Position numbers and translations under genes: made by a program | Assembly (NCBI GenBank): GCA_963847225.1 | Contig: CAWJYZ010000005.1 | Span: 745,648 to 809,647, forward strand | Length of the DNA stretch: 64,000 nucleotides | From: an uncultured bacterium | Lineage (GTDB): Bacteria; Chloroflexota; Dormibacteria; Aeolococcales; Aeolococcaceae | Direction of reading: 5' to 3' | The notes under the pieces: model-generated | Seen by the model: only the letters and a program-made list of their open reading frames with translations | Told to the model about the DNA's origin: nothing | The model's database searches: none | In this document: positions 1-64,000 of the stretch, piece by piece | How the letters are laid out: each line of letters starts with the position of its first letter | Position numbering within the stretch: the stretch's first letter is position 1

Positions 1-89
1 CCCCTTCTCGAGCATCTCGACCGCCTCGGCGTCACCGAGAGGGTCGACTCCCAGCGCCGCCGGCTGCGCCCCGCGTCCCGCCCTTCGCC

Positions 90-908
90 CTAGCCTGCCG
101 TGACGGCGATGCGCTGGTGTCCCGCGTAGACGTTCATGTCCTCGCCCCGGAGGAAGCCGACGAGGGTCATGCCCACCTCCTGGGCCAGCTTCACGGCCAG
201 GTCGGAGGGAGCCGAGACCGCGGCGATGCAGGGAATCCCTGCCATCAGCGCCTTCTGGGTGAGCTCGAAGCTGGCCCGCCCCGAGGCCAGGATGATGTGG
301 CTGGTGAGCGGCAGCCGGCCCGCCGTCGCGGCCCATCCGATCACCTTGTCGAAGGCGTTGTGCCGGCCCACGTCCTCTCGGACGCAGAGGAGCTTTCCGT
401 GAGCGTCGAAAAGCCCGGCGGCGTGGAGCCCGCCGGTGCGCGAGAACTGGCGCTGGGCCTCGCGAAGCTGGACCGGAAGGCTGGCCAATAGCGTCGTGGA
501 GACGCGCAGCGGATCATTCTGCACGGGATGGCGGCTGAGTGTGCGCACGCTGTCGATGCTCGCCTTGCCGCAGATACCGCAGGAGGAGGAGACGTAGAAG
601 TTGCGGGTGGCGGGCGCGGCCTGCGGCGCCGCGCGGAGGGAGACCTCCACGACGTTCAGTGGTCCGGAATCGGCGCCGCTCTGCGGACACATCCGCATCG
701 AGGCGATCTCCTCGGCGCCTCCGATGATCCCCTCGGTGACCAGGAATCCCGCGGCCAGGTCGAAGTCATCTCCCGGGGTGCGCATGGTGACGGAGATCGG
801 GACACCGCTGACCCGGATCTCCAAGGGCTCTTCGGCCGAGAGCTCGTCGGTGGTCCAGGCCGCGGAATCCCCTCCGAGGCGGAGCACTCGCTGGCGCGTC
901 GACGGCAT
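90..908 (-). CDS. fdhD: Formate dehydrogenase accessory sulfurtransferase FdhD
   Basis: Motifs SSCGICG and GRHNAFDK are typical of FdhD. The start is placed at the ATG giving MPSTRQ; the track ORF extends further upstream. Confidence 0.8.
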   Translation of the reverse strand: MPSTRQRVLRLGGDSAAWTTDELSAEEPLEIRVSGVPISVTMRTPGDDFDLAAGFLVTEGIIGGAEEIASMRMCPQSGADSGPLNVVEVSLRAAPQAAPATRNFYVSSSCGICGKASIDSVRTLSRHPVQNDPLRVSTTLLASLPVQLREAQRQFSRTGGLHAAGLFDAHGKLLCVREDVGRHNAFDKVIGWAATAGRLPLTSHIILASGRASFELTQKALMAGIPCIAAVSAPSDLAVKLAQEVGMTLVGFLRGEDMNVYAGHQRIAVTAG

Positions 909-1277
909 CCTGGTGCACAGTGTGTCAGGGATGACGGAAGGCGCAACCACGACGCAGGGCGGCGCGGATCTCCTGGAGCAGATTGCCGCCGCTCTCGGCT
1001 CTCCGGGTGGTGGCACCCTCTCCCCGCGGCCTCGGGCCCTCCTCCTCCGCCTCGCCCGCGACATTGCCCACACCGGTGAGCGCCAGGATGCCCCGCTGGC
1101 CAGCTACCTCATCGGCCGCTTCGTGGAGCGGCGGCGAACCGCCGGAGTGCCCGAGGAGGAGGCCCTCCGGGAGGCGGCGACGCTCATCGAGGGTGTCACC
1201 TCCAGGGCTGCCGGCGAGGCCGGTGCCAAGGACGCGCCGCATGACCATGCGGCGGGCGGCGAGGCCAGCGCACCGGG

Positions 1278-1898
1278 GTGACCGCCAGCCATCGGAGAGG
1301 GCGGCCCCTCGCGGGGGCCGTCATCTGCGGGGGGCGCAGCTCACGGATGGGCGCCGACAAGCTCTCCATCGAGGTCGACGGTGAGCCGCTCCTCGACCGC
1401 GCCCTGCGCCGCCTGGGCGAGGTCGCGGAGCCCCTCATCATCTGCGCCGGGACGCGCGCCATCGAGCGCCCCGGCTGCCGTCTCGCCTTCGACCCGCATC
1501 CCGATCGCGGGCCCCTCGGCGGGCTGGTCGCCGCTCTCGGCGCCTCACCGCATCCCCTCTGCTCCGTCGTCGCCGTCGATATGCCGGAGCTGAGCCCGTC
1601 CCTCCTTCTCTCCCTTGCCGCGCTCTGGCATGGCGAAGACGCCGTCGTCCCCCTTGCCGCCGGGCGGCCCCAGCCCCTCCACGCGGTGTATGCGCGCACC
1701 GCCCTGGCCGCCGCCGAACGGCATCTCGAGGGGCCCGACCTGTCTCTCCTGGCCCTCCTCCGTGAGCTCCGTGTGCGCTGGGTGGACGCCGAGGAGCTGG
1801 AGGCGCCCCGGGCTGCTCCCCGATGGTGGCGCAGCCTCGACACTCCCGCCGACCTGACCCGCTGGCGGGCCGAGCGCCGGGTGTCGGTGGGACCATGA
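1278..1898 (+). CDS. mobA: Molybdenum cofactor guanylyltransferase MobA
   Basis: N-terminal GAVICGGRSSRMG nucleotide-binding motif, ~200 aa. Divergent from fdhD. Confidence 0.75.
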   Translation: MTASHRRGRPLAGAVICGGRSSRMGADKLSIEVDGEPLLDRALRRLGEVAEPLIICAGTRAIERPGCRLAFDPHPDRGPLGGLVAALGASPHPLCSVVAVDMPELSPSLLLSLAALWHGEDAVVPLAAGRPQPLHAVYARTALAAAERHLEGPDLSLLALLRELRVRWVDAEELEAPRAAPRWWRSLDTPADLTRWRAERRVSVGP

Positions 1899-3358
1899 GT
1901 GCTGCACAGCGATCGCCGAGGGGGAGGAGGCGCATGGCCGCGGAGTTCACCTACGACGTCGTCGTCATCGGGGCCGGTTCGACCGGGGAGAATGTCGCGG
2001 AACGCGCCGTCAAGGGTGGTCTCACCGCCTGCGTCGCCGAGGAGGACCTGGTCGGCGGCGACTGCTCCTACTGGGCCTGCATGCCCAGCAAGGCCCTGCT
2101 TCGGCCGGGGCAGGCGGTGGCGGCGGCCAGGCGGGTGGCCGGGGCCCGTGAGGCGGTGCGCGGTCGGCTCGATCGCGACGCGGTCCTGCACCGTCGCGAC
2201 GGCTTCACCAATCACTGGGATGACGCCGGCCAGGTGCGCTGGTTGGAGGGCGCCCACATCGACCTTCTGCGCGGCCATGCGCGACTAGCCGGTCCGCGCC
2301 GTGTGGAGGTGACCGGGGACGGCGGCACCAATGTCCTCTCCGCCCGCCACGCGGTGGTCCTGGCCACCGGGTCGGAGCCCGCTCTCCCCCCCGTTCCCGG
2401 GCTGGACGCCGCCCGGCCGTGGACCACCAAGGAGGCCACCAGCGCCAAGGAGATCCCGGCGCGGCTCGCCGTCCTCGGCGGTGGTGTTGCCGGCTGCGAG
2501 CTCTCCCAGGCGTTCGCCAGCCTGGGGAGCGCGGTGACCGTCCTGGAGATGGCCGATCGCCTCCTCGGCACCTTCGAGCCGGTGGCCGGTGAGCTGGTCG
2601 CCAAGGCCATGGAGGCGGCGGGAATCACGGTGCGCCTCGGCGCGCGGGTCGAGGGGGTGAGCCGCGATCCCCGGGGGGGCGTCACCCTCACCATCGCCGG
2701 GGGCCCCGAGGTGAAGGCCGGCGAGATCCTGGTGGCCGCCGGCCGGCGCCCCCGCACCACCGACCTCGGCCTGGGCACCGTGGGCCTCGAGCCCGGCGGC
2801 TGGGTCGACGTCGACGACAGCCTGGCGGCTCTCGGGGTGGAGGGCGGCTGGCTCTACGCCGCCGGTGACCTCAACCACCGCGTCCTCCTCACCCACCAGG
2901 GGAAGTACCAGGCCCGCGTCTGCGGCGACGCCATCGTCGCCCGCGCCCGGGGGCGGGTGACCCCCGGGGACTGGAGCCCCCACACCGCGACCGCCGACCA
3001 CCGCGCTGTCCCCCAGGTGGTGTTCACCGATCCCGAGGTCGCCGCCGTCGGCCTCACCGAGGAGCAGGCGCGCCGCGCCGGCATCCGGATCCGCACCGTC
3101 GACTACCCGCTGGGCAGCGTGGCCGGGGCCTCGCTGCTCGCCGACGGCTACGAGGGTCGGGCCCGGATGGTCGTCGACGAGGATCGCCGCGTCCTGGTCG
3201 GCCTCACCCTGGTGGGGCAGGATGTCGCCGAGATGCTCCACGCCGGCACGGTCGCCGTGGTCGGCGAGGTTCCCCTCGACCGCCTCTGGCACGCCGTCCC
3301 CTCGTACCCTTCCATGAGCGAGGTGTGGCTCCGCCTCCTCGAGGCCTACGGGCTGTAG
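1895..3358 (+). CDS. FAD-dependent pyridine nucleotide-disulfide oxidoreductase (dihydrolipoamide dehydrogenase / flavoprotein disulfide reductase-like)
   Basis: FAD-binding VVVIGAGSTG and redox-active GGDCSYWACMPSK (CxxxxC). A second Rossmann motif and a C-terminal dimerisation region (YPSMSE) are present. The start is chosen at the ATG overlapping the mobA stop (ATGA); an alternative is 1934. Confidence 0.7.
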   Translation: MSAAQRSPRGRRRMAAEFTYDVVVIGAGSTGENVAERAVKGGLTACVAEEDLVGGDCSYWACMPSKALLRPGQAVAAARRVAGAREAVRGRLDRDAVLHRRDGFTNHWDDAGQVRWLEGAHIDLLRGHARLAGPRRVEVTGDGGTNVLSARHAVVLATGSEPALPPVPGLDAARPWTTKEATSAKEIPARLAVLGGGVAGCELSQAFASLGSAVTVLEMADRLLGTFEPVAGELVAKAMEAAGITVRLGARVEGVSRDPRGGVTLTIAGGPEVKAGEILVAAGRRPRTTDLGLGTVGLEPGGWVDVDDSLAALGVEGGWLYAAGDLNHRVLLTHQGKYQARVCGDAIVARARGRVTPGDWSPHTATADHRAVPQVVFTDPEVAAVGLTEEQARRAGIRIRTVDYPLGSVAGASLLADGYEGRARMVVDEDRRVLVGLTLVGQDVAEMLHAGTVAVVGEVPLDRLWHAVPSYPSMSEVWLRLLEAYGL

Positions 3359-3381
3359 CCGGGGGGACCTATCCTCCTCGG

Positions 3382-4893
3382 GTGAGCACCGGCCCCAGCA
3401 CCTCGGGCCCGCCGGCCAGCAACCCCGCGCCGCGTGCCCCGGAGCGCCCCATCCACACCGGCCTGGCCCTCACCGTGGTGATGACCGGCGTGCTCATCAC
3501 GGCGGTTGACACCACCATCGTCGTGCTCGCCCTCCCGGCGATGCGCGCGGGCCTCCAGGTCGGGCTCTCCTCGGTGGTGTGGGTGGTGATCGGCTACCTC
3601 CTGGTCATCACTCTCCTGGCCACTCAGGTGGGCCGGCTCGGCGACATGTTCGGCCGGGTGCGCATGTACGAGGCCGGCTTCCTCGTCTTCATTCTCGGCT
3701 CTGCCCTCTGCGCCCTCTCCTGGAACAGCAGCTCGATCATCGGCTTCCGCATCCTGCAGGGTATCGGCGGGGCGCTGGTCACCTCCAACAGCGGGGCCGT
3801 GATCGCCGACATCTTTCCTCCCCAAAGGCGAGGCCGCGCCTACGGTTTCAATGCCATCGGCTGGAGCCTGGGGGCGGTGGTCGGCATCATCCTCGGAGGG
3901 GCCATCGTCACCTATCTCTCCTGGCGCTGGATCTTCTGGATCAATGTCCCCATCGGCCTCGGCGCCGTGGCCCTGGCCGTTCGCGTCCTCCACGACGTGG
4001 GACAGCGCCGCCAGCACCACCTCGACATCCCGGGGATGGTGACGCTCGGCCTCGGGCTGTACGGGATCCTGTGGGCGGTCACCGAGCTGGCCACCACACC
4101 GATCGATGCGGCGCTCATCGGGTACCTCGCCGGGGGCCTTGTCTGCCTCGCTCTCTGCGCCTTGATCGAATGGCGCCAGAGCGAGCCCATGATCCGCCTC
4201 TCGCTGCTGCGCATCCCCACCATGACCCCCTCCCTCCTCGCTTCGTTCTTCCAGGGTCTCGCCAACTTCGCCGTGCTCTTCCTGGTCATCATGTATCTGC
4301 AGGGTCCGCGCCGGCTCTCCCCCATCGACGCCTCCCTTCTGCTCGTCCCCGGCTATGTCGTGGGCGGCAGCGTCGCGCCCTTTGCCGGGCGCCTTGCCGA
4401 CCGCGTCGGCGCCGTGGTCCCGGCGACCTTCGGGCTGGCGGTGCAGGTCATCGCTCTCGTGATCTACGCGCAGCTCGGCTTGACGACCGGCCTCTGGCTG
4501 GTGGTCCTGGGCAGCATCGTCAATGGCATCGGGGCCAGCTGCTTCTTCCCCGCCAACACCTCGGCGGTGATGAAGGTTTCGCCTCCCGAGCTCTTCGGGG
4601 TCTCCTCCGGGATGCTGCGCACCTTCGCCAATGTCGGCATGGTCTTCTCCTTCTCCATGGCCATCCTCCTCGCCTCCCGCACCATCCCCCAGCAGGAGGC
4701 CTTCGCCATCTTCGTCGGCACAGCCTCCCTGCACGGCCCGGTGGCGGCGGCGTTCACCGACGGGCTGCACGCGGCCTTCTACGGTTCCATGGCGCTCATG
4801 GTGGTGGCGGCCCTTCTCTCCGCCACCCGGGCCGCCCGCTCCCCTAGTTCCGTGGGGCTGCGGCGCGAACCGGCTTCCGCAGCGGAACGCTGA
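3382..4893 (+). CDS. MFS transporter (DHA2-like, ~14 TM)
   Basis: Long hydrophobic protein with MFS signatures (GRLGDMFGRVRMYEAGFLVFILGS). The GTG start is uncertain; an alternative ATG lies ~3481. Confidence 0.7.
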   Translation: MSTGPSTSGPPASNPAPRAPERPIHTGLALTVVMTGVLITAVDTTIVVLALPAMRAGLQVGLSSVVWVVIGYLLVITLLATQVGRLGDMFGRVRMYEAGFLVFILGSALCALSWNSSSIIGFRILQGIGGALVTSNSGAVIADIFPPQRRGRAYGFNAIGWSLGAVVGIILGGAIVTYLSWRWIFWINVPIGLGAVALAVRVLHDVGQRRQHHLDIPGMVTLGLGLYGILWAVTELATTPIDAALIGYLAGGLVCLALCALIEWRQSEPMIRLSLLRIPTMTPSLLASFFQGLANFAVLFLVIMYLQGPRRLSPIDASLLLVPGYVVGGSVAPFAGRLADRVGAVVPATFGLAVQVIALVIYAQLGLTTGLWLVVLGSIVNGIGASCFFPANTSAVMKVSPPELFGVSSGMLRTFANVGMVFSFSMAILLASRTIPQQEAFAIFVGTASLHGPVAAAFTDGLHAAFYGSMALMVVAALLSATRAARSPSSVGLRREPASAAER

Positions 4894-5119
4894 GACGGAC
4901 GCGGCGAACCGCCGCCGCGCCCCACTGCGGGGTCTCCTCGGGGAGCGAGCGCGCCCGGCCCAGCGGCTTTCCCATGGCCTCCGCGTCAGCCGGCCGCGGC
5001 GATGGCGATGGGCGCCGCCTTGTCGATCGGAGAGCCGTAGATGCCCGTGGAGATCGAGGGTGCGGCGACGCTGCGGCAGCCGCGCTCGCCGGCCAGGCGG
5101 AAGGCGGTGCGGTAAGCGG

Positions 5120-6376
5120 CTACTCCTCGCAGCGTGCGAAGGCCAGGCAGGAGTTGTGGCCCCCGAAGCCGAAGCTGGTGGTGATGGCCAGGTCGACACG
5201 CGCCGACCGCCCCCGGTTGGGGACGTAGTCCAGGTCGCACTCGGGGTCCGGGTCGTCGAGGTTGATCGTCGGCGGCACGAACTGATCACGGATGGCGAGC
5301 ACCGAGAAGATCGCCTCCACCCCACCCGCGGCGCCGAGGAGGTGACCGGTCATCGACTTCGTCGAGCTCATCGGCACCGTCGCGGCTCGATCCCCCAGGG
5401 CCGCTTTGATGGCGCGGGTCTCCGCGGTGTCGTTGAGCTGCGTCGAGGTGCCGTGGGCGTTGATGTAGTCGACCTCTCGGGGTGTGCGGCCGGCCCGACG
5501 CAGCGCCCGCTCCACGCTGCGCGACGCGCCGAGGCCGGCGGGATCCGGCTGGACGATGTCGCAGGCGTCGTCGGTGGCTCCGTATCCGACCAGCTCGGCG
5601 TAGACCCGAGCCCCGCGCCCGACGGCGTGCTCCCACTCCTCGAGGATGACCATCCCGGCGCCCTCGCCGATGACGAAGCCGTCCCGATCGCGGTCGAAGG
5701 GGCGCGAGGCCCGCTGCGGCTCGTCGTTGCGGGTGGAGAGCGCCTGCATGGCGTTGAAGGCGGCGAGGCTCAACGGGGTCAGGCAGGCCTCGGCACCGCC
5801 CGCGATCACGGCCACGGCGTCACCCCGCCGGATCCACTCGGCCGCCTCGCCGATGGCGTGCCCTGACGACGCGCAGGCCGAGACGATCGCGAAGTTCGGG
5901 CCGCGGGCGCCGAACTCGATGGCCACCCTGCCCGCGGCCATGTCGGTGATCATGGCCGGGATCGTGAACGGCGAGACCCGTCGGGGCCCGCCCTCGTGGA
6001 GGCGGAGCACCATGTTCTCCAGCCACTCGACGCCCCCGATGCCCGAGCCGATGAGGACGCCAACCTCGTCCCCGATGGAGCGGACCTCGAGGCCGGAGTC
6101 CAGGACGGCCTGCCGGGCGGCCGCCATGGCCAAGGCCGCCGATCGCGAGCTGCGGCGGGCGTCCTTGGGGCCGAGGTGCTCCGCGGGGTCGAAGTCCTTG
6201 ACCTCCCCGGCGAACCGCGTGGCCAGTGGGGAGGCGTCGAAGAGGGTGATGGGCGCGATCCCCGAGACTCCCCGCCGGCAGGCATCCCAGGTGGAGGCGA
6301 CGTCCGGTCCCAGAGGGGTCAGCGCCCCGAGTCCCGTCACCGCGACCCGGACCCGCCCGTTGCCGTTGCTGCTCAT
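5120..6376 (-). CDS. fabF: 3-oxoacyl-ACP synthase II (KAS II)
   Basis: N-terminus [16 protein letters not shown]; the active-site Cys/His/His context and a C-terminal ...HNSCLAF tail typical of FabF/KasA. The start ATG (MSSNGNG) overlaps the fabI stop. Confidence 0.85.
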
Positions 6377-7236
6377 CGCTCTCCCTGCTCCTCCCCGGAG
6401 GGTGCGGGCGTCGGGCCCGGCACCAGCGGTGCACCCAGGCAGTGGTAGCCGCCATCGACGTGAAGCATCTCCCCCGTCACGGCGCGGCTCAGGTCGCTGA
6501 GCAGGAAAACCGCGGCGTCGGCCACCGGCCCGGCGTCGCCGCTGTCCCACCCGAGCGGTGCCACCCGCTCCCAGGCGCCCTTGAGGCCCATGAGGGAGGG
6601 GATGGCCCTGGCCGCGATGGTCTCGAGAGGGCCGGCGGAGATGGAGTTGACCCGCACTCGGCGCGGGCCGAGGTCCCGGGCCAGATAGCGGACGATCGCC
6701 TCCAGAGCCGCCTTCGTCGGTCCCATCCAGTCGTAGAGGGGCCAGGCGACGGTGGCGTCGAAGGTGAGGGTGACGATCGAGCCGCCCCGGGCGGGCATCA
6801 GCGGGGCCAGCTCCGCCGCCATGGTCTTGAGGCTGAAGGCGGAGACGTGCATCGCCGTCGCCACGGATTCCCAGGGAGCCGTGAGGAACCGCCCCCCGAG
6901 GGCGTCGTCGGGCGCGAAACCGATGGCATGGACGGCCCCGTCGAGCTCTCCCCAGCGGCGCCGGACCTCGGCGGCCACGGCAGCGACCTGATCGGGACGG
7001 GTGGCGTCCATCTCCAGCACCGGTCCGGCGACACGCAGACGGCGAGCGCTGCGCTCGGTCAGGCTCATGGCCCGGCCGAAGGAGGTGAGGAGGACCTCCG
7101 CGCCCTGGCGGAGGCAGGCTTCGGCGATGGCGTAGGCGATGCTCTTGGGGGTGAGCACGCCGGTCACCACGAGACGCCGGCCCTCGAGGAGCCGGGCCGA
7201 CGGCGAGGCGGTGGGGGTTGGCTCGGTCACTGCCAT
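6373..7236 (-). CDS. fabI: Enoyl-ACP reductase (NADH), FabI/InhA-like
   Basis: LLEGRRLVVTGVLTPKSIAYAIAEA closely matches the InhA/FabI N-terminus, in an SDR fold of ~285 aa. Confidence 0.8.
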   Translation of the reverse strand: MAVTEPTPTASPSARLLEGRRLVVTGVLTPKSIAYAIAEACLRQGAEVLLTSFGRAMSLTERSARRLRVAGPVLEMDATRPDQVAAVAAEVRRRWGELDGAVHAIGFAPDDALGGRFLTAPWESVATAMHVSAFSLKTMAAELAPLMPARGGSIVTLTFDATVAWPLYDWMGPTKAALEAIVRYLARDLGPRRVRVNSISAGPLETIAARAIPSLMGLKGAWERVAPLGWDSGDAGPVADAAVFLLSDLSRAVTGEMLHVDGGYHCLGAPLVPGPTPAPSGEEQGER

Positions 7237-7294
7237 GGGGCGCAGAGCTGGAATCGCTGGGCGCTTGGCGGGTTACGCCGCGGCGCGGCTGGAT

Positions 7295-8116
7295 TCATCC
7301 CCTCTCGACCCTCTCGACGATGGCGAGCATACGCTGGTGCCAGGCCGGCGCTCCGGCGAGAATGTCCCCGCTCTCGAAGACGGCGCGCTCGTCGCCGTGC
7401 CAGTCCGTGACGACGCCGCCGGCCTCGCGGACGAGGAGCGCTCCGGCCGCGATGTCCCACAGGCCGAGGCCCAGCTCGAAGAACCCGCTCCAGACCCCGG
7501 CCGCCGTCTCCGCGAGATCCAGTGAGGCGGCCCCGTCCCGGCGCAGGTCCTCCATCTCGGCGAGAGCCGGCTCCATGACGGCGAGATAGCGGTCCCTCCA
7601 CTCGGGGTGGCGGAACGGGAAACCGGTGGCGGTCACCCCGGTGGCGGGGCTCGAGCTCAGGTCGAGGCGCCGGCCGCGGCGGTCGTAGGCGCCCTCGCCG
7701 AGGATCGCCGTCCAGCGTCGCCCCAGCTCGGGTGCGGCGACGACCCCGACCACCGGCTCTCCCGCCTCGATGAGGGCCACGCTCACCCCCACCACCGGGT
7801 AGCCGCGCACGAAGTTGGTGGTGCCGTCCAGGGGATCCACGACCCACATCCGCGCCGCCCGCTCCCCTCCGGATTCCTCGGCGAGGACCCCGATCTCCGG
7901 GGTCGCCATGCGCAGGATGGCGACCGCCGCGGACTCCGCCTCGCGATCGACGGAGGTCACCCAGTCACCGTGGCCCTTGACCTCGGCCGGATGGGGCAGC
8001 CCGCTGCTCCGGGCGGTGACGATGACCCGCCCGGCCGCCTCCGCCGCGGCGGTGGCGACATGGAGCAGGTCGGTCCTGCGGCGTGGGACGGGGGGCGCGG
8101 CTGCCATCCGCTGCAT
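7295..8116 (-). CDS. suhB: Inositol monophosphatase family protein (SuhB-like)
   Basis: Contains the WVVDPLDGTTNFV metal-binding motif and the overall IMPase pattern. Confidence 0.75.
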   Translation of the reverse strand: MQRMAAAPPVPRRRTDLLHVATAAAEAAGRVIVTARSSGLPHPAEVKGHGDWVTSVDREAESAAVAILRMATPEIGVLAEESGGERAARMWVVDPLDGTTNFVRGYPVVGVSVALIEAGEPVVGVVAAPELGRRWTAILGEGAYDRRGRRLDLSSSPATGVTATGFPFRHPEWRDRYLAVMEPALAEMEDLRRDGAASLDLAETAAGVWSGFFELGLGLWDIAAGALLVREAGGVVTDWHGDERAVFESGDILAGAPAWHQRMLAIVERVERG

Positions 8117-8220
8117 GATCGGCGATCGACCCCAACTTTCGCCTCGGGGGCCAGTCCCGCCGCCTCCGGTTGGGACCGCAGGGCCAGTCGGCGGCCACCG
8201 CGCCGCGGTACCGTGACCGC

Positions 8221-9255
8221 GTGCCCGCGCCCATCCTCATTGGCACCTGCAACTGGCTCGACCACGACGAGTTCTACCCCCCGGAGCTCCGAGGGTCGCG
8301 CCAGAAGGAGCGGCTCGCCTTCTACGCCCGGTATTTCCCCATCGTGGAGATCGATTCCTCCTTCTACGGGATCCCCTCCCCCGCGACCGTGGCCGGCTGG
8401 GTGGAGCGGACCCCGGACCACTTCACCTTCAATATCAAGGCCTTCCGCAGCCTCACCCGGCACGAGAGAGAGGCAGGCCGGCCCCGCCCGCCGACCGCCG
8501 CAGAGGAACGGGATTTCGAGGCCGCGCTGCGGCCCCTGCGCGAGTCCGGCAAGCTCGGTGCTGTCCATTACCAGTTCCCACCCTGGTTCACCGCCTCCAC
8601 CGCCGCTCAAGAGGAGCTCCTGCGGGTCCGGGAGCGACATCCCGATGACGTGGTGGCCGTCGAGTTCCGTCACCGCTCCTGGTTCGAAGCCGACCGCCTC
8701 GCCCAGACCGAGGACCTCCTGGGCGAGCTCGGTTGCACCCTGGTCGGGGTTGACGCTCCCCAGATCGGCACCGGCACCGCCCCACCGCACCTCGCCATCA
8801 CCTCGCCGAGGCTCGCCCTGGTGCGCTTCCACGGCCGCAACTTCCGAACCTGGTACGCCCACACGAAGACGACCGCCGAGCGCTTCGACTACCTCTACCC
8901 GCCCAGGGAGCTGGAGCGCTGGGTGGCCCCCGTCCAGGCCGTGGCCGCCCGCGGGGTCCCGGTCCACCTCCTCATGAACAACAACCGCAGCAACTACGCG
9001 GTGGTCAACGGTTTCGACATGGCCCACCTCCTCGACGTCGACCTCCCCCGGCCGCCGGAGCCGATCCTGCGCCGCATGGCGGAGCGCGACGGCGAGGTCC
9101 CCTCCTGGACGCGCTCCGCCGCTCTCCCCCCCGAGCCGGCGCCGCCTCCGGCACGGGGCCCGAAGCCGGCCGACCCCGCCACTCCGCGCCTTGCTGTGGC
9201 AGAATCCCCCGAGCTTCCGTTCGATCCCCGGCCCTCCCAGAAGAGGGAGGGCTAG
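8221..9255 (+). CDS. DUF72 family protein (YecE-like) with Pro-rich C-terminal extension
   Basis: ILIGTCNW ... FYGIPS ... matches the DUF72 pattern. A GTG start at 8221 is chosen over the track start at 8170. The C-terminal ~50 aa are low complexity. Confidence 0.65.
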   Translation: MPAPILIGTCNWLDHDEFYPPELRGSRQKERLAFYARYFPIVEIDSSFYGIPSPATVAGWVERTPDHFTFNIKAFRSLTRHEREAGRPRPPTAAEERDFEAALRPLRESGKLGAVHYQFPPWFTASTAAQEELLRVRERHPDDVVAVEFRHRSWFEADRLAQTEDLLGELGCTLVGVDAPQIGTGTAPPHLAITSPRLALVRFHGRNFRTWYAHTKTTAERFDYLYPPRELERWVAPVQAVAARGVPVHLLMNNNRSNYAVVNGFDMAHLLDVDLPRPPEPILRRMAERDGEVPSWTRSAALPPEPAPPPARGPKPADPATPRLAVAESPELPFDPRPSQKREG

Positions 9256-9261
9256 AGGCTC

Positions 9262-9285
9262 CCGCCCGGCGTGCCGGGTTTTGGG
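9262..9285 (+). terminator. Rho-independent terminator-like hairpin after DUF72 gene
   Basis: cccgcccggcgtgccggg hairpin followed by TTTTGGG. Confidence 0.5.
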
Positions 9286-9463
9286 TCGCCGCGCGGGGCG
9301 GTAGTCTTTTCTCGACTGCCCTGATGCGCGACAATGTTCCGCGCGGGATGTCCGGTGCCCGGCAGCGTGGCTGCCCGGCGTCGTACCACCCCGAAATGCA
9401 CTGAGCACCGAGGACTCCCGCTGCCGGCTCCGCCGGCCCCGCTCTCCCCTGGAGGTATCAGCC

Positions 9464-9721
9464 ATGGCGATGGCGTCCCCCCGCCGCAATGAGCGTCTGC
9501 AGCGCCGGCCAGCGCCGGCGGGCGTCGTCACGCGCAACGACGCCGAGACCTATGAGGTGGAGGTCTCGAAGGCCCTCACCCAGTGGGCTGTCACCGTCAC
9601 CCGCCTCGCGGACGCGCAGATGATCTGTCAGGACTTCTTCAACCGCCGCTGGGAAGCGGTGGCCCGCGCCGAGGACTTCCTCCGCCTCCTCAACCGCTCC
9701 GAGCCGCCCCCAGGCTGGTAA
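9464..9721 (+). CDS. Small hypothetical protein (85 aa)
   Basis: Preceded by the SD-like ctggaggt 7 nt upstream of the ATG, with high GC3 codon bias. No recognisable domain. Confidence 0.45.
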   Translation: MAMASPRRNERLQRRPAPAGVVTRNDAETYEVEVSKALTQWAVTVTRLADAQMICQDFFNRRWEAVARAEDFLRLLNRSEPPPGW

Positions 9722-9754
9722 CGGCTCCGTCCGGCGCGCCCCGCCGCGGCGGGC

Positions 9755-10321
9755 TTATGCCGCCGGCTCGGGCTCGGCGGCCGGAAACAGCACGGCAGAT
9801 TCCTGGCTGGCCCCCTCCCGCCACACCGTGATGGCCATGCTGTCACCGGGATGGCGCGCCGCCACCGCGGTGCGGAACTGCGCCTCCCCCCCAGTCAGGG
9901 TGTACGCCCCGATGGCGGTGATGACATCGCCCGGGCGGACGCCGGCGAGAGCGGCGGGGGAACCGTCCCGCACCGGCCCCACCTCCACCCCGTAGGCGGC
10001 CGGGAGCCCACGCTGGGCGGCGATCGTCGGGGTCACCGTCCGGACCCCGGCGCCGAAGCTCACCGAGGGAAGGCTCTCCGACGCCGGGCGGGGCAGGTAG
10101 CGGCCCAGCTGCACGGGGTCGAACCCGACGATGAGGCGGTCACCGATCTGGAAGGCCGGGACGGTGACCTTGCCCAGGCGGCCGAGGAGGATGGCGCTCG
10201 CTGAGGGGTCGGTGAGGATGTCTCGAACCCGGTGCTCGACGCCCCGTTGCGCCAGGTACTGGAGGGCCGCCGCGCAGGTGGGGTCACCGGCGCGGACGAA
10301 GACGGTGACCGGCTCGCCCAT
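9755..10321 (-). CDS. Glutaredoxin-like domain fused to PDZ domain protein
   Basis: The N-terminus resembles the Grx/NrdH fold (VTVFVRAGDPTCAAALQYL ... VPAFQIGDRLIVGFD), but with a single Cys instead of CPYC. The C-terminus is PDZ-like (GVEVGPVRDGSPAALAGVRPGDVITAIG). It lies 8 bp downstream of the helicase gene on the same strand. Confidence 0.6.
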   Translation of the reverse strand: MGEPVTVFVRAGDPTCAAALQYLAQRGVEHRVRDILTDPSASAILLGRLGKVTVPAFQIGDRLIVGFDPVQLGRYLPRPASESLPSVSFGAGVRTVTPTIAAQRGLPAAYGVEVGPVRDGSPAALAGVRPGDVITAIGAYTLTGGEAQFRTAVAARHPGDSMAITVWREGASQESAVLFPAAEPEPAA

Positions 10322-10329
10322 GCCTTCCT

Positions 10330-12954
10330 CTACGCCTCGGCGGCCAGCGGTGGTCGTGCCGGCTCTTGCGGCGGAGGCGCGGAATCCGGAGCCCCGACCT
10401 CGGCGCCGTTCCCGCCGTCCCCGCGAGGGCCGTGGCGGCGCCGACGGCGACGGCGCGGCCGAAAGCTTCTCGTCCCCTCGGGGGCGAAGTGGAGGCCGCC
10501 CGGGCCGTGCTCCTCACCGCCACCGGCGGGCTGGCCGTCGGCGCCCCCGGGAGGCGCCTCCGGGGTGGCATCCGGTCGGGGACCGCGGCGGCGGCGGCGG
10601 TGGTGGCGGCGAGCCGGCTGGCTCTGGGCCGCACCCTCCTCCAGCGTGGCGGTGGTGACCGGCTCCCCGTCGGGGCCCAGGCTGGCTGGCGCCGGAGCGG
10701 CCGCCCCTCCCTTGCGGCGGCGGCGGCGGCGGCGGCGGCGCCCCTCACCCGTCTCGGCGGTCCCCTCGGTTGGCTCGCTGCGGGTCGCCCCGGGCCGGCG
10801 CTTCGGCGCCAGCACGTCGGCGGCCGGGACGTAGCCCCCGGACTCCCGAGCCGCCTCCACGAGGAGCCCGTACATGGACTCCTCCCCGGCGCGCAGGGTT
10901 GCCGCGTCGCCGATGCAGGCCACGAGCCGGCGCGCCCGGGACACGGCCACGTTGAGCCGGTTCGGCACCCGCAGGAAGCCGATGCGTCCCCGCTCGTTGG
11001 AGCGCACCAGGGAGATCACCACGAGGTCCTCCTCGCGGCCCTCGAAGGAGTCGACGGTGTCGATCTTCACCGAGCGCTTGAACTTCCTTCGCCCCAGCGC
11101 TTGGCGCAGCCGCTCGACCTGCTCCGCGTACATGGCGATGACCGCCATGCTGAGGTCGCGGGAGCAGCGCTCGTCGAGCAGGCGCACGACGTGGGCGGCG
11201 ACGCGCACCTCCGTCTCGTTGCGCAGCGCCCCACCCGGACCCCGCCGCTCGCGGCTCCCCCGCATCCCGTCCGTGTCCACGAAGTGGAGGGCGACGGGAA
11301 GCGGGCGGCGGGTCACGAAGCCGTACTCCCGCACCTCCTGGGCGTCCTCGAGCTGGCCGTCGTAGGAGGCGTGCGAGACGTAGGCCGCGATCTGGGGGTG
11401 CATCCGGTGCTGGATGGTGAGGAGGCAGCGAGAGGCGTCCGGCAGCCCTCCATCCCAGGCCATCTCGAAGAGTGAGGTGTTGACCAGCTCCTCCAGCCTC
11501 GGGTCGATCTCCACGATGCCGTACAGGGAGTCGTCCTCCACCGGGGGCAGCTGCTTGTGGTCGCCGACGAGGGCCAGCGCGGCGCCAAGGCGAAGGGCCG
11601 GGAGGGCCTCGTCGACCCGGGCCTTGTTGGCCTCGTCGAGGATGACGATGTCGAAGTTCATGTCGGTGATCGCCGAGGTGGCCGCGGTCGCGCAGGTGGC
11701 GAAGTAGCAGTTCGCCTCCAGGAGCCGGGGATCGTCCTCGTCGTCGCAGCGGAAGCGCTCCACGGCGGGATGGACGCGCTCGGCGCGGGCCACCCGCACG
11801 GCGCGCATGCCGGGGGTGCCGGCGAGCCGCTCGAGCGCGTTGTCGACGGCGAGGTTGGAGTGCGACGTGACCAGGATCCGCTCGTCGGGGTTGATGGCGA
11901 GACGCCGCTTCACGGCCTCGACGACGACCGTCGTCTTGCCCGTTCCCGGCGGACCCTGGATGAAGACGGACTGTCCGGCGTGGAGCTGGGAGAGAAGGGC
12001 GACGGCGCGGTCCTGCGGGGGATTGGCGCGCATCCCCTCGGTCAGCCAGGCGGAGGAGTCCGCGGCCGGGTCGAAGGCGGGGGAGCGCACCGTCTCGGGG
12101 GCCACGAGGAGCTGGGAGAGCAGCCCCACCCCGAAGTCGCGGGTGGCGATCGCCGCCAGCACCGACCGCTTCGCCTGATAGAGGGAGCGGTTGAAGGAGG
12201 GCGTGATGTACCCCTCGGTGCCGGCGTGCTCGAAGGTCCGCGTGGTCACCTCGACGAGGCGGCGATGGTGGTCGATGCGCGAGACGCGGCCGACAAAGTT
12301 CGGCTCGTCCTCCGGCTCGACGAGGACGGCGGCGTCGGGCGCGAGATTGATGCTCTCCGCCTCCGGGACGCTGAACTCCACCCTGCCGATCTCCGGCTGA
12401 CGCCGATCGAGTTCGCTGAACTCCCGCCCGCAGGAGGAGCAGCGGGTCTGCTCCCCGGGACGCCAGAGTGCCCGGCAGGTGCGGCACCGCCAGAACTCGC
12501 GCGCCGCCGTGTAGCGGGTGCGCTGGGTCTGGGCCCGGCCCTTCTCCGCGGACTCCAGCCCCTCGACGAGCTTGAGGGTGGCGAAGAGCCGCTCACTCTT
12601 GGCGGCGCGGGCGGTCGCCTCCCGCCAATCGAGGAGGCGGAAGGTGTCGCTCACCACCCCGTTGGCCGCGGTGACCACCGGCTCGCGGGTCGTGAGGGTG
12701 AGCACCTTGGCCCCGTCCGGGTGGCTGCGCATCGGCTTGAGGGAGAGCACCCGGAGGGCGAGGTGCTCCCGGTCACCCTCGGGATCCGGCTGGGGGACGC
12801 ACTCGATGCTGAGGTCGGGCAGCGAGAGGCGGACGTGCGGCGGCTCCTCGTCGCTGAAGGAGGCGGTGAGGTGGCCGACCTCGGACAGCCGCTCCGCGAA
12901 GAGGGCGCGCGGATCGGTGGCGCTGCCATTGGCCAGGGTGGAGAGCACGACCAT
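10330..12954 (-). CDS. Upf1/DNA2-like SF1 helicase (AAA_11/AAA_12) with N-terminal zinc-ribbon domain and Arg-rich low-complexity C-terminal tail
   Basis: Walker A FIQGPPGTGKTT, motif II IVILDEANKA, GDHKQLPPV, and the Q-motif IQHRMHP typical of Upf1-like helicases. A CRTCR...CSSCG zinc ribbon sits in the ~350-aa N-terminal region. The C-terminal ~170 aa are R/G/P-rich. The start is chosen at the ATG giving MVVLS; the track ORF continues to 13434, so the start is uncertain. Confidence 0.7.
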   Translation of the reverse strand: MVVLSTLANGSATDPRALFAERLSEVGHLTASFSDEEPPHVRLSLPDLSIECVPQPDPEGDREHLALRVLSLKPMRSHPDGAKVLTLTTREPVVTAANGVVSDTFRLLDWREATARAAKSERLFATLKLVEGLESAEKGRAQTQRTRYTAAREFWRCRTCRALWRPGEQTRCSSCGREFSELDRRQPEIGRVEFSVPEAESINLAPDAAVLVEPEDEPNFVGRVSRIDHHRRLVEVTTRTFEHAGTEGYITPSFNRSLYQAKRSVLAAIATRDFGVGLLSQLLVAPETVRSPAFDPAADSSAWLTEGMRANPPQDRAVALLSQLHAGQSVFIQGPPGTGKTTVVVEAVKRRLAINPDERILVTSHSNLAVDNALERLAGTPGMRAVRVARAERVHPAVERFRCDDEDDPRLLEANCYFATCATAATSAITDMNFDIVILDEANKARVDEALPALRLGAALALVGDHKQLPPVEDDSLYGIVEIDPRLEELVNTSLFEMAWDGGLPDASRCLLTIQHRMHPQIAAYVSHASYDGQLEDAQEVREYGFVTRRPLPVALHFVDTDGMRGSRERRGPGGALRNETEVRVAAHVVRLLDERCSRDLSMAVIAMYAEQVERLRQALGRRKFKRSVKIDTVDSFEGREEDLVVISLVRSNERGRIGFLRVPNRLNVAVSRARRLVACIGDAATLRAGEESMYGLLVEAARESGGYVPAADVLAPKRRPGATRSEPTEGTAETGEGRRRRRRRRRKGGAAAPAPASLGPDGEPVTTATLEEGAAQSQPARRHHRRRRRGPRPDATPEAPPGGADGQPAGGGEEHGPGGLHFAPEGTRSFRPRRRRRRRHGPRGDGGNGAEVGAPDSAPPPQEPARPPLAAEA

Positions 12955-13278
12955 GGCGTCAGTGCCGTCAGGCACGACGAGATGAAGCCGGTCGAGCGCG
13001 AGGTCCGGTGCTATCAGCGGACTGTCAACCTCACTGCGCCGCGGGCCCCAACCCGTTCGGCGCGAGACATACTTCGGGAGGCTCTGGAGGCACGCATCGG
13101 CGTTGGCACGGCATGCGGCCGGTTGGCGGCCGGACAGCGGCTCTCGAAAGCTCCCGCTGCCCCGACTATACCCGAACTGCGGCCCCTTGCAAGCGTCCTT
13201 CCTGCAACAGCGGGAAAAAGGGCACCGTCCTCTTCGGGTGCCGTCGCAGACCGCCCCTCTGCGACAAACTGAGAGCTC

Positions 13279-14634
13279 ATGGCCGAGATCGAGACCGGTC
13301 GCGCCGTGACCGCCTCCGCCCTCACCCCCGGCGCCAGGGGCCGCACCAGCCCCCTGCCGCCCGGGGCGCTCCTCGTCGGCAGCGCCCTCGCCTTCCAGGG
13401 CGTCACCACCTACGGCTTCCTGGTCATCGCCCACCGGGCTCTCGGCGCCACCCTCTATTCCCCCTTCAGCGTCCTCTGGGCCCTCATCTTCGTGGCCGCG
13501 CCCGGCCTCTTCCTCCCTCTCGAGCAGGAGGTGGGGAGGGCGGCGTCAGCGCGCCGGGTGGCCGGCCTCGGCGCCGGCCCGGTGGTGCGGCGTGCCCTCC
13601 TCCTCGGCATCGGCTTGGCCCTCGCCGTCATGGCCGCGGCCGCCGCCGGCGAGGCGCCGCTGGTGAGCCGCCTCTTCAGCGGCGATGCCTGGCTCCTCGT
13701 CGGCTTCATGGTGGCCATGGCAAGCTATGCCCTCTACTACCTGAGCCGCGGCAGTCTGGCGGGGGCTGGCCGCTTCGGCGGCTACGCCGCCATCCTCGTC
13801 GTCGAGGGGCTGGTCCGCGCCGGGGCCGCGGCCGTCCTCTGGCGCTTCGGGGTGGCCAGCAGCCCGGGCTTCGCGCTCGCCATCTCCCTTCCCTGCGTCG
13901 TGGCCGTCGCTGTCGTCCTCCCCCGCCAGCGCGGCGTCGCCGCCAGCGGACCGCCGGCGCACTGGAGCGAGCTGACCTCGGCGCTCGGCTGGCTGCTCGC
14001 CGGCTCCCTCCTCGCCCAAGCTCTCACCAACGTCACCCCGCTCGCCGTTCAGGCCTTCTTCAGCGGCGGCGACCCCACCGCCGCGGGCCGGGTCCTCAAC
14101 GGCCTGATCATCGCCCGCATCCCTCTCTTCCTCTTCCAGGCGGTGCAGGCGGCGCTCATGCCCAAGCTCGCCGCCGAAGCCGCGGCGGGACGGCTCGGCG
14201 AGTTCCGCAGCCTCCTCTCCCGGCTCCTCCTCCTCATCGCCGCCGCGGCGGTGATCTCCGTAGCCGGGATCGCCCTCCTGGGTCCGCCCGTCCTCGCCAT
14301 CCTCTTCCCCAGCGCCCATCCCCTGAGCCGTCTCGACCTCGTTCTCCTGGCCCTGGGCAGCGAGGGGATGATGGCCGCCCTCACCCTCGCCTACGCCACC
14401 ATCGCCCTGCGCTTCTATGTCGGCGCCACCCTCGGCTGGGTCGGAGGCATGGCCGGCTTGGTGGTCGCCCTGGTGGTCGTCCCCGGCACCCTGCTGCGTG
14501 TGGAGATCGCCTTCTGCGTCTCTGTCGGCGCGGCCACAGCGGCCATGGGAGGGGCCCTGGCGGCGCGCTACGGCGCCGTCGTCCGCCACCAGGGAATGAG
14601 CCCCGCGGCGCGCCGCCCGCGCCGGCGCCTATGA
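13279..14634 (+). CDS. Polytopic membrane protein, MOP-superfamily polysaccharide flippase-like (Wzx/MurJ-like)
   Basis: ~450 aa with ~12-14 predicted TM helices. It lies next to GDP-sugar genes. The assignment is by architecture only. Confidence 0.55.
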   Translation: MAEIETGRAVTASALTPGARGRTSPLPPGALLVGSALAFQGVTTYGFLVIAHRALGATLYSPFSVLWALIFVAAPGLFLPLEQEVGRAASARRVAGLGAGPVVRRALLLGIGLALAVMAAAAAGEAPLVSRLFSGDAWLLVGFMVAMASYALYYLSRGSLAGAGRFGGYAAILVVEGLVRAGAAAVLWRFGVASSPGFALAISLPCVVAVAVVLPRQRGVAASGPPAHWSELTSALGWLLAGSLLAQALTNVTPLAVQAFFSGGDPTAAGRVLNGLIIARIPLFLFQAVQAALMPKLAAEAAAGRLGEFRSLLSRLLLLIAAAAVISVAGIALLGPPVLAILFPSAHPLSRLDLVLLALGSEGMMAALTLAYATIALRFYVGATLGWVGGMAGLVVALVVVPGTLLRVEIAFCVSVGAATAAMGGALAARYGAVVRHQGMSPAARRPRRRL

Positions 14635-15633
14635 CCCGACGGGATCGCCGGCGGCCTTCAGCTGCGCCGTCGCCGCGGCAGCGCCGCGGAGATCGGACTT
14701 CACCATCATCTCGACCAGCCCTGGAAAGCTGACGGTCGGCGTCCAGCCCAGGACGGTGCGCGCCTTGGTGGCGTCGCCGACCAGCGTGTCGACCTCCGCA
14801 GGGCGAACGAAACTCTCATCCCTCACGACATGCTCCTCCCAGCGCAAGCCGGCATGGGAGAAGGCCGCATCGAGGAAGTCCCGCACGGAATGCGTCTCCC
14901 CGGTGGCCACCACGTAGTCGTCGGGAGTTTCCTGCTGCAGCATGAGATGCATGGCGCGGACGTAATCGCCGGCGAACCCCCAGTCCCGCTTGGCGTCGAG
15001 ATTGCCGAGGCGAAGCTCGCTCTCCAGGCCGAGCTTGATGCGGGCCACGCCGGAGGTGATCTTGCGGGTCACGAACTCCATGCCGCGGCGCGGGGACTCG
15101 TGGTTGAAGAGGATGCCGGAGACGGCGAACATCCCGTAGCTCTCCCGGTAGTTGACCGTGATGTGATGCCCGTACACCTTGGCCACGCCGTACGGCGATC
15201 GCGGATGAAAAGCGGTCATCTCGTTCTGCGGCGCCGCCCGCACCTTGCCGAACATCTCGCTCGATGACGCCTGGTAGAAGCGGATCTGAGGATTGACGAC
15301 GCGGATGGCGTCGAGCATGCGGGTGACCCCCAGGGCGGTGATCTCTCCGGTGTTGATGGCCTGCTTGAAGGAGAGTGCGACAAAGCTGATGGCGGCGAGG
15401 TTGTAGACCTCGTCCGGTCGCGACGTCTCCAGGGCGGCGATCAGGGAGGACTGGTCGTTGAGATCCGCCTCGATGAGGTGCAGGCTGGGGACGAGCGCCT
15501 GCACTGAGGCGGCGCGAGGGTTGTTCTGGCCGCGCAACAGGCCCCACACCTCGTAGCCCAGCCCGGTGAGATGCTCGGCGAGGTAAGCGCCGTCCTGCCC
15601 GGTGATCCCGGTGATCAGGGCCGTTCTGCTCAT
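14629..15633 (-). CDS. gmd: GDP-mannose 4,6-dehydratase
   Basis: N-terminal ALITGITGQDGAYLAEHL, the YNLAA motif and the SDR catalytic pattern. The ATG start giving MSRTALITG was verified. Confidence 0.85.
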   Translation of the reverse strand: MSRTALITGITGQDGAYLAEHLTGLGYEVWGLLRGQNNPRAASVQALVPSLHLIEADLNDQSSLIAALETSRPDEVYNLAAISFVALSFKQAINTGEITALGVTRMLDAIRVVNPQIRFYQASSSEMFGKVRAAPQNEMTAFHPRSPYGVAKVYGHHITVNYRESYGMFAVSGILFNHESPRRGMEFVTRKITSGVARIKLGLESELRLGNLDAKRDWGFAGDYVRAMHLMLQQETPDDYVVATGETHSVRDFLDAAFSHAGLRWEEHVVRDESFVRPAEVDTLVGDATKARTVLGWTPTVSFPGLVEMMVKSDLRGAAAATAQLKAAGDPVGS

Positions 15634-15646
15634 CCGTCGGATGGTC

Positions 15647-16666
15647 TCACCCCGTATGCCCAGGGTGTGCCGCACGGCTCCGGGGCGGCGCAGCGGCGCC
15701 GCTGTCCGCCGCCCCCTTGAGCCTGTCGAGATCAGCGGCCACCATCTCCCTGATGACCGAGACGAAGTCCCGGGACGGCGCCCAGCCGAGCAGGCGGCGG
15801 GCCCGCGCCGCGTTGCCGCAGAGGCGCACCGGCTCAGCGGGCCGGGTGAGCGCCGGATCGGAGACGACGTGCCGCCGCCAGTCGAGGCCGACCTCGGCGA
15901 AGGCGATGTCGAGGACCTCGCGCAGGCTGTGGGTCTCACCCGTCGCGACCACGTAGTCGTCGGGCGTGTCGCGCTGCAGGGCGAGGCGCATGGCGCGCAC
16001 GTAGTCGGGCGCATATCCCCAGTCGCGCTCGACGTCGAGGTTGCCGAGGCGCAGCTCGGCGGCCAGGCCGAGGGCGATGCGGGCGGCGCCGTCGCTCACC
16101 TTGCGGGTCACGAAGTGGAGGCCCCGCCGCGGCGACTCGTGGTTGTAGAGGATCGTCGTCGCGGCGAAGATGCCGTGGCTCTGCCGGTAGACGGCGACGA
16201 TCTGGTGGGCGAATGACTTGGCCACACCGTAGGGAGAGATCGGCTGGAGAGGGGTGCTCTCGTCCTGCGGCGACGTGGCGGCGCCGGCAAAGATCTCCGC
16301 GCTCGAGGCCTGCAGGAGGCGGATTGCCGGATCGATGCGGCGGATGGTTTCGAGCAGGCGGAGGACCCCGAGACCGGTCACCTCGCCAGTGGTGAGGGGA
16401 TCGTCGAAGGATGCCGCGACCGATGTCGCCGCCGCCAGGTTGTAGATGTGCCGGGGGCGGGAGGCGCGGACCGCCGCCTCCAACGAGGCCTCATCGGCCA
16501 GGCTCGCCTCCAGGATGCGGACCTCTCCGGGCACACCCTCCCCGGGCAGATCCCCGGGGCGCGCCAATCCGTGCACCTCCCACCCCTCGGCGAGGAGCTG
16601 CTCGGCCAGGTACGGTCCATCTTGGCCTGTGATCCCGGTGATGAGAGCCCGGGGGGTTCCCGTCAT
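15647..16666 (-). CDS. GDP-mannose 4,6-dehydratase paralog
   Basis: N-terminal ALITGITGQDGPYLAEQL with YNLAA and NHESPRRG motifs. The ATG start giving MTGTPRALITG was verified. It is a tandem paralog of the downstream gmd. Confidence 0.8.
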   Translation of the reverse strand: MTGTPRALITGITGQDGPYLAEQLLAEGWEVHGLARPGDLPGEGVPGEVRILEASLADEASLEAAVRASRPRHIYNLAAATSVAASFDDPLTTGEVTGLGVLRLLETIRRIDPAIRLLQASSAEIFAGAATSPQDESTPLQPISPYGVAKSFAHQIVAVYRQSHGIFAATTILYNHESPRRGLHFVTRKVSDGAARIALGLAAELRLGNLDVERDWGYAPDYVRAMRLALQRDTPDDYVVATGETHSLREVLDIAFAEVGLDWRRHVVSDPALTRPAEPVRLCGNAARARRLLGWAPSRDFVSVIREMVAADLDRLKGAADSGAAAPPRSRAAHPGHTG

Positions 16667-16730
16667 GGTCGACGAGCATAGGCCGGGAGGATGCGCTGGC
16701 CGGCCTTGCTCGCACCTGTAGGATCGGAAC

Positions 16731-17249
16731 ATGACGGACAACGAGAGCGGCGTCGATCTCTCTGGCCTGCATCGCGAGCTCGATCGGCTCAAGGCCCAGC
16801 TCTGCCGCTGCGGCCACCAGGGGACGTGCCTCGCCTGCCAGGGCTTCGAGGTGGTGCGCCAGCAGGCCCAGGCGGTGGCCGCGGCGGCTTCGCAGCCCGT
16901 GCTCATGCAGGTGGCCCAGGAGGCGGCCATCCGCGATCTCTTCAGCCAGCTCGGTGGGCTGCAGGAGAAGCTCACCGGCGACCCCCAGCTCTCCGACCTC
17001 ATGGCCCGCTTCGCGGAGCGGGTGCAGGAGGACCTCGGCGGCCCGCAGGAGCTGGAGAGGCTCCTCCGCGGCTTGGGCCTGGGCGGGCCCCGGGGACCGT
17101 TTGGCGAAGCCGGCCCGCCGAGCCCGCCCGGTCCGCTGCCGTACGACGACCGTCCCGCGCGTCCCTCGCCCCCGACCCACCCACCCGGGGAGGATGAGGG
17201 CTCGCCTCAGTCTCCCTCGGACGGCGACGAGCCTCCTCCGGCCGCCTGA
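16731..17249 (+). CDS. Hypothetical protein with CxC...CxxC cluster and Pro-rich C-terminus
   Basis: High GC3 coding bias. CRCGHQGTCLACQG is a putative zinc ribbon. It overlaps the 3' end of the convergent regulator gene by ~40 nt. Weak. Confidence 0.35.
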   Translation: MTDNESGVDLSGLHRELDRLKAQLCRCGHQGTCLACQGFEVVRQQAQAVAAAASQPVLMQVAQEAAIRDLFSQLGGLQEKLTGDPQLSDLMARFAERVQEDLGGPQELERLLRGLGLGGPRGPFGEAGPPSPPGPLPYDDRPARPSPPTHPPGEDEGSPQSPSDGDEPPPAA

Positions 17250-18268
17250 TCAGCTTCCCCCGCCTCTTCCACCAGCCCGACGAGGTGGCCCGCCACCTGG
17301 CGGAGCGCCTCCCTTCGTACCGTGAGCGCTCGCCGCCCCCCGCGCGGCGTGAGCTCCACCAGCCCGGCGTCGCGCAGCAGCTTGACGTGATTGCTGACGG
17401 TGGGTTGGGCCAGCGAGAAGGCCTCGGCGAGCTCGGTGACGGTGCTGGGCTCGCAGCTCAGGTGCTCCAGCATGGCCAGCCGGGTGGGGTCGGCGATGCT
17501 TTTGAGCTGACGGGCGAGCTGCTCGCCCCGGGCCTTGGCCTCGGCGGCACCGCCGAGAGCCGGGATGCCGATCAGCACCGTCCCCGGGAGATCCATGTAG
17601 GCGTAGCCGGTGAGGTGGGCGAAGTAAGCCGGGATCACCGCCACCACGCCGCCGGGCGGGAGGGCCGACACCAGGCCCACGGTTCGCGCCTTGAGCGGCT
17701 TCGTCGGGGGGCGCGCCACCTCCTGCCAGGGGGCTGAGCGCCGCTGCAGCTCGCGGCGCGCCTTGACCATGGCCTCCACCGCCGGCCACCCCCGCCGTCG
17801 CCACGCCGGGCCGATGACCGCCCAGAGGTCACGGACCAGCTCGGCGTAGCCGCCGCGGAATTCGACCGAGGAACGCAGCCGCTCCAGCCGCCGCAGGATG
17901 GTCGCGCGAGCGTCCTCCGTCTCCGAAGCCAGGGGGAGGTCGGTGGGCACGGCGGCGGCCAGGGCCTCGAGCCGGTTGAGAAGCTGGTCGGGGTCGGTGC
18001 TGAAGAGCAGCCCGCCCCGGTGGGCGAGGATGGCGAGCTCCATCGCGCCCCAGAGCGGGGCTTCCTCCGGCTCCCAGAGGGAGCGCACTCTCCTCTCCAT
18101 CTCCGGTGAGCTCGCGTAGAGCTGGACGAGCTCCGGGTGGTCGCCGCGAACCAGGAGGTTGGAGGCGGCGAGCATGGCGTAGTCGAGCTCGACGGCGATC
18201 GACCCTCCGATCCGGAGCTCGGGAGCGGCGTCGCCGGAGCGCCCCTCGTAGTCGATCGGCATAGCCAC
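17207..18268 (-). CDS. ArsR-family wHTH transcriptional regulator with large N-terminal domain
   Basis: The C-terminal SIADPTRLAMLEHLSCEPSTVTELAEAFSLAQPTVSNHVKLLRDAGLV is a canonical ArsR/SmtB HTH. The N-terminal ~250 aa are uncharacterised. Confidence 0.65.
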   Translation of the reverse strand: MAMPIDYEGRSGDAAPELRIGGSIAVELDYAMLAASNLLVRGDHPELVQLYASSPEMERRVRSLWEPEEAPLWGAMELAILAHRGGLLFSTDPDQLLNRLEALAAAVPTDLPLASETEDARATILRRLERLRSSVEFRGGYAELVRDLWAVIGPAWRRRGWPAVEAMVKARRELQRRSAPWQEVARPPTKPLKARTVGLVSALPPGGVVAVIPAYFAHLTGYAYMDLPGTVLIGIPALGGAAEAKARGEQLARQLKSIADPTRLAMLEHLSCEPSTVTELAEAFSLAQPTVSNHVKLLRDAGLVELTPRGGRRALTVRREALRQVAGHLVGLVEEAGEADQAAGGGSSPSEGD

Positions 18269-18475
18269 TTGACTATATCAGCCTGAGGCTTGACTTTCAG
18301 GCATGCCTATGGCAAAATGCAGATATGGCTATGAACCCATGGATCCTCGAACAACTCATCCGGGCGCGGACCGACGAACTGCGGCGCCTCAGCGAGGCGC
18401 GCCGCTTTCAGGAGGCTGGGCTGGCGGGGCTCGGAACCTCCTCCAGGCTGGCGGCAGCCTCTAAGCTTCCCGGGA

Positions 18476-19216
18476 ATGGCTCTGGCAGCCGGTGGCGCGC
18501 CCTGGGCCGCGCTCTCGTGGCGCGTCGAGCAGGCTGACTGCCTGAACCTCCTCGGCGGGCTGGGTGACGCATCGGTCGACTGCATCGTCACCGATCCCGC
18601 CTACTCCGGCATGAACCGGCACATGAAGTTCGGCCATGGGCGCATCGTCGGACGCTACGCCGATCCCGGTAACCCGCGCTGGTTCCCGGAGTTCCAGGAC
18701 GACCCGACGACGTTCGCCCGCTTCCTCGAGGAGTGCCACCGGGTGCTCCGCCCCGACCGGCACATCTACGTGATGTTCAACTCCTTCTCCCTCCTCAGCC
18801 TCGGCGCCCTGATGCGTGATCGCTTCGCGGTGAAGGGCATCGTGGTGTGGGACAAGGTGAACATCGGGATGGGCCACTACTTCCGGCGGCAGCATGAGCT
18901 CATCATCTTCGCCGGCAAGGGGCAGCGACGCCTGCGCCGGCGTGACCTCGGCGATGTCTGGCGCATCAAGCGCATTCACCGGGCTGCGTATCCGACCCAG
19001 AAGCCGGTCGAGCTCTTCACCCGCATGCTGTCGGGAAGCGTGGAGCCGAGCATGACGGTGTGCGACCCCTTCTGCGGAAGTGGCAGCTCGGCGGTCGCCG
19101 CCCTCGCCGCCGACTGCCACTTCGTGGGTGGCGACGTGAGCACCGCCGCGGTTGAGCTCACCCGCCGACGCTGCACCGCCTTTACCGCGACGGGAAAGGA
19201 TCTGTTCGCCCGCTAG
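18476..19216 (+). CDS. DNA methyltransferase, beta-class (N6-adenine or N4-cytosine), orphan
   Basis: Motif IV-like IVTDPAYS precedes YPTQKPVELF and motif I VCDPFCGSGSS. This order is diagnostic of the beta class (M.RsrI/CcrM-like). Confidence 0.8.
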   Translation: MALAAGGAPWAALSWRVEQADCLNLLGGLGDASVDCIVTDPAYSGMNRHMKFGHGRIVGRYADPGNPRWFPEFQDDPTTFARFLEECHRVLRPDRHIYVMFNSFSLLSLGALMRDRFAVKGIVVWDKVNIGMGHYFRRQHELIIFAGKGQRRLRRRDLGDVWRIKRIHRAAYPTQKPVELFTRMLSGSVEPSMTVCDPFCGSGSSAVAALAADCHFVGGDVSTAAVELTRRRCTAFTATGKDLFAR

Positions 19217-19230
19217 ACAGAGGTGAAGGG

Positions 19231-20247
19231 ATGGACGTCACCGGCTGGCTGTTGGAATCTGATCCAGCGATCCGCTGGCAGGTGATGCGCGACCTCACCG
19301 ATGCACCCGAGGGGGAGATCGCGGCCGAGCGCGCCCGCGTCGCGACCGAGGGATGGGGCGCATGCCTGCTCGGCCTGCAGCGCCAGGATGGCCAGTGGGA
19401 TGGGGGCACTCCCGCGTTCACCTCCCCGGCCGCGACGACCTGGTGGCAATCCCTGCCACCCGAGAGCCGAGGAACCCTCTTCCCCGAATGGACCTCCACG
19501 ACCTGGAGCTTGGTGCTGTTGCGGGCATTCGGTCTTGAAGCTGCCAGCCCCGCAGCGCGGCGCGCCATCCGCCTGGTCCGTGAGCACTGTCGATGGGAGC
19601 ACGACGGCGAGCCCTTCTTCGCGGGCGAGGTGGAGCCATGCATCAACGGCCGCACGGTTGCCCTCGGCGCCTACTTCGGCGAGGACGTCTCGGGCATCAT
19701 CGACCGGCTCCTCGGCGAGCAGATGGTGGATGGCGGCTGGAACTGTGAGCAGGAGAAGGGATCGACGCGGGGATCGTTCCACAGCACGATCGAGGTGGTG
19801 GAAGGCCTGCTGGAGTACGGACGAGCCACGGGCGGCCCATCGGAAGTGAGCGCTGCCCGCCTCCGCGGTGAGGCATACCTCCTCGATCGGCGCATGCGTC
19901 ACAGGCTGTCGACCGGTGAGGTGATTGACCAGGACCGAACAACCGGTCGGCCTGCGACCTGGACGCAGTTCTCCTACCCCACCTACTGGCACTACGACGT
20001 GCTCCGAGGCCTCGATTATCTGCGCGCGGCTGGCGTCGCTCCGGACGACCGGGTGGCGGAAGCGATCGATGTGGTCGAGTCCAAGCGCGCTGCGGACGGT
20101 CGCTGGGCCCTTGAGAACCCCCATCCGGGCAGGGTGTACTTCGAGATGGATGAGGGTGAGGGTAGACCGAGCCGCTGGAACACCCTCCGGGCCATGCGGG
20201 TGCTCAGGTGGTACCAGCAGCCTCGACAAATCGGACTCCCCGGCTAG
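19231..20247 (+). CDS. Alpha/alpha-toroid protein with prenyltransferase/squalene-cyclase-type repeats
   Basis: Repeated QxxDG(G/Q)W motifs (LQRQDGQWDGG, EQMVDGGWNCE, KRAADGRWALE) are followed by aromatic/Leu patterns (YWHYDVLRGLDYL). It starts 15 bp after the MTase stop. Confidence 0.55.
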   Translation: MDVTGWLLESDPAIRWQVMRDLTDAPEGEIAAERARVATEGWGACLLGLQRQDGQWDGGTPAFTSPAATTWWQSLPPESRGTLFPEWTSTTWSLVLLRAFGLEAASPAARRAIRLVREHCRWEHDGEPFFAGEVEPCINGRTVALGAYFGEDVSGIIDRLLGEQMVDGGWNCEQEKGSTRGSFHSTIEVVEGLLEYGRATGGPSEVSAARLRGEAYLLDRRMRHRLSTGEVIDQDRTTGRPATWTQFSYPTYWHYDVLRGLDYLRAAGVAPDDRVAEAIDVVESKRAADGRWALENPHPGRVYFEMDEGEGRPSRWNTLRAMRVLRWYQQPRQIGLPG

Positions 20248-20311
20248 CTGAGCGGCGGCTTGACGGTGAGAACCGGCGCCGGGACGACCCTGCGGACTCA
20301 CGGCGGTTTTA

Positions 20312-20362
20312 AAGGTCACGTTAAAGGTCATGTCCGCGGGAAGTGACCTTTAACGTGACCTT
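20312..20362. promoter_or_regulatory. 51-bp perfect palindrome (19-bp arms AAGGTCACGTTAAAGGTCA / TGACCTTTAACGTGACCTT, 13-nt spacer)
   Basis: Read directly from the sequence. Each arm itself contains a direct repeat of AAAGGTCA. It lies between the convergent toroid-protein and amt genes. Confidence 0.8.
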
Positions 20363-20440
20363 GACTTCTCTGCTTCTACCGCATGTGCCGCACCGCGGCT
20401 TCTCGGATGTCCTGAGGGAAGGGCCTGTCCCTCCGATCCC

Positions 20441-21811
20441 CTACGAGGCTTCGGCGAAGACCGGTTCCGGCATCCCGATTTGCGGCGCGCCGGGGTACGG
20501 CTCGAGGTCGATGGCCACCTCGCCGTGCACCTGCTCGTCGCCGACACGGAGGTGAGCCTCCGGCGCCTGCAGCGGGACCACGAGACCGACGAGCTTGATG
20601 ATGACGAAGGTGGCCACCCCATCGAAGGCGATGATGAAGAGCAGCGCCAGGGCCTGGATGCCGAGGAGCTTGGGGTTGCCGAAGGCGAGGCCGGTGTCGG
20701 AGACGTTGTTCTTGAGACCGGGGGCGCCGTACACGATCATCGCCGGGTTGGCGAAAACGCCGGTGAGGAGACCGCCCAGGGCGCCGGCCACGCCATGCGT
20801 GTGCAGCACGCCGAGGGTGTCGTCGACCCGGCGGAAGATGGCGAGCCGCGCTGCGAAGTTGATGCTGAGCCAGGGCAGCGTGCCGGCGGCGAGGCCGATG
20901 ATGATGGCCGCCCAGCCGTCGACGAAGCCCGCCGCCGGAGTGATGGCCACGAGGCCGGCGATCATCCCGTTGATGGCGCCGGCGATGCTCGGCCGCTTGA
21001 ACCGCAGATAGTCCCACAGCACCCAGGTGAGGAGCGCAGTGGCCGTGCAGAGATGGGTGTTGACGATCGCTGCCGCGGCGTCGGCGTTGGCGAAGTAGGG
21101 ATCACCGCCATTGAAGCCGCTCCAGCCAAGCCACAGGAGGCCGCCGCCCGCCACCGCCAGCATGAGGTTGCTGGGCGACGAGTGCTGCCGGTCGCGAAGG
21201 AGCCGCGGGCCCACCACCGCGGCGGCCACGAAACCGGAGACGGCGGCTGCCACGTGGATGACGTAGCCCCCGCTGTAGTCGAGGGCTCCGAGCGACGACA
21301 GCCAGCCGCCGCCCCAGATGCTGAAGGCTCCGACCGAGTAGACGAGGGTGATCCACAGCGGCACGAAGAGGATCCAGGCCCGGAAGTTGATGCGGCCGAG
21401 GAGGGCGCCACCCAGGATGATCACGGTGATCGCAGCGAAGACGAACTGGAAGTAGACCATCGAGCTCATCGGGAAGCGCAGGGCGGGGATGAGCCCGGTG
21501 AGCAGGGGGATCGATGCTTGCTTGGTGAGGTCAGCGGCGCTGAGCACCGGGGCCGGCGTGCCCACCGCCGTGAAGCTGTGACTGATCGGATGCCCGAAGC
21601 TCATGTTGTAGGCGAAGAGGGTCCAGACGATGAGCGTCATGGCGAAGGCGTAGAGCACCATGAGCGCGGAGTTCACCGCCCACTTCCGCTTCATGAGCCC
21701 GGCGTAGAGGATGGCGAGGCCGGGGACGCTCATGATCCCCACCAACGTCGCCGCGGTGAGCTGCCAGGCGTTGTCGCCAGGATTCAACCAGCTGGGATCA
21801 GCGGTGGGCAT
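20441..21811 (-). CDS. amt: Ammonium transporter
   Basis: The N-terminus (NAWQLTAATLVGIMSVPGLAILYAGL) matches AmtB and the protein is 11-TM; 456 aa. Confidence 0.9.
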   Translation of the reverse strand: MPTADPSWLNPGDNAWQLTAATLVGIMSVPGLAILYAGLMKRKWAVNSALMVLYAFAMTLIVWTLFAYNMSFGHPISHSFTAVGTPAPVLSAADLTKQASIPLLTGLIPALRFPMSSMVYFQFVFAAITVIILGGALLGRINFRAWILFVPLWITLVYSVGAFSIWGGGWLSSLGALDYSGGYVIHVAAAVSGFVAAAVVGPRLLRDRQHSSPSNLMLAVAGGGLLWLGWSGFNGGDPYFANADAAAAIVNTHLCTATALLTWVLWDYLRFKRPSIAGAINGMIAGLVAITPAAGFVDGWAAIIIGLAAGTLPWLSINFAARLAIFRRVDDTLGVLHTHGVAGALGGLLTGVFANPAMIVYGAPGLKNNVSDTGLAFGNPKLLGIQALALLFIIAFDGVATFVIIKLVGLVVPLQAPEAHLRVGDEQVHGEVAIDLEPYPGAPQIGMPEPVFAEAS

Positions 21812-22247
21812 GATGACGCTCGACCTCCCATGCGGTCCGGATGGCCGGACCGTGTCTCACCTCTCAGAGAGGCTAGGCGTCGCGGCGGTGCCGAGATAGG
21901 TGCTCGCCGCACAACCGCAGCCCACCGAACTTTGTGCCCGACCGCTTTTCGCGCAGGATCGTCTCGCTGCGGCCGGCGGAGGTGCGCCTGGCCGCCCGGG
22001 CTATGGAACCGGCGAGCTAGCTGCTCGGTGGCTGGGGCTGCGCCGACCCGGTGCTGATCACCGTCTCCGCGGCGGGGAGGATCTCCCCCCAGGCATCGCG
22101 GTGCGCCGCGCCACTGTGGTAGTCCTGCTCGGTGCCGGTCTGGATGCGGCTAGAGTCCGGCGAGCACGGGAAGGGTGAGAAGCGGAAGAGCGCGGAGAAG
22201 GTGGAGAGCGCGGAGATGGCCGGGGAGGGCGTCCCCTGAGCGACAAC

Positions 22248-22640
22248 GTGGCGGCGGCGGAGGCGGCGTTTCGCTACAACATGCGGCCCCTCACCAGGGA
22301 AGCGCCGCGCTCGCTGAGCCGCGCCGTCGAGCGCATCGCCGGCACCGCGGGGCTGGCCCGCATCGCCCGCCAGGGGGCCGTCGAAGCGCTGGCGATCGAG
22401 GGGCTGCGATCCGATCAGGTCCGCGTCGCTGAACGCGTGGCACGTGGTAGCGGAGCCGAGCTGATCACGGCTCCCGACGCCGCGCGCGCCGTCCTCGTCG
22501 GTCCCGTCTCTGCGCTCGCCGGGCTGGCCCAGCAGCTGGCCGGGTGGGGCCCACCCACCGAGGACCTCGGCTCCACGCTGGCGGTGACGCTGACCGGACG
22601 TCAGCACCACCCACCGCTCCGCTGCGGTCCGCACTCTCTC
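22248..22640 (+). CDS. Hypothetical ORF / possible N-terminal extension upstream of folP
   Basis: Strong GC3 bias consistent with coding. It is in the same frame as, and contiguous with, the folP 5' end, with no stop between them. No domain recognised. Confidence 0.3.
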
Positions 22641-22643
22641 GAG

Positions 22644-23475
22644 GTGGGGCGGAGAACGCTCGTCATGGGCGTGCTCAACGCCACCCCAGAACTCCTTCTC
22701 GGGGGATGGCCTCGCCGGGGACGTCCCGGCTGCCGTGGAGCGCGCGCAGCAGATGGTCGCGGAGGGGGCGGACATCATCGACATCGGCGGCGAGTCCACG
22801 CGGCCGCACGCCGAGCCGGTGGACGCCGGCACCGAGCTGGCCCGGGTGCTGCCCGTCCTCCGCGCCCTCGCCGGCCGCCTTCCCGTCCCCATCTCCATCG
22901 ACACCCGCAAGGCGGAGGTCGCCGCCGCCGCTGTTGACCAGGGTGCCGTGATGGTCAATGACGTCTGGGGCCTCCGCGGCGACCCGGCGATGGCCGGGGT
23001 CCTCGCCGCCCACCCGGAGGTGGCCCTCGTCGCCATGCACAACCGGCATGGCACCGACTACCAGGACCTGGTCGCCGATGTCGCCCGCGAGCTGCGCGAG
23101 TCCCTTCTCATCGCCGCCCGCCAGGGGATCGACGACGACCGCATCCTGGTGGACCCGGGCTTCGGCTTCGGCAAGCGCCCGGCTCAAAGCCTCGAGCTGC
23201 TCGACCGCCTCGTCGAGCTGCGCGGCATCGGCCGCCCCCTCCTCATCGGCCCGTCGCGGAAGTCGACGATCGGTCTGCTCCTGGGGGGCGCCCCTCCCGA
23301 GCTGCGCATGGAGGGCTCCCTGGCCCTCTGCGTCATCGCGGTCGCGGCCGGCGCCGAGATGGTGCGCGTCCACGACGTGGCGGCGCTCCGCCGGGGGCTC
23401 ACGGTGGCGGACGCCGTGCTCCGCGAGATACCCCCGGGGCTGGCGGACGCCCCCGCGCCCGGTCCCACCGGATGA
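22644..23475 (+). CDS. folP: Dihydropteroate synthase (apparent +1 frameshift near 22689)
   Basis: RTLVMGVLNATP continues in another frame as SFSGDGLAGDVPAAVERAQQMVAEGADIIDIGGEST, matching DHPS (MGVLNxTPDSFSDGG ... GADIIDVGGES). One extra nucleotide in ccagaactcc breaks the frame. Confidence 0.75.
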
Positions 23476-23915
23476 GCCGACCGGTGCTCACCGACTGGGC
23501 CTGGCTTGCCCTGGGCTGCAACGTCGGCCACCGCGGCCGGGCTCTGGCCTGCCTGCGCGACGCCCTCACCGCCGGCGGACTCCACCTTCAGTCGGTTTCG
23601 AGCGAGATCCTCACCCGCCCGGTGGGCGTCACCGCCCAGGGCGACTTCCACAACCAGGTGGTCCTGGCCAGCAGCCCTGAGCCCTGGCCGCCTCCGCGCT
23701 GGCTCGAGGTGTGCGCCGTCGCCGAGGCCTCCTGTGGCCGCCGGCCGACCTACCCCTGGGGCCCCCGCCGGGCTGACGCCGACATCCTCCTCCTCGGCCG
23801 GCGCGGCGAGGTCGCCTCCGCCGCAGACCCCGCAGTGCCTCACCCGGAGCTTCCCCACCGTCCCTTCTGGCGCCGCCTCATCGCCGAGATTGACCCCACC
23901 ATCTTGGTGCCCTGA
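23472..23915 (+). CDS. folK: 6-hydroxymethyl-7,8-dihydropterin pyrophosphokinase (HPPK)
   Basis: N-terminal LALGCNVGHR...L and C-terminal PHPELPHRPFW match HPPK. The start overlaps the folP stop (ATGA). Confidence 0.75.
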   Translation: MSRPVLTDWAWLALGCNVGHRGRALACLRDALTAGGLHLQSVSSEILTRPVGVTAQGDFHNQVVLASSPEPWPPPRWLEVCAVAEASCGRRPTYPWGPRRADADILLLGRRGEVASAADPAVPHPELPHRPFWRRLIAEIDPTILVP

Positions 23916-23953
23916 GGTCCGATGGAAGGCCGGTTGCGGCTCCGTCGCCAGCG

Positions 23954-24610
23954 TCAGATCGGGAGGCGGTCGGCGAGCTGGGGAATGAGGCGCAGGGCCG
24001 CCTGGAGCTGGCGGGCGATACCCGCGAAGTCCGGGGGCTGCTCGAAGTCCAGGAGCCAGCTGTGCTCGGCGGTGAACTTCTCGACGAGGGTCGTCGCTCC
24101 CAGGGACGCGACGCCGATGTGCACCGACGGGCGGTCATCGTCGCGGAAGGCCTTGGCCAATAGACCCTGGACGGTGTCGACCCAGCCGGCCACCTCGGCG
24201 AGGTCGTGGAGCTCGTAGCCGCCGTCCCCGAGAACGAACTCCGCCTCCAGCTCCACGAAGGGCTGGGGCGTGACCTGGCGGTGGGGGCAGTCCTGCGATT
24301 CCTCGTCGTCGTGGTAGAGCTCGCAGTCGGCACCGGGGCCGTAGGCGGCGACATATGTCAGGAGCGCATCCCAGACGAAGCTGAGATGGACGTGGTAGCG
24401 CGAGGGCGGCTCGCCGGAGCTGAGCCGGATCGTGCACTCGAAGCGGCGCTCGCCCACCGACGGCTCGAGGTGGTGGCGCACGTCCTCAACGAAGAGCCCG
24501 GTCCCGTCCAGGGCCTCGACGAGGTCGGCGGACACCTCCTCATAGGAGGGGAAGCCGCTGCCCTCCTGGTTCGGCTGCTCTGCCGGCTCCGGCGCCGGGT
24601 GCTCAGCCAC
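23954..24610 (-). CDS. Hypothetical acidic protein
   Basis: 218-aa ORF with a balanced, non-repetitive composition. No recognisable domain. Confidence 0.45.
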   Translation of the reverse strand: MAEHPAPEPAEQPNQEGSGFPSYEEVSADLVEALDGTGLFVEDVRHHLEPSVGERRFECTIRLSSGEPPSRYHVHLSFVWDALLTYVAAYGPGADCELYHDDEESQDCPHRQVTPQPFVELEAEFVLGDGGYELHDLAEVAGWVDTVQGLLAKAFRDDDRPSVHIGVASLGATTLVEKFTAEHSWLLDFEQPPDFAGIARQLQAALRLIPQLADRLPI

Positions 24611-24613
24611 CCG

Positions 24614-24883
24614 TCATCGCCCACGGCTCCGCAGCCGCCGGGCGGTGAGCGCCACGAGGTTGACGAAGAGCACGAGCCCGAAGAGTGCGGCGAGCGAGCC
24701 GACGATCGGGGTCTCCACGGGAGGCAGGACGTACCCGTAGGTGGCGCCGATGGCCGCCGCGAAGAGGCCGACGGCGAGGAGTCCGAGGAGTCCCGCGGTG
24801 ATACCGACCACGGGATCGGGGGCGGGCCGCAGCGACGGCCGCGCCGTGCCGTCGCGCCGGGCCAGCATCGGCGGGGTGGCCAC
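24614..24883 (-). CDS. Small membrane protein (2 TM)
   Basis: Two hydrophobic segments, 89 aa, 3 bp downstream of the previous gene. Confidence 0.4.
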   Translation of the reverse strand: MATPPMLARRDGTARPSLRPAPDPVVGITAGLLGLLAVGLFAAAIGATYGYVLPPVETPIVGSLAALFGLVLFVNLVALTARRLRSRGR

Positions 24884-24935
24884 GCCGAGAGTCTACTCGG
24901 CGCGACGGAGCGGGCAACCGAGCCCGCGCTCGACC

Positions 24936-25661
24936 TCAGGAGTCGCCCGCCTCCACGCCGGCGAAGCGATAGCCGACCCCCGGCACCGCCAGGATGAAGT
25001 GGGGCCGGGACGGGTCGTCCTCGATCTTGCGACGGAGATTGCGGATGTGGACGTCGATGACCCGGGCGTCGATGGGGTGGCCGAACCCCCAGACGGCGTC
25101 CATGATCTTCTGGCGGGAGAGCACCTGCCCGGCGTTCTGAGCCAAGCAGGCGAGCAGGTCGAACTCCGTGTGGGTGAGAGCCACCTCCCCCTGGGGACGG
25201 ACGACCCGCCGCTCAGCCTGATCGAGGGTGATCCCGCGGAAGCGGAGGCGCGTCGGCCCCTTGGGGCGATCACTCGCCATCCTGGCGCGGGCCTTGCGCA
25301 GGTGGAGGGCGATGCGAGCCAGCAGCTCGCGGGGGCGGAAGGGCTTCTGGATGTAATCGTCGGCGCCCATCTCCAGACCGAGGACGATGTCGATCTCCTC
25401 GTTCTTGGCGCTCAGGATGAGGATCGGGGTCTGATCCCCCCGGCGGCGCAGCTCCCGGCAGACGTCGAAGCCGCTGGTGTCCGGGAGCATGAGGTCGAGA
25501 AGGATGACGTCGGGCCGGAAGGCCTCGGCGCGCGCCGCCGCGGGACCGCCGCGGTCCAGCTCGCTGACCAGATAGCCCTCGCTCTCGCAGGTGAGCCGGA
25601 TGGCGCGGCGGACGCCCTCGTCATCCTCCACCACCAGCACTCTGCTGCGCTGCCCTTCCAC
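24936..25661 (-). CDS. OmpR-family response regulator
   Basis: REC domain (VLVVEDDEGVRR...DVILLDLMLPDTSGFDVC...ILILSAKNEEIDIVLGLEMGADDYIQKPF) plus a winged-helix output domain (...VPGVGYRF). Confidence 0.85.
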   Translation of the reverse strand: MEGQRSRVLVVEDDEGVRRAIRLTCESEGYLVSELDRGGPAAARAEAFRPDVILLDLMLPDTSGFDVCRELRRRGDQTPILILSAKNEEIDIVLGLEMGADDYIQKPFRPRELLARIALHLRKARARMASDRPKGPTRLRFRGITLDQAERRVVRPQGEVALTHTEFDLLACLAQNAGQVLSRQKIMDAVWGFGHPIDARVIDVHIRNLRRKIEDDPSRPHFILAVPGVGYRFAGVEAGDS

Positions 25662-25830
25662 GCTCGTGAGGTATCCAACTCAGGGGTGGCCCTCTCGCCG
25701 GGGCTGCGCCGAGCGGCGCGGCGCCACAGGCACACCAGCGACGAGGTTGTTACTATACGGCCGAACTCAGAGCATCCGCCAAAACCGCCCTCGCGCGCGA
25801 TCAGAAGACTCACCCACCGGAGAAGGGTCC

Positions 25831-27087
25831 GTGCAGACTCAGGGCTCGCTGCAGGAATCGAGCCTGGCTTCGCTGCTCCAGACCATGCAGGTGGAGCGGG
25901 CCACCGGCTCTCTCTCCCTTGAGAGCGAGAGCGACAGCGCGTCGCTCTACTTTCTCTTCGGGCATCTCTTCCACGCCCAGAGCCCCAACTCCCAGGGCGA
26001 GGACGTCGTCATCAACGCGCTGGCCTGGCCGGAGGGACGGTACCGCTTCGACCCCCGGGCCAAGCTGCCCCCGGAGGAGACCATCAAGTCCTCTCCAGGT
26101 GAGCTGATCGCCGAGGCTGAGCGCCGCACCCCCAGCCAACCCGAAGCCGAGGAGGTCCCCTCCTGGGACGGGCAGCCGGCCTACGCGGCCCAGGGCGCAG
26201 AGACCGAGAATGGAGACCAGTACGTCGCCCCGAGCTGGGAGCCCGGAGCCGAGGAGCAGGGTGCCACCGAGGCACCGACCCCGGAAGGCGAGGGGTACTC
26301 GGGTTGGACCAGTGCATCGCCACCTTACGAGGAGCCCGGGCCGTACGAGGAGGCATCGCAACCGGCCGCCACTCCCTACCCGGAGCCCGGCCCGCAAGCC
26401 CCGAGCCCCGGGGCCTCGCAGGAGACGCCCATGCAGTTGCTCGGAGCTCCGAGCGCCGCCCCGCTCGAGATCGTCTATCCCCTCCCGGCAGGAAGGCCGC
26501 AGTACGAGGGCCTGAAGAGCGCCTTCGTCGACTTCCCGAAGCTGCTCCGCACCCTACGCGCAGATCAGCACACCGGATATGTCCGCCTCTCGAGCGGCGC
26601 GGCGACGAACGTCCTCCTGTTCCATGACGGCGAGCTCCTCGAGGCTCTCTCCAGCGAGCCGGGGGCGCCGAGCGGCGACCTGGCGTTCCAGGCGATGCGC
26701 CGCCACATGGATGCCGGAGCGGGGCTCTTGGACGTCATCGACCTGTCCGGCGACACCGTTGAGGCGCTCTCCCAGCTCCTGACGGCCCCGCTCCTGTACA
26801 CCGGCCTGCTCGGCCGCTTCATCAACTTCGACGCTCTGCTCGCCCATCTCACCGAGGAAAACGTCGAGGGCGCGGTCATGGTCGTCGGATCCGACGACGT
26901 CGGCATCATCCTCCTGAGCCAGGGGCAGGTGCTCGGTGCCTACACGCAGGCCAACCCCACGCTCAGCACCGCCACGGCCGGGGTGGCCAAGATCGCTGCG
27001 GAGAACACGGCCCGCATCGAGGTGAAGAGCGGTGCCGGCAGGGTGGCGGGAATCGACGTGGAGCACGCGCTCTCCCGGAGCTTTTGA
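25831..27087 (+). CDS. PATAN/DUF4388 domain protein with acidic Pro/Glu-rich linker
   Basis: N-terminal LASLLQTMQVERATGSLSLESESDSASLYFLFGHLFHA matches the DUF4388 signature. A second related domain lies near the C-terminus. GTG start with a ggag SD; divergent from the response regulator. Confidence 0.65.
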   Translation: MQTQGSLQESSLASLLQTMQVERATGSLSLESESDSASLYFLFGHLFHAQSPNSQGEDVVINALAWPEGRYRFDPRAKLPPEETIKSSPGELIAEAERRTPSQPEAEEVPSWDGQPAYAAQGAETENGDQYVAPSWEPGAEEQGATEAPTPEGEGYSGWTSASPPYEEPGPYEEASQPAATPYPEPGPQAPSPGASQETPMQLLGAPSAAPLEIVYPLPAGRPQYEGLKSAFVDFPKLLRTLRADQHTGYVRLSSGAATNVLLFHDGELLEALSSEPGAPSGDLAFQAMRRHMDAGAGLLDVIDLSGDTVEALSQLLTAPLLYTGLLGRFINFDALLAHLTEENVEGAVMVVGSDDVGIILLSQGQVLGAYTQANPTLSTATAGVAKIAAENTARIEVKSGAGRVAGIDVEHALSRSF

Positions 27088-28877
27088 TCCCCTTTCGGGC
27101 TCGGTCGCGGCTCCTCTCGCTCGCGCTGGGGATAGCCGTCGTGGGCGCCTCCTTGGTCCTCTCCGGCTGCTTCGCGGCTCCACCGCAGATCGTCGCCCTC
27201 ATCCCGCCCGACGGGTCCACCCACCTCGACGCCGACACCCCGGTGGAGGTCTTCTTCGACCAGGCAGTCCGGCCCGCGAGCGTCGCCGCCAGCTTCGACA
27301 TCTGTGCCGGTGCGAACGGATGCCAGAGCGGCCTCCCCGGCTGCAGCGATCTCGCCTCGGCCTTCCAAGCAGCTCCCAGCGCCGCTTGCTGGGTGAGTTG
27401 GTTGAGCGATCACTCAGGCTTTGTGTTTCACCATCATGGCCCGGCGCTCTTCGCCCCCAACACAAAGTACGAGTTCAGCCTCAGGGCGGGGGTGGCGTCC
27501 ACCGCGGGGACGGTCAACAGCCTCGACCACGTCTGGAACCTCACGAGCGCCCCCGCACCCACCCTCACCTCCTCGACGCCGGGGAGCGGCCAGACCGGTT
27601 TCCCCCGCGACGGCGCCATCTCCCTTTCCTTCTCCCACCCCATGAAGGCATCGGCGCTGGCCGCCGCGGTCTCGCTTTCTCCCGCCGCGCCCGGGGTCCG
27701 CGTCATCGCTGACCCGAAAGACCCTGCCTCCTTCGAGGTCGTGCCGCGCCAGCCCTTGGCCCCCGATACCGACTACACCATGAGGCTGAGCCGCAAGGCG
27801 ACGGACGCCCACGGCCAACCCCTGGCCCGGGAGATCAGCATCCGCTTCCGCACCGGGGCGCTCGCCGCCGGGTCCCAGGCCCTGGTCCTCGCCGGCCGGC
27901 AGGGGGAGGGTGCGACCGAGGTCCTTCTCGCGCCGCTCTCCACAGCGCCCACCTCCCTTCCCATCCCTGCCGAGGTGGTGGCCCAGGCTCCCCCCTGCCG
28001 GGCCGCCGCGGGCTGCGAAGGAGCTCCCCAGGGAGGGGCCACCGCCTCTTTCGAGCAGGCGGCGATCTCACCGGGCAGCCTTTGGCTGGCCCTCGTGGAG
28101 ACCGATCCGGCCACCCCGCAGTCGACCCAGCTGCACATCCTGGATCTGGCCTCGGGCCACGAGCAGATCGCCTTCCAGAGTGCCCAATGGCCGAGCTGGT
28201 CGCCGGATGGCTCGACCCTGGCCTTCGTGAGCGGCGGGAGAGAGGTCGAGCTCTACCAGCCTGGCAGCGGCTCGCTCACCTCTCTGATGAGCGGCCTCCC
28301 CCCCTCCGGAACGCCGGTGTGGACCGGCTCCGGGGACACGCTCGCCATCCCGGTGGCGGCCAAGGACGGCTCGGTGGCGCGCATCGACCTCGCCACCCCT
28401 GCCCTGGACGCCCGCTACCCTCTGCCCGGACTGACTGGTGCGGCGAGCCGTATCGTGGCCGCGCCCTCCGGTCAGGAGATCGCGGTGGCGCTCCAGCCTC
28501 CCGGGGGGTCCACGACGACATGGGTGGCCAAGCCCGCCGGCTCGCGCGCCCCCCAGCACCTCGCCGCGGCGGCCCTTCCCGTCGGGTTCGTCGACAGCGC
28601 CACCCTCATCGCGGTGGAGCGCTCCGCCAGCGGCGCCTCCCAACTGGTCCGCATCGACCTGGGCAGTGGCGCGACCGCGCCGCTCGCCGCCCCGAAGCTG
28701 CATCCGGATCTGAACACCGCGGCGGTCGCCCCCGACGGCCGCCAGATCGCCTATCTCGCCACCGCTGGGGCAGGGCAGGCGGAGGCCATCGTCGCCAACG
28801 CCGATGGGACCGGCGCCCTCCCCATCGTCTTACCCGAGAGCGGCCTCGTCCCCATCGCCATCAGCCTCGGAGCCTAG
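27084..28877 (+). CDS. Lipoprotein with Ig-like (SbsA/BIG-type) N-terminal domains and TolB-like beta-propeller C-terminal region
   Basis: Signal peptide plus lipobox LVLSGC. PDGSTHLDADTPVEVFFDQAV resembles Ig-like repeats. The C-terminus has WSPDGSTLAF / APDGRQIAYL propeller blades. TTG start overlapping the upstream stop. Confidence 0.6.
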   Translation: MIPFRARSRLLSLALGIAVVGASLVLSGCFAAPPQIVALIPPDGSTHLDADTPVEVFFDQAVRPASVAASFDICAGANGCQSGLPGCSDLASAFQAAPSAACWVSWLSDHSGFVFHHHGPALFAPNTKYEFSLRAGVASTAGTVNSLDHVWNLTSAPAPTLTSSTPGSGQTGFPRDGAISLSFSHPMKASALAAAVSLSPAAPGVRVIADPKDPASFEVVPRQPLAPDTDYTMRLSRKATDAHGQPLAREISIRFRTGALAAGSQALVLAGRQGEGATEVLLAPLSTAPTSLPIPAEVVAQAPPCRAAAGCEGAPQGGATASFEQAAISPGSLWLALVETDPATPQSTQLHILDLASGHEQIAFQSAQWPSWSPDGSTLAFVSGGREVELYQPGSGSLTSLMSGLPPSGTPVWTGSGDTLAIPVAAKDGSVARIDLATPALDARYPLPGLTGAASRIVAAPSGQEIAVALQPPGGSTTTWVAKPAGSRAPQHLAAAALPVGFVDSATLIAVERSASGASQLVRIDLGSGATAPLAAPKLHPDLNTAAVAPDGRQIAYLATAGAGQAEAIVANADGTGALPIVLPESGLVPIAISLGA

Positions 28878-28879
28878 CC

Positions 28880-30049
28880 GTGGCCCGGCGACTCCTCTTC
28901 CTCATCGCCGACACCGGGGGCGCCCACCGCTCCTTCGCGAACGCTGTTTCCCACCGCCTGGCCTTCTCTCATCCTGGCGAGTTCGAGGTGGCGATCGTCG
29001 ACCCCTTCGCCTCGCGGCCCCACGGGACGGTACCGGCGAAGAGCTCAGAGGCTGCCGGCGACCAGGCCACCGGCAGAGCCACCCGCCTCTACGGTCCGAT
29101 CACGGTGCACGCCCCCTGGCTGTGGGGAGGTCTCTGGCACGCCACCAACTCCCGGCCGGCGGCGGCCCTGATCGAGGCCACCCTGCGGGTCGTCGACCGC
29201 AACATCGTGCGCTGGCTCCGGGCTCTGGAGCCCGCGGCGATCGTCTCCTTCCATCCCCTCCTCGGCCACCCCGCCGCCCGGGCACGCCATTACCTGGGGC
29301 TGACCGCCCCGGTCTTGAGCGTCGTCACCGACCTGGTCGACGTCCATGCCCTCTGGGCTTCCCCGCAGGTTGATCTCGTCGTCGTGCCCTCGCCGATCGC
29401 GCTCGACCGGTGTCTGCGCAACGGCGTCCCCGCCGAGCGCTTGGCGCGCGTTGGTCTGCCCGTCGACCCCGCCTTCCAGCCGGCCGGCGAGGCGCAACGG
29501 CGCCACCTGCGCGAGACACTTGGACTCGCCGCAGACCGCTTCACGGTGCTTCTCTGCGGGGGCGCCGACGGCTCCGGCAATCTCACCCATTGGGCGCAGC
29601 TCATCGCCGGCAGTCAGTCCGACATCAACCTCATCACTGTCTGCGGGCACAACGGACGCGCCCGACGAGCCCTCGAAGGTCTCCGGGACAGGCATGGCAA
29701 ACCGGTCGCCGTCCTCGGTTTCGTCGACAACATGGCGGAGTGGATGCGAGCCTCCGACGTGGTGGTGACCAAGGCCGGCGCCGGAACGGTGGCCGAGGCG
29801 CTCTGCTGCGGCCTTCCTCTTCTCATCGTCTGGTTCATCCCCGGCCAGGAGCGGGGCAACATGGAGTGGGTCGTGGCGGGTGGCGCCGGGCGCTACGTCC
29901 CCGCCGATCAGGAGCTGCTGCGCGAGCTCGGCGAGCTCTCGCGCCCCGGTTCCGAGGGCCTCGCTGCGCTCAGTGCCGCGGCTGGCCGCCTGGCTCAGCC
30001 TCGGGCCGCCGAGGAGGTCGCCGAAATGATCCGTTCCCTCGCCCGATGA
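28880..30049 (+). CDS. GT28-family glycosyltransferase, MGDG-synthase/UgtP-like (diacylglycerol glycosyltransferase)
   Basis: The N-terminal RRLLFLIADTGGAHR matches the MGDG_synth family signature. C-terminal GT-B domain. Confidence 0.7.
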   Translation: MARRLLFLIADTGGAHRSFANAVSHRLAFSHPGEFEVAIVDPFASRPHGTVPAKSSEAAGDQATGRATRLYGPITVHAPWLWGGLWHATNSRPAAALIEATLRVVDRNIVRWLRALEPAAIVSFHPLLGHPAARARHYLGLTAPVLSVVTDLVDVHALWASPQVDLVVVPSPIALDRCLRNGVPAERLARVGLPVDPAFQPAGEAQRRHLRETLGLAADRFTVLLCGGADGSGNLTHWAQLIAGSQSDINLITVCGHNGRARRALEGLRDRHGKPVAVLGFVDNMAEWMRASDVVVTKAGAGTVAEALCCGLPLLIVWFIPGQERGNMEWVVAGGAGRYVPADQELLRELGELSRPGSEGLAALSAAAGRLAQPRAAEEVAEMIRSLAR

Positions 30050-31227
30050 GCTCCGGGGTCATCGCCTCGCCGCCATCGGTGCGTGCCGAGATCACCCGCC
30101 TCCGCCTCTACAACTTCCGCAACTACGGCGAGCTGACGGTCGAGCTCGGAGATGGCGTGAACGTCTTCAGCGGGGAGAACGCCCAGGGCAAGACCAACCT
30201 CCTGGAGGCGGTCGCCACCCTTCTTCTCACCCGGTCACCGCGGGCGACGTCACCCGCCGAGCTCATTCGCTGGGGAGAGGAGGAGGCCGCTGTTGACGCC
30301 CTGGTCACCCGCGGTCTCCGCCACGAGACCCTCGGGCTCCGCCTTCGCCTTCGCCCGCAGCCAGAGGCCGGCTCCACGGTGCGGCCCCGAGCCGTACGCA
30401 CCTCGCTCGCTGAGAGCAAGCCCATCCCGGCCCGGGAGGTGCTGGGGCGCTGCCCCGTCGTCCTCTTCTGGCCCGACGACCTCCAGCTCGTGAAGTCGGG
30501 GCCGGAGATGCGACGGCGGCTCACCGATACCCTCCTCAGCCAGCTCGATCGCAAGGCCGGCGACGATCTGCTCCGCTTCCGCCGCGCTCTCCAGCAGCGC
30601 AACGCTCTCCTCCACCAGCTCCGAAGCGGCGCCGGTGACGATCACCTCGCCCCGTTCGACGCCGCGCTATCCCGCCACGGCGCGGCGGTGCAGCGGGCGC
30701 GTCGCGAGATCGTCGAGGGCCTGGCCCCGATCGCCGCCGCGACGATGCGCGACCTCACCGGGGGCCGGGAGGAGCTCTCCCTGCGCTACCGTCCGGACGC
30801 TTCCGACGGCGCGACCACCGAAGAGGAGATGGCCGTGGCTCTGAGCCAAGCTCTCCGGCGCCTCCGGCCCGAGGAGTTGGCCCGCGGCATCACACTGGCT
30901 GGCCCTCACCGTGATGACGTCGAGTACCTCATCGACGGGCGCCCGGCGCGTCTCACCGCCTCCCAGGGGCAGCAGCGCAGCGCGGTGCTGGCCACCAAGC
31001 TCGCCGAGCTCCGCTACGCGCACCAGCGGACCGGGGCGATTCCGCTCCTTCTCCTCGATGACGTCTTCAGCGAGCTGGACCAGCAGCGCCGCACCCAGCT
31101 CGTCGCTGCCGTGACGAGTGGGCCGGACTCACCCCAGAGCCTCATCACCACCGCCGAGCCCGTCGACCTCGGTGGTCCGCGCGAGCGCCACTTCCTCGTC
31201 CGCCGCGGCACGGTCGCGCCGCGATGA
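30046..31227 (+). CDS. recF: DNA replication and repair protein RecF
   Basis: ITRLRLYNFRNY, Walker A GENAQGKTNLLEA and LLLDDVFSELD (Walker B/D-loop). The start ATG overlaps the upstream stop. Confidence 0.85.
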   Translation: MSSGVIASPPSVRAEITRLRLYNFRNYGELTVELGDGVNVFSGENAQGKTNLLEAVATLLLTRSPRATSPAELIRWGEEEAAVDALVTRGLRHETLGLRLRLRPQPEAGSTVRPRAVRTSLAESKPIPAREVLGRCPVVLFWPDDLQLVKSGPEMRRRLTDTLLSQLDRKAGDDLLRFRRALQQRNALLHQLRSGAGDDHLAPFDAALSRHGAAVQRARREIVEGLAPIAAATMRDLTGGREELSLRYRPDASDGATTEEEMAVALSQALRRLRPEELARGITLAGPHRDDVEYLIDGRPARLTASQGQQRSAVLATKLAELRYAHQRTGAIPLLLLDDVFSELDQQRRTQLVAAVTSGPDSPQSLITTAEPVDLGGPRERHFLVRRGTVAPR

Positions 31228-31547
31228 CCGGGTCCCACCGGCCCCGCGACAAGCGTGGCGACCCCCAGCACATCGCCGGTCTCCTCGACACCGCGCTCCG
31301 GGAGCTGGGGGTGCGCCGGCAGATCCGCGAGCTCCAGCTCCGCGAGGCGTTCGCCGCCGTCGTCGGTCCGGCCCTCGCCTCCCTCTGCGAGGCCATCTCA
31401 TTGGAGCGCGGCACCCTCCTCGTGGCCACCCGAAACGGCGCCCTGGCTCAGCAGCTGCAGCTGGAGATGCCGGTCATCACCGCCGAGCTCAACCGGCGCT
31501 TGGGCGGCGATCAGGTGCGCCGCCTTCGCTTCACCGCGCTCAGCTGA
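31224..31547 (+). CDS. DUF721 family protein (recF-gyrB spacer gene)
   Basis: ~107 aa with the typical conserved position after recF. Start overlaps the recF stop. Confidence 0.65.
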   Translation: MTGSHRPRDKRGDPQHIAGLLDTALRELGVRRQIRELQLREAFAAVVGPALASLCEAISLERGTLLVATRNGALAQQLQLEMPVITAELNRRLGGDQVRRLRFTALS

Positions 31548-31553
31548 GCTGCT

Positions 31554-32672
31554 CTACGGAACTCGCACCGGCATGATCACGGACAGGAAGTCGTCTCGCC
31601 CGTGGGGGCGGAAGGCGGCCGGCTGCAGCGGCCCGTTGAAGCCGAGCTGGACCTCCTCGGCGTCGATGGCCTGCAGAGCGTCCAGAAGGTAGCGGGCGTT
31701 GAAGGAGACCTGTACATCGTCTCCCTCCACGGTGGCCGGGAGTGGCGCGTCGTGGTCACCGACCTCCGCCGTCTGAGCGCGTAGCTCGAGCTCGCCGGAC
31801 CCGGCGTGGAGACGGAGGGGATTGGCGGCGTCGCGAGCCAGCACCGATGCCGTGCGGGCGCTCTTCAGGAGGAGGGCGGTGGGCAGGACGACGGTCGTGG
31901 AGGACTGGGAGGGGATGACCTGCGCGTAGTTGGGGTAGTTGCCCTCGATGAGGCGAGAGGCGATCTCGATGTCGCGAAGACGGAAGAAGATCTGGTTCCG
32001 GTTGTCGCTGAAGGCGATGCCCAGCTTGGGGCGGCTCGGGTTGACCGCGCGGGCGACCTCTCCGAGGTGCCGGGCGGGGACGATGACGCTGCCGGTGTGC
32101 AGACCCGCCTCCCGGATCTCGACCGCAAGCGTCTTCACGGCGAGGCGATGGCGGTCTGTCGCCACCATGGTCATCCTCTCACCCTCGATGTGGAGGAGCA
32201 CGCCGGTCAGAACCGGGGTCTGCTCGTCCCCGGAGGCGGCCACCGAGGTCTGAGCGACACCCAGCTGGAACTGCGCGGCGTCCACCTCCACCGCGGGCTC
32301 GCTCTCCCGAGCTGGGATGGGCGGGAACTCCACGGCGTCGATGCCGTGGAGATTGGTCCGCTGCGCCGCGTTGCTGATGCGGAGGATCTGCGTCCGCTCC
32401 TCCACCTCCATCCGGCAGGGCGACTCGTCGAGGGAAGCCACGTACTCGCTGAGGAGACGGGCGGGAACGGTGATGCGGCCCTCCTCCTCGACCGTGGCGG
32501 GCACCACCGCGCTGATGGTGAGATCGAGGTTGGTGGCGGTCACCCGCAGCCCGCCGCTGTCCGTCTCCAGAAGAACGTTGCTGAGCACGGGGAGCGTCGA
32601 TCGCGGGGATACGGCTCTCGAGACCAGGTTGAGCATGGCGCTGAGAGCGGATGGTGAGACGGTGCACTTCAT
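31554..32672 (-). CDS. dnaN: DNA polymerase III beta sliding clamp
   Basis: MKCTVSPSALSAMLNLVSRAV start and three-domain clamp pattern, ~373 aa. The ATG was verified. Confidence 0.9.
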   Translation of the reverse strand: MKCTVSPSALSAMLNLVSRAVSPRSTLPVLSNVLLETDSGGLRVTATNLDLTISAVVPATVEEEGRITVPARLLSEYVASLDESPCRMEVEERTQILRISNAAQRTNLHGIDAVEFPPIPARESEPAVEVDAAQFQLGVAQTSVAASGDEQTPVLTGVLLHIEGERMTMVATDRHRLAVKTLAVEIREAGLHTGSVIVPARHLGEVARAVNPSRPKLGIAFSDNRNQIFFRLRDIEIASRLIEGNYPNYAQVIPSQSSTTVVLPTALLLKSARTASVLARDAANPLRLHAGSGELELRAQTAEVGDHDAPLPATVEGDDVQVSFNARYLLDALQAIDAEEVQLGFNGPLQPAAFRPHGRDDFLSVIMPVRVP

Positions 32673-32921
32673 GGCGGAGCCGGTGGCGACGTCGGTGGGC
32701 CAGTTGTTCACCCGAGGGGACTCCTTGAGGGGGACGAGTTTATTGAGAAGAGGTAGTTAACCGAAGTGGGCAAACCGGGGAGAACCCGGCCGTTTGAATT
32801 GGGCGCCCTGTGGAGAACTGGCGCCTGCCTGTGGAGGGGCAGGGGGCTTTGGCTGGGGTTTTGCTCAGGGAAGGCGGGCTGGGGCGATCCTCCACAGGCT
32901 CCCCGGAAGCTCTCCACAGGA
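32673..32921. promoter_or_regulatory. Candidate oriC: DnaA-box cluster plus AT-rich unwinding element in dnaA-dnaN intergenic region
   Basis: Four YCTCCACAG 9-mers: 32808-32816 and 32829-32837 on the bottom strand, 32889-32897 and 32911-32919 on the top strand. Also TTGTTCACC at ~32704 and an AT-rich stretch gagtttattgagaagaggtagttaacc at 32737-32763. Confidence 0.6.
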
Positions 32922-34337
32922 TTACCCCTCGGACTCCGTGTGGTTGTGAAGGCGCTGTCGGAGCTGGCGGATGTCGCTCTGGAGGCGGACGTCCTCCCGG
33001 AGGAGCTCGCTGATCTTCTCGATGGCGTGGAGCGCGGTGGTGTGGTCGCGCCCGCCGAAGGCATCCCCCACCACGGGCAGGGAGGACTCCGTCTCCTCGC
33101 GGATGAGGAACATGGCGACCTGGCGGGGAAAGACGATGTGCTTGTCGCGGCGCTTGCTCTTCATCTCCTCCACGCTGATCCCGTAGTGGCCCGCCACCGT
33201 GGCTTGGATGAAAGGAATCGTGAGCGGCTGCACGTCGGCCACGGGAATGATGTCGCGGAGAATGCGCTGCGAGGTTTCCAGAGTGATGGCGTGGCCGTTG
33301 ATGGAGGCGTGGGCGAGGACTCGGATCAGCGCCCCCTCCAGCTCGCGGATGTTCTTCTGGATCCGGTGAGCGATGAAGCTGACAACCTCGTCGGGGACGA
33401 GGCGGGAGTGGGGGCCGAGCTTGCTCTTGAGGATGGCCAGGCGGGTCTCGAACTCGGGTGGCTGGATGTCAGCCATGAGGCCCCCTTCGAAGCGGCTACG
33501 CAGCCGGTCCTCGAGGGTGGGAATTTCCTTGGGCGGCCGGTCGCTGCTCACCACGATCTGCTTCTGGATGTCGTGGAGTGCGTTGAAGGTGTGAAAGAAC
33601 TCCTCCTGGGTGCGGTCCTTCCCGGCCAGGAACTGAATATCGTCGATGAGCAGCACGTCGACACTGCGGTAGCGATGCCGGAACTCTGTGGTCTTGTTCT
33701 CGAGGATGGACTCCACGACCTCGTTGGTGAACTTCTCAGAGGTCACGTAGGCGACCTTGGGGGAGCGGCGGTGTCCCTCTCGCACGGCGTGCCCGATGGC
33801 GTGCATGAGGTGGGTCTTGCCCAGGCCCACGCCGCCGTACAGGAAGAGCGGGTTGTAGGCCTTCCCGGGAGCCTCCGCCACCGCTCGGCAGGCGGCGTGG
33901 GCGAAGCGCGAGGAGGTGCCGACGACGAAGCTCTGGAAGGTGAAATTTGGATTGAGCCGCGTCTCCCCGGCGGGGGACAGGTCGGTCTCGGGGGCGAGGT
34001 CGGAGTCCGGCAGTGGAGCGGGCTCGTCGCGAGCGGGCACCGCGGTGGGGTCGACGGTGATCTCCACGGTGCAGTCGCGGCCGATGAGGCTGGAGATGAT
34101 CTCCTGGATGACGGAGACGAAGCGCTCGGAGACCCAGTCTCGCGCCAGCCGCGTCGGCACCCCGATGAGGAAGCGCTCGCCGTCGCTCTCCACGAGGGTG
34201 GCGGTGGCCAGCCAGGTCTCGTAGCTGGGACGGGCGAGCTGGAAACGCAGCTCCTCCTGGGCCGCGGCCCAGACCTGCTGTCCTGGCGGGCGTTCGCTGA
34301 CGCCGAGGGCGGCGCCATCGTCAGCTCCGAGCGTCAC
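32922..34337 (-). CDS. dnaA: Chromosomal replication initiator DnaA
   Basis: AAA+ Walker A GGVGLGKTHLMHAIGH, DnaA box-binding C-terminus (VGDAFGGRDHTTALHAIEKI), 471 aa. Confidence 0.92.
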   Translation of the reverse strand: MTLGADDGAALGVSERPPGQQVWAAAQEELRFQLARPSYETWLATATLVESDGERFLIGVPTRLARDWVSERFVSVIQEIISSLIGRDCTVEITVDPTAVPARDEPAPLPDSDLAPETDLSPAGETRLNPNFTFQSFVVGTSSRFAHAACRAVAEAPGKAYNPLFLYGGVGLGKTHLMHAIGHAVREGHRRSPKVAYVTSEKFTNEVVESILENKTTEFRHRYRSVDVLLIDDIQFLAGKDRTQEEFFHTFNALHDIQKQIVVSSDRPPKEIPTLEDRLRSRFEGGLMADIQPPEFETRLAILKSKLGPHSRLVPDEVVSFIAHRIQKNIRELEGALIRVLAHASINGHAITLETSQRILRDIIPVADVQPLTIPFIQATVAGHYGISVEEMKSKRRDKHIVFPRQVAMFLIREETESSLPVVGDAFGGRDHTTALHAIEKISELLREDVRLQSDIRQLRQRLHNHTESEG

Positions 34338-34832
34338 GCTTTACCTGTCGACCCGCATCGGCCAACGCCGAAGCCGCACCTCTGTCCTCCGCGTGCCGCC
34401 GTGATCACTCCAGTTGTCCACAGGTTGTGAACAAGAGTGGAAAAATCGCGGCGCCGCTGCCGGACGGGGCGGGTCAGGGACGACGCCTTGAGGGAGCCTG
34501 TCCCGCCGGAGCACCCGCCAGTCTAGCAATGCCGGAGGCGGCCGACAACGAGTCGCGCCGGCCGTTCTTGGCGGAGCCCTGGCCAGGTCCGGTCGAGGTC
34601 TGGGGGGATCGCCAGGGCTGGCGATGACCGTGGCCGCCCCGGTCACCGTTCGGGGAATGAGGGGGCGGAGCCCCGCCGGAAAAGGTGAAGGCGGAGGCGG
34701 GAGCCAGAGCGCCGGGGGATTCGGGGCAGAGCCCCCCGCATGGGTATACTGACCGGGATTCCCGCCACCCGGCGCTGGCTCTGGCATGCCCGCGGGTGGA
34801 GATTCCTCGAAGTTCCGTGCAGGAGAGCTGGC

Positions 34833-34980
34833 ATCAAGCGGACCTATCAGCCGAAGAAGGCGTACCGGCGCAAGAACTCACGGCTTCCGTATCCGGATGG
34901 CGACACCCGGTGGGCGGAACGTGCTCAAGGCCCGCCGCCTCAAGGGCCGCAAGCGCCTGACCCCCGCCGGGCCGCGCTGA
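34833..34980 (+). CDS. rpmH: 50S ribosomal protein L34 (apparent 1-nt deletion and non-canonical start)
   Basis: (G)[14 protein letters not shown] in one frame continues as [30 protein letters not shown] in the +1 frame. An aggaga SD lies 6 nt upstream of the ATC Ile codon that occupies the expected ATG position. Confidence 0.7.
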
Positions 34981-34994
34981 CGGCCGTACGAGGT

Positions 34995-35390
34995 CTGCGT
35001 GGACGCGGTCACTTCGCCTCCATCCGTGCCGGGCGCTGCCAGGGGCGGTCCGGTCCGCTCCGGATCTTCGCCGCCGCCAATGGGGGTGACGAGGGCGCCC
35101 TGGGCCTGGCCACGCCGAGGATGCCGGGAGCCGTCCCCCGCAACCGGCTGCGCCGCCGCCTCCGCGCCGCCTGCCGCGGCATCATGGCGATGGGCGGGTA
35201 CGACCTCATCGTGAGCGCCGACCCGGAGGCCCTGACCCTTCCCTTCATGGAGCTGCAGGAGCACGTGGAGCGCGCGGCGCGGGCCGCGCTGGCCCGGGCG
35301 GGGACAAAGGCCACCCCCAAGGGCGATGCGGGCGAGCCGCCTCGCGGCGCCCCGTCCCCCCGGAGCAGCGGCGGGAGCCCTCGCGGATGA
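34995..35390 (+). CDS. rnpA: RNase P protein component
   Basis: AVPRNRLRRRLRAACR matches the RnpA RNR motif. No canonical start codon is found in frame near the expected position, so the start is uncertain. Confidence 0.6.
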   Translation: MRGRGHFASIRAGRCQGRSGPLRIFAAANGGDEGALGLATPRMPGAVPRNRLRRRLRAACRGIMAMGGYDLIVSADPEALTLPFMELQEHVERAARAALARAGTKATPKGDAGEPPRGAPSPRSSGGSPRG

Positions 35391-35680
35391 AAAGGCTCAG
35401 CCTCCTTTTGATCCGCATCTACCAGCACAGTCTCAGCCCGGTGTTCGGCGCCATGAGCAGCTGCCGCTACGAGCCCACCTGCTCGCAGTACACCCTCGAG
35501 GCCATCAGCCGCTTCGGGGCCCGGCGCGGGTGGTGGTTGGGGGTGCGCCGGATCGCCCGCTGCCAGCCCTTCTACCCGGGCGGTATGGACCCGGTGCCCG
35601 ACACCTATGTCACCTGGCGCGCGGCGCGCCGGCGGCGGCGTGAGGCGCGGCTCGCCGCCCCGAGGTCCCTCGCACCGTGA
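35387..35680 (+). CDS. yidD: Membrane protein insertion efficiency factor YidD
   Basis: IRIYQHSLSPVFG...CRYEPTCSQYTLEAI is the canonical YidD sequence. Confidence 0.8.
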   Translation: MKRLSLLLIRIYQHSLSPVFGAMSSCRYEPTCSQYTLEAISRFGARRGWWLGVRRIARCQPFYPGGMDPVPDTYVTWRAARRRRREARLAAPRSLAP

Positions 35681-36759
35681 TCGGCGCCGCCGACCTCAAC
35701 CCCATCGACGCCGTCGCGTTCCTCATCAGCGTTCTCCGCTACCCCGTTGGCTGGCTGATCGAGAAGCTCAGCGAGATCTTCAACGCGGTCGGCCCGCTGC
35801 AGTGGATCGGCTCCGTCGGACTGGCCATCATCGTGGTGACGCTGCTCATCCGCGGCCTCCTCTTCCCCATCTTCCGCTGGAACATCCGCACCCAGCGCCG
35901 CGTGCAGCGCGACCAGCGTCGCCTCTCGCCCCTCATCAACGAGATGCGCCGCAAGTACAAGGGCAACAACCAGAAGATCTACGAGGAGCAGCGCCGGATC
36001 TACGCCGAGCACGGGGTGAGCATGTTCAGCCCCATGTCGGGGTGCCTGCCCCTCCTCGTCCAGCTGCCGGTGCTCTACGGGCTGTACTGGGCGGTGCGCG
36101 ACGTCATCGGGCTCGACGCCACCAAGACATCGCACCCCCGCATCACCTTCGACCTTCTCCCCGCCAGCATCGGCCACAACTTCCTGTGGATCCACAACGT
36201 CGGGCTGACCATCGGTCAGGAGATCCAGAACTGCGCCGCGACGCAGACCGTGTGCCACACGAACTGGGCCAATCTCGTGGTGCACCCGGCCAACATCGCG
36301 CTCCTCATCCTGCCCGTCCTCACCGGCATCACCTACTTCGTGCAGTCGAAGATGACCATGCAGCCGCTCCGGCCGGACATGAGCGACACGGAGCGGCAGA
36401 TGGCCTCGTCGATGCGCACGATCGTGTACTTCATGCCGCTGATGAGCCTCTTCTTCTGCTTCATCTGGCCGCAGGCCCTCACTCTCTACTGGCTCACCGC
36501 GGCGCTGGTGATGGTGGGGCAGCAGTTTGGCCTCATGGGTTGGGGGTCGCTGCGCGTGCCGCCGTGGTTCCCGGGCGCGCAGCGGGTCACCGAGCTGTCG
36601 TACCAGAAGGCGGACTTCGCCCCGGCGGCGCAGGCCGCGGCGGCCTCGTCGAATGGGCAGGGCGCCCAGAAGAGGGTGGGGGTCACGCCGTTGCCCTCGG
36701 CTCCGGGAACGGGGCGGGCCCCGGCCCGGTCGCAGAGGAGAGCGAGACGGCGTCGCTAG
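35677..36759 (+). CDS. yidC: Membrane protein insertase YidC
   Basis: Short YidC of the Gram-positive type, with conserved TM core motifs (LPLLVQLPVLYGLYWAV). Confidence 0.85.
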   Translation: MIGAADLNPIDAVAFLISVLRYPVGWLIEKLSEIFNAVGPLQWIGSVGLAIIVVTLLIRGLLFPIFRWNIRTQRRVQRDQRRLSPLINEMRRKYKGNNQKIYEEQRRIYAEHGVSMFSPMSGCLPLLVQLPVLYGLYWAVRDVIGLDATKTSHPRITFDLLPASIGHNFLWIHNVGLTIGQEIQNCAATQTVCHTNWANLVVHPANIALLILPVLTGITYFVQSKMTMQPLRPDMSDTERQMASSMRTIVYFMPLMSLFFCFIWPQALTLYWLTAALVMVGQQFGLMGWGSLRVPPWFPGAQRVTELSYQKADFAPAAQAAAASSNGQGAQKRVGVTPLPSAPGTGRAPARSQRRARRRR

Positions 36760-36792
36760 GGAAGAGGGGCGGCACACGAGGGAGAGATCGAA

Positions 36793-37614
36793 TTGGCAGA
36801 AGGTGAGACGGCGGTGGTGGCGCAGGGCGCCGAGAGCGTGGAGAGCGCGGGGGCGACAGTGGAGGCGGCCATCGCCGCCGGCCTCGCCGAGCTCGGGGTG
36901 GGCGGCGACGAGGTGAGTGTCGAGGTGCTCGCCCGGCCCGCCGCGGCCCTCCCCGGGGAGCACGTCTCGGGGGTGAGCGAGGCCAGGGTGCGCCTCACCC
37001 GGCTGGACGAGCACACCCTGCGGGGCAGGGCGGTCCTCGTCGACCTCCTGGAGCGCATGGGGATCGCGGCGCGGGTGACCGTGCGCCGTCCCGCTCCCGG
37101 ACCGGCCGATGCCCCGGTCCCCTCCGTCCTGGACATCGCCGGTGATGACCTCGGCGTGCTCATCGGATGGCGTGGGGAGACGCTCCGCGCCCTGCAGACC
37201 GTCGTCAACCTCATGATGGGCGATGACGAGAGCGCCACCGGGCGCCGCCTCATCCTCGACGTGGAGCGCTATCGCCACCGCCGCGAGGAGCACGTCCGGG
37301 AGCTGGCGCTGCGGCTCGCCAACCGGGTGAAGCGGACCGGGCAGCGCTACACCCTCGATCCCATGCACGCCTACGAGCGGCGGGCCATCCATCTCGCCCT
37401 CGCCGAGGATGAGGGGGTGAGCACCGAGAGCATCGGCCGGGAGCCGGCGCGCCGGGTGGTGATCAATCCCACCGGTCCGGCGCAGCCCGACCTGCCCGAG
37501 CTGCCCGACCGCTTCGGGCGCCCGGCGCGCCGCCCCTTCGGGGGAGGAGGTGGACGGGATCGCGGCCGGGGCGGTGCTGGAGGCGGCGGCCGGCCGCGCT
37601 GGTCACGGTTCTGA
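36793..37614 (+). CDS. jag: Jag/KhpB R3H-domain RNA-binding protein
   Basis: Jag_N, KH-like (GDDLGVLIGWRGETLRALQ) and R3H (RRAIHLALAEDEGVSTESIG) motifs. Confidence 0.8.
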   Translation: MAEGETAVVAQGAESVESAGATVEAAIAAGLAELGVGGDEVSVEVLARPAAALPGEHVSGVSEARVRLTRLDEHTLRGRAVLVDLLERMGIAARVTVRRPAPGPADAPVPSVLDIAGDDLGVLIGWRGETLRALQTVVNLMMGDDESATGRRLILDVERYRHRREEHVRELALRLANRVKRTGQRYTLDPMHAYERRAIHLALAEDEGVSTESIGREPARRVVINPTGPAQPDLPELPDRFGRPARRPFGGGGGRDRGRGGAGGGGRPRWSRF

Positions 37615-37649
37615 GACCGCCCGGCGGGCGGTGGGCAGGGAAGGCTCAG

Positions 37650-38945
37650 GTGGACCGCCCGGCTGACGGCGGGGGGCGCGACTACGAGCTGCGCCGCCTC
37701 CCCGGGGGGGCTCGCCTGATCGCCGCCCCCATGCCGGCGCGGCGCTCGGCGGCGGTCGCCTTCATGTACGCGGTCGGCTCCCGTCACGAGGAGCCCCCGA
37801 CGGCGGGGCTCAGCCACTTCATCGAGCACATGGTCTTCAAGGGCGGCGGCCGCTACCCCACCGCCCGGGCCATCTCGGAGGCCATCGAGTCCGTGGGCGG
37901 CAGCATCAACGCCTCCACCGACAAGGAGGCGACCGTCTTCTACGCCAAGGTGCCCGCGGAGCACCTCGGCATGGCCTGCGACGTCCTCGCCGAGATGCTC
38001 TTCCGTCCCCTGCTCGAGGCGGCGGAGGTGGCCAAGGAGCGCCAGGTCGTCATCGAAGAGCTCCGCATGTACCTCGACAATCCCCAGGACCACGTGGGCA
38101 CCCTCTTCGACGAGGTGATGTACCCCGACCAGCCCCTGGGCTGGGACGTGGCCGGCACCGAGGAGACGGTGCGGAGCTTCGCTCCGGACACCTGCCGCGA
38201 GCACCTGCGCCGCCACTACCTCCCCGAACGGCTGGTGGTGAGCGTGGCCGGCGCGGTGGAGGTCGCCGAGGTCGCCGCCCTCGTCGAGCCCCGCCTCGCC
38301 GCCCTGGCCGAGGGGCTCGGAGCCGACGCGGCGCCCGCCGATGAGGGGCGCCGGGGGGGAGTGCGCCTCCTCTCCAAGCGGACCGAGCAGGCCAACGTGA
38401 TCCTCGGGGGGCACGCCTGCTCGTACCGTGACCCCCGTCGCTTCGTGGTCGACCTCCTCAACGTGGTCCTGGGGGAGGGGATGTCGAGCCGGCTGTTCCA
38501 GGAGCTGCGCGAGGAGCGGGCTCTGGTGTACGACGTGCATTCGTTCACCAGCAAGCTGCGGGACACCGGCTGCCTCGGTATCTATCTGGGCTGCGAGCCG
38601 CGGCGGGCGGCGCAAGCGGTGGGGTTCGCCGTCGACGAGCTGGTCCGGCTGGCCAGCGCGCCCTTGGATGGGGCCGAGCTGGAGCGCGCCAGGGAGTACG
38701 CCAAGGGCCGCCTCCTCCTCCACCTCGAGGGGTCGGGGGCGATGAGCCAGTTCCTCGGCCAGCAGGAGCTGCTCACCGGCGAGATCATGGTCGCCGACGA
38801 GGTGGTGGGCGCCATCGAGGCGGTGACGGCCGAGGACATCCGAGCCATGGCCGAGACCATCTGCGGCCGCGGCCTCCGGGCGGCGATCATCGGCCCCTTC
38901 GCCAAGACGGAGCGCTTCGAGCGGGCTCTGGCCCGGGCGTCGTAG
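37650..38945 (+). CDS. M16 family zinc peptidase (insulinase-like)
   Basis: The inverted zinc motif HFIEHMVFKG (HxxEH), the downstream E, and typical M16 N- and C-terminal halves. Confidence 0.75.
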   Translation: MDRPADGGGRDYELRRLPGGARLIAAPMPARRSAAVAFMYAVGSRHEEPPTAGLSHFIEHMVFKGGGRYPTARAISEAIESVGGSINASTDKEATVFYAKVPAEHLGMACDVLAEMLFRPLLEAAEVAKERQVVIEELRMYLDNPQDHVGTLFDEVMYPDQPLGWDVAGTEETVRSFAPDTCREHLRRHYLPERLVVSVAGAVEVAEVAALVEPRLAALAEGLGADAAPADEGRRGGVRLLSKRTEQANVILGGHACSYRDPRRFVVDLLNVVLGEGMSSRLFQELREERALVYDVHSFTSKLRDTGCLGIYLGCEPRRAAQAVGFAVDELVRLASAPLDGAELERAREYAKGRLLLHLEGSGAMSQFLGQQELLTGEIMVADEVVGAIEAVTAEDIRAMAETICGRGLRAAIIGPFAKTERFERALARAS

Positions 38946-38984
38946 GCGGCTGGACGCGCCGCGGGGCCGGATACGTCCCTGGGG

Positions 38985-39473
38985 GTGCTTCCGGTAACGT
39001 CTCGTCCCCAGGTGACCATAGAGCGGACCCTGGTGCTGGTGAAGCCGGACGGCGTGCAGCGGGGGCTGGTCGGGGAGGTCATCGCCCGGCTGGAGCGGCG
39101 CGGGCTGCACCTCACCGGGCTCAAGCTGCTTCGACTCGACGAGGCGCTTGCCGGACGCCACTACGCCGAGCACGTCGGCAAGCCGTTCTATGAGGGATTG
39201 GTCCGCTTCATCACCTCCGGGCCGGTCGTCGCCATGGTTTGGGAGGGGCCCGGCGCCGTGGCCCTGGTGCGCTCCGTGATGGGCGCCACCGACCCGGCCA
39301 AGTCGCCGCCGGGCACCATCCGGGGCGACCTGGCGGTCTCCATCGCCAACAACGTGGTGCACGGAAGCGACTCGCCGGAGCGGGCCGAGGTGGAGGTGGG
39401 CCTCTTCTTCCGCGAGGAGGAGCTGGTGGCCTGGGAGAGCGCCGTCAGCGACTGGGTCGCCGGCGAAGGCTGA
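38985..39473 (+). CDS. ndk: Nucleoside diphosphate kinase
   Basis: ERTLVLVKPDGVQRGLVGEVI and the NxxHGSDS active-site region. The true start is probably the GTG near 39012. Confidence 0.85.
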   Translation: MLPVTSRPQVTIERTLVLVKPDGVQRGLVGEVIARLERRGLHLTGLKLLRLDEALAGRHYAEHVGKPFYEGLVRFITSGPVVAMVWEGPGAVALVRSVMGATDPAKSPPGTIRGDLAVSIANNVVHGSDSPERAEVEVGLFFREEELVAWESAVSDWVAGEG

Positions 39474-39503
39474 GGGCTGCGCCAGGGACCGGTCCTGCCC
39501 GGC

Positions 39504-40341
39504 TCAATCGTGCCGGCTGCTTGGGGGTGGTGACCGGCGGGCCTTCCCGCGCCGCCGCCGCACAGCACGGCGCAGCGGGAGGCCGGCGAGGAGGAGGCCG
39601 ATGGCGACGCCCGCCGCCGGTTGGGGAGCAGAGCTGACGACGAGGGTGGGGCCCGCTCCCAGCCCGCCGAAGGCGGAGAGTGGCCACACGCGGAAGATGG
39701 CCTTGGCCAGGATCCGGGTGCGGGCGACCATGCCGAAGACCCGGGAGTCGCAGGAGCTCGTCGCGGTTGTCGCCGAGGACGACGTACATGCGGGCCGGGA
39801 TGTGCACCACCCGGCCGATGGCGATGCCGTCGGGGGGAACGGACTCGGGGACCTGCCCCCAGGAGTTGGGGAGGTAGGGCTCGCGGACGATCTCCCAGGG
39901 GCCGGCTCCCCCCGGTTCGATATACAGCTGGCCCGGCTGGCTGGAGGTGGCGGGGGTGATCTCCAGGCTGTCGCCGGGGAGGCCGACCACGCGCTTCACG
40001 TAGTCGGCGGTGGAGGTGCCGCCACTGCAGCTGTGCGGCGGATCCAGGATGACGATGTCGCCGCGCTGGGGATTGCCGAAGACGTAGGAGATCTTGCTGG
40101 CGATCAGGAAGTTGCCGTCCTGCAGGGTGTTGTCCATGCTCTGGCCGTCGACCCGGACCGTCTCGATGCAGGTCCAGATCACCGCATAGAGGACCAGAGC
40201 GATGAGCAGGACCTCGAGGAGGTCCCGGAGCCAGGTGCTGCGAGGGGCGGTCGGAGGCGGGCCGAGCCTCCCCCCACCGGAGGGAGCTGACGCCGGGGTC
40301 TCGGCGACGGAGGGCGCGGAGGGGTCGGGCGCCGGGGGCAT
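39504..40341 (-). CDS. lepB: Signal peptidase I (apparent +1 frameshift near 39759)
   Basis: VDGQSMDNTL (S26 Ser motif) ... VLGDNRD in one frame. The expected continuation SSCDSRVFGMVARTRILAKAIFRVWP is in the adjacent frame. One extra G in gacgagctcc breaks it. Confidence 0.7.
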
Positions 40342-40469
40342 GGTTGGGAGTTTGCACGAAGTGCCGCCGAGCGGACGGCCGCCACGAGGAGGCTGGCCAC
40401 GGCCGCGATGGCGTCGCCGCCGGCCCTCCTCCCGGAGGATTGCGGCCCCCCGAATGGCGTTGTGCCGTC

Positions 40470-40871
40470 TCAGCTCACCCGGCCGCGCCGGGGCGCGGGA
40501 GCGTATCGGCGCACGACCCGGCCCAGCACGAGCCTGATGGCGACGTCGCCGAAGACGCGGCTGTCGGTGCTGGCGTCGGGATTGTCGCCGCGAAGCGCGA
40601 CCTTGCCGCCATTGATGGCGGCAACGCGCTTGACCAGGAGGCGGCGTTCGTTGCGGGGATCGCGCACGGCGACCAGGTCGCCGGGGCGCAGGCGGCGGGC
40701 TCGCACCAGCAGCAGGCGGTCGCCGGGCAGCAGGGTGGGCGCCATCGAGCGTCCCTCGACAACCAGGCGGCGGACGCCGGCCGCGCGCAGGAGGCCCAAC
40801 AGCGCCCCCGTCACGGCGGCGGCGATGCCCAGCCGGGCCAGCGACCCCCGACTCACCCTTTCAGGGATCAT
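40470..40871 (-). CDS. sodX: Minimal S26-family signal peptidase, SodX-like NiSOD maturation protease
   Basis: VEGRSMAPTL and GDNPDASTDSRVFG S26 motifs in a 133-aa protein. Divergently adjacent to sodN, as for sodX in Streptomyces. Confidence 0.7.
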   Translation of the reverse strand: MIPERVSRGSLARLGIAAAVTGALLGLLRAAGVRRLVVEGRSMAPTLLPGDRLLLVRARRLRPGDLVAVRDPRNERRLLVKRVAAINGGKVALRGDNPDASTDSRVFGDVAIRLVLGRVVRRYAPAPRRGRVS

Positions 40872-40918
40872 AGGGTGATCACGACTATCGGTTTAACCAT
40901 CAGGTAGGAGACCGTGCC

Positions 40919-41359
40919 ATGTCCATCGTCGACCTGCTGCTCTCCAGGCTCGATCGGGTTTCCGCCCCCACCCGGGTGCATGCCCACTGCGACCTTCCCT
41001 GTGGCGTCTACGATCCGGCCCAGGCTCGCATCGAGGCCCAGTCGGTCAAGGCCATCCAGGAGCGGTACCAGAACGCCGAGAAAGGGAAGTCGGCGGCGGA
41101 GACGGTCGAGGACTATCGAGCGAGGTGCGTGTCCATCAAGGAAGAGCGCGCCAACCTGGTGAAGGAGCACCTGTGGATCCTCTGGACCGACTATTTCAAG
41201 CCCGATCACAAGGAGAAGTACCCTCAGCTGCACGACCTCTTCTGGCAGGCCACCAAGGAGGCGGGCCTCGCCAAGAAGTCGGTGGACCCGGCACAGGGTC
41301 AGAAGCTTCTTGATCTGATCGGCCAGATCGACACCATCTTCTGGGAAACCAAGAAGTAG
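40919..41359 (+). CDS. sodN: Nickel-containing superoxide dismutase precursor
   Basis: HCDLPCGVYDPAQARIEAQSVKA nickel-hook, C-terminal DxIFWETKK. A 22-aa N-terminal propeptide ending ...RVHA precedes His1. Confidence 0.9.
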   Translation: MSIVDLLLSRLDRVSAPTRVHAHCDLPCGVYDPAQARIEAQSVKAIQERYQNAEKGKSAAETVEDYRARCVSIKEERANLVKEHLWILWTDYFKPDHKEKYPQLHDLFWQATKEAGLAKKSVDPAQGQKLLDLIGQIDTIFWETKK

Positions 41360-41580
41360 CCTCAGGAAACGCGCCCCGGGAGGCGGGGTTGCTCGGGCCA
41401 TCCAAATTGATGCCAAAGATGGCAGAAACATCGGGGGCTCCTGGGGTCGGTGGACTGCGAGAAGCTCATCAACAACCTCTGAGGCGGGCGCCGCGACGGC
41501 GCCTGGAGGGGAGGCGGAGCGACCGGCGCGCTGGTCACCCCTCGCTCCCAGGTGCGCCCCAGGTCGCACACCGAGGGCGC

Positions 41581-41991
41581 ATGCGCCAGAATCTGGGGGT
41601 GCTTGTCGCGGTCGCCGCCCGCCGCTGGAAGGACACCTGGGAGACCGCCTGGCCGCGCCGCGACTGGGAGGCCGTGGCGCGTCTGTACGCGCCTCACGCC
41701 CGCTATCGCGCCCTCGCCTTCCGGGAGGCGTCGCTGGGCACGGAGGGGGTGGTGGAGTATCTCCGCGCCAACTTCGAGGCCGAGTCCGAGGTGACCTGCC
41801 GGTTCAATGAACCTCTGGCAACCTCGGAACGGGCGGCCGTGGAGTGGTGGGCATCCTGGGTGGAGGACGGGGAGCGGCTGAGCATGGCCGGCGTCACGCT
41901 CCTGCGCTTCGAGGCCACGGGCCTGGTCATCGACCACCGCGACTACTGGAACCAGTTGCCGGGAGGGTGCGCTCCCTACCCCGACTGGTGA
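41581..41991 (+). CDS. NTF2/SnoaL-like fold protein
   Basis: ~137 aa from the ATG giving MRQNLGVL. The W/Y-rich pattern fits the SnoaL-like cone fold. Weak assignment. Confidence 0.5.
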   Translation: MRQNLGVLVAVAARRWKDTWETAWPRRDWEAVARLYAPHARYRALAFREASLGTEGVVEYLRANFEAESEVTCRFNEPLATSERAAVEWWASWVEDGERLSMAGVTLLRFEATGLVIDHRDYWNQLPGGCAPYPDW

Positions 41992-42012
41992 GGCGCCGGC
42001 CGGTGAGCTAGC

Positions 42013-42939
42013 TCAGAGGGGACGGCCGCCGAGGCGCCGATAGAGGGTATCCAGATCCTCGTCGTCGCTGAAGGTGATGACGACCCTTCCTCCCCGAGGG
42101 GTGCGCTCGATGGTGACGGGCAGGCCGATGGCCGCCTCCAGGCCGTGGCGAAGCATCTCGTCTTCGGCGCTGCGCCGCGCCGATGTCGCCGCCACGTGGC
42201 GCCGCGGCGCCTTGCCGCCAACGGCCAGCTCGCGCTGCACCAGGGCCTCGGTGGCGCGGACGGTGAGACCGTCCGTGACCACCTGCCGTGCCACGCGGCT
42301 CATTCCCTCCTCCTCGCCCAGGCTGAGGAGCACGCGGGCGTGTCCCGGCGTCAGGGCGCGGCTGGCGACCGCATCCTGCAGGTTGGCGGGGAGCTGGAGG
42401 AGGCGGATGGCGTTGGTCACGGTTGGCCGGGTGCGACCGAGGCGGAGGGCAATCGCCTCGTGGGAAAGCCCGAAGGCGTCGGAGAGGCGGGCGTAGGCCG
42501 CCGCCTCCTCCATGGGGTTGAGGTCTTCGCGCTGCAGGTTCTCGGTGAGGGCGAGCTCGAGAGCGTGGCGACCTGATTCGGACGCGGGGCGGAGGATGGC
42601 GGGGACGGCGGCCACGCCGGCTTGGCGCGCCGCCCGGAGGCGCCGCTCGCCGGCGACGAGGCGGTAGCCGTCGACATCCGGCTCGACGACGATGGGATGG
42701 ATCAGACCGTGGTGGCGGATCGAATCCGCGAGGGTGGCGAGGGAGGCGGGGTCGAAGTCACGCCGCGGTTGCTCCGGGTTGGGGTGGACCCGGTGGGGGT
42801 CCACCTCGACGATGGCTGGGCCGCTTCCCAGGTCGCGGGTGGGGTCACTGCTGGCGAGAAGGGCGTCCAATCCCCGGCCCAGACCGCGGCGGCGAGGCGG
42901 ACCGCCCATCCCGGGGGTGAAGGTGCCGTCGGGGGTCAT
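42013..42939 (-). CDS. parB: Chromosome partitioning protein ParB
   Basis: GLGRGLDALL N-terminus and the ParB box HPIVVEPDVDGYRLVAGERRLRAARQAG. The start at MTPDG abuts the parA stop. Confidence 0.85.
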   Translation of the reverse strand: MTPDGTFTPGMGGPPRRRGLGRGLDALLASSDPTRDLGSGPAIVEVDPHRVHPNPEQPRRDFDPASLATLADSIRHHGLIHPIVVEPDVDGYRLVAGERRLRAARQAGVAAVPAILRPASESGRHALELALTENLQREDLNPMEEAAAYARLSDAFGLSHEAIALRLGRTRPTVTNAIRLLQLPANLQDAVASRALTPGHARVLLSLGEEEGMSRVARQVVTDGLTVRATEALVQRELAVGGKAPRRHVAATSARRSAEDEMLRHGLEAAIGLPVTIERTPRGGRVVITFSDDEDLDTLYRRLGGRPL

Positions 42940-43748
42940 GCCGGCCAGGGGACGGCGGCGCCGCTCGCGCCCGCCTGGAGACGGGCGTCGAGGTTGGCGG
43001 CCAGCTCGCGATAGGCGTGAGCGCCGCGGGAGGCCGGAGCGTAGAGGGTGATGGGAAGGCCGTAGCTCGGGGCCTCGCTGAGGCGGACGTTGCGGGGGAT
43101 GACGGGGTCGAGGACGCGCTCGCCGAAGCGGTTGCGCACCTCCTCGACGACCTGGTTGGCCAGGGTGAGCCGGGCGTCGTACAGGGTGAGCACGATGCCG
43201 GCTACCTCCAGGTGGGGATTGAGGTCGCGGCGGAGCAGGTTGATGGTGTGGGTGAGGAGGCCGAGTCCCTCGAGTGCGTAGAACTCGCACTGGATGGGGA
43301 CGAGCAGGGCGTCGGCGGCGACCACGGCGTTGACCGTCAGAAGCCCGAGGCTGGGGGGGCAGTCGAGGAAGACGTAGTCGACCGGCTCGCCGTCGGCGAG
43401 AGCCTCGAGGGCGTAGGCGAGACGCTTCTCGCGCCGGGCCACCCCGACCAACTCGATCTCGGCCCCGGCCAGGGCGATGTCGGCGGGGACCAGCTCGAGG
43501 CCGGTGACGCGGGTGGCCATGCGGGCCTCGGCGAGGGGACGGCCGAGGACCAGGACGTCATACGTGCTGGTGGTGATGTCGCGCCGGGCCACCCCCAGGC
43601 CTGAGGTGGCGTTGGCCTGCGGATCGCAGTCGATGAGCAGCACCCTGCGTCCCCTCTCGGCAAGGGCTGTGGCCACGTTGACGACGGTCGTCGTCTTGCC
43701 GACACCCCCCTTCTGGTTGGCGACGGCGAGGATGTTCGGGGGGGCCAT
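42936..43748 (-). CDS. parA: Chromosome partitioning ATPase ParA (Soj)
   Basis: ILAVANQKGGVGKTTT deviant Walker A. The ATG giving MAPPN was verified. Confidence 0.9.
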   Translation of the reverse strand: MAPPNILAVANQKGGVGKTTTVVNVATALAERGRRVLLIDCDPQANATSGLGVARRDITTSTYDVLVLGRPLAEARMATRVTGLELVPADIALAGAEIELVGVARREKRLAYALEALADGEPVDYVFLDCPPSLGLLTVNAVVAADALLVPIQCEFYALEGLGLLTHTINLLRRDLNPHLEVAGIVLTLYDARLTLANQVVEEVRNRFGERVLDPVIPRNVRLSEAPSYGLPITLYAPASRGAHAYRELAANLDARLQAGASGAAVPWPA

Positions 43749-43954
43749 CGCCGCGATTATGGGACGCCCGCCGGGAGGGCGCAGGCCGGCACGGCGGAAG
43801 CGAGGCGGGGGGAGGGCACAGGGCCGGGACGGCGGGCGGGAACCCGGGGCCAGCTCAGGCCCGGGCCTGGTGGCGCAGTTCGCCCCGGCGCTCGGCGATT
43901 CCTGCCCGTTCTCCGGGCAACGCCGGGGTGAAACAACCTCTATTCTCCGGGCTG

Positions 43955-44395
43955 ATGGAACCAATGCCGCCAACCCTGGGCCGGACAACGCCGCCCGATG
44001 ACCTCGACATCGGCTTCCTCCTCGGCCTTCTCGTCGGTGAGGGGCACTTCGGAGGCGACGGCCGGCAGCCGCAGGTCACCCTGCGGATGCACGTCCGTCA
44101 CGAGAAGACCTTTCGCCGCCTCGCCGCCGCCTTCCCCGGCGGCAAGCTCTACGGCCCCTATCACCACGGGGGACGGCACTACTACCAATGGATGGTGAGG
44201 GGTGACTATCTGCGTCGCGTCCTGGCCCCGCTCATCGCCAGCCACCGCGGCTGGCTCGACGATCATGCCGCTCCGCGCTTCGACAGCATGTGCGAGCGCT
44301 ATCGCATCATCGAGGTGGTGGGAGCGCGGAGCGCCGAGGTGGGTGGTCAGAACGGCGACCGCTGGGTTGCCGATGGAGCTGTGGTGCGGGAATGA
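43955..44395 (+). CDS. LAGLIDADG-type homing-endonuclease-like protein (single-motif)
   Basis: IGFLLGLLVGEGHFGG aligns to LAGLIDGDGsF. The downstream pattern QVTLRMHVRHEKTFRRLAAAF...YYQWMVRG...LAPLI resembles the I-CreI-type core; ~147 aa. Confidence 0.5.
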   Translation: MEPMPPTLGRTTPPDDLDIGFLLGLLVGEGHFGGDGRQPQVTLRMHVRHEKTFRRLAAAFPGGKLYGPYHHGGRHYYQWMVRGDYLRRVLAPLIASHRGWLDDHAAPRFDSMCERYRIIEVVGARSAEVGGQNGDRWVADGAVVRE

Positions 44396-44829
44396 GCCAG
44401 GAGCCGGTTCATCATGAGGGCGCGTCGCCGAAGGCATCCGCCGCATCTTCTGAAGAGATGGCGCCCACCTCCTACAGCATCGAGTACAGGCCGCTGGCCG
44501 GCCCGCTCCAGAAGCTGGACGTCCAGCGTGTCATCGACGCCGCCAGTGATCCCTGGTTCAACCAGACGCTCTGCGAGGTGGATGGCACCGCCGTCCGCCT
44601 CGGCGTCCTCAAGGGCGAGTTCCATTGGCATCGCCACGACGAGGAAGACGAGCTCTTCCTGGTTCTCGAGGGGAGCTTGCGCATCGAGTTGGAGGGTCGG
44701 GAGACCGTGGTCCTGGGGCCGCGCCAGGCGTACATCGTCCCCAAGGGGATGCCGCATCGCACCGTGGCCCCCGAGCGCACCGTGGTGCTCATGCTGGAGC
44801 GTGCCGGGGTGGTGGCGACGGGAGACTGA
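44392..44829 (+). CDS. Cupin-domain protein
   Basis: GEFHWHRHDEEDELFLVLEGSLRIEL...GMPHRT matches the two-motif cupin signature. Start overlaps the upstream stop. Confidence 0.65.
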   Translation: MSQEPVHHEGASPKASAASSEEMAPTSYSIEYRPLAGPLQKLDVQRVIDAASDPWFNQTLCEVDGTAVRLGVLKGEFHWHRHDEEDELFLVLEGSLRIELEGRETVVLGPRQAYIVPKGMPHRTVAPERTVVLMLERAGVVATGD

Positions 44830-44884
44830 AGCGCCGGTCGGTCGCGCTCCGGCATGGGCACCGGAGCGCGCGCTCGCGGGCAGG

Positions 44885-45078
44885 CCTGCGCCTGCGGGCA
44901 TCCGGGCGCCATGGCTGTATTGCTGCGCCTATGGGCACCCGGTCGCCGTTGCGACAGTCCTGCGCCTATGGGCACCCGGTCGCCGTTGCGACAGTCCTGC
45001 GCGGGCGGGCACCCGGGCGCGCGGTTGCGATCAGTCCTGCGCTGGCGGGCGCCCGGGCGCGCGGTTGTCGTCAGTCCC
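44885..45078. repeat. Degenerate ~37-40-bp tandem repeat, ~5 copies (MIRU/VNTR-like), intergenic
   Basis: Two perfect copies of ctgcgcctatgggcacccggtcgccgttgcgacagtc are flanked by diverged copies (ctgcgcgggcgggcacccgggcgcgcggttgcgatcagtc, ctgcgctggcgggcgcccgggcgcgcggttgtcgtcagtc). There are no unique spacers. Confidence 0.8.
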
Positions 45079-45436
45079 GCGAGTACGGGCTCTGGACAAC
45101 GCAGAACTCGTTGCCGTCGGGGGCGGCCATCACGACGTGGTCATGGTCATCGGCGTACGTCCACGGCAGCACCCGAGTGGCGCCCAGGGCCTCCAGGCGC
45201 TTCACCTCAGCCTCCCGATCGGCAGCGTAGAGGTCGAGATGGACGCGGTTGAAGCCCCGCTTGCGCTCGTTGCTCAGCTGCAGAGAGACGTTGCACCATC
45301 GCCGTCCCGGATCGGTGAGCACGGCGAACTCCTCGTCCGCGTCGCGGACCACATAGCCGAGGGCAGCGGTCCAGAAGGCGATCGCACCAGGGATGTCCGG
45401 GGTGTTGATCACCGTGGAACCGACGTACAGCGGCAT
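45071..45436 (-). CDS. VOC/glyoxalase-bleomycin resistance family protein
   Basis: ~121 aa with betaalphabetabetabeta motif spacing and a metal-binding H/E pattern (NRVHLDLY...). Confidence 0.65.
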   Translation of the reverse strand: MPLYVGSTVINTPDIPGAIAFWTAALGYVVRDADEEFAVLTDPGRRWCNVSLQLSNERKRGFNRVHLDLYAADREAEVKRLEALGATRVLPWTYADDHDHVVMAAPDGNEFCVVQSPYSRD

Positions 45437-45571
45437 CTCGCCTCCCGCGCGGCCTGGTCAGCCGGGTCGTGCTCCGCATAGCCTACGGGGGCGCGCCCGG
45501 CGCGGGTGTCAGCGGCGACCCGGGCTGGCCGGCTCGGCACGCCGTCGCGGCTCGTCCCCGCCTCGCCGAAT

Positions 45572-46198
45572 ACAATGCCCCCGATGGCGCTGGCGAAGGA
45601 GGCGCACCGCTGGACCTTCCTGACCGCCGCCCCCCCGCGGGAGGTGTTCGCGGTCATGGAGCAGATGCTCGGCTTCTTCCCCTTCCGCTTCGAGGTGACC
45701 GGGGAGCGTAGCGCGCGCATCGTGGAGTTCCGGCGGAACGGGATCGTCGGCCAGTGGTCGAAGCGCGTCAGCTGGCGGACCCGATGGGTCACCTGCGAGG
45801 TGGAGCCGGGCATGGCGGGCACGGTGGTGCGCCTGCAGGCCAGCCGGGGCCGCGGCCCGCTGCCCCGCGCCCTCCAGCTCGCCATGCTGCTCACGCGCGG
45901 CGCCTCTGACGAGCACACCATCTACCGCCTGCGCATCATGCCGCCCGGGCCGGTGAGCCTCGTCGCCTCCTGGGCGGGGATGCCCTATGAGCTCTACAGC
46001 GAGCCCCGCTGGGACGCCCCTCGCGCGGGCAGCATCGTCACCGCCTCGCGCATCCGGGCCATACCCGGAGGGGTTGGCGCCTTCACCAAGGTGCGTCTCG
46101 CCGACGGCACCGAGGCCTACGTGGAGACGGATCAGATCGTCTCGGCTCCGGAGATGGCGACCCGCGAGGCGCAGGCGGAGGCGGCCCGCTTCGTCTGA
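45572..46198 (+). CDS. Hypothetical protein with C-terminal SH3b-like domain
   Basis: C-terminal SIVTASRIRAIPGGVGAFTKVRLADGTEAYVETDQIV resembles bacterial SH3. N-terminal domain unknown. Confidence 0.4.
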   Translation, partial: TMPPMALAKEAHRWTFLTAAPPREVFAVMEQMLGFFPFRFEVTGERSARIVEFRRNGIVGQWSKRVSWRTRWVTCEVEPGMAGTVVRLQASRGRGPLPRALQLAMLLTRGASDEHTIYRLRIMPPGPVSLVASWAGMPYELYSEPRWDAPRAGSIVTASRIRAIPGGVGAFTKVRLADGTEAYVETDQIVSAPEMATREAQAEAARFV

Positions 46199-46246
46199 GC
46201 CTTCCCTGCCGCGGCGACCGACGGCGAGTGGAATAGGCTTCCCGGC

Positions 46247-46507
46247 ATGTGCCGAAGCATCAAGACGCTTCGCGGAGCGGACCCCCCGGCCACGAGCGCG
46301 GACATCGAGGCCGCCTCCCTGCAGTTCGTACGCAAGGTGTCCGGCTACCGCCACCCATCTGCCCGCAACCGCGAGGTCTTCGACCGTGCCGTTGCCCAGG
46401 TCGTGGACGCTGTCAGCGAGCTCTTGCAGGGGGTTGCGGGCCCGGCCGGGACGACGGCGGGGAAGGAGAAGCCCCTCCGCGAAGCCGTCCAGGCCGCCGG
46501 CCGGTAG
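46247..46507 (+). CDS. DUF2277 family protein
   Basis: MCRSIKTLRG..PPAT..IEAASLQFVRKVSG matches the conserved DUF2277 N-terminus. Confidence 0.7.
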   Translation: MCRSIKTLRGADPPATSADIEAASLQFVRKVSGYRHPSARNREVFDRAVAQVVDAVSELLQGVAGPAGTTAGKEKPLREAVQAAGR

Positions 46508-46645
46508 CGCGCGCCCTTCGCCGAGGTGCGGCGACGTTCCCCCCGCGTGGAGCAGCGGGTGGAGCAGCATCGCCGTGATCGGTTGGGAGAGGCGTCGAGA
46601 GGCGGCTCGAGATGAGCGGCCGGCAGGGAGTGGCTTTCCGCGCAA

Positions 46646-46688
46646 CCAAAACAACGGGGTGCCCACCGTCCTGGTGGACACCCCGTCG
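46646..46688 (-). terminator. Terminator-like hairpin with U-tract on minus strand
   Basis: ggggtgcccacc-gtcct-ggtggacacccc (12-bp stem, 1 mismatch). On the minus strand it is followed by TTGTTTTGGTTG. Confidence 0.45.
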
Positions 46689-46961
46689 AGCGCTCGGAGA
46701 CGTCGCAATCGCCGCTGGCGATCGCGTCTCCTGAAGTCAGTTCGGGCTGCCGGCGATCAGCAGACGCCCCCGGCGCAGGTCGGCACGCATTTCGAACAAT
46801 CAATCATCGGCAGGACCCTCCTTTTCTGGGAGTGCCCGATCGCCTCGATGCCGCGCAGCGTCGACTGATCGGTGCGGGGAAGCGACGGGCCGGAGACGCT
46901 GCCCATAGTCTACCGTCCGCCGGGGGGCACCGAACGGTCCGCGATCGCGGCGACACCCCGC

Positions 46962-47354
46962 CTACAGCCGCTCCCTGCCCGCGAAACCGATGTCGCGCGG
47001 GTGCCACCAGGCGACCTCCGCCTCGTCGAGCCGCCAGCAGAGGTAGACGGGCTGCCCGGCGCGGGTCGCCGGGAAGTCGCAGAGACCGCTCGCGGCGTCG
47101 CGGAGGATGACCCCCAGAGCCTCGATCTCGTCGAGGATCTCCTGGATAGCGGCCGCGGCGCGGAAGGCTCCGGCCGCCGCGGTGGGTGATCCGTTCGACT
47201 TTCCCGCCTGGGCCAGCTGGCGCCGCCCGGTGACCGCGGCCTCGGAGGTGGCCAACTCCTGGAGGCGGCCAATCAGCTCGCGAAGGCGGGGCAGCGCGGC
47301 GTCCGCCGCGGCCTTGTCGAAGAGGCGATCCGGTTCCGCGGGCACTGCAGCCAT
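46962..47354 (-). CDS. DUF2203 family protein
   Basis: ILDEIEALGVILRDAASGLCDFPATRAGQPVYLCWRLDEAEVAWWH matches DUF2203. Confidence 0.7.
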   Translation of the reverse strand: MAAVPAEPDRLFDKAAADAALPRLRELIGRLQELATSEAAVTGRRQLAQAGKSNGSPTAAAGAFRAAAAIQEILDEIEALGVILRDAASGLCDFPATRAGQPVYLCWRLDEAEVAWWHPRDIGFAGRERL

Positions 47355-47389
47355 GCTACGGGATCGCCCACGCGAACCGGTCCGAGCGT

Positions 47390-47857
47390 ATGCTGGCGCC
47401 TCGCCGCCGCCGGCCCCTCCCACCGGAGTCCCCTACGCTCAACTCCTTCAACGACGCTGTCGCGACCCTCGGTAGCGCTGGAGCTGCTGCCCTGCCTTGG
47501 TGGCTCGACGTGGAGACCAGCAACAGCTGGGAGACGCTGGAGAGTCGCTATGGCCAGACGGCCGCTTCGCAGGCCAACGACACCGCCGCTCTGCTGGGAG
47601 AGGTCGCCGGTCTCCAATCGCAGGGTGTCAAGAGCGTCGGCTTCTACTCGACGAGCTACCAGTGGGGTCAGATCACCGGAGGAGCGGGGACAACGGGGAC
47701 TCAGTTCAACCAGAATCCGGCGTGGCTCGCCGGCTACTCCTCGCTCAGCAGCGCCGCATCGGCGTGCGGTGCGAGCAGCTTCACCGGAGGACCGGTCGAC
47801 CTCACCCAGTACCCGTCCGGATCCTTCGACGCCGACGACGTCTGCCGCGCCCCATAG
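47390..47857 (+). CDS. Hypothetical protein (possible glycoside-hydrolase-like fragment)
   Basis: PWWLDVETSNSWE...VGFYSTSYQWGQITGG is reminiscent of Rv2525c/GH25-like domains, but it lacks an N-terminal half. Weak. Confidence 0.3.
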   Translation: MLAPRRRRPLPPESPTLNSFNDAVATLGSAGAAALPWWLDVETSNSWETLESRYGQTAASQANDTAALLGEVAGLQSQGVKSVGFYSTSYQWGQITGGAGTTGTQFNQNPAWLAGYSSLSSAASACGASSFTGGPVDLTQYPSGSFDADDVCRAP

Positions 47858-47929
47858 CGGTCAGCACGGTGCCCTGAAGGCTCCTGCGCTCGGATTCGGA
47901 GCCGGCGGCTCCAGCCCCTCGCTCCCCCC

Positions 47930-48379
47930 TCAGTAGATGCCGAGCTCCAGCTTGACCTCGTCGGAGGCCATGGTGCGCGGGTCCCAGGGCGGGTCCCAGA
48001 CGAGGTTGACGCGCACGTCCTCGACGCCGGGCAGCGGAACGCAGACGGCGTGAACCTGCGTCTCCAGGATGCTGCCCAGAGGGCAGTACGGCGAGGTGAG
48101 GGTCATGTCGACGGTGAGCAGCCCCTTCTCGTCGATGTTGCTCCCATAGACGAGACCGAGGGAGACGATGTCGATGCCGATCTCCGGGTCGTACACCTCG
48201 GAGAGGGCGTCGCGGATCATCTCCTCCGAGGCGCGCAGCGGATGGCCTTCCGGAGAGCCGGTGGCGGCCGAGGCTCCGTCACCCACGGACGTCACCGCCG
48301 GTTCGCCGCCAGCCGACGAGCCGCGCGCCGCCGGTTCGCCGCCAGCCCAGGCGGAGCTCTCGTTGCGATACTCGCTCAT
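47930..48379 (-). CDS. sufT: Fe-S cluster assembly protein SufT (DUF59/MIP18)
   Basis: DPEIGIDIVSLGLVY...TSPYCPL is the DUF59 signature. Confidence 0.75.
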   Translation of the reverse strand: MSEYRNESSAWAGGEPAARGSSAGGEPAVTSVGDGASAATGSPEGHPLRASEEMIRDALSEVYDPEIGIDIVSLGLVYGSNIDEKGLLTVDMTLTSPYCPLGSILETQVHAVCVPLPGVEDVRVNLVWDPPWDPRTMASDEVKLELGIY

Positions 48380-48870
48380 GCTGCCTCTCCTTCAGCGCCC
48401 GCAAGAGCCTGGAGCAGGGTGTTGCAGGCGAGGGTTGCGCATTTGATCCGCACCGGGTAGGCCTTCACCCCCCGGAGGGCCTCGAGGTCGCCGATCCCGT
48501 CGGCCTCACCGTCGGCCACCAGCATGTCGCGGTAGCGGAGGGCCAGCCGCTCGGCCTCCGGGCGGGGAAGCCCGGCAACCGCGTCGCAAAGCATGCTCGC
48601 CGCCGCCAGGCTGATCGAGCAGCCCTTGCCGGTGAACGCGACGTCCGCCAACCGATCACCCTCCAGGCGCCAGCTCAGCCGGATCTCATCCCCGCAGAGG
48701 GGGTTGTCCGCCTCCAGGGTCCCGCTGGCGCTGGCGACCTCCCCCCGGTGCCGGGGGTTGCGGTAGTGGTCGAGGATGATCTCTCGGAAGAGCTCGTCGT
48801 CGACTGCCGTAATCCCGACTTCCACACTCAGGATTGTACCCAGCCGGGCGGCGGGGCCAGCCCGGCCCAT
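48376..48870 (-). CDS. sufU: SufU/IscU-type Fe-S scaffold/sulfur acceptor
   Basis: LDHYRNPRH...CGDEIRL...GKGCSISLAAAS...CATLA conserved Cys set. The ATG giving MGRAGPA was verified. Confidence 0.8.
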   Translation of the reverse strand: MGRAGPAARLGTILSVEVGITAVDDELFREIILDHYRNPRHRGEVASASGTLEADNPLCGDEIRLSWRLEGDRLADVAFTGKGCSISLAAASMLCDAVAGLPRPEAERLALRYRDMLVADGEADGIGDLEALRGVKAYPVRIKCATLACNTLLQALAGAEGEAA

Positions 48871-48901
48871 GCCCCACGACCCGCTAGATTGGGTGACGAC
48901 C

Positions 48902-49996
48902 ATGACCACCCCCCTCACCGTGCTGCACGGCGACGAGACGGGCGAGGAGCTGCTCGTCGAGGCTCTCCGGGTGCTCGACGTCGGGGTCATCGGTGCCGAG
49001 CTGGCTTTCCGGCATTTTGACCTCAGCCTCGAAAGCCGCCGGGCCACCGCCAACCAGGTGGTGCACGACGCCAGCGCCGCCATGCGGGAGAGCGGCCACG
49101 GGCTCAAGGCGGCGACCATCACCCCGGAGGGACGGGACGATGTGGGCAGCCCCAACGCCATCCTCCGGGCCGAGGTCGGGGGCACCGTCATCCTCCGCAC
49201 GGGGCGCCGGATCCCCGGGGTGGTCCCCATCGCCGGGGTGAGCGCTCCGATCAGCGTGGTCCGGATGGCGGTGGGCGACGCCTACGGGGCGAGCGAATGG
49301 CGGGAGGGCAGCGGTGACGACGAACGCGCCTTCCGCCGAGAGAGCATCTCCCGCGCCGTGTGCCGCGAGGTCGCGGAGTTCGCCTTCGTGCATGCCGCGC
49401 GCAGCCGGGCCCGCGTTTTCGGGGGACCGAAGTTCACCGTCTCCCCGATCTACGAGGGAATGCTCAAAGAGGAGATGGATGCGGCCGCGGCCCGTCACCC
49501 CGATGTGGAGTACGAGCCACAGCTCATCGACGCCACCTACGCCCTGCTCCTCAACCAGGGCGGCGACGCTTTGGTGGTGCCGACCCTCAATCGCGACGGC
49601 GACTGCATGAGCGACCTGGTGCTGAGACTGTTCGGTTCGATCGCGGGGGCGGAGTCGCTCCTCATCGGTTTCTCCCGCGGATCGCTCACCCCGACGGTGG
49701 TGATGGCGGAGGCACCGCACGGGACCGCTCCACTGCTGCAGGGGAAGAATGTCGCCAACCCCATGGCCATGATCCTGGCCTGCGCCTCGCTCCTCGGGCT
49801 GATGCCGGATGACGAGCTGCGTCTCGCCTCCCGCGCCGTCTACGAGAGCGTCTTCGAGACGGTGCGCCGCGGCACGCGCACCGCGGACCTGGGTGGGAGC
49901 GCCACCACCAGCCACTTCACTGACGCCGTCATCGAGGCGGTGCGGGGCAAGCTCGAGGTGTGGCGATCCTTGGGGGCGAGCGTCCTGGGGACTTGA
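48902..49996 (+). CDS. Isocitrate/isopropylmalate dehydrogenase family protein
   Basis: N-terminal LTVLHGDETGEEL (ICDH-like) and C-terminal EAPHGTAPLLQGKNVANPMAMILA (HGSAPDIAGKxIANP motif). Confidence 0.7.
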   Translation: MTTPLTVLHGDETGEELLVEALRVLDVGVIGAELAFRHFDLSLESRRATANQVVHDASAAMRESGHGLKAATITPEGRDDVGSPNAILRAEVGGTVILRTGRRIPGVVPIAGVSAPISVVRMAVGDAYGASEWREGSGDDERAFRRESISRAVCREVAEFAFVHAARSRARVFGGPKFTVSPIYEGMLKEEMDAAAARHPDVEYEPQLIDATYALLLNQGGDALVVPTLNRDGDCMSDLVLRLFGSIAGAESLLIGFSRGSLTPTVVMAEAPHGTAPLLQGKNVANPMAMILACASLLGLMPDDELRLASRAVYESVFETVRRGTRTADLGGSATTSHFTDAVIEAVRGKLEVWRSLGASVLGT

Positions 49997-50126
49997 GCGG
50001 TCATCGCTCCGCCTGCCGTGGATTGACGAGCGCGACATCGGTGGGCTGGAAGTCCGCATCACCAGCTTGATGGAATGCTGGGCTGCCGTTGGCGAGGCTT
50101 GGTTGGAGTTCGGCCGGTGCCTGCGC

Positions 50127-53100
50127 TCAGGCGGGGACCGAGGCGGACGCCTCGACCGGGTTCAGGCCCTCGGCTCCCTCCGCTCTCGCCGGCGGGAGGA
50201 CGCGATCCGTCCGGTCGACGTACGGCTGGGCCCCGAGCTCCGTGAAGGTCCGGCGGGCCTGGGCGATGAGCTCCTCGGCTTGGCGAAGCCGCCCCGCGCG
50301 GGCCAGCACTTCGCCAAGCTCCATGCGTGCCACGGCGGACCAGAAAGGTCGGCTCAGGCTGTCAAAGGCCTCGGCGGCCTGGCGCAGGTGGGTCTCGGCC
50401 TCCTCGGCGTCGCCACGCCTTTCGGCAAGACGGCCGGTCCAGCGCAGCAGGTGGGCGTCGATGGACGGCTGCGCGCCGGCCCGAATGTTGCGGCGCATGA
50501 GGTCGATCAACTCCTGGACCTTGCTCTCCTGGTCGAGGGTGAAGGCCGCTTCAACGGCCTCGACGAGCGCCTGCCGCAGGGAGACGAGGGACGACTGTTC
50601 GATGCTGGCGCGCAGGGTGTCCTCGGCGAGAGCCAGGGCCTGGCCCGCCTCCCCCTCCGCGTTGAGCACCGCCGCTTGAGCCGCATCGAAGTACCAGCGG
50701 TCCTGCCCGGTGGTCGCCTTCTGCAGGGTGGAGCCGGAGGAGTTGAGGAGGCCATGAGCGGCGAGCACGTCGCCCTGTCGCAGATGCAGCCACAGCGCGG
50801 TGAGCGAGGTGGCGGCGACGAAGGTGGACTGACTGAGCTCCGCCACGTCGTCTTCCGAGTACCCCGCGAAGATGGATCTGCAGGCGTCCCACCGGCCGAG
50901 CTCGAAGAGTGGAGCCATGCAGTTCAGCTTGTTGCCCCACATCACGGGCCGATCGCCGATGCGCTCGGCAAGCTCGGCACCCTGCTCGTAGACGGCGAGC
51001 GCGTCCTCCATACGGTCGGCCTCCTCCAGGCGTGTGGCCAGGTACGAGCAGGCGCGTGCCGCTTGTTCAGGCAGGTCGTGGTCGAGGGCGACGTTGAGGG
51101 CACCCTGAAAGAGGAGCTCGGCCTCCATGAGGCGGCCCTGGGTCTGCAGGATGCCGCCCTTCGTGTCGAGGCTCCGCGAGAGGAGGTCCCAGGAACCCAG
51201 CTCCTCGGCGATCTCCAGTGCTCGCTCGATGTGCTCCAGTGCGACGGTGAACTCACCACGGAAAAACGCCATGCTGGCAACGCTGCTCTCGGCGTTGCCC
51301 AGGAAGCCCCGGTGCTCCTCCCGGGTGGCGCCCTGCAGGCCCTGGAGTGCCTTCTCGCCGCGGGGGACGGCGGCGTCGCTGTCCCCCTCCCGGAACTCCA
51401 GGCGGGCGAGCTCGGTGAGGGCCGCGGCTCCCTCCATCGGCAGACCAGCCGTGGCGAAGGATTCGGCCGCCTGGCGCAGATGGGACCTCGCCTCGACACC
51501 ACGACCCTTGCGCGCCGCTGCCCTGCCGGCTTTGGCGTGCAATTCTGCGCGGAGGGCGGCGTCGTCAATCAGCTCGAGAGCCTGTTCGTAGTAGCGCTGC
51601 GCGGAGGCCGGAGCGCTCAGGGAGTTGGCGTGTTCGCCCGCTCTGATCAGCCCTCGGGTGGCCCGGTCGCGGATCTCCGGCGCGTCCTCCGCGTCAGGGT
51701 CCGCTCGGTAGGCGGCGACCAGATGCGAAGCCACCACCTCGGTGATGTCCTCTCCCTCCTGCCAGGCGCTCTGCAGGTGAGCGGCCGCTGCGAGGTGGCG
51801 CAACTTGCACTCGCGTCTCGCCAGGGTGGCGTAGGCCACGCTCCGCACCAGGTCCTGAACGAACACGTACTGGCCGCGCTCCGGCGAGCGAGGGTCGGAC
51901 TGGATGGCGAGCAGGTCCTTGCTGACCAAGCCGGTCAAGAGCCGCGCCAGCTCGCTCTCCTCGCTCCCGTTCACCGCGGAGAGAGCCGCCGCGGTGAAAG
52001 ACTTGCCAAGCACGGACGCGTCCTGGAGCACCTGCCGCTCGGGAAGGCTCAGATGGTCGAGCCGGGCCGCCACCAGGGCATGCAGGCTCTCCGGCACCTC
52101 CAGAGCCTGCAGCGACCCCTCGAGACGGTACTTCCCCTGGGACTCCACGAGAAGGCCACGGTCGAGAAGCATGCGCACCGTCTCCACGGCGTAGAGGGGG
52201 ATGCCGGCTGCCCGCTCCCGGATGCGGGCGGCGACGTCGGCGGGAAGCCCCGGCACGAGGCCGTCGAGCAGCTCGGTCATGGCCTCGGAGGAGAGCGGCT
52301 CGAGGTAGAGGGAGGCCAGTCCGCGCTTTCCCGTGCCCCACCCCGGGCGCCGCTCGCTCAGCTCAGGGCGGGCCAGGGTGATGACGAGGATGGGGGTGCT
52401 TCGCGACCAGTCAAGGAGGTACTCGATGAAGTCGAGGAGCCCGCCGTCGGCCCACTGGAGATCCTCGAAGACCATGACGGTCAGGCTGTGCGCGGCGACG
52501 CGCTCGAAGAAGACGCGCCAAGCCGCGTACAGGTCTCGTGGGTCCCCGAGGCTCACCTCCTCGAGCCCGACGAGGTGAGCCAGCCGAGGCTCCACCCAGC
52601 GCCGCTCCTCCTCCTCGGCGACAAAGTCGAGGATGGTTGCGTGGAGCTTGTCGCGCGCCGATTCGGTCGCCTCGTTCTCAGCGATCCCCGCACGCATCCG
52701 CACCATCTCCGCCAGGGCGGAGTACGCAACTCCCTCTCCATAGGCGAGGCAGCGGCCGCGATGCCAGTAGATGGTCTCGGTCAGGCCGTCGACGTATTTG
52801 AAGAACTCCCAGGCGAGGCGGGACTTGCCCACCCCGGCCATGCCCACGATGGAGAGGAGCCGGGCCCGGGCCTCCTCGCCGGTGCCGTGCAGGAACTCCT
52901 TGAGAAGGCGGAGCTCCCGGTCGCGGCCCACGAAGGGGGGCTCCAGGCCGGAGGGGCGGAGCGCCCCGCCGCGGGCCGCGACCACCCGGGCCGCTTGCCA
53001 CAGCCGGATGGGCTCCGGCTTGCCCTTCAGCTGATGCTTGCCGGTGTCCTCGTAGACGATGGCGGCCTCGGTCGCCTGGCGGGTGGCGTCGCCGACGTAG

Positions 53101-53768
53101 ACCATCCCCGGCTCCGCAGCCGCCTGTACCCGCGATGCCGTGTTGACCAGATCTCCGGCGACCATGCCCTCGCCGCTCGCGCCGACGTTCACCGCCACCT
53201 CGCCGGTCATGACCCCGGCACGGGCCGTCAGCCCGGGGATCCCGAGCTCCTGCCCGAAGACCGCCACGGAGTCGACGAGCTCGAGGGCGGCGCGGACGGC
53301 TCGCTCCGCTCCGTCCTCGAGGGCCCTCGGGGCTCCCCATACCGCCATCACGGCGTCGCCGATGAACTTCTCGACGGTTCCGCCGTAGCGTCCGATGACG
53401 GTGCGAGCCCTCTCGAAGTACTGGCTGAGCAGGTCGCGCACCTCCTCGGCATCGCGCCGGTCGGAGAGTGCGGTGAAGCCGACGAGATCGGCGAACAGCA
53501 CCGTGACGTGGCGCCGCTCTGGAGCAGGCTGCTCGGAGCGCACCCCGCCCGGCGTGGGCCCGGCGCGAACCCCAGGGGGGCTCATCGCCGCGGGCGCAAC
53601 GATCGCCGCAGGGGCCTCCCCGAGCGCCACCCCGCATTCACCGCAGAACCGATCCTCCGCGCCGTTGGCAGCGCCACAGGACGGGCAGAGGCGCTCCAGC
53701 GGAGCGCCGCAGCTGCCGCAGAACCGCCGGCCCGGTCGGTTCTCCGCGCCGCAGGCCTGGCAGTTCAT
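50127..53768 (-). CDS. Zinc-ribbon / class III adenylate cyclase / STAND (AAA_16) ATPase / TPR multidomain protein
   Basis: MNCQACGAENRPGRRFCGSCGAPL..CPSCGAANG double zinc ribbon. The cyclase has metal Asp motifs (VLFADLVGFT, EKFIGDAVMAV), a substrate Lys and Asp (AGDLVNTASR), and the N...R transition-state pair. Walker A IVGMAGVGKSRLAWE. The C-terminal ~600 aa are TPR-like helical repeats. The ATG was verified. Confidence 0.8.
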   Translation of the reverse strand: MNCQACGAENRPGRRFCGSCGAPLERLCPSCGAANGAEDRFCGECGVALGEAPAAIVAPAAMSPPGVRAGPTPGGVRSEQPAPERRHVTVLFADLVGFTALSDRRDAEEVRDLLSQYFERARTVIGRYGGTVEKFIGDAVMAVWGAPRALEDGAERAVRAALELVDSVAVFGQELGIPGLTARAGVMTGEVAVNVGASGEGMVAGDLVNTASRVQAAAEPGMVYVGDATRQATEAAIVYEDTGKHQLKGKPEPIRLWQAARVVAARGGALRPSGLEPPFVGRDRELRLLKEFLHGTGEEARARLLSIVGMAGVGKSRLAWEFFKYVDGLTETIYWHRGRCLAYGEGVAYSALAEMVRMRAGIAENEATESARDKLHATILDFVAEEEERRWVEPRLAHLVGLEEVSLGDPRDLYAAWRVFFERVAAHSLTVMVFEDLQWADGGLLDFIEYLLDWSRSTPILVITLARPELSERRPGWGTGKRGLASLYLEPLSSEAMTELLDGLVPGLPADVAARIRERAAGIPLYAVETVRMLLDRGLLVESQGKYRLEGSLQALEVPESLHALVAARLDHLSLPERQVLQDASVLGKSFTAAALSAVNGSEESELARLLTGLVSKDLLAIQSDPRSPERGQYVFVQDLVRSVAYATLARRECKLRHLAAAAHLQSAWQEGEDITEVVASHLVAAYRADPDAEDAPEIRDRATRGLIRAGEHANSLSAPASAQRYYEQALELIDDAALRAELHAKAGRAAARKGRGVEARSHLRQAAESFATAGLPMEGAAALTELARLEFREGDSDAAVPRGEKALQGLQGATREEHRGFLGNAESSVASMAFFRGEFTVALEHIERALEIAEELGSWDLLSRSLDTKGGILQTQGRLMEAELLFQGALNVALDHDLPEQAARACSYLATRLEEADRMEDALAVYEQGAELAERIGDRPVMWGNKLNCMAPLFELGRWDACRSIFAGYSEDDVAELSQSTFVAATSLTALWLHLRQGDVLAAHGLLNSSGSTLQKATTGQDRWYFDAAQAAVLNAEGEAGQALALAEDTLRASIEQSSLVSLRQALVEAVEAAFTLDQESKVQELIDLMRRNIRAGAQPSIDAHLLRWTGRLAERRGDAEEAETHLRQAAEAFDSLSRPFWSAVARMELGEVLARAGRLRQAEELIAQARRTFTELGAQPYVDRTDRVLPPARAEGAEGLNPVEASASVPA

Positions 53769-53823
53769 CGCGGGGAGTGTACGACGCCCCTCTGAGAGGG
53801 AAGGGTGCCGTTGCCCACCCGCA

Positions 53824-56800
53824 TCAGGACTGCGCGCTGACCGCAGCCCTGCCTCGGGCTCGAACCGTCGTCCGCAGGATCTGCGGGCGATCGATGGCAC
53901 CTGCTCCCCGGAGCCGCTCCATGGCGCGCAGGGCACGGGCCGCGGACACCGTGTTGCCCTTCTTCTCGAAGAGGGGGATGGCCTCGGCCAGCGCAGCCTC
54001 GGCCTCTCCAGGCTTCCCGGCTGCCTCCAGCACCTCCGCGAGCCCGACGAGGGCGTCACCCTGGACGTCGGGTTGATCGGTGGTGCGAATCACCCGGACG
54101 GCCTCATGGGCCATCTCCTCGGCCTCTCCGGGTCGACCCTGCACGGCCAGTAGCTTGGCCTGGATGCAGCGCCACTGGTACTGGGCGCCAACGTCGTGTG
54201 GCGCCGCCAGATCGTGGCAAACGCCAGCAAACGTCGAGGCCTCCTCGTCGCGGCCCTGCGCGTGCAGGACCTCGGCGAGCAGCCCGGCGACAGTGGGCGT
54301 GTACCCCTTGTCGCCCATCGCAGTCAGCGCCTCGTAGTCGGCGCGAAGCTCGGACTCAGCGCGATCCAGGTCGCCGGCCAGCATCTCCGCCGGTCCCGAG
54401 TGCAGCGAGGTGATCGCGGCACTCAGGCTGAAGCCGAGCTCAGTCAGCATCTTTCGGCTGCGCTGGTAGAGATCCCGGGCCAGCTCGGCGCTTCCGCACA
54501 TGGCTTGCAGGTGACTCATCGCCGAGAAGGTCATCGCCTCAGTTCTGCGATCCCCGGCCCCTCGACCCAGGATCTCTTGGCAGCGGTCGAGGGCGTCCGA
54601 GACCGGGGTGGCGCTGTAGACGACGCAGGAAGCGAGCGCGGAGAGCATGCGGATCTCGAACACGCGGCTGGAACCGAGCTCGGCTTCGTGGATTGCCTGG
54701 GTTACGGCTTCCTCGGCGCGACTGAACTGTCCTTCATAAAAGTGCACGTAAGCCATGAGCCGCCAGGCGCGAGCGAGACCCTCGTGCGAGCCGGTCCGCT
54801 CCAGCTCCCTGATGGCCTGCTCGCACTCCGCGGCGACGGCCGCCGCCGGCTCGTTCTCCGGCGCGGACAGGAACCGCCACATCCGCCGCACCACCGACGC
54901 GACGATGGCAAAGGCGGGCCTGTCTTGCGCCCGGGCGCGCTCCTCCGTGGTGATGAGGGCTTCTTCGGCCGCCTGAAACTGCCCCATCTCGCCCAGGGCC
55001 TCGCCGATATGCAGGAGCCACCGTGGCGCCTCTCTTCCATGGGGGTCGAGGGTCGCGGCGCGGTGCAGCAGGGTGGCCGTCGCCGGCACGTCACCGCTCG
55101 ATCGGGCCCGCTCGCCAGCCGCCGCCAAATGCGTCGCCCCGCGCCGGCCCACGGTCTTGCCCCGCTCGTCGACGGGACCGAGCTGCGCCAGCGTCAGGCA
55201 GGCCTGCTCCAGGTGATAGCCGCAGACCTCGTCCAGCTCTCCCGAATGCTCGGAGGGATTGGCCTCGAGCCAATCGGCGAACCGCTCGTGCAGGTCAACC
55301 CGAGTCCGCTTCAGGAGGCCCTGGTAGGCAGCGTCGCGGATCAGCGCGTGGTCGAAGCGGAACGCCCGCTGCCCCGGGGATCCGGCCTCCACGGGGGTCA
55401 CCAGCTCTCGTCTGACAAGGCCATCCAGGCTCGCCCCCGCCTGGGGACGGAGCTCGTCGGAGCAGAGAGCCTCCACCGCCGGCTGCAGGAACAGCTGACC
55501 GATGACCGCCCCGCGCTCCAGGACGCTGCGGTCCGTGGCGCCCAGCCGGTCGAGGCGGGCAGCCAGCAGGGCTGTGATGCTGGGAGGCACGGCCAGCGAC
55601 GAGAGATCGGCAGCCGCCACCCAGCCGGTCCCCTCGCGGCGGATGAGCCCGTCATCGATCATCATGGAGAGCATCTGCTCGACGAAGAGCGGATTCCCTG
55701 CCGCTGCCTCGATGATCCGGCGGCGAGGCGCCTCGGCGAGCGTGCCGTCGCCGAGAAGATTGCACACCACCTCCCCGCTCTCCACCTCGCTCAAGGGGCT
55801 GAGGATCAGCACCTGAGCGCCATCTCTGCTCTCGCCCCATCCCGGCTGCTGATCCAACAGCTCGGGGCGCGCAGAGCAGAGGAGCAGGAGCGCTGGTGCG
55901 TCCGAGCCGGGCTCAGCAAGGTATCGAAGGAGATCCAGGAAGGTGAGCTCTGCCCAGTGGATGTCCTCGATCCTCGCCACCACCGGGCCGGTGTGGCTGA
56001 GCGCTGCGATGAGCTGCCGGGTGGCCCAGAACGTCTCTCGAACCGGGAAGGTGGCCTCCCCCAGCCCGAGCACCGCCGCCAGCCTCTCGGTGACGTCCGG
56101 TGCCTCGCCCCCGACGAGCTGATCGAGCTTTGTCCGAGCTGCCTCCGCGTCGTCCGCATCGGTGATCCCGGCGGCATCCCGGACCATCTCGGCGAGCGGC
56201 CCAAAGCTGCCCTCGCCGTAGGAGAGGCACCTCCCGTGCAGCACTCGCGCCTTGTCCGCAGCCCGTTCGAGGAACTCCTGGATCAGCCGGGATTTGCCGG
56301 TGCCGGCGGGGGCGAGGACGGTCACCATCTGGGGGGAGCCGAGGCTCGACACCCGGGCCAGGGCCTCGACCATCGCGTTCAGCTCCGCGCTGCGTCCGAC
56401 CAGTGGGGTGTCGGCGCGGCGGGCCACCCCTTCGCGCCGGCTCACCCCCCGGAGGCGATAGGCGGGGATGCGCTCGGACTTTCCCTTCAGCTCCAGCGGC
56501 TCCACCGGCTCAACGTCGACGGCGTCGCGGACCAGGCGGTAGGTCGGCTCTCCGATCAGGGTTTCCAGGGGCGGGGCCGCCTGCTCCAGCCGGGCGGCGA
56601 CGTTGACGGCGTCGCCGGTCACCAGCCGCTGTCCTGGTGCTGGCTGGCCCGCGATGACCTCGCCGGTGTTCACGCCCGTGCGGTTCTGGAGAGCCACACC
56701 CCAGCGGGCCGCGAGATGGTCGTTGAGCTTCTTCAGCTCCTCCTGCATCTCGTACGCAGCACGGACCGCCCGCACGGCGTCGTCCTCGTGGACGCGGTTG

Positions 56801-57087
56801 AGCCCGAAGACGGCCATGATGGCGTCGCCGATGTACTTCTCAATGGTGCCGCCGTGACGCTCGAGGACGGTCTTCATCGCCTCGAAGTACGCATGCAGGA
56901 CCTCGCGGAGCGCCTCGCTGTCGAGACGCTCCCCCAGCTCGGTCGAGCCCTTGAGGTCGCTGAAAACGATGGTGACGGTCTTGCGGACCTCCTGCGGCGG
57001 CGGGGCGACAACGAGAGGGGTTCCGCAGAAACCACAGAGCCGGAACCGGTCAGGGTTCTCCTCGCCGCAACTGGGGCAGATTTGCAC
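53824..57087 (-). CDS. Zinc-ribbon / class III adenylate cyclase / STAND ATPase / TPR multidomain protein (paralog)
   Basis: ICPSCGEENPDRFRLCGFCG, then IVFSDLKGST, EKYIGDAIMAV, VTGDAVNVAARLE. Walker A LAPAGTGKSRLIQEF. TPR-like tail. GTG start. Confidence 0.8.
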   Translation of the reverse strand: MQICPSCGEENPDRFRLCGFCGTPLVVAPPPQEVRKTVTIVFSDLKGSTELGERLDSEALREVLHAYFEAMKTVLERHGGTIEKYIGDAIMAVFGLNRVHEDDAVRAVRAAYEMQEELKKLNDHLAARWGVALQNRTGVNTGEVIAGQPAPGQRLVTGDAVNVAARLEQAAPPLETLIGEPTYRLVRDAVDVEPVEPLELKGKSERIPAYRLRGVSRREGVARRADTPLVGRSAELNAMVEALARVSSLGSPQMVTVLAPAGTGKSRLIQEFLERAADKARVLHGRCLSYGEGSFGPLAEMVRDAAGITDADDAEAARTKLDQLVGGEAPDVTERLAAVLGLGEATFPVRETFWATRQLIAALSHTGPVVARIEDIHWAELTFLDLLRYLAEPGSDAPALLLLCSARPELLDQQPGWGESRDGAQVLILSPLSEVESGEVVCNLLGDGTLAEAPRRRIIEAAAGNPLFVEQMLSMMIDDGLIRREGTGWVAAADLSSLAVPPSITALLAARLDRLGATDRSVLERGAVIGQLFLQPAVEALCSDELRPQAGASLDGLVRRELVTPVEAGSPGQRAFRFDHALIRDAAYQGLLKRTRVDLHERFADWLEANPSEHSGELDEVCGYHLEQACLTLAQLGPVDERGKTVGRRGATHLAAAGERARSSGDVPATATLLHRAATLDPHGREAPRWLLHIGEALGEMGQFQAAEEALITTEERARAQDRPAFAIVASVVRRMWRFLSAPENEPAAAVAAECEQAIRELERTGSHEGLARAWRLMAYVHFYEGQFSRAEEAVTQAIHEAELGSSRVFEIRMLSALASCVVYSATPVSDALDRCQEILGRGAGDRRTEAMTFSAMSHLQAMCGSAELARDLYQRSRKMLTELGFSLSAAITSLHSGPAEMLAGDLDRAESELRADYEALTAMGDKGYTPTVAGLLAEVLHAQGRDEEASTFAGVCHDLAAPHDVGAQYQWRCIQAKLLAVQGRPGEAEEMAHEAVRVIRTTDQPDVQGDALVGLAEVLEAAGKPGEAEAALAEAIPLFEKKGNTVSAARALRAMERLRGAGAIDRPQILRTTVRARGRAAVSAQS

Positions 57088-57201
57088 GGGAGGTCATTCC
57101 CCCCGACGCCGCGCGATTACAGTGGAAGATCCCGCAGCAGAGCCCCGCTGCCGCGCCCTTGGCGGGGCGGGGCCTGCCGCGAACCGTGGGTCAGGGTGCG
57201 T

Positions 57202-58617
57202 TTACGTGGACCCCCAGAAGTCGCCGGGCGCACCGAAGAACTCGATGAGGACGTCGCCGCCCTTCTTGGTCCGCGAGACGGTGCACGGAGCCGGGACGGT
57301 CGACGAGCAGTCGGGAAGGAGGCCGACGTACAGGGGCGTCAACGTACCCGGGATTGTGGTTGTATCCGTATCCTGGGAGGCCATTCCACCAGCCCTGACC
57401 GGGAAGTCTTCGGTGCTGGCGTAACAGATCTGGTAGAAGGGCGCTCCGTTGTTCGCCGAGGCGTCCACCTCGGACTTGGGGACGTCGATGATGATGTCGT
57501 AGGTAGCGGCTGAGTCCGTTCCGTCGTACTTGCTCGAAGCGGTCCAGAGGTCGACTCCGATCGACCCCGTCACCGTGCCGTAGCCAGTGCAGCTATATGC
57601 GAAGCCGCCCAGCCCAAGGCTCAAGATGTCGCCCCCGGTGGCGTTGCTGATGTCGACGCTGACCCCCGTCGTCTTGTTGCCGGCGGCAATGTCCCCCGCA
57701 CACGAGCTGTTGCAGTCCGCGGAGGTTGTGGTGACTAGGAAGGTTGTCGAGTTGGTTGTGTGGAATCCAGCGGCACTGGCCGTGAGCGCGTAGTAGCCCG
57801 TCTGGTTGACATAAATCGGGGAGAAGGAGGCCACGCCCAGCGACGTGCCACCCGTGCCGTCGCCTGTAGTAGCTGAGGTATCGCCGATGAGCTTGCTGTT
57901 GGTGGGCCCATAGATCTCGCTCAGAGCGATCGTCACGCCGCCAAGGAGGTTGCCCTCGCCATCCTTGGCCTCGACCTCCACCGGCGCACCGGTGGGATCG
58001 AACGGTTGACTCGTGATGTCGTTGGAGTAGGTGCCCCCGCCTGTTGGGAAGGAGGTCTTCGCCGGCTCGGCGATGGAGACGAAAGCGAGCGTGCATTCGC
58101 CGCTGACTTGGACGCTGAGACCGCTCGCGGAATCGATGACGAAGTCGTTGCCCGGGTTGCCGTTGAAGTTGTTGGCTTGCTTGGCCTGCAACATCCAATC
58201 GCTGGCCGCTCCGGCGCAGGAGACTGTGCCAGTGAACGATGCAGTGATAGCGCCGCCCGGCGGGACGTCGAGGGATCGGAGCTCGAGGACGGTCCCGGAC
58301 GCGATATTAGCTGTTGCCGATGCGGCTGGGTAGCCGTCGGTCACCGACGCCGAGCTCAGCACCCAGTTGCTTGGCGCGGTGAGGTCGGCGGAGCCTAGCG
58401 ACTGCTGGGTGTCCTCGTTTGTCAGTGTGAAAGTGAAGTTGACGGTGGCCCCCGCACCGACCGGGCTCGGGTTGTACGAGAGACTCCCGAGCGCGCACTT
58501 GGCGCTGCTGCAACCACCGCTCGCGCCAGCCAGGTTCGCCGTGGCCGGCAACCCCATGGCCGCCGCCACAAGCAGCATCACCCCCCACCGAATTTTGCCA
58601 ACCCCAAATCGGCCCAT
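57202..58617 (-). CDS. Secreted Ser/Thr/Gly-rich protein (signal peptide), lower GC than surroundings
   Basis: AGGAGG SD 6 nt upstream of the verified ATG. Signal peptide MGRFGVGKIRWGVMLLVAAAMGLPATANLAGA. The mature protein is S/T/G/N-rich with several Cys pairs. GC3 is visibly lower than in neighbouring genes. Confidence 0.7.
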   Translation of the reverse strand: MGRFGVGKIRWGVMLLVAAAMGLPATANLAGASGGCSSAKCALGSLSYNPSPVGAGATVNFTFTLTNEDTQQSLGSADLTAPSNWVLSSASVTDGYPAASATANIASGTVLELRSLDVPPGGAITASFTGTVSCAGAASDWMLQAKQANNFNGNPGNDFVIDSASGLSVQVSGECTLAFVSIAEPAKTSFPTGGGTYSNDITSQPFDPTGAPVEVEAKDGEGNLLGGVTIALSEIYGPTNSKLIGDTSATTGDGTGGTSLGVASFSPIYVNQTGYYALTASAAGFHTTNSTTFLVTTTSADCNSSCAGDIAAGNKTTGVSVDISNATGGDILSLGLGGFAYSCTGYGTVTGSIGVDLWTASSKYDGTDSAATYDIIIDVPKSEVDASANNGAPFYQICYASTEDFPVRAGGMASQDTDTTTIPGTLTPLYVGLLPDCSSTVPAPCTVSRTKKGGDVLIEFFGAPGDFWGST

Positions 58618-58847
58618 GGTTACCCTCCTCCTTCCGGACAAGCTTCTTGATATCAGCCAGCCGGGCTTCCCTTCCATGGGCACAGCGTGGACAGGCAGGC
58701 ACACAATAGCGTACCCGGGGGGAGGCGTCCACCTGGCGTATTCGAACGCCTTGGCGGGAAGCCCTTGGAGGATGCGACCGGGGCGGTGTACCCTTTGCCG
58801 GCCGCCTGCCTCGGACAGCGGCCAGAGCCGATGGGGAGAGGAGCGCC

Positions 58848-60632
58848 GTGACGGTCCAGGCGGTCGAACCACAATCGTCGCCCCCGCACGGGCTCGGCAA
58901 CCGGCTCCTCCGCTACCGCAGGCGGCGGGCGGAGAGGTCGGCGCCGCGGGCCAGCTACGGAGCCCTCTTCCGCAACCGCGACTACCGCCTGCTGTTCAGC
59001 GGTCTGACCATCTCCATGACCGGGTCGTGGGCCTACAACGTGGCCCTCGTCGTCTACGTCTTCGACGTCACCCACTCCGCCGCCTGGGTGGCCGCGGCGT
59101 CGGTGAGCCGCTTCCTCACCTCCCTGGTGGCGAGCCCGTTCGGCGGCCTCCTCGCCGACCGCGTGGAGAGGATCCGGCTGATGGTGTCCCTGGACGTCGT
59201 GGCTCTTGTCGTCCAGGGTCTGCTCGCCGTGGTGGCGGCGCTGCACGGCTCGGTGGTGCTCGGCCTCGTGCTGGTGGCCCTGACCTCGGTGGTGGGCCGT
59301 GCCTACGACCCCGCGGCGCGGGCGGCAACCCCCGCCGTGGTCGGCGAGGAGCTGCTCGCCGCTGCCAACAGCATGCAGTCGGCGGTCGAAAACCTCACCC
59401 TCCTTCTCGGGCCCGCCCTCGGCGCCGTGCTCATCCTCCTCGGCCCACCCGCCGTGGTGTTCGCGGTGAACGCGGCGACCTTCGGCGTCTCGGCGCTCCT
59501 CGTGAGCCGCATGCTCACCCGCAACCGCCCCGGGGACATCACCAAGGGAGGCGCCGTCGGGCCGCTGCGCCAGATGGCCGAGGGCATCCAGGCCTTCGCC
59601 AGCTCCGGAACCGTGGTCCTCCTGGCCAGCTTCAGCATCCTGGCCAGCTTCATCTACGGCACCGACACGGTGCTGCTGGTCGTTGTCAGCAAGGACCTCC
59701 TGGGCACCGGCAGCACCGGTTACGGCTACCTGCTCGGAGCCCTCGGAGCCGGCGGCATCGTCATGGCCCTGTTCATGAACCGGATCGCGGCGATGCGTCG
59801 CCTGGGGGCGATCATCGTCGCCGGCATGGCCCTGTACTGCCTGCCCACGGCCCTGCTGCCCCTCGTGCACTCTCCGGTCGTGGCCTCCCTCCTGGAGGTG
59901 GGCCGCGGCGCCGGGACCATCATCGTCGACGTCCTCGCCATCACCGCGATGCAGCGCTTTGTGCCCTCCGACGTGGTGGCCCGCGTCTTCGGCGTCTTCT
60001 TCGCCCTCGTCCTCGCCGCCATCTCCCTCGGCGCCCTCCTCATGCCCATCCTCCTCGGCGCTTTCGGCCTCGACACGACCCTGCTGGTGATGGGCCTGGC
60101 CATCCCCGTGCTCTCGGTGCTGGCCTATCCATGGATCGCGCGCCTCGACGCCCGGGCTCGTGCGGTGCTGGTGAGCATCGAGCCGCGCCTCAGCATCCTG
60201 CGCGGCTTCGACATCTTCGCCGGCATCCCCCGCGGCGCTCTCGAGGCCGTGGCACGCGGTGCTGTCGAGGAGAAGGTGGAGCCCGGCATCGTGATGATCC
60301 CCGAGGGCGCCGAGGCCGACGACTTCTTTGTCCTCACTGCCGGGGAGGCGGCCGTCACTGCCCGTGCTGCTGGGGAGGAGCGCCGCCTCGCCACCCTCAC
60401 GGCGCCGGACTACTTCGGGGAGATCGGGCTCCTGGAGCGCCGGCCGCGCACCGCCACGGTGACCGCGACCTCTCCCTGCACCATCCTGCGAATCAAAGGC
60501 GGCGACTTCCTGGCGGCGGTCACCGCGGTGCCGCTCACCCCCGGCTCTCTGGGGCGCGCCCAGGCGCGGCTCGAGCGCACCGAGCCGGCGGCCAAGCTCA
60601 CCCTGGCCGGCACCGCGGCGCCAGCCGGCTGA
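58848..60632 (+). CDS. MFS transporter fused to C-terminal cyclic-nucleotide-binding (CAP-type) domain
   Basis: ~12 TM MFS core (YRLLFSGLTISMTGSWAYNVAL...). The C-terminus has FAGIPRGALEAVA...GIVMIPEGAEADDFFVLTAGEA...DYFGEIGLLERRPRTATVTAT, a cNMP-binding signature. GTG start with a gagagga SD. Confidence 0.75.
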   Translation: MTVQAVEPQSSPPHGLGNRLLRYRRRRAERSAPRASYGALFRNRDYRLLFSGLTISMTGSWAYNVALVVYVFDVTHSAAWVAAASVSRFLTSLVASPFGGLLADRVERIRLMVSLDVVALVVQGLLAVVAALHGSVVLGLVLVALTSVVGRAYDPAARAATPAVVGEELLAAANSMQSAVENLTLLLGPALGAVLILLGPPAVVFAVNAATFGVSALLVSRMLTRNRPGDITKGGAVGPLRQMAEGIQAFASSGTVVLLASFSILASFIYGTDTVLLVVVSKDLLGTGSTGYGYLLGALGAGGIVMALFMNRIAAMRRLGAIIVAGMALYCLPTALLPLVHSPVVASLLEVGRGAGTIIVDVLAITAMQRFVPSDVVARVFGVFFALVLAAISLGALLMPILLGAFGLDTTLLVMGLAIPVLSVLAYPWIARLDARARAVLVSIEPRLSILRGFDIFAGIPRGALEAVARGAVEEKVEPGIVMIPEGAEADDFFVLTAGEAAVTARAAGEERRLATLTAPDYFGEIGLLERRPRTATVTATSPCTILRIKGGDFLAAVTAVPLTPGSLGRAQARLERTEPAAKLTLAGTAAPAG

Positions 60633-60660
60633 CAGGCTGCCAGCCGGGCCGCCGGCGAGC

Positions 60661-61010
60661 TCAGCCGGTGCCGGAGGCCGGGACCGGCTCTCCGCCCTCT
60701 CCCGGCGGAGCTGCCTCCGAGGCCTCTCCCCCCTCCGCCGAGGGTGCCCGGGGGAGCGCCTCCATCAGCAGGCGGACGGGTCGGCGGAGATCCGGGCGCA
60801 CCTGGAAGAAGGTCGCGTCGTCATCACCCGTGGCCACCAGCAGCTGGGCGGTGCGCAGCCGCTCCAGCTGGTGCTCCACCTCGAACTCCGGCCGGTGCAT
60901 CGTCTCCGCCAGCTCGCGCGCGGTGCGCGCCCGCTGCAGCAGCTCTCGGACCAGGGCCAGCCGCCCCGGGTCGCCCAGGGCACGGAAGAGATCGGCCGCC
61001 CCCGGCAGGT
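60661..61010 (-). CDS. Small ArsR/SmtB-family transcriptional regulator (start unresolved)
   Basis: LFRALGDPGRLALVRELLQRARTARELAETMHRPEFEVEHQLERLRTAQLLV is an ArsR-type wHTH. There is no in-frame ATG/GTG upstream of the HTH; a candidate ATG lies in the adjacent frame, suggesting another indel. Confidence 0.5.
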
Positions 61011-61044
61011 GCTCCTCGCCGGCCGCCGTCCGCAGCCGGCCGCG

Positions 61045-61924
61045 AGTTCATATGGAGCATCGGACGCAGAGACAGCCCCTGTCCGGTTGCGTAGCTGGTG
61101 CGCAGCAGCGCCTCGCCGACCGTGGCTCCCCCGCTGCGCCGTGCCACCACCAAGTAGAAGGCGGCCACCACCAGCGCCGCCGCCACCGCGTCCACCCAGC
61201 CCCAGTTGAACCCGAGACCCGCCAGCCGGCCGATGGCGAGGAGGCCGGTGATGATGCTGCCGACGATGCCCATGTCGATGGCCGCGGCGAAGGCGATTCG
61301 TGCCCAGCGGGGGACGCGCACCAGCCCGGCACCGTGCCCCGCCGGCGCCTTGCGCGCGGCCAGGTAGACGCCGACCCCCACCACCACGAGCAGGCCGCCC
61401 TGCACCGCCAGCCTCTCGATGCTGGTGAGGAAGTGCTCGACGGGAACCCCGACCGCCGCTCCGAGGGCCACGAAGGCCGCGACCCAGAGGGCGGTGGCGG
61501 GCACGAGGCCCTCGAGGTAGGTGGCCCGTGGCAGGCGCAGGGCCCCCGCCACCAGGGTGGTGTAGATGCGAAGCCCGGGGATGAGCCGGCTGATGGCCAC
61601 CCCGGTCCAGCCGGAGGTGCGGACCCGGGCGGTGACCTTGGTCAGGGTCTCCTCGCGATGGAGCCGCTGAGCCACGGCGTGCAGACCCCGATCGCCCACC
61701 GCCCGCGCCCAGGTGTATCCGACCATCGCCCCCGCCACGCAGGCGAAGACGGCCAGCGGACCGAAGACGTAGGGGTCGAGGCCTCCAGCGGCGATGAGCA
61801 GCCCGGCCGCAAGCAGGACGAGCTCCCCGGGGGTGGGCAGCGGCACGCCGGCCTCCTCGGCGAAGAGGAGGCTGCAGAGAAGAGCGATGGCGACCGCCCC
61901 GTGCAGCCCCTCGAGAAAGTTCAT
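61045..61924 (-). CDS. DedA/TVP38 family membrane protein (3' end unresolved)
   Basis: VPLPTPGELVLLAAG...GWTGVAISRLIPGLRIYTTLVAG DedA core. The ORF runs on without a stop into the ArsR gene region as low-complexity R/G/A sequence. The true end is probably near 61050-61170. Confidence 0.55.
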
Positions 61925-62185
61925 GGACGCGGCTCCACATGCTCAGCCGGGCAGGGCCGTGAAGGTTCCAGCCTACCGGACGGTTCGCCATACCGCCTCC
62001 TCCCGGGACGATCGGCTGACGGCGATCCCCCTCCGGCGGGTGGCGGATGGGCTCCCCGGCAACCTCAGGGCAGCGAGGAAAGGAGCTTTCCTACCTACGC
62101 GTATGGGCTCCGCCACCACATGGTCGCCCCCTGCCGGAACCCCGCGGCCCAACCGCCCCGGGGCCCCCCGGCTCCAGCGACCTCG

Positions 62186-63469
62186 TCAGACCCGGAAGAC
62201 CCGGCGCACCTCGGCGATGCCCTCACCCAAACGGTCGACCTCAGCATGGGTCGTGTACAGGTAGACCGACGCCCGGGTGGTGGCGGCGACTCCCAACCGG
62301 CGCATCAATGGCTGACAACAATGGTGCCCAGCCCGGACCGCGATGCCGAGACGGTCGAGAACCGTACCCGTGTCGTGGGGATGGACGTCGGCGACGTTGA
62401 AGCTCACGGCCCCGCCGTGGATGGAGAGGTCGCGGGGGCCGTAGACCGTGGCCCCCGATTCGTCGAGGACGTCGAGCATGTGCCCCACCAGGGACTGCTC
62501 GTGGGCGTGGATGCGTTCCCGGCCCACCCCGTCGAGGTAGTCGCAGGCCGCCGCCATCCCCACCGCGGCGGCGACGTCGGGGGTGCCCGCCTCGAACTTG
62601 TGGGGGACGGCGTTCCAGGTCGAGCGCTCCAGCTCGACCCGGGCGATCATCTCCCCGCCACCCAGGAAGGGCGGCATCTTGTCGAGGAGCTCGGGGCGGG
62701 CCCAGAGCACCCCGCCCCCCATCGGGCCGCACATCTTGTGGCTCGAGAAGGCGTAGAAGTCGACGCCCAGAGAGGCGATGGAGACCGGCATCTGCGGCAC
62801 CGCCTGGGCCCCGTCGACGCACACCAGGACACCCCGGCGGTGGGCCGCCTCGGTGACGGCGGCGATGTCGTTGACGGTGCCCAGCACGTTGGACTGGTGG
62901 GTGAGGCTGACGAGCCGGGTGGGCGGGGAGAGCAGCTCCTCGAGGCGAGAGAGGTCGAGCTGGCCAGCGTTGGTGACGCCGAGAAAGGCGAGCTGCAGCC
63001 CGGCGCGCTGGGCGGCGAGCTGCCAGGGCACGAGGTTGGAGTGGTGCTCCATCTCAGTGAGCACCACCCGGTCCCCGGCACGCAGCGTCTCGCGCGCGTA
63101 GGAGCTCGCCACCAGGTTGAGCGCCTCGGTGGTGTTGCGCACGAAGACGACGCCCTCGGGGTCGGCGTCGACGAACGCCGCCACCCGGCGCCGGGAGCGC
63201 TCGAAGGCCTCGGTGGCCTCGGCGCCGAGACGGTGCACGCTGCGGTGCACATTGGAGTTGATGGTCCGGTAGTAATGGTCGATAGCGTCCAGAACTGGGA
63301 GCGGCTTCTGGGAGGTCGCCGCCGAGTCCAGGTAGGCGAGGGGGTGGCCGTTCACCTCCTGATGGAGGATGGGGAAGTCGGCGCGGACCCGTTCGACGTC
63401 GAGGTGCCCGTCGTCGATACCCGTCGCCGCGGCGGTCGAGGGGGCGCGGGTCGTCGACATCACCCTCAC
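62186..63469 (-). CDS. sufS: Cysteine desulfurase SufS
   Basis: DFPILHQEVNGHPLAYLDSAATSQKP, the PLP-Lys region SHKMCGPMGGGVLW, and the active-site Cys loop RAGHHCCQP. Confidence 0.9.
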   Translation of the reverse strand: MRVMSTTRAPSTAAATGIDDGHLDVERVRADFPILHQEVNGHPLAYLDSAATSQKPLPVLDAIDHYYRTINSNVHRSVHRLGAEATEAFERSRRRVAAFVDADPEGVVFVRNTTEALNLVASSYARETLRAGDRVVLTEMEHHSNLVPWQLAAQRAGLQLAFLGVTNAGQLDLSRLEELLSPPTRLVSLTHQSNVLGTVNDIAAVTEAAHRRGVLVCVDGAQAVPQMPVSIASLGVDFYAFSSHKMCGPMGGGVLWARPELLDKMPPFLGGGEMIARVELERSTWNAVPHKFEAGTPDVAAAVGMAAACDYLDGVGRERIHAHEQSLVGHMLDVLDESGATVYGPRDLSIHGGAVSFNVADVHPHDTGTVLDRLGIAVRAGHHCCQPLMRRLGVAATTRASVYLYTTHAEVDRLGEGIAEVRRVFRV

Positions 63470-63792
63470 TCGCTCAGCGCCACCCGGATCACCCCGTCGC
63501 TCACCTCCACCGCGTGGACGCGGACGGGCTCCACAGCGGGCAGGGTGATGGCGTCGCCCGTGCGCAGGTCAAATGCGGATCCATGCAGCGGGCACTCGAT
63601 GGCACAGCGCTCGACGTCGAGGTCACCTTCGGAGAGCGACGCCTCCTGGTGGGTGCAGGTGTCGTCGATGCAGTGCAGCTCACCCTCGACGTTGAAGATG
63701 GCGATCGGTGTCTCATCGATCTCGAGGCGTGCGGCGTGTCCCGGGGGGATGTCGGTAACCCGGGCGACGGTGACCCATTGGCTCACGATCAC
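63466..63792 (-). CDS. Rieske [2Fe-2S] domain protein (suf-associated)
   Basis: CTHQEASLSEG ... CPLHGSAFDL is the CxH...CxxH Rieske ligand pattern; 108 aa. Confidence 0.8.
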   Translation of the reverse strand: MIVSQWVTVARVTDIPPGHAARLEIDETPIAIFNVEGELHCIDDTCTHQEASLSEGDLDVERCAIECPLHGSAFDLRTGDAITLPAVEPVRVHAVEVSDGVIRVALSE

Positions 63793-64000
63793 GATCCCCT
63801 CTCCGCTTCGCTGCTCCCGGCGATCTCGGCGTCCAGGAGGGCGACGAGCCAGTCGCGCAGGGGTTCAACGGGCACGCGGTCGAGGACGTCGGCGAAGAAG
63901 CCGCGCACGATGAGCCGCTCGGCCTCTTCCGGGGGGACGCCGCGGGCCATGAGGTAGAACCGCTCCTCATCGTCGACGTGTCCCACCGTCGTCCCGTGCC
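63789..64000 (-). CDS. SufD/SufB-family Fe-S assembly protein, C-terminal fragment (gene continues beyond window)
   Basis: FYLMARGVPPEEAERLIVRGFF is the conserved SufB/SufD C-terminus. Confidence 0.6.
   Translation of the reverse strand, partial: HGTTVGHVDDEERFYLMARGVPPEEAERLIVRGFFADVLDRVPVEPLRDWLVALLDAEIAGSSEAERGS

Follow-up and report, generated by a model that had tools for sequence, protein, structure and literature searches.

In the 64-kb stretch of DNA from a soil bacterium analysed here (the window), the suf genes for Fe-S cluster assembly lie in two groups on the minus strand, with sufU-sufT parted from sufD-Rieske-sufS by 13.36 kb (48826-62185) holding six or seven unrelated genes. 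This block is an ordinary, lineage-specific operon split, neither a fresh insertion nor an assembly error. New here is that the sufU start bears a cassette of the type found at rrf2, consisting of a -10 box and an inverted repeat resembling the type-1 sites of IscR. Taken as a whole, the explanation that we consider likely is that of two separately started suf units flanking a plastic islet of genes, with co-regulation through the cassette shared by rrf2 and sufU.

Organization of the suf locus

Genes were placed by Pfam and NCBIfam profile searches, as follows:

47930-48379, minus strand: sufT, DUF59 Fe-S assembly protein (Pfam FeS_assembly_P, 65.7 bits)
48376-48825, minus strand: sufU, sulfur-transfer partner of SufS, 149 aa (TIGR01994, 139 bits; cutoff 92.5)
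48811-48838, minus strand: candidate promoter-operator cassette at the sufU start, roughly 30 nt (pattern and PWM search)
48902-49996, plus strand: Iso_dh, divergent isocitrate/isopropylmalate-family dehydrogenase (Pfam Iso_dh, 148.5 bits)
50127-53768, minus strand: Cyc1, double zinc ribbon, class III nucleotide cyclase, AAA_16 STAND NTPase and TPR (Pfam; start ATG at 53768)
53824-57087, minus strand: Cyc2, zinc ribbon, class III adenylate-cyclase-like domain, AAA_16 and TPR (Pfam)
57202-58617, minus strand: Unk, secreted 471-aa all-beta protein with signal peptide and tandem Ig-like sandwiches (GC 0.642)
58848-60632, plus strand: MFS-cNMP, MFS_3 (EntS/DHA3-like) transporter with C-terminal cyclic-nucleotide-binding domain (Pfam MFS_1/MFS_3; cNMP_binding, 60.9 bits)
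60661-61924, minus strand: DedA/VTT membrane domain and ArsR/SmtB-like wHTH (Pfam/NCBIfam)
62186-63469, minus strand: sufS, cysteine desulfurase, final gene of the upstream suf unit (TIGR01979, 544 bits; cutoff 475)
63466-63792, minus strand: Rieske [2Fe-2S] ferredoxin gene (Pfam Rieske, 79.9 bits)
63789-64000, minus strand: 3' end of sufD (C-terminus; Pfam SUFBD_core), continuing past the window edge

This placement confirms the block of about 13 kb that an earlier note had described between sufU and sufS. The seven intervening genes counted there are indeed unrelated and lie on both strands, but the number becomes six or seven, as two of them are probably one gene (see below).

The sufT ATG overlaps the sufU stop by 4 nt. 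SufT is 80-89% identical to its counterparts in loci L082, L085, L086, L089 and L093, its N-terminal ~30-45 residues being unconserved, and SufS is 80-84% identical to Dormibacterota SufS. An identical Rieske protein is encoded on Logan contig L081, which extends sufD to a 444-aa SufD. The window lies ~14 kb from dnaA.

The nearest relatives are Candidatus Dormibacterota MAGs, which have their own gene order; the actinobacterial suf operon (sufRBDCSUT), used previously as the reference, was the wrong frame. In the Dormibacterota loci examined the order is always rrf2-sufC-sufB-sufD-Rieske-sufS (L001-L005, L007, L009, L010, L014 and L082); the actinobacterial locus L011 alone has sufC placed between Rieske and sufS. 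As had been remarked, no sufC is seen near sufS, and a SufC-type Walker A is absent throughout the 64-kb window; this is not anomalous, since the order of the phylum puts sufC upstream of sufB, beyond the window end.

Genes of the islet

Iso_dh, which scores under every NCBIfam equivalog cutoff, is transcribed divergently from sufU over a 76-bp spacer. Its orthologues (62-92% identity) lie 5' of the suf cluster in L003-L010 and, inverted, within the gap in L001, L082, L085, L086, L089, L092 and L093. Iso_dh was relocated and inverted into the gap in the window's clade, i.e. a rearrangement did occur. Cyc1 has a single orthologue (L085, 76% identity), likewise adjoining Iso_dh. The conserved cyclase of the islet is Cyc2, with orthologues 64-69% identical at the same position in L001, L086, L089, L092 and L093. 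When aligned to the adenylate cyclases CyaB (3r5g) and 2w01, it keeps the catalytic Asp pair, Lys and Asn/Arg; cAMP would be the product of the cyclases and the ligand of the cyclic-nucleotide-binding domain.

The secreted protein has an identical 471-aa counterpart (P0241) and belongs to a family of 48 clusters only. Its AlphaFold2 model (pLDDT 88.8) gives Foldseek matches to integrin legs, pilins and adhesins at low TM. The protein is fast-evolving, with 35-45% identity among relatives, and its gene is lower in GC, as had been claimed (0.642 vs. 0.70-0.72 in orthologues; GC3 0.82). The fusion of an MFS transporter to a cNMP-binding domain was also read correctly from the start. Orthologues of MFS-cNMP, 70-81% identical, occupy the gap in L086, L089, L092 and L093, and the protein is conserved at 67-82% over hundreds of Dormibacterota clusters.

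Between MFS-cNMP and sufS, DedA is matched at residues 9-159 and HTH_metalloreg at residues 309-376 (33 bits, under cutoff). The regulator had been taken for a small ArsR gene separate from DedA, but the two are probably a single 420-aa gene, interrupted in the window by one additional C at 61049. Contig L090, which is without this C and otherwise identical, reads through as one 420-aa ORF, and the third-position GC signal changes frame precisely at 61049.

History of the sufS-sufU gap

sufS and sufU are contiguous in the outgroups, namely: Actinomycetota (L011), Dehalococcoidia (L012) and Gemmatimonadota/Longimicrobia (L013 and L008), as well as in L014, the most distant Dormibacterota locus, where the gap is about 10-30 nt. 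Thus, the split is derived. All other Dormibacterota loci reaching sufU have a gap and a separate sufU promoter. In deeper relatives the gap spans 0.36-3.3 kb and is empty or holds one to two unrelated genes, with single genes varying among loci, while in the window's clade it measures 4-15 kb. In L093, L086 and L089 a common core order is found: sufS / X / MFS-cNMP (opposite strand) / Unk / cyclase / Y / Iso_dh (opposite strand) / sufU; L092 has a rearranged version. Depending on the genome, the variable middle consists of toxin-antitoxin pairs, AAA ATPases, a glycosyltransferase, a second cyclase, a small cNMP-binding protein or DedA-wHTH.

The sufS-sufU junction is an old breakpoint in Dormibacterota. 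Since the gap has long been a collector of unrelated genes, the 13-kb block is a normal feature of the lineage. What stands of the proposal that a tight operon had suffered an insertion or rearrangement is that the split is derived and that Iso_dh was relocated and inverted; the event is not recent, as L014 alone among the Dormibacterota loci reaching sufU is without the gap and separate sufU promoter.

A candidate promoter-operator cassette at the sufU start

The most likely start of sufU is GTG 48825 and not, as assumed earlier, ATG 48870, since conservation among 13 aligned loci begins there. Upstream, the same alignment holds an invariant TA..AT and (A/G)TG, the remainder being unalignable. 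The -10 box sits 6-7 nt before the start codon in the Dormibacterota loci reaching sufU, except in the most distant one (L014). This placement suggests a transcription start that would yield a leaderless or near-leaderless sufU mRNA, and sufU-sufT would form a transcription unit separate from sufS, presumably free of read-through from it. In L007, sufS is followed by a GC hairpin of 12 bp that ends in a T tail. A generic promoter/terminator scan of the window returned no sigma-70 promoter at sufU and no terminator 3' of sufS, and the 261-nt sufS-DedA spacer folds no better than its shuffles.

In the window, the cassette consists of the -10 hexamer TACAAT (48838-48833), 7 nt and GTG (48825), and holds a 10-5-10 inverted repeat, AATCCTGAGT-GTGGA-AGTCGGGATT (48835-48811). 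This exact pattern has a single occurrence in the window and, across loci, is confined to rrf2 and sufU starts. With a PWM built from rrf2 sites, the sufU site scores 30.2 bits and is the sole window site of at least 12 bits; the rrf2 site of the source genome itself lies beyond the window. It agrees with the IscR type-1 consensus at 17/25 positions. The Rrf2 protein of the suf cluster has three invariant Cys and passes the Rrf2 superfamily cutoff only, not that of the IscR equivalog. It should be noted that several sufU sites have a poorly matching left repeat half (3-6/10 complementary in L086, L089, L092 and L004), and that in the deeper clade L007/L009/L010 the sufU promoter is present and the operator was not found. 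The cassette that sufU shares with rrf2 in the window's clade suggests that the Rrf2 regulator encoded in the suf cluster represses both suf units; the conserved GTCGGRWTT may act at the RNA rather than the DNA level.

Alternative explanations

A foreign 13-kb genomic island, newly inserted into a tight essential sufS-sufU-sufT operon, would fit the adjacency of sufS and sufU in the outgroups and L014, the low GC (0.642) and GC3 (0.82) of the secreted-protein gene, and the presence in relatives' gaps of toxin-antitoxin and AAA ATPase genes, which are common in variable regions. The checks that the earlier note had proposed speak against it. Relatives at 80-84% SufS identity have the same core genes in the same order, and the composition of the block is native and homogeneous, with tetranucleotide r of 0.968-0.980 (window mean 0.979, sd 0.006) and GC3 of 0.82-0.93 across all block genes; these are the two outcomes that the earlier note had named as refuting its reading. 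Scans of the block and window found no tRNA, integrase, transposase, flanking repeat or Rfam match, and every Dormibacterota locus reaching sufU, bar L014, has the gap along with a separate sufU promoter. A recent island is thus largely refuted and very unlikely. That an assembly artefact fused two loci, making the split only apparent, is extremely unlikely, even though the window comes from a metagenome-type assembly, differs by a single base at 61049 from another assembly of the same organism, and contains a 123-nt stretch common to the paralogous Cyc1 and Cyc2 genes; at 71% identity, this stretch is too divergent to mislead an assembler. Every junction but Cyc1|Cyc2 is backed by independent contigs (L085, L090 and L081): L085, which stems from another sample, reproduces sufT-sufU-Iso_dh-Cyc1, and L090 matches window 58781-62214, from 67 nt 5' of the MFS-cNMP start through DedA to the last 29 nt of sufS, base for base except for the 1-nt indel at 61049. 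In addition, the order Cyc2-Unk-MFS-cNMP recurs in four relatives.

With the split accepted as genuine, the islet could be a cAMP gene set retained between sufS and sufU by a functional tie to iron/Fe-S homeostasis; suf might, for instance, share its control with a cAMP-gated EntS-like exporter of a siderophore or thiol. The cyclase, secreted protein and MFS-cNMP do stay by sufS in relatives despite the 35-45% identity of the secreted protein, the enterobactin exporter EntS gives the transporter its best named partial match (83 bits, under the cutoff), and the window also has a metalloregulator-like ArsR/SmtB wHTH. We nevertheless regard this tie as unlikely, given that the set is missing from the gap in L082 (SufS 84%) and all deeper relatives, that it is decaying (MFS frameshifted in L089, cyclase broken in L092), that the MFS-cNMP orthologue of L091 lies elsewhere, beside a Crp-like regulator and without a suf gene in the surrounding 10 kb, and that no operator copy of at least 12 bits precedes any islet gene in the window. 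An anti-phage defence region, in which a Pycsar-like cyclase and a cNMP-binding membrane protein accompany toxin-antitoxin/STAND genes, is quite unlikely. PADLOC does match PycC to both cyclase domains (E 1e-18 to 4e-21) and PycTIR/effector models to the cNMP-binding domain of the MFS fusion (E 7e-10), and the gaps of relatives hold VapBC-like pairs, AAA_14-DUF4143 and ATPase_2-DUF234. However, these matches span generic cyclase and CNB domains only, and for the cyclase domain better alignments are obtained with the adenylate cyclases CyaB and 2w01 (94 and 88 bits). The cyclases are STAND/TPR proteins of 1,087-1,213 aa and not compact PycC enzymes, while the 'effector' is a 12-helix-type MFS transporter with broad conservation in Dormibacterota (67-82%), which is transcribed divergently from the cyclase, with another gene in between.

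Proposed model

In the model of two suf units that we favour, the Dormibacterota order is rrf2-sufC-sufB-sufD-Rieske-sufS, followed by sufU-sufT, which would form its own unit. As no read-through from sufS to sufU would be needed, the intervening space could tolerate gene gain, loss and shuffling and act as a plastic islet. In the window's clade this islet comprises the relocated, inverted Iso_dh beside sufU and, on the sufS side, the set of STAND-type adenylate cyclase, secreted Ig-like protein and putatively cNMP-gated MFS transporter. The three-cysteine Rrf2 is predicted to bind the rrf2 and sufU sites and to repress both units when the Fe-S supply is adequate, which would keep sufS and sufU co-regulated across 13 kb. 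The islet genes themselves are most likely an independent cAMP signalling/transport module outside Fe-S assembly.

Comparison with known systems

The actinobacterial sufR-sufB-sufD-sufC-sufS-sufU-sufT operon, Rv1460-Rv1466 in Mycobacterium tuberculosis, is one point of reference. Like this operon, described as 'sufRBDCSUT' (PMC9045647), the present locus encodes SUF machinery of the SufS/SufU/SufT type including a SufBD-type scaffold, and like the actinobacterial locus L011 it has a Rieske gene within the suf cluster. Unlike the operon, it belongs to a different phylum, in which the regulator is of the Rrf2 family and sufC precedes sufB rather than sufS, and its sufU-sufT is separate, about 13.4 kb away.

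By domain description, the cyclase genes, in which a class III cyclase domain precedes an AAA_16 STAND NTPase and TPR repeats, presumably resemble mycobacterial cyclase-ATPase-TPR proteins (such as Rv0386, Rv1358 and Rv2488c), and MFS-cNMP presumably resembles mycobacterial MFS or other membrane proteins with cNMP-binding domains (such as Rv3239c and Rv3728). The window cyclases would differ from these proteins in their N-terminal zinc ribbon and lack of a LuxR-type HTH, and the window genes in their linkage to a secreted Ig-like protein. The islet shares with Pycsar a nucleotide cyclase near a membrane protein with a cNMP-binding domain, and the domain-level PADLOC matches, but differs from it in architecture, size, gene arrangement and conservation pattern.

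Finally, the type-1 consensus and repressor role of IscR are known from autoregulation of the isc operon in E. coli and P. aeruginosa (PMC3899308). As in that system, an Rrf2-family regulator with three Cys is associated with an inverted repeat of 25 bp (10-5-10; core YYGAC..GTCRR) lying across the -10/+1 region of the operon to which the regulator belongs, and the left half of the window's sufU site, AATCCTGAGT, is that of P. aeruginosa site A. In contrast to the IscR system, the putative target is suf and not isc, the window site has its centre at the start codon of a gene that appears to be leaderless, and a second copy of the site heads the detached part of the suf pathway.

Gene content of the suf region

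Because the region has about 70% G+C, open reading frames were screened by third-position GC and then named with Pfam and NCBIfam. The block of about 13 kb that the earlier note had placed between sufU and sufS is confirmed with small corrections only: it spans 13,360 bp and carries genes in both orientations.

Genes of the sufT-sufD region (named with Pfam/NCBIfam)
47930-48379, minus strand: sufT
48376-48825, minus strand: sufU (TIGR01994, 139 bits against a cutoff of 92.5)
48902-49996, plus strand: Iso_dh-family dehydrogenase
50127-53768, minus strand: Cyc1, zinc ribbon/class III cyclase/AAA_16/TPR
53824-57087, minus strand: Cyc2, zinc ribbon/class III cyclase/AAA_16/TPR
57202-58617, minus strand: gene of a secreted 471-aa protein (Unk)
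58848-60632, plus strand: MFS_3 transporter fused to a cyclic-nucleotide-binding (cNMP-binding) domain
60661-61924, minus strand: DedA/VTT membrane protein, then an ArsR-like winged helix
62186-63469, minus strand: sufS (TIGR01979, 544.2 bits against a cutoff of 475.1)
63466-63792, minus strand: Rieske ferredoxin gene
63789-64000, minus strand: 3′ end of sufD (SufD C-terminus)

The sufS start overlaps the Rieske stop at 63466-63469. The earlier note had taken the actinobacterial suf operon as its reference. By the SufS matches, the host is not an actinobacterium: in a scan of one genome per species, the closest are MAGs of Candidatus Dormibacterota at 68-81% identity (one, L002, is labelled ‘bacterium’), while the top actinobacterial match reaches just 56%. 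The actinobacterial operon is thus the wrong yardstick for this locus.

The earlier note was right that no sufC lies beside sufS, since a SufC-type Walker A motif is not found anywhere in the 64-kb window. Gene order was checked by tblastn with SufC, SufB, SufD and Rrf2 of one close relative, and the order rrf2-sufC-sufB-sufD-Rieske-sufS is found in ten Dormibacterota loci (L001-L005, L007, L009, L010, L014 and L082). In the actinobacterial locus L011, sufC lies between Rieske and sufS, as the earlier note had expected. Given its position upstream of sufB in the relatives, the ‘missing’ sufC is expected upstream of sufB, past position 64000. Of the scaffold genes, the SufD C-terminus alone lies in the window, and SufB and SufC are seen in relatives only; a Logan contig identical to the right end of the window (L081) contains full-length SufD and stops before sufB. 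In two close relatives, L082 (17040-19466) and L001 (5914-8328), SufB is about 808 aa long and contains an intein with a LAGLIDADG homing-endonuclease domain, which is absent from the SufB of L002-L010.

The machinery is a standard SufS/SufU-type SUF system. Its genes are arranged in a variant order specific to the phylum: the regulator belongs to the Rrf2 family, sufC comes first, and sufU-sufT stands apart. A literature search combining Dormibacterota with SufS found no paper on suf genes in this phylum, and exact-sequence look-ups of the SufS, Cyc2 and Iso_dh proteins found none on record.

With dnaN and dnaA at 31554-34340 (minus strand; DnaA-type Walker A at about 33836), the suf cluster lies about 14 kb from the likely replication origin. 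A ParA-like ATPase is encoded at 42936-44075, and the parA/parB-DUF2203-sufT-sufU neighbourhood is also found in the relatives L086 and L089.

The sufS-sufU junction across relatives

SufS identity and content of the sufS-sufU gap in comparison loci (Dormibacterota unless stated)
Other phyla (L008 and L013, Gemmatimonadota/Longimicrobia; L011, Actinomycetota; L012, Dehalococcoidia): SufS 56-60%; gap 13-120 nt; no content
L014 (most distant Dormibacterota locus): SufS 53%; gap about 10-30 nt; no content
L007, L010: SufS 60%; gap about 0.36-0.38 kb; gene-free
L004: SufS 70%; gap 0.9 kb; SnoaL
L006: SufS 70%; gap 1.4 kb; MFS_1
L005: SufS 68%; gap 1.8 kb; MFS_1
L009: SufS 59%; gap 1.8 kb; BNR-like
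L003: SufS 73%; gap 3.3 kb; SRPBCC and MFS_1
L082: SufS 84%; gap 4.2 kb; VapBC-like pair and Iso_dh, without the cAMP set
L089: SufS 90% over 175 C-terminal aa; gap 10.7 kb
L093: SufS 81%; gap 11.1 kb
The window: gap 13.4 kb
L086: SufS 91% over 113 C-terminal aa; gap 13.5 kb
L092: SufS 80%; gap 15.3 kb
L001: SufS 80%; gap above 10 kb

This series indicates that the split is derived within the phylum but old, and that the content of the gap turns over. The proposal of an insertion into, or a rearrangement of, a tight operon is therefore supported in part, because the split is derived and a rearrangement took place; the taxon, the reading of sufC and the recency that went with it do not stand. 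In L014 (3293-8366), sufS-sufU-sufT are contiguous, and the interruption of the cluster, of about 5 kb, falls between sufB and sufD instead.

The rearrangement can be followed through the Iso_dh gene. L003, L004, L005, L007, L009 and L010 have it upstream of the suf cluster and on the strand of that cluster, ahead of an Aminotran_5 paralogue and rrf2. The other state, found in the window and in L001, L082, L085, L086, L089, L092 and L093, is an Iso_dh gene that lies inside the gap, is encoded on the other strand and in most cases directly faces sufU; in L001 and L002 the upstream position is without Iso_dh. The two states indicate that one gene was relocated and inverted once, in the ancestor of the window's clade. 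A cupin gene in the window (44509-44826, plus strand), 39% identical to the cupin directly after Iso_dh in L089 and L092, sits 4 kb left of sufT and not beside Iso_dh.

Adjoining sufS, the clade shares a core of three genes: an orthologue of the cyclase-STAND gene Cyc2 (64-69% identity), the secreted-protein gene (35-45%) and, on the strand opposite to these two, the MFS-cNMP fusion (70-81%). Its plainest form is that of L093: sufS / MFS_1-cNMP, MFS_3-cNMP / Unk, cyclase / Iso_dh / sufU-sufT. A horizontally acquired island would be missing from this site in close relatives. Here L086, L089, L092 and L093 have the core genes at the corresponding place, and L001 and L085 have part of them; L082 lacks them, and the cAMP set is entirely missing from that locus.

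Around this core the content varies. It includes a 119-aa cNMP-binding protein (L086, L089, L092), VapBC-like pairs (L082, L092, L001), AAA_14-DUF4143 or ATPase_2-DUF234 ATPases (L001, L089, L092), glycosyltransferase and Kelch-like proteins (L086, L092) and, in the window, the second cyclase Cyc1 and the DedA-winged-helix protein. Cyc1 has an orthologue in L085 only (76% identity), and the DedA-winged-helix protein is seen only in an identical contig, L090. By tblastn, the gap MFS_1 genes of L003, L005 and L006 show no homology to the window's MFS-cNMP gene, nor does a 420-aa protein of L082 to the window's secreted protein; the 119-aa cNMP-binding gene has left no remnant at 60.6-61.1 kb of the window, its sole match being the cNMP-binding domain of the MFS fusion. 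In L091, another Dormibacterota genome, the MFS-cNMP orthologue adjoins a Crp-like regulator far from the suf genes. Islet genes are decaying in some relatives: a frameshift splits the MFS-cNMP fusion in L089 (18490-20110), and the cyclase-STAND gene of L092 (5076-8281) is in pieces with a 136-aa ORF between.

Composition, mobility and assembly of the block

A horizontally acquired genomic island would be expected to leave marks of its origin, and the earlier note had proposed to check the composition and to look for direct repeats at the edges. Neither check showed such a mark. In tetranucleotide usage, 4-kb segments of the block correlate with the whole window at 0.968-0.980, within the range of the window (mean 0.979, sd 0.006), whose lowest values lie outside the block at dnaA/dnaN; GC3 of the block genes is 0.85-0.93, with the secreted-protein gene (0.82) as the exception. 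The repeat search of 47.5-63.6 kb returned only short chance-level matches and the paralogous similarity of the cyclase domains. The Pfam scan of the window found no integrase or transposase domain, the tRNA scan found none near the block (the single tRNA is at 5526-5600), and a search of 40-64 kb against Rfam (E <= 0.1) was without a match. With native composition, no mobility genes, tRNA target or repeats, and a core present in relatives, we reject a genomic island. A misassembly is opposed by independent contigs: the left junction is reproduced in L085, from a different sample, the stretch 58781-62214, reaching into sufS, in L090 with one indel, and the Cyc2-Unk-MFS order in four relatives, so that independent support covers every junction but Cyc1/Cyc2. 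The block is neither foreign nor misassembled, and the Cyc1/Cyc2 junction is the sole one seen in the window assembly alone.

The indel is an additional C at 61049 that the Logan contig L090 (ERR11594399) lacks; apart from it, the two sequences agree. The DedA/VTT and ArsR/SmtB-like winged-helix parts form a single 420-aa ORF in L090, and the GC3 coding signal of the window shifts frame exactly at 61049. The extra C may be an assembly error; otherwise it is a true frameshift in an unusual regulator fusion tethered to the membrane. The secreted-protein gene (57202-58617) has a GC of 0.642 and a GC3 of 0.82, compared with 0.70-0.72 and 0.90-0.93 for its orthologues in five relatives; its nearest homologues are 67% and the next 50% identical, whereas the genes around it share 65-80% identity with their orthologues. 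Allele replacement could account for this, and so could relaxed or diversifying selection.

A putative promoter-operator element shared by sufU and rrf2

Upstream of sufU, 13 Dormibacterota loci have nothing alignable but a TA(C/G)(A/G)AT hexamer (alignment A1), which lies 6-7 nt before the ATG or GTG at which SufU conservation starts. The window has this hexamer at 48838-48833, with the GTG at 48825. A Shine-Dalgarno sequence is lacking. The spacing suggests the geometry of a leaderless or near-leaderless promoter. A generic scan of 47.5-64 kb for sigma-70 promoters and intrinsic terminators gave nothing relevant at sufU or after sufS; as the sufU promoter has no recognisable -35 element, such a scan cannot detect it. 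The sufS-DedA spacer shows no structure signal when folded (z = -0.03), and in L007 a 12-bp GC-rich hairpin with a T tail lies between sufS and the sufU promoter. Within the 76-bp sufU/Iso_dh spacer (48826-48901), a TAGATT hexamer also lies 11 nt before the Iso_dh ATG, and similar TAnnnT hexamers are found 9-10 nt upstream of Iso_dh in L082, L085 and L089. With hexamers on both sides, the spacer seems to carry two promoters that lie back to back and whose leaders would be very short or absent.

The start of rrf2, the head of the cluster in the relatives, is nearly the same as that of sufU: TA(C/T)AAT, 7 nt, (A/G)TG, NN(A/G) and GTCGG(A/G)(A/T)TT. The window contains the exact pattern TANNNT-N7-RTG-NNN-GTCGG a single time, at sufU; of the 94 loci, 15 contain it, 18 times in all and every time at an rrf2 or sufU start. 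With a weight matrix for which only five rrf2 sites were used, the sufU site of the window scores 30.2 bits, and no other site in the 64 kb reaches 12 bits; this matrix also has the sufU start as its top non-training match in L082, L085, L086, L006, L004, L093, L003 and L092.

The start codon lies at the centre of the element, a 10-5-10 inverted repeat that in the window (48835-48811) reads AATCCTGAGT-GTGGA-AGTCGGGATT; its arms are complementary at 8/10 positions here and at 6-9/10 in the rrf2 sites. It overlaps the promoter and agrees with the 25-bp IscR type-1 consensus ATASYYGACTRWWWYAGTCRRSTAT at 17/25 positions, its left half being identical to site A of Pseudomonas aeruginosa iscR. Holo-IscR represses its own operon through type-1 sites (PMC3899308). 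The Rrf2 protein at the operon head of the relatives scores 126 bits with TIGR00738, above 73.3, and 99 bits with the IscR equivalog, whose cutoff of 207.5 it does not reach. C104, C114 and C120 are invariant in seven Rrf2 sequences from relatives, as expected for the three cluster-ligand cysteines of an IscR-type regulator.

The Dormibacterota Rrf2 has an N-terminal extension of 12-27 residues that starts MTVGIS, and SufU starts M/V-x-V-G-I/F. The codons GTC GG(A/G) (A/T)TT are unusual for a genome of 70% G+C, which argues for a constraint on the nucleotides rather than on the peptide. Rrf2 probably binds both sites, which would keep the two units co-regulated. It may be that sufU received the -10/start-codon/operator cassette, together with the first five codons (M-x-V-G-I/F), as a copy from rrf2. 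In the deeper loci L007, L009 and L010, the sufU promoter is present and the operator absent. L007 has a 23-bit match to the rrf2-type operator between sufC and sufB (6827-6851, AATACCTAGTAAACCAGTCGGAATT), and L014 a weak operator-like site of 12.9 bits upstream of sufD (8274).

Predicted functions of the islet genes

The class III cyclase domains score 76-79 bits with Pfam Guanylate_cyc, and that of Cyc2 aligns to the adenylate cyclases CyaB (3r5g, 94 bits) and 2w01. A residue check of Cyc2 against 3r5g found FSD, K-x-x-GD and N-x-A-x-R-L-E kept, i.e. the metal Asp pair, the substrate Lys and the transition-state Asn/Arg. Judged by these residues, Cyc2 is probably an active adenylate cyclase controlled by a STAND NTPase and a TPR sensor part. 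The MFS fusion falls in the EntS/DHA3-like MFS_3 group, under all equivalog cutoffs, and its C-terminal cNMP-binding domain (60.9 bits) makes cAMP gating of transport the simplest reading of its sequence. The secreted protein carries a signal peptide, and its family comprises only 48 sequence clusters; its predicted structure (pLDDT 88.8) consists of tandem beta-sandwiches, for which Foldseek returned only generic Ig-like stalk matches (integrin legs, Gram-positive pilins/adhesins). The Iso_dh protein is below every NCBIfam equivalog cutoff (best 108 bits).

A cyclase together with a cNMP-binding protein calls to mind Pycsar defence, and PADLOC did return PycC and CNB matches, at the level of domains only. 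Size, architecture and arrangement do not fit, and Pycsar was rejected. Its PycC is compact, whereas the cyclases here are STAND/TPR proteins of 1,087-1,213 aa; it places the cyclase directly beside, and in an operon with, a cNMP-binding TM or TIR effector, whereas the cNMP-binding protein of the window is an MFS transporter that is encoded on the other strand and separated from the cyclase by a further gene. The cyclase domain scores 94 bits with solved adenylate cyclases and up to 73.5 bits with PycC models, a difference that bears on the product (cAMP rather than cCMP/cUMP) and is suggestive only.

The position of the cAMP set raises the question of a functional tie to SUF. The set comprises the STAND adenylate cyclase, the secreted Ig-like protein and the cNMP-gated EntS-like MFS, to which the window adds the DedA-metalloregulator fusion. 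Were it kept between sufS and sufU as part of the iron or Fe-S economy, SUF would act in coordination with an exporter, gated by cAMP, for a siderophore or thiol. We think this improbable. If true, it would be a new link from cyclic-nucleotide signalling to Fe-S biogenesis, and we know of no earlier description of one. A conserved set of putative cAMP signalling and transport genes is defined in Dormibacterota.

Comparison with known suf operons

In the actinobacterial sufRBDCSUT operon, sufC lies between sufD/Rieske and sufS, and sufS, sufU and sufT are contiguous and co-transcribed, whereas the window has no sufC there and its sufS and sufU are 13,360 bp apart. The locus had seemed to be a damaged copy of an essential actinobacterial operon; it shows instead the gene order that is normal for another phylum, an uncultivated one, and the split should therefore not be taken as a sign of insertion or misassembly. 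SufU is the obligate partner of SufS. The shared cassette would explain how their genes can lie 0.9-15 kb apart without losing coordinated control, and it provides the first candidate regulon motif, and the first suggestion of leaderless starts, for Dormibacterota. If the cassette was indeed copied from rrf2 to sufU, this would be a concrete route by which an operon splits with co-regulation kept. It is commonplace for gene clusters to split and to gather accessory genes at the break. The locus offers a small, testable case of such operon fission, in which the detached sufU-sufT appears to be headed by a copy of the rrf2-suf promoter-operator, a modest addition to what is known of operon splitting.

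Follow-up and report, generated by a model that had tools for sequence, protein, structure and literature searches.

Recurrent pairing of a cyclic-nucleotide-binding MFS transporter with STAND-type cyclases across a soil-bacterial lineage suggests a compact signal-to-transport module

Introduction

MFS transporters with a fused C-terminal cyclic-nucleotide-binding (CNB) domain are listed in domain-fusion surveys (Willson et al. 2019, as relayed in PMC10710835), and that source describes these fusions as common in the surveys, with no member experimentally characterised (PMC10710835). In the surveyed fusions, as in the protein described here, a cytoplasmic CNB domain comes after the MFS permease. 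In Mycobacterium tuberculosis, Rv3239c and Rv3728 are MFS-cNMP-esterase fusions; unlike them, our protein has no esterase domain. The 12-TM exporters EntS, Tet(V), Mef(A) and Tap (DHA3 / MFS_3) share with it the transmembrane topology, motif A and an antiporter-type GP, but they lack a CNB domain, and the protein falls far under their curated cut-offs. Mechanical precedents are the bacterial K+ channels SthK and MloK1, where a helix joins a C-terminal CNB domain to the membrane transport domain and gates it. These are tetrameric channels, whereas the MFS is a monomeric-type secondary transporter fold. Among exchangers, the eukaryotic Na+/H+ exchanger SLC9C1 bears a CNBD. To our knowledge, direct gating by cAMP has not been demonstrated for any secondary transporter of bacteria.

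The cyclases of the locus also have described relatives. Mycobacteria possess the cyclase-STAND proteins Rv0386, Rv1358 and Rv2488c, which, like the TIGR03903 fusions, combine a class III cyclase, an AAA_16-type STAND NTPase and TPR repeats, as do the cyclases studied here; the latter differ by having N-terminal zinc ribbons and by lacking a LuxR-type HTH and a kinase domain. The antiviral systems Pycsar and Pucsar share the logic of a cyclase gene beside a membrane protein bearing a cNMP-binding domain, and use effectors of the CNBD-TIR or the 3-TM pJV1-spdB3-family class (10.64898/2026.08.12.744502). In the same preprint, a group of STAND-fused cNMP cyclases is predicted as 'immune clade 1'. 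Our module differs from these systems in its class of effector, its genomic context and its pattern of conservation, and apparently also in the clade of its cyclases. In the literature that we searched, we found no conserved pairing of an MFS-CNB protein with a cyclase-STAND protein; the fusion architecture is already known, and the conserved pairing appears to be undescribed. Its recurrence across a lineage of soil bacteria suggests a compact signal-to-transport module, and not an antiviral system.

Results

Layout and genomic setting of the locus

The window is the whole 64,000-nucleotide stretch of DNA that was analysed. Its transporter locus contains the following features.

50127-53768, minus strand: cyclase-STAND gene A, 1213 aa, with a double Zn-ribbon, class III cyclase, AAA_16 STAND NTPase and TPR
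53824-57087, minus strand: cyclase-STAND gene B, 1087 aa, with a Zn-ribbon, class III cyclase, AAA_16 STAND NTPase and TPR
57202-58617, minus strand: secreted-protein gene, 471 aa, with a signal peptide and a weak DUF7933 match, between the cyclases and the transporter
58618-58847, no strand: divergent intergenic region, 230 bp, between the secreted-protein/cyclase unit and the transporter gene
58848-60632, plus strand: MFS-CNB fusion gene, GTG start, 594 aa, with Pfam matches to MFS_1, MFS_3 and cNMP_binding
58962-60125, plus strand: MFS domain, residues 39-426, with 12 TM helices, motif A (G100..A103-D-R105) and a motif-C-like G188-P189
60126-60203, plus strand: cytoplasmic linker helix from TM12 to the CNB domain, residues 427-452 (DSSP on the AlphaFold2 model)
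60228-60581, plus strand: CNB domain, residues 461-578 (PF00027)
60414-60467, plus strand: phosphate-binding cassette, transporter residues 523-540, peptide FGEIGLLERRPRTATVTA

The earlier note had described the transporter as adjacent to the two cyclase genes, divergent from them and about 2.2 kb away. The divergent encoding holds. The distance does not, with 1.76 kb between the transporter start (58848) and the nearer cyclase start (57087), and adjacency in the strict sense fails, since the secreted-protein gene intervenes. This gene is co-directional with cyclases B and A, has homologues only at L001-4, L009, L017 and L135 among the compared loci, and is specific to the window's clade and probably no core part of the module. 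Cyclase A starts at ATG 53768 (1213 aa, as in P0271), rather than at the longest-ORF start, 54059; consequently, the cyclase genes do not overlap, and A follows B on the same strand after a gap of 55 bp. The 230-bp intergenic region presumably carries promoters for both sides. A search of it for an inverted repeat or a Crp-like palindrome found none, so we claim no Crp control. The setting is core genome near oriC: dnaA, dnaN and yidC lie about 25 kb from the locus, suf and isocitrate-dehydrogenase-like genes are its immediate neighbours, and no defence or mobile genes were found around it.

A complete MFS transporter fused to an intact CNB domain

The fusion gene's product has a counterpart in the database, P0001, with 100% identity and an equal length of 594 aa. 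Its reading as a 12-TM MFS permease with a C-terminal CNB domain is borne out by Pfam and by an AlphaFold2 model, which agree. The matches to MFS_1 (residues 49-395; E 2.8e-25; 89.4 bits against a cut-off of 33.4), MFS_3 (residues 39-425; E 2.7e-24; 85.9 bits against 27) and cNMP_binding (PF00027, residues 475-557; E 1.2e-16; 60.9 bits against 27.5) are far beyond chance. The model (pLDDT 91.3, pTM 0.87) has 12 long transmembrane helices spanning residues 44-425 in two six-helix bundles, a long helix at residues 427-452, and then a CNB domain (462-578) with its beta-roll at residues 473-550. Sequence and fold searches of solved structures returned no single chain spanning both an MFS and a CNB domain.

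The permease part has the marks of a working transporter. Motif A, the motif-C-like GP and the QR motif of the second half are conserved, and G100, A103 and R105 of motif A (GxxxDRxGRR, between TM2 and TM3) are each at least 90% conserved in the family. The MFS-CNB family is large, with 800 clusters at 50% identity scoring E<=1e-30. The MFS domain is also the best-conserved part of the protein (74-84%, versus 57-77% for the CNB domain), as expected if the transporter is functional. In a structure search its closest fold neighbours were the drug/H+ antiporters MdfA, NorA, VMAT and SotB, with target-normalised TM-scores of 0.74-0.82 against MdfA, NorA and VMAT2. The top NCBIfam models were TIGR00900 (DHA3; 153.9 bits, 319.6 needed), EntS (82.9 bits, 324 needed), Tet(V) and Mef(A), all under their cut-offs, which places the transporter at superfamily level only. 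Judged by these similarities, the nearest families and folds (EntS, Tet(V), Mef, MdfA, NorA) are H+-coupled exporters.

The phosphate-binding cassette of the CNB domain is intact. Its cassette, FGEIGLLERRPRTATV, matches the Gly-Glu plus Arg-[Thr/Ser]-Ala pattern, which is essentially invariant in an alignment of 234 full-length homologues, 114 of them representatives of 50%-identity clusters: G524 is found in 233/234, E525 in 232/234, R534 in 234/234, T/S535 in 227/234 and A536 in 233/234. The earlier note had named loss of the cassette's Arg and Glu residues as evidence against its proposal, and these residues are in place. Sequence and structure comparison identified the PKA regulatory subunits as the closest solved domains (Foldseek, PKA RI-alpha CNB-B, target-normalised TM-score 0.76), nearer than PycTIR 8jsj (2.5e-5); SthK was among the sequence and structure matches.

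Two cyclase-STAND proteins with conserved metal-binding and transition-state residues

Pfam confirms the earlier reading of the two upstream minus-strand proteins as cyclase-STAND fusions. Both contain a Zn-ribbon, Guanylate_cyc, AAA_16 (74 and 65 bits; cut-off 32.6) and TPR, with TPR_12 and TPR_MalT matches too. A match to TIGR03903 runs from the cyclase through the TPR region with E 1e-60, at 205 bits versus an equivalog cut-off of 706. B (D44, K84, D88, N162, R166) and A (D94, K134, D138, N209, R213) each retain the pair of Asp residues that bind metal, the Lys for the substrate, and the Asn and Arg of the transition state; the metal Asp and transition-state Asn/Arg show little or no variation among 12 aligned members of the cyclase family. 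The Walker A motif (APAGTGKS in B, GMAGVGKS in A) follows a GxxGxGKS pattern that is invariant among the aligned cyclase-STAND proteins.

The best solved match of the cyclase domains is the adenylyl cyclase CyaB (E 5e-26), with PycC 7r65 reaching only 3e-5. ATP is the likely substrate of both putative enzymes. In the alignment to CyaB, the second base-specifying position holds Met in A and Leu in B, rather than Asp or Thr. The 'RTA' type of cassette is found in cGMP-binding domains too. The cassette type and the Met/Leu substitution together make the identity of the nucleotide uncertain; the nucleotide bound by the CNB domain would most likely be 3',5'-cAMP.

A and B are 34% identical and belong to paralogue lineages that have diverged in different ways. 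Among A-type paralogues, the TPR region is only 21-44% identical, versus 72-80% in the cyclase and NTPase domains, while B-type orthologues are evenly conserved, the TPR region included (62-65%).

The pairing recurs across orthologous loci

The transporter has orthologues, 64-79% identical, in 27/27 of the related species genomes recovered. About 25 of the 30 orthologous transporter loci have a cyclase-STAND gene no more than a few kb away (24-25 of 27 species-level genome loci, plus one of three further unbiased look-ups). These genomes are related, so the loci are not independent observations. The co-occurrence that the earlier note had proposed to survey is therefore found, in several gene orders, and gives comparative support to its idea that cyclase and transporter form a second-messenger module. 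The median transporter-cyclase gap is 279 bp over the compared loci, with 1 to 3 cyclase-STAND copies per locus and at least five arrangements: divergent; cyclase-cyclase-transporter-cyclase on the same strand; directly upstream at 24-86 bp; convergent; and downstream. No other neighbour is conserved, each other family occurring at 7 loci or fewer. Coverage by cyclase-STAND sequence is 30-55% within 6 kb of the transporter and drops to 0.5% at 8-10 kb; none was found in the remaining ~50 kb of the window.

The two cyclase lineages occupy the neighbouring position in different clades. B orthologues (58-68% identity) adjoin the transporter in the window's clade (L001-4, L009, L017, L025, L135), where cyclase A is an extra copy in the window genome. 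In other clades it is A-type copies (46-73% identity) that stand beside the transporter, at L005, L007, L010-L016, L018, L019, L021, L023, L024, L026 and L033. Independent pairings appear in Frankiales, in Jatrophihabitantaceae, at another actinomycetotal locus and at one metagenome locus (L032, L036, L038, L081).

MFS-CNB fusions are common in Actinomycetota, and the adjacency might have been coincidental. The locus comparison overturns this explanation for the Dormibacterota-like lineage. For most actinobacterial homologues it stands.

An alternative is a permease that reads the global cAMP pool, uncoupled from the neighbouring cyclases; adjacency would then mean no more than that genes for cAMP signalling cluster loosely, or that synteny was inherited. 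cAMP is diffusible, and at least four orthologous loci (L006, L022, L133, L134) lack a nearby cyclase; the cyclase-free loci have instead a Crp-like regulator or a phosphodiesterase-like gene of the Rv1339 type. Ten of 14 actinobacterial homologue loci have no adjoining cAMP-metabolism gene. The reverse association is weak: the transporter lies near 2-4 of 80 metagenomic cyclase-STAND loci and near two of six sampled Dormibacterota cyclase homologues. Most cyclase-STAND genes therefore sit away from the transporter, in a large multi-locus family whose members could share a cAMP pool; their abundance was gauged indirectly, from flank-coverage decay, contigs recurring among homologues, and six look-ups. 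However, the adjacency has persisted through at least five rearrangements in which every other neighbour was replaced, the gaps of 24-86 bp at several loci are operon-like, two distinct cyclase lineages take the same position, and independent pairings occur at the four loci named above. We consider an uncoupled permease rather unlikely.

Related loci add further components. These include a GAF protein, a Crp-like regulator and CNB proteins that stand alone, and also an MBL-fold protein, absent from the window, with the motif THLHWDH. The L012 copy of the MBL-fold protein matches Lactamase_B_2 (PF12706 fold) with E 8e-20, and its motif fits the [T/S]HxHxDH metal motif of the Rv1339 / YfhI / CpdA group of atypical class-II cNMP phosphodiesterases (PMC9293780). 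Its full-length match to NF041851 scores 45.6 bits against an equivalog cut-off of 400, and by this comparison it is only a distant relative.

Conservation and context argue against an antiviral role

The earlier note had compared the transporter to the membrane effectors of Pycsar and CBASS. In a Pycsar-like abortive infection, the STAND/TPR cyclases would sense phage and release a burst of cNMP, and the MFS-CNB protein would open, collapsing the membrane potential or leaking metabolites and so halting phage replication. A STAND NTPase and TPR sensor fused to an output domain is a typical design of immune sensors, and the predicted immune clade 1 consists of STAND-fused cNMP cyclases (10.64898/2026.08.12.744502). 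PADLOC matched PycC (E 1e-18 to 4e-21) at the level of domains, as it did the CNB part of PycTIR (E 7e-10), and gave no system-level match at the locus. Loci differ in their number of cyclases (1 to 3 copies), and A-type divergence is greatest in the TPR region.

Against these points, the putative effector has all 12 TM helices and the conserved motifs of a transporter, and is no CNBD-TIR or 3-TM pJV1-spdB3 protein. The cyclase domains are much nearer to CyaB than to PycC, and the CNB domain is much nearer to PKA-R than to PycTIR. The locus lies in the core chromosome near oriC, away from defence and mobile genes, and the 64-79% identical transporter gene is spread over many genomes without patchiness. 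B-type orthologues are conserved evenly, even in their TPR region. A scan of viral contigs with the single MFS-CNB protein found no relatives, and a plasmid search returned one distant match (32% identity), on a non-mobilisable 816-kb replicon. The partners at related loci, namely the Crp-like regulator, the GAF protein and the phosphodiesterase-like gene, are marks of physiological cAMP signalling. The evidence suggests a vertically inherited signalling unit of the Dormibacterota-like lineage, rather than a mobile defence system, and we judge the abortive-infection account very unlikely; the analogy to Pycsar and CBASS is not supported as a statement about defence.

A chromosomally fixed, lineage-wide immune module, in which diversifying TPR/STAND sensors would detect invaders and a purine cNMP would signal to a full-size MFS transporter as membrane effector, is to us very unlikely too. 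If true, it would add a new effector class to Pycsar/Pucsar-like defence and give the predicted 'immune' STAND-fused cyclases a function for the first time.

Discussion

Our preferred explanation, which we hold to be reasonably likely, is a module of physiological cAMP signalling, with an efflux-type MFS transporter that sensor cyclases would gate through its CNB domain. The neighbouring cyclase-STAND proteins would act as dedicated signal sources, their TPR/STAND parts sensing an intracellular cue. NTP-dependent oligomerisation could then bring the class III cyclase domains together as active dimers. The cAMP produced would bind the transporter's phosphate-binding cassette, whose residues are intact, and the bound nucleotide may act via the linker helix after TM12 to turn the MFS domain on or off. 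This is essentially the cAMP-regulated permease that the earlier note had offered as its alternative, with the addition that dedicated sensor cyclases encoded nearby probably provide the signal for its regulation.

The transported substrate is most likely an exported metabolite; possibly it is cAMP itself. An export valve for cAMP would differ from our preferred module only in its substrate: the CNB domain would turn efflux on at high cytoplasmic cAMP, and synthesis, degradation and export would form a homeostasis unit. The transporter's family affiliation is of the efflux type, and its gene repeatedly adjoins cAMP-making and putative cAMP-degrading genes. Mycobacteria secrete cAMP produced by the cyclase-STAND protein Rv0386, and we know of no exporter that has been identified for it. 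DHA-type pumps, however, mostly carry hydrophobic or cationic compounds or siderophores, and no MFS exporter of cAMP is known to us. We regard such a valve as unlikely.

A physiological cAMP module of this kind would be a well-defined case, in which the locus and its relatives provide a putative writer (the STAND sensor cyclases) and a putative reader and effector (the CNB-gated MFS transporter), to which sister clades add a putative eraser, the Rv1339-like phosphodiesterase. It could inform on the mycobacterial MFS-cNMP proteins and on how STAND-type cyclases are wired to their outputs, and it is a useful negative control against claims that STAND-fused cyclases generally serve immunity. It belongs to an uncultured phylum of soil bacteria that has been little studied, and the lineage appears rich in cAMP signalling, with many cyclase-STAND paralogues.

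The transporter and its cyclic-nucleotide-binding domain

The MFS-CNB fusion protein (the transporter) carries a membrane transport domain and a cyclic-nucleotide-binding (CNB) domain, and it lies near two cyclase-STAND genes in the following arrangement.

58848–60632, plus strand: transporter, 594 aa, GTG start after a GGAG-rich stretch
57202–58617, minus strand: secreted protein, 471 aa, between cyclase-STAND B and the transporter
53824–57087, minus strand: cyclase-STAND B, Zn-ribbon, Guanylate_cyc, AAA_16 and TPR (Pfam)
ATG start at 53768, minus strand: cyclase-STAND A, 1213 aa as in database protein P0271, Zn-ribbon, Guanylate_cyc, AAA_16 and TPR

The transporter has the same length and sequence as database protein P0001, found on an 888-kb contig. 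Its Pfam matches are MFS_1 (residues 49–395, E = 2.8e-25), MFS_3 (residues 39–425, E = 2.7e-24) and cNMP_binding (residues 475–557, E = 1.2e-16, 60.9 bits with a cut-off of 27.5). A confident AlphaFold2 model, built from 145 homologues (pLDDT 91.3, pTM 0.87), contains 12 transmembrane helices, a long helix at 427–452 and a beta-roll CNB domain at 462–578.

Of the curated families, TIGR00900 (DHA3), EntS, Tet(V), Mef(A) and Tap lie nearest to the MFS half, with scores far below the cut-offs; among solved structures, the fold of this half is most like those of the drug/H+ antiporters MdfA, NorA, VMAT and SotB. Motif A (G100..A103-D-R105), a motif-C-like G188-P189 and the second-half motif D361-V..T366..Q369-R370 are kept across 114 distant representatives, and conservation among orthologues peaks in the MFS domain (74–84% identity, versus 57–77% for the CNB domain). 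Because the transport motifs are kept and this domain is the best conserved, the pattern points to a working efflux-type secondary transporter, not a degenerate membrane anchor.

The phosphate-binding cassette of the CNB domain is canonical, and G524, E525, R534, T535 and A536 show no or almost no variation across 234 full-length homologues; the peptide quoted in the earlier note spans residues 523–540. That note had named loss of the cassette Arg and Glu among the findings that would speak against its proposal of a cyclic-nucleotide-gated effector or transporter; both residues are retained. Among solved domains, cAMP-bound PKA regulatory subunits come closest, and the match to PycTIR (8jsj) reaches no better than E = 2.5e-5. 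The ligand is most probably cAMP, though the 'RTA' form of the cassette is also found in cGMP-binding domains.

The neighbouring cyclases

Cyclase A starts 55 bp past the stop of cyclase B. Both retain the two metal-binding Asp (D94/D138 in A, D44/D88 in B), the substrate Lys (K134, K84) and the transition-state Asn–Arg pair (N209/R213, N162/R166), and both have an intact Walker A motif. Their best solved match is the Pseudomonas aeruginosa adenylyl cyclase CyaB (5e-26), and PycC (7r65) is matched at 3e-5. Their substrate is likely ATP, and no more than likely, since Met or Leu, instead of Asp or Thr, occupies the second base-specifying position. The earlier description of a transporter fusion next to a cyclase pair holds for both components but not for strict adjacency, as the secreted-protein gene intervenes and the start-to-start distance is 1.76 kb.

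The cyclase-STAND family is very large, with at least 8000 proteins at E ≤ 1e-30, frequently annotated 'class 3 adenylate cyclase/TPR'. Among 80 metagenomic loci retrieved with its profile, an MFS-CNB gene occurs in the available flank of only 2–4, and many carry tandem cyclase arrays alone. On long contigs, two of six Dormibacterota cyclase homologues lie beside the transporter and four elsewhere. Since most of these cyclase loci lack a transporter, the cyclases form a sensor family spread over many loci; the transporter is one of its outputs, and a cyclase nearly always accompanies it. Two long contigs each hold exactly two close A-type copies in the homologue table, both flanking the transporter there. 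Tandem arrays of 3–4 same-strand copies are common with or without the transporter (L048, L051, L046, L127), and their paralogues differ mainly in the TPR region. Of the four Dormibacterota homologues located away from the transporter, one (contig L131; 8897–9742 and 3449–5164) is next to an MBL gene that weakly matches Pfam Anti-Pycsar_Apyc1, an HD-domain protein and a TPR_MalT + GerE (LuxR-type) regulator.

Conservation of the pairing

We scanned one genome per species, yielding 45 loci of which 27 are close orthologues (64–79% identity), and compared neighbourhoods by tblastn and ORF clustering. A cyclase-STAND gene lies within the flanks of 24–25 of the 27. Every other neighbour family occurs in at most 7, so general synteny is not conserved, and the co-occurrence that the earlier note had asked about is borne out. 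The pair has been repeatedly rearranged: divergent and separated by another gene (the clade of the window, which has the B-type cyclase); divergent and separated by a phosphodiesterase-like gene; cyclase-cyclase-transporter-cyclase on a single strand, with gaps of 84–86 bp; cyclase directly upstream by 24–78 bp; convergent; or cyclase 2.7–2.9 kb downstream. The median gap from transporter to nearest cyclase is 279 bp, and cyclase coverage falls from 30–55% at <6 kb to 0.5% at 8–10 kb; the remaining ~50 kb of the window contain no cyclase-STAND gene.

Three further unbiased orthologue loci comprise one that is window-like and two without a cyclase. The cyclase-less loci (L006, L022, L133, L134) still have a Crp-like regulator, an MBL-fold phosphodiesterase-like gene, or both. 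Beyond the Dormibacterota-like lineage, a cyclase or phosphodiesterase-like neighbour is present in 4 of 14 actinobacterial loci (L032, L034, L036, L038), as well as at a single metagenomic locus (L081).

Accessory genes in related loci

Related loci add stand-alone CNB proteins of ~120–140 aa, a Crp-like CNB-HTH regulator, a GAF protein and an MBL-fold protein. None of these is found in the window, whose locus is therefore the minimal form, with two cyclases and the transporter. The MBL-fold (Lactamase_B_2) protein is 86–91% conserved inside its clade and 47–48% identical to actinobacterial copies that also lie beside MFS-CNB homologues; this cross-phylum association is as notable as that of the cyclases. 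It carries THLHWDH, which fits [T/S]HxHxDH, the defining motif of the Rv1339/YfhI/CpdA 'atypical class-II' cAMP phosphodiesterases (PMC9293780), and matches NCBIfam NF041851 over its full length at a sub-threshold score.

The MBL-fold gene is right beside the MFS-CNB gene in one Dormibacterota clade (L012, 8863–9720; L005–8, L010, L013, L014, L133, L134) and in three actinobacterial loci (L032, L034, L036). The window's closest relatives have a stand-alone cNMP-binding protein of ~120 aa directly downstream of the transporter (L002, 11829–12185; L003, 11849–12205; L135, 9877–10236; also L004, L009, L017); in the window, which lacks it, the DedA-like gene comes only 28 bp after the stop of the transporter. 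A third clade has, ~2–8 kb downstream of the transporter, a recurrent divergent pair of GAF-domain protein and Crp-like regulator (L011, L015, L018, L021, L022, L023, L026, L033), often with an additional small CNB protein and an S8 peptidase. This region looks like a cAMP-signalling gene island.

A proposed physiological cAMP module

The best-supported reading is that the transporter and STAND cyclases form a physiological second-messenger module. The STAND/TPR sensor cyclases would produce cAMP, which would bind the transporter's CNB domain and, via the helix after TM12, switch an efflux-type MFS transporter. The proposal builds on the fused architecture, on catalytic, binding and transport motifs that are intact and conserved, and on the conserved, repeatedly rearranged adjacency; the ligand, the directions of regulation and transport, the transported substrate and any functional reliance on the cyclases next to it are putative. 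In a variant that we think doubtful, cAMP itself would be the exported substrate, which fits the repeated placement of the transporter by synthesis and degradation genes.

An immune, Pycsar-like role, the analogy drawn in the earlier note, has a slim chance of being correct. According to the prediction of a recent preprint, STAND-NTPase-fused cNMP cyclases make up an immune clade (10.64898/2026.08.12.744502), and the A-type paralogues diverge mainly in the TPR region (21–44%). However, B-type orthologues are evenly conserved, TPR region included (62–65%), the candidate effector belongs to neither the CNBD-TIR nor the 3-TM type, and sister clades have a phosphodiesterase-like gene, a Crp-like regulator and a GAF protein as partners. 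The gene pair is also widely and vertically conserved, and no transporter relatives were found on viral contigs or mobilisable plasmids. The genomic setting argues against defence as well. The locus is ~25 kb from oriC, and the window includes the replication-origin gene cluster (31554–43988):

31554–32711, minus strand: dnaN
32922–34337, minus strand: dnaA
35677–36759, plus strand: yidC
36793–37614, plus strand: jag/KhpB
42936–43988, minus strand: ParA-like ATPase

Immediately around the locus are a gene of the isocitrate/isopropylmalate-dehydrogenase family and genes for an Fe-S assembly protein, a VTT/DedA-family membrane protein, a SufS-like class-V aminotransferase and a Rieske protein. 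The setting is core chromosome, neither defence island nor mobile element, and a new immune system is unlikely.

The proposed module is made of familiar parts. MFS-CNB fusions form a large family (800 clusters at 50% identity with E ≤ 1e-30) and appear in domain-fusion surveys as uncharacterised proteins (PMC10710835). We found no description of the conserved MFS-CNB/cyclase-STAND pairing in the searchable literature, whose coverage is limited. The protein makes an attractive and well-defined candidate for a cAMP-gated secondary transporter, which would be the first from bacteria.

Other features of the window

The window's G+C content is 70–74%, and the closest transporter homologues (67–79% identity) belong to MAGs that carry the label Candidatus Dormibacteraeota/Dormibacterota or, in some submissions, 'uncultured Chloroflexia'. 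Unrelated to the transporter is a 1034-aa superfamily-1 helicase-like protein (AAA_11/AAA_12; 10330–13434, minus strand), adjoined by a 451-aa ORF (13279–14634, plus strand) with no Pfam match. The VTT/DedA-family gene just 3′ of the transporter is a single 420-aa gene in an independent assembly from this organism (L126), but in the window a single-base indel splits it into minus-strand frames 60824–61924 and 60661–61047, through a sequencing error or a genuine frameshift. Its C-terminal part resembles an ArsR-type HTH.
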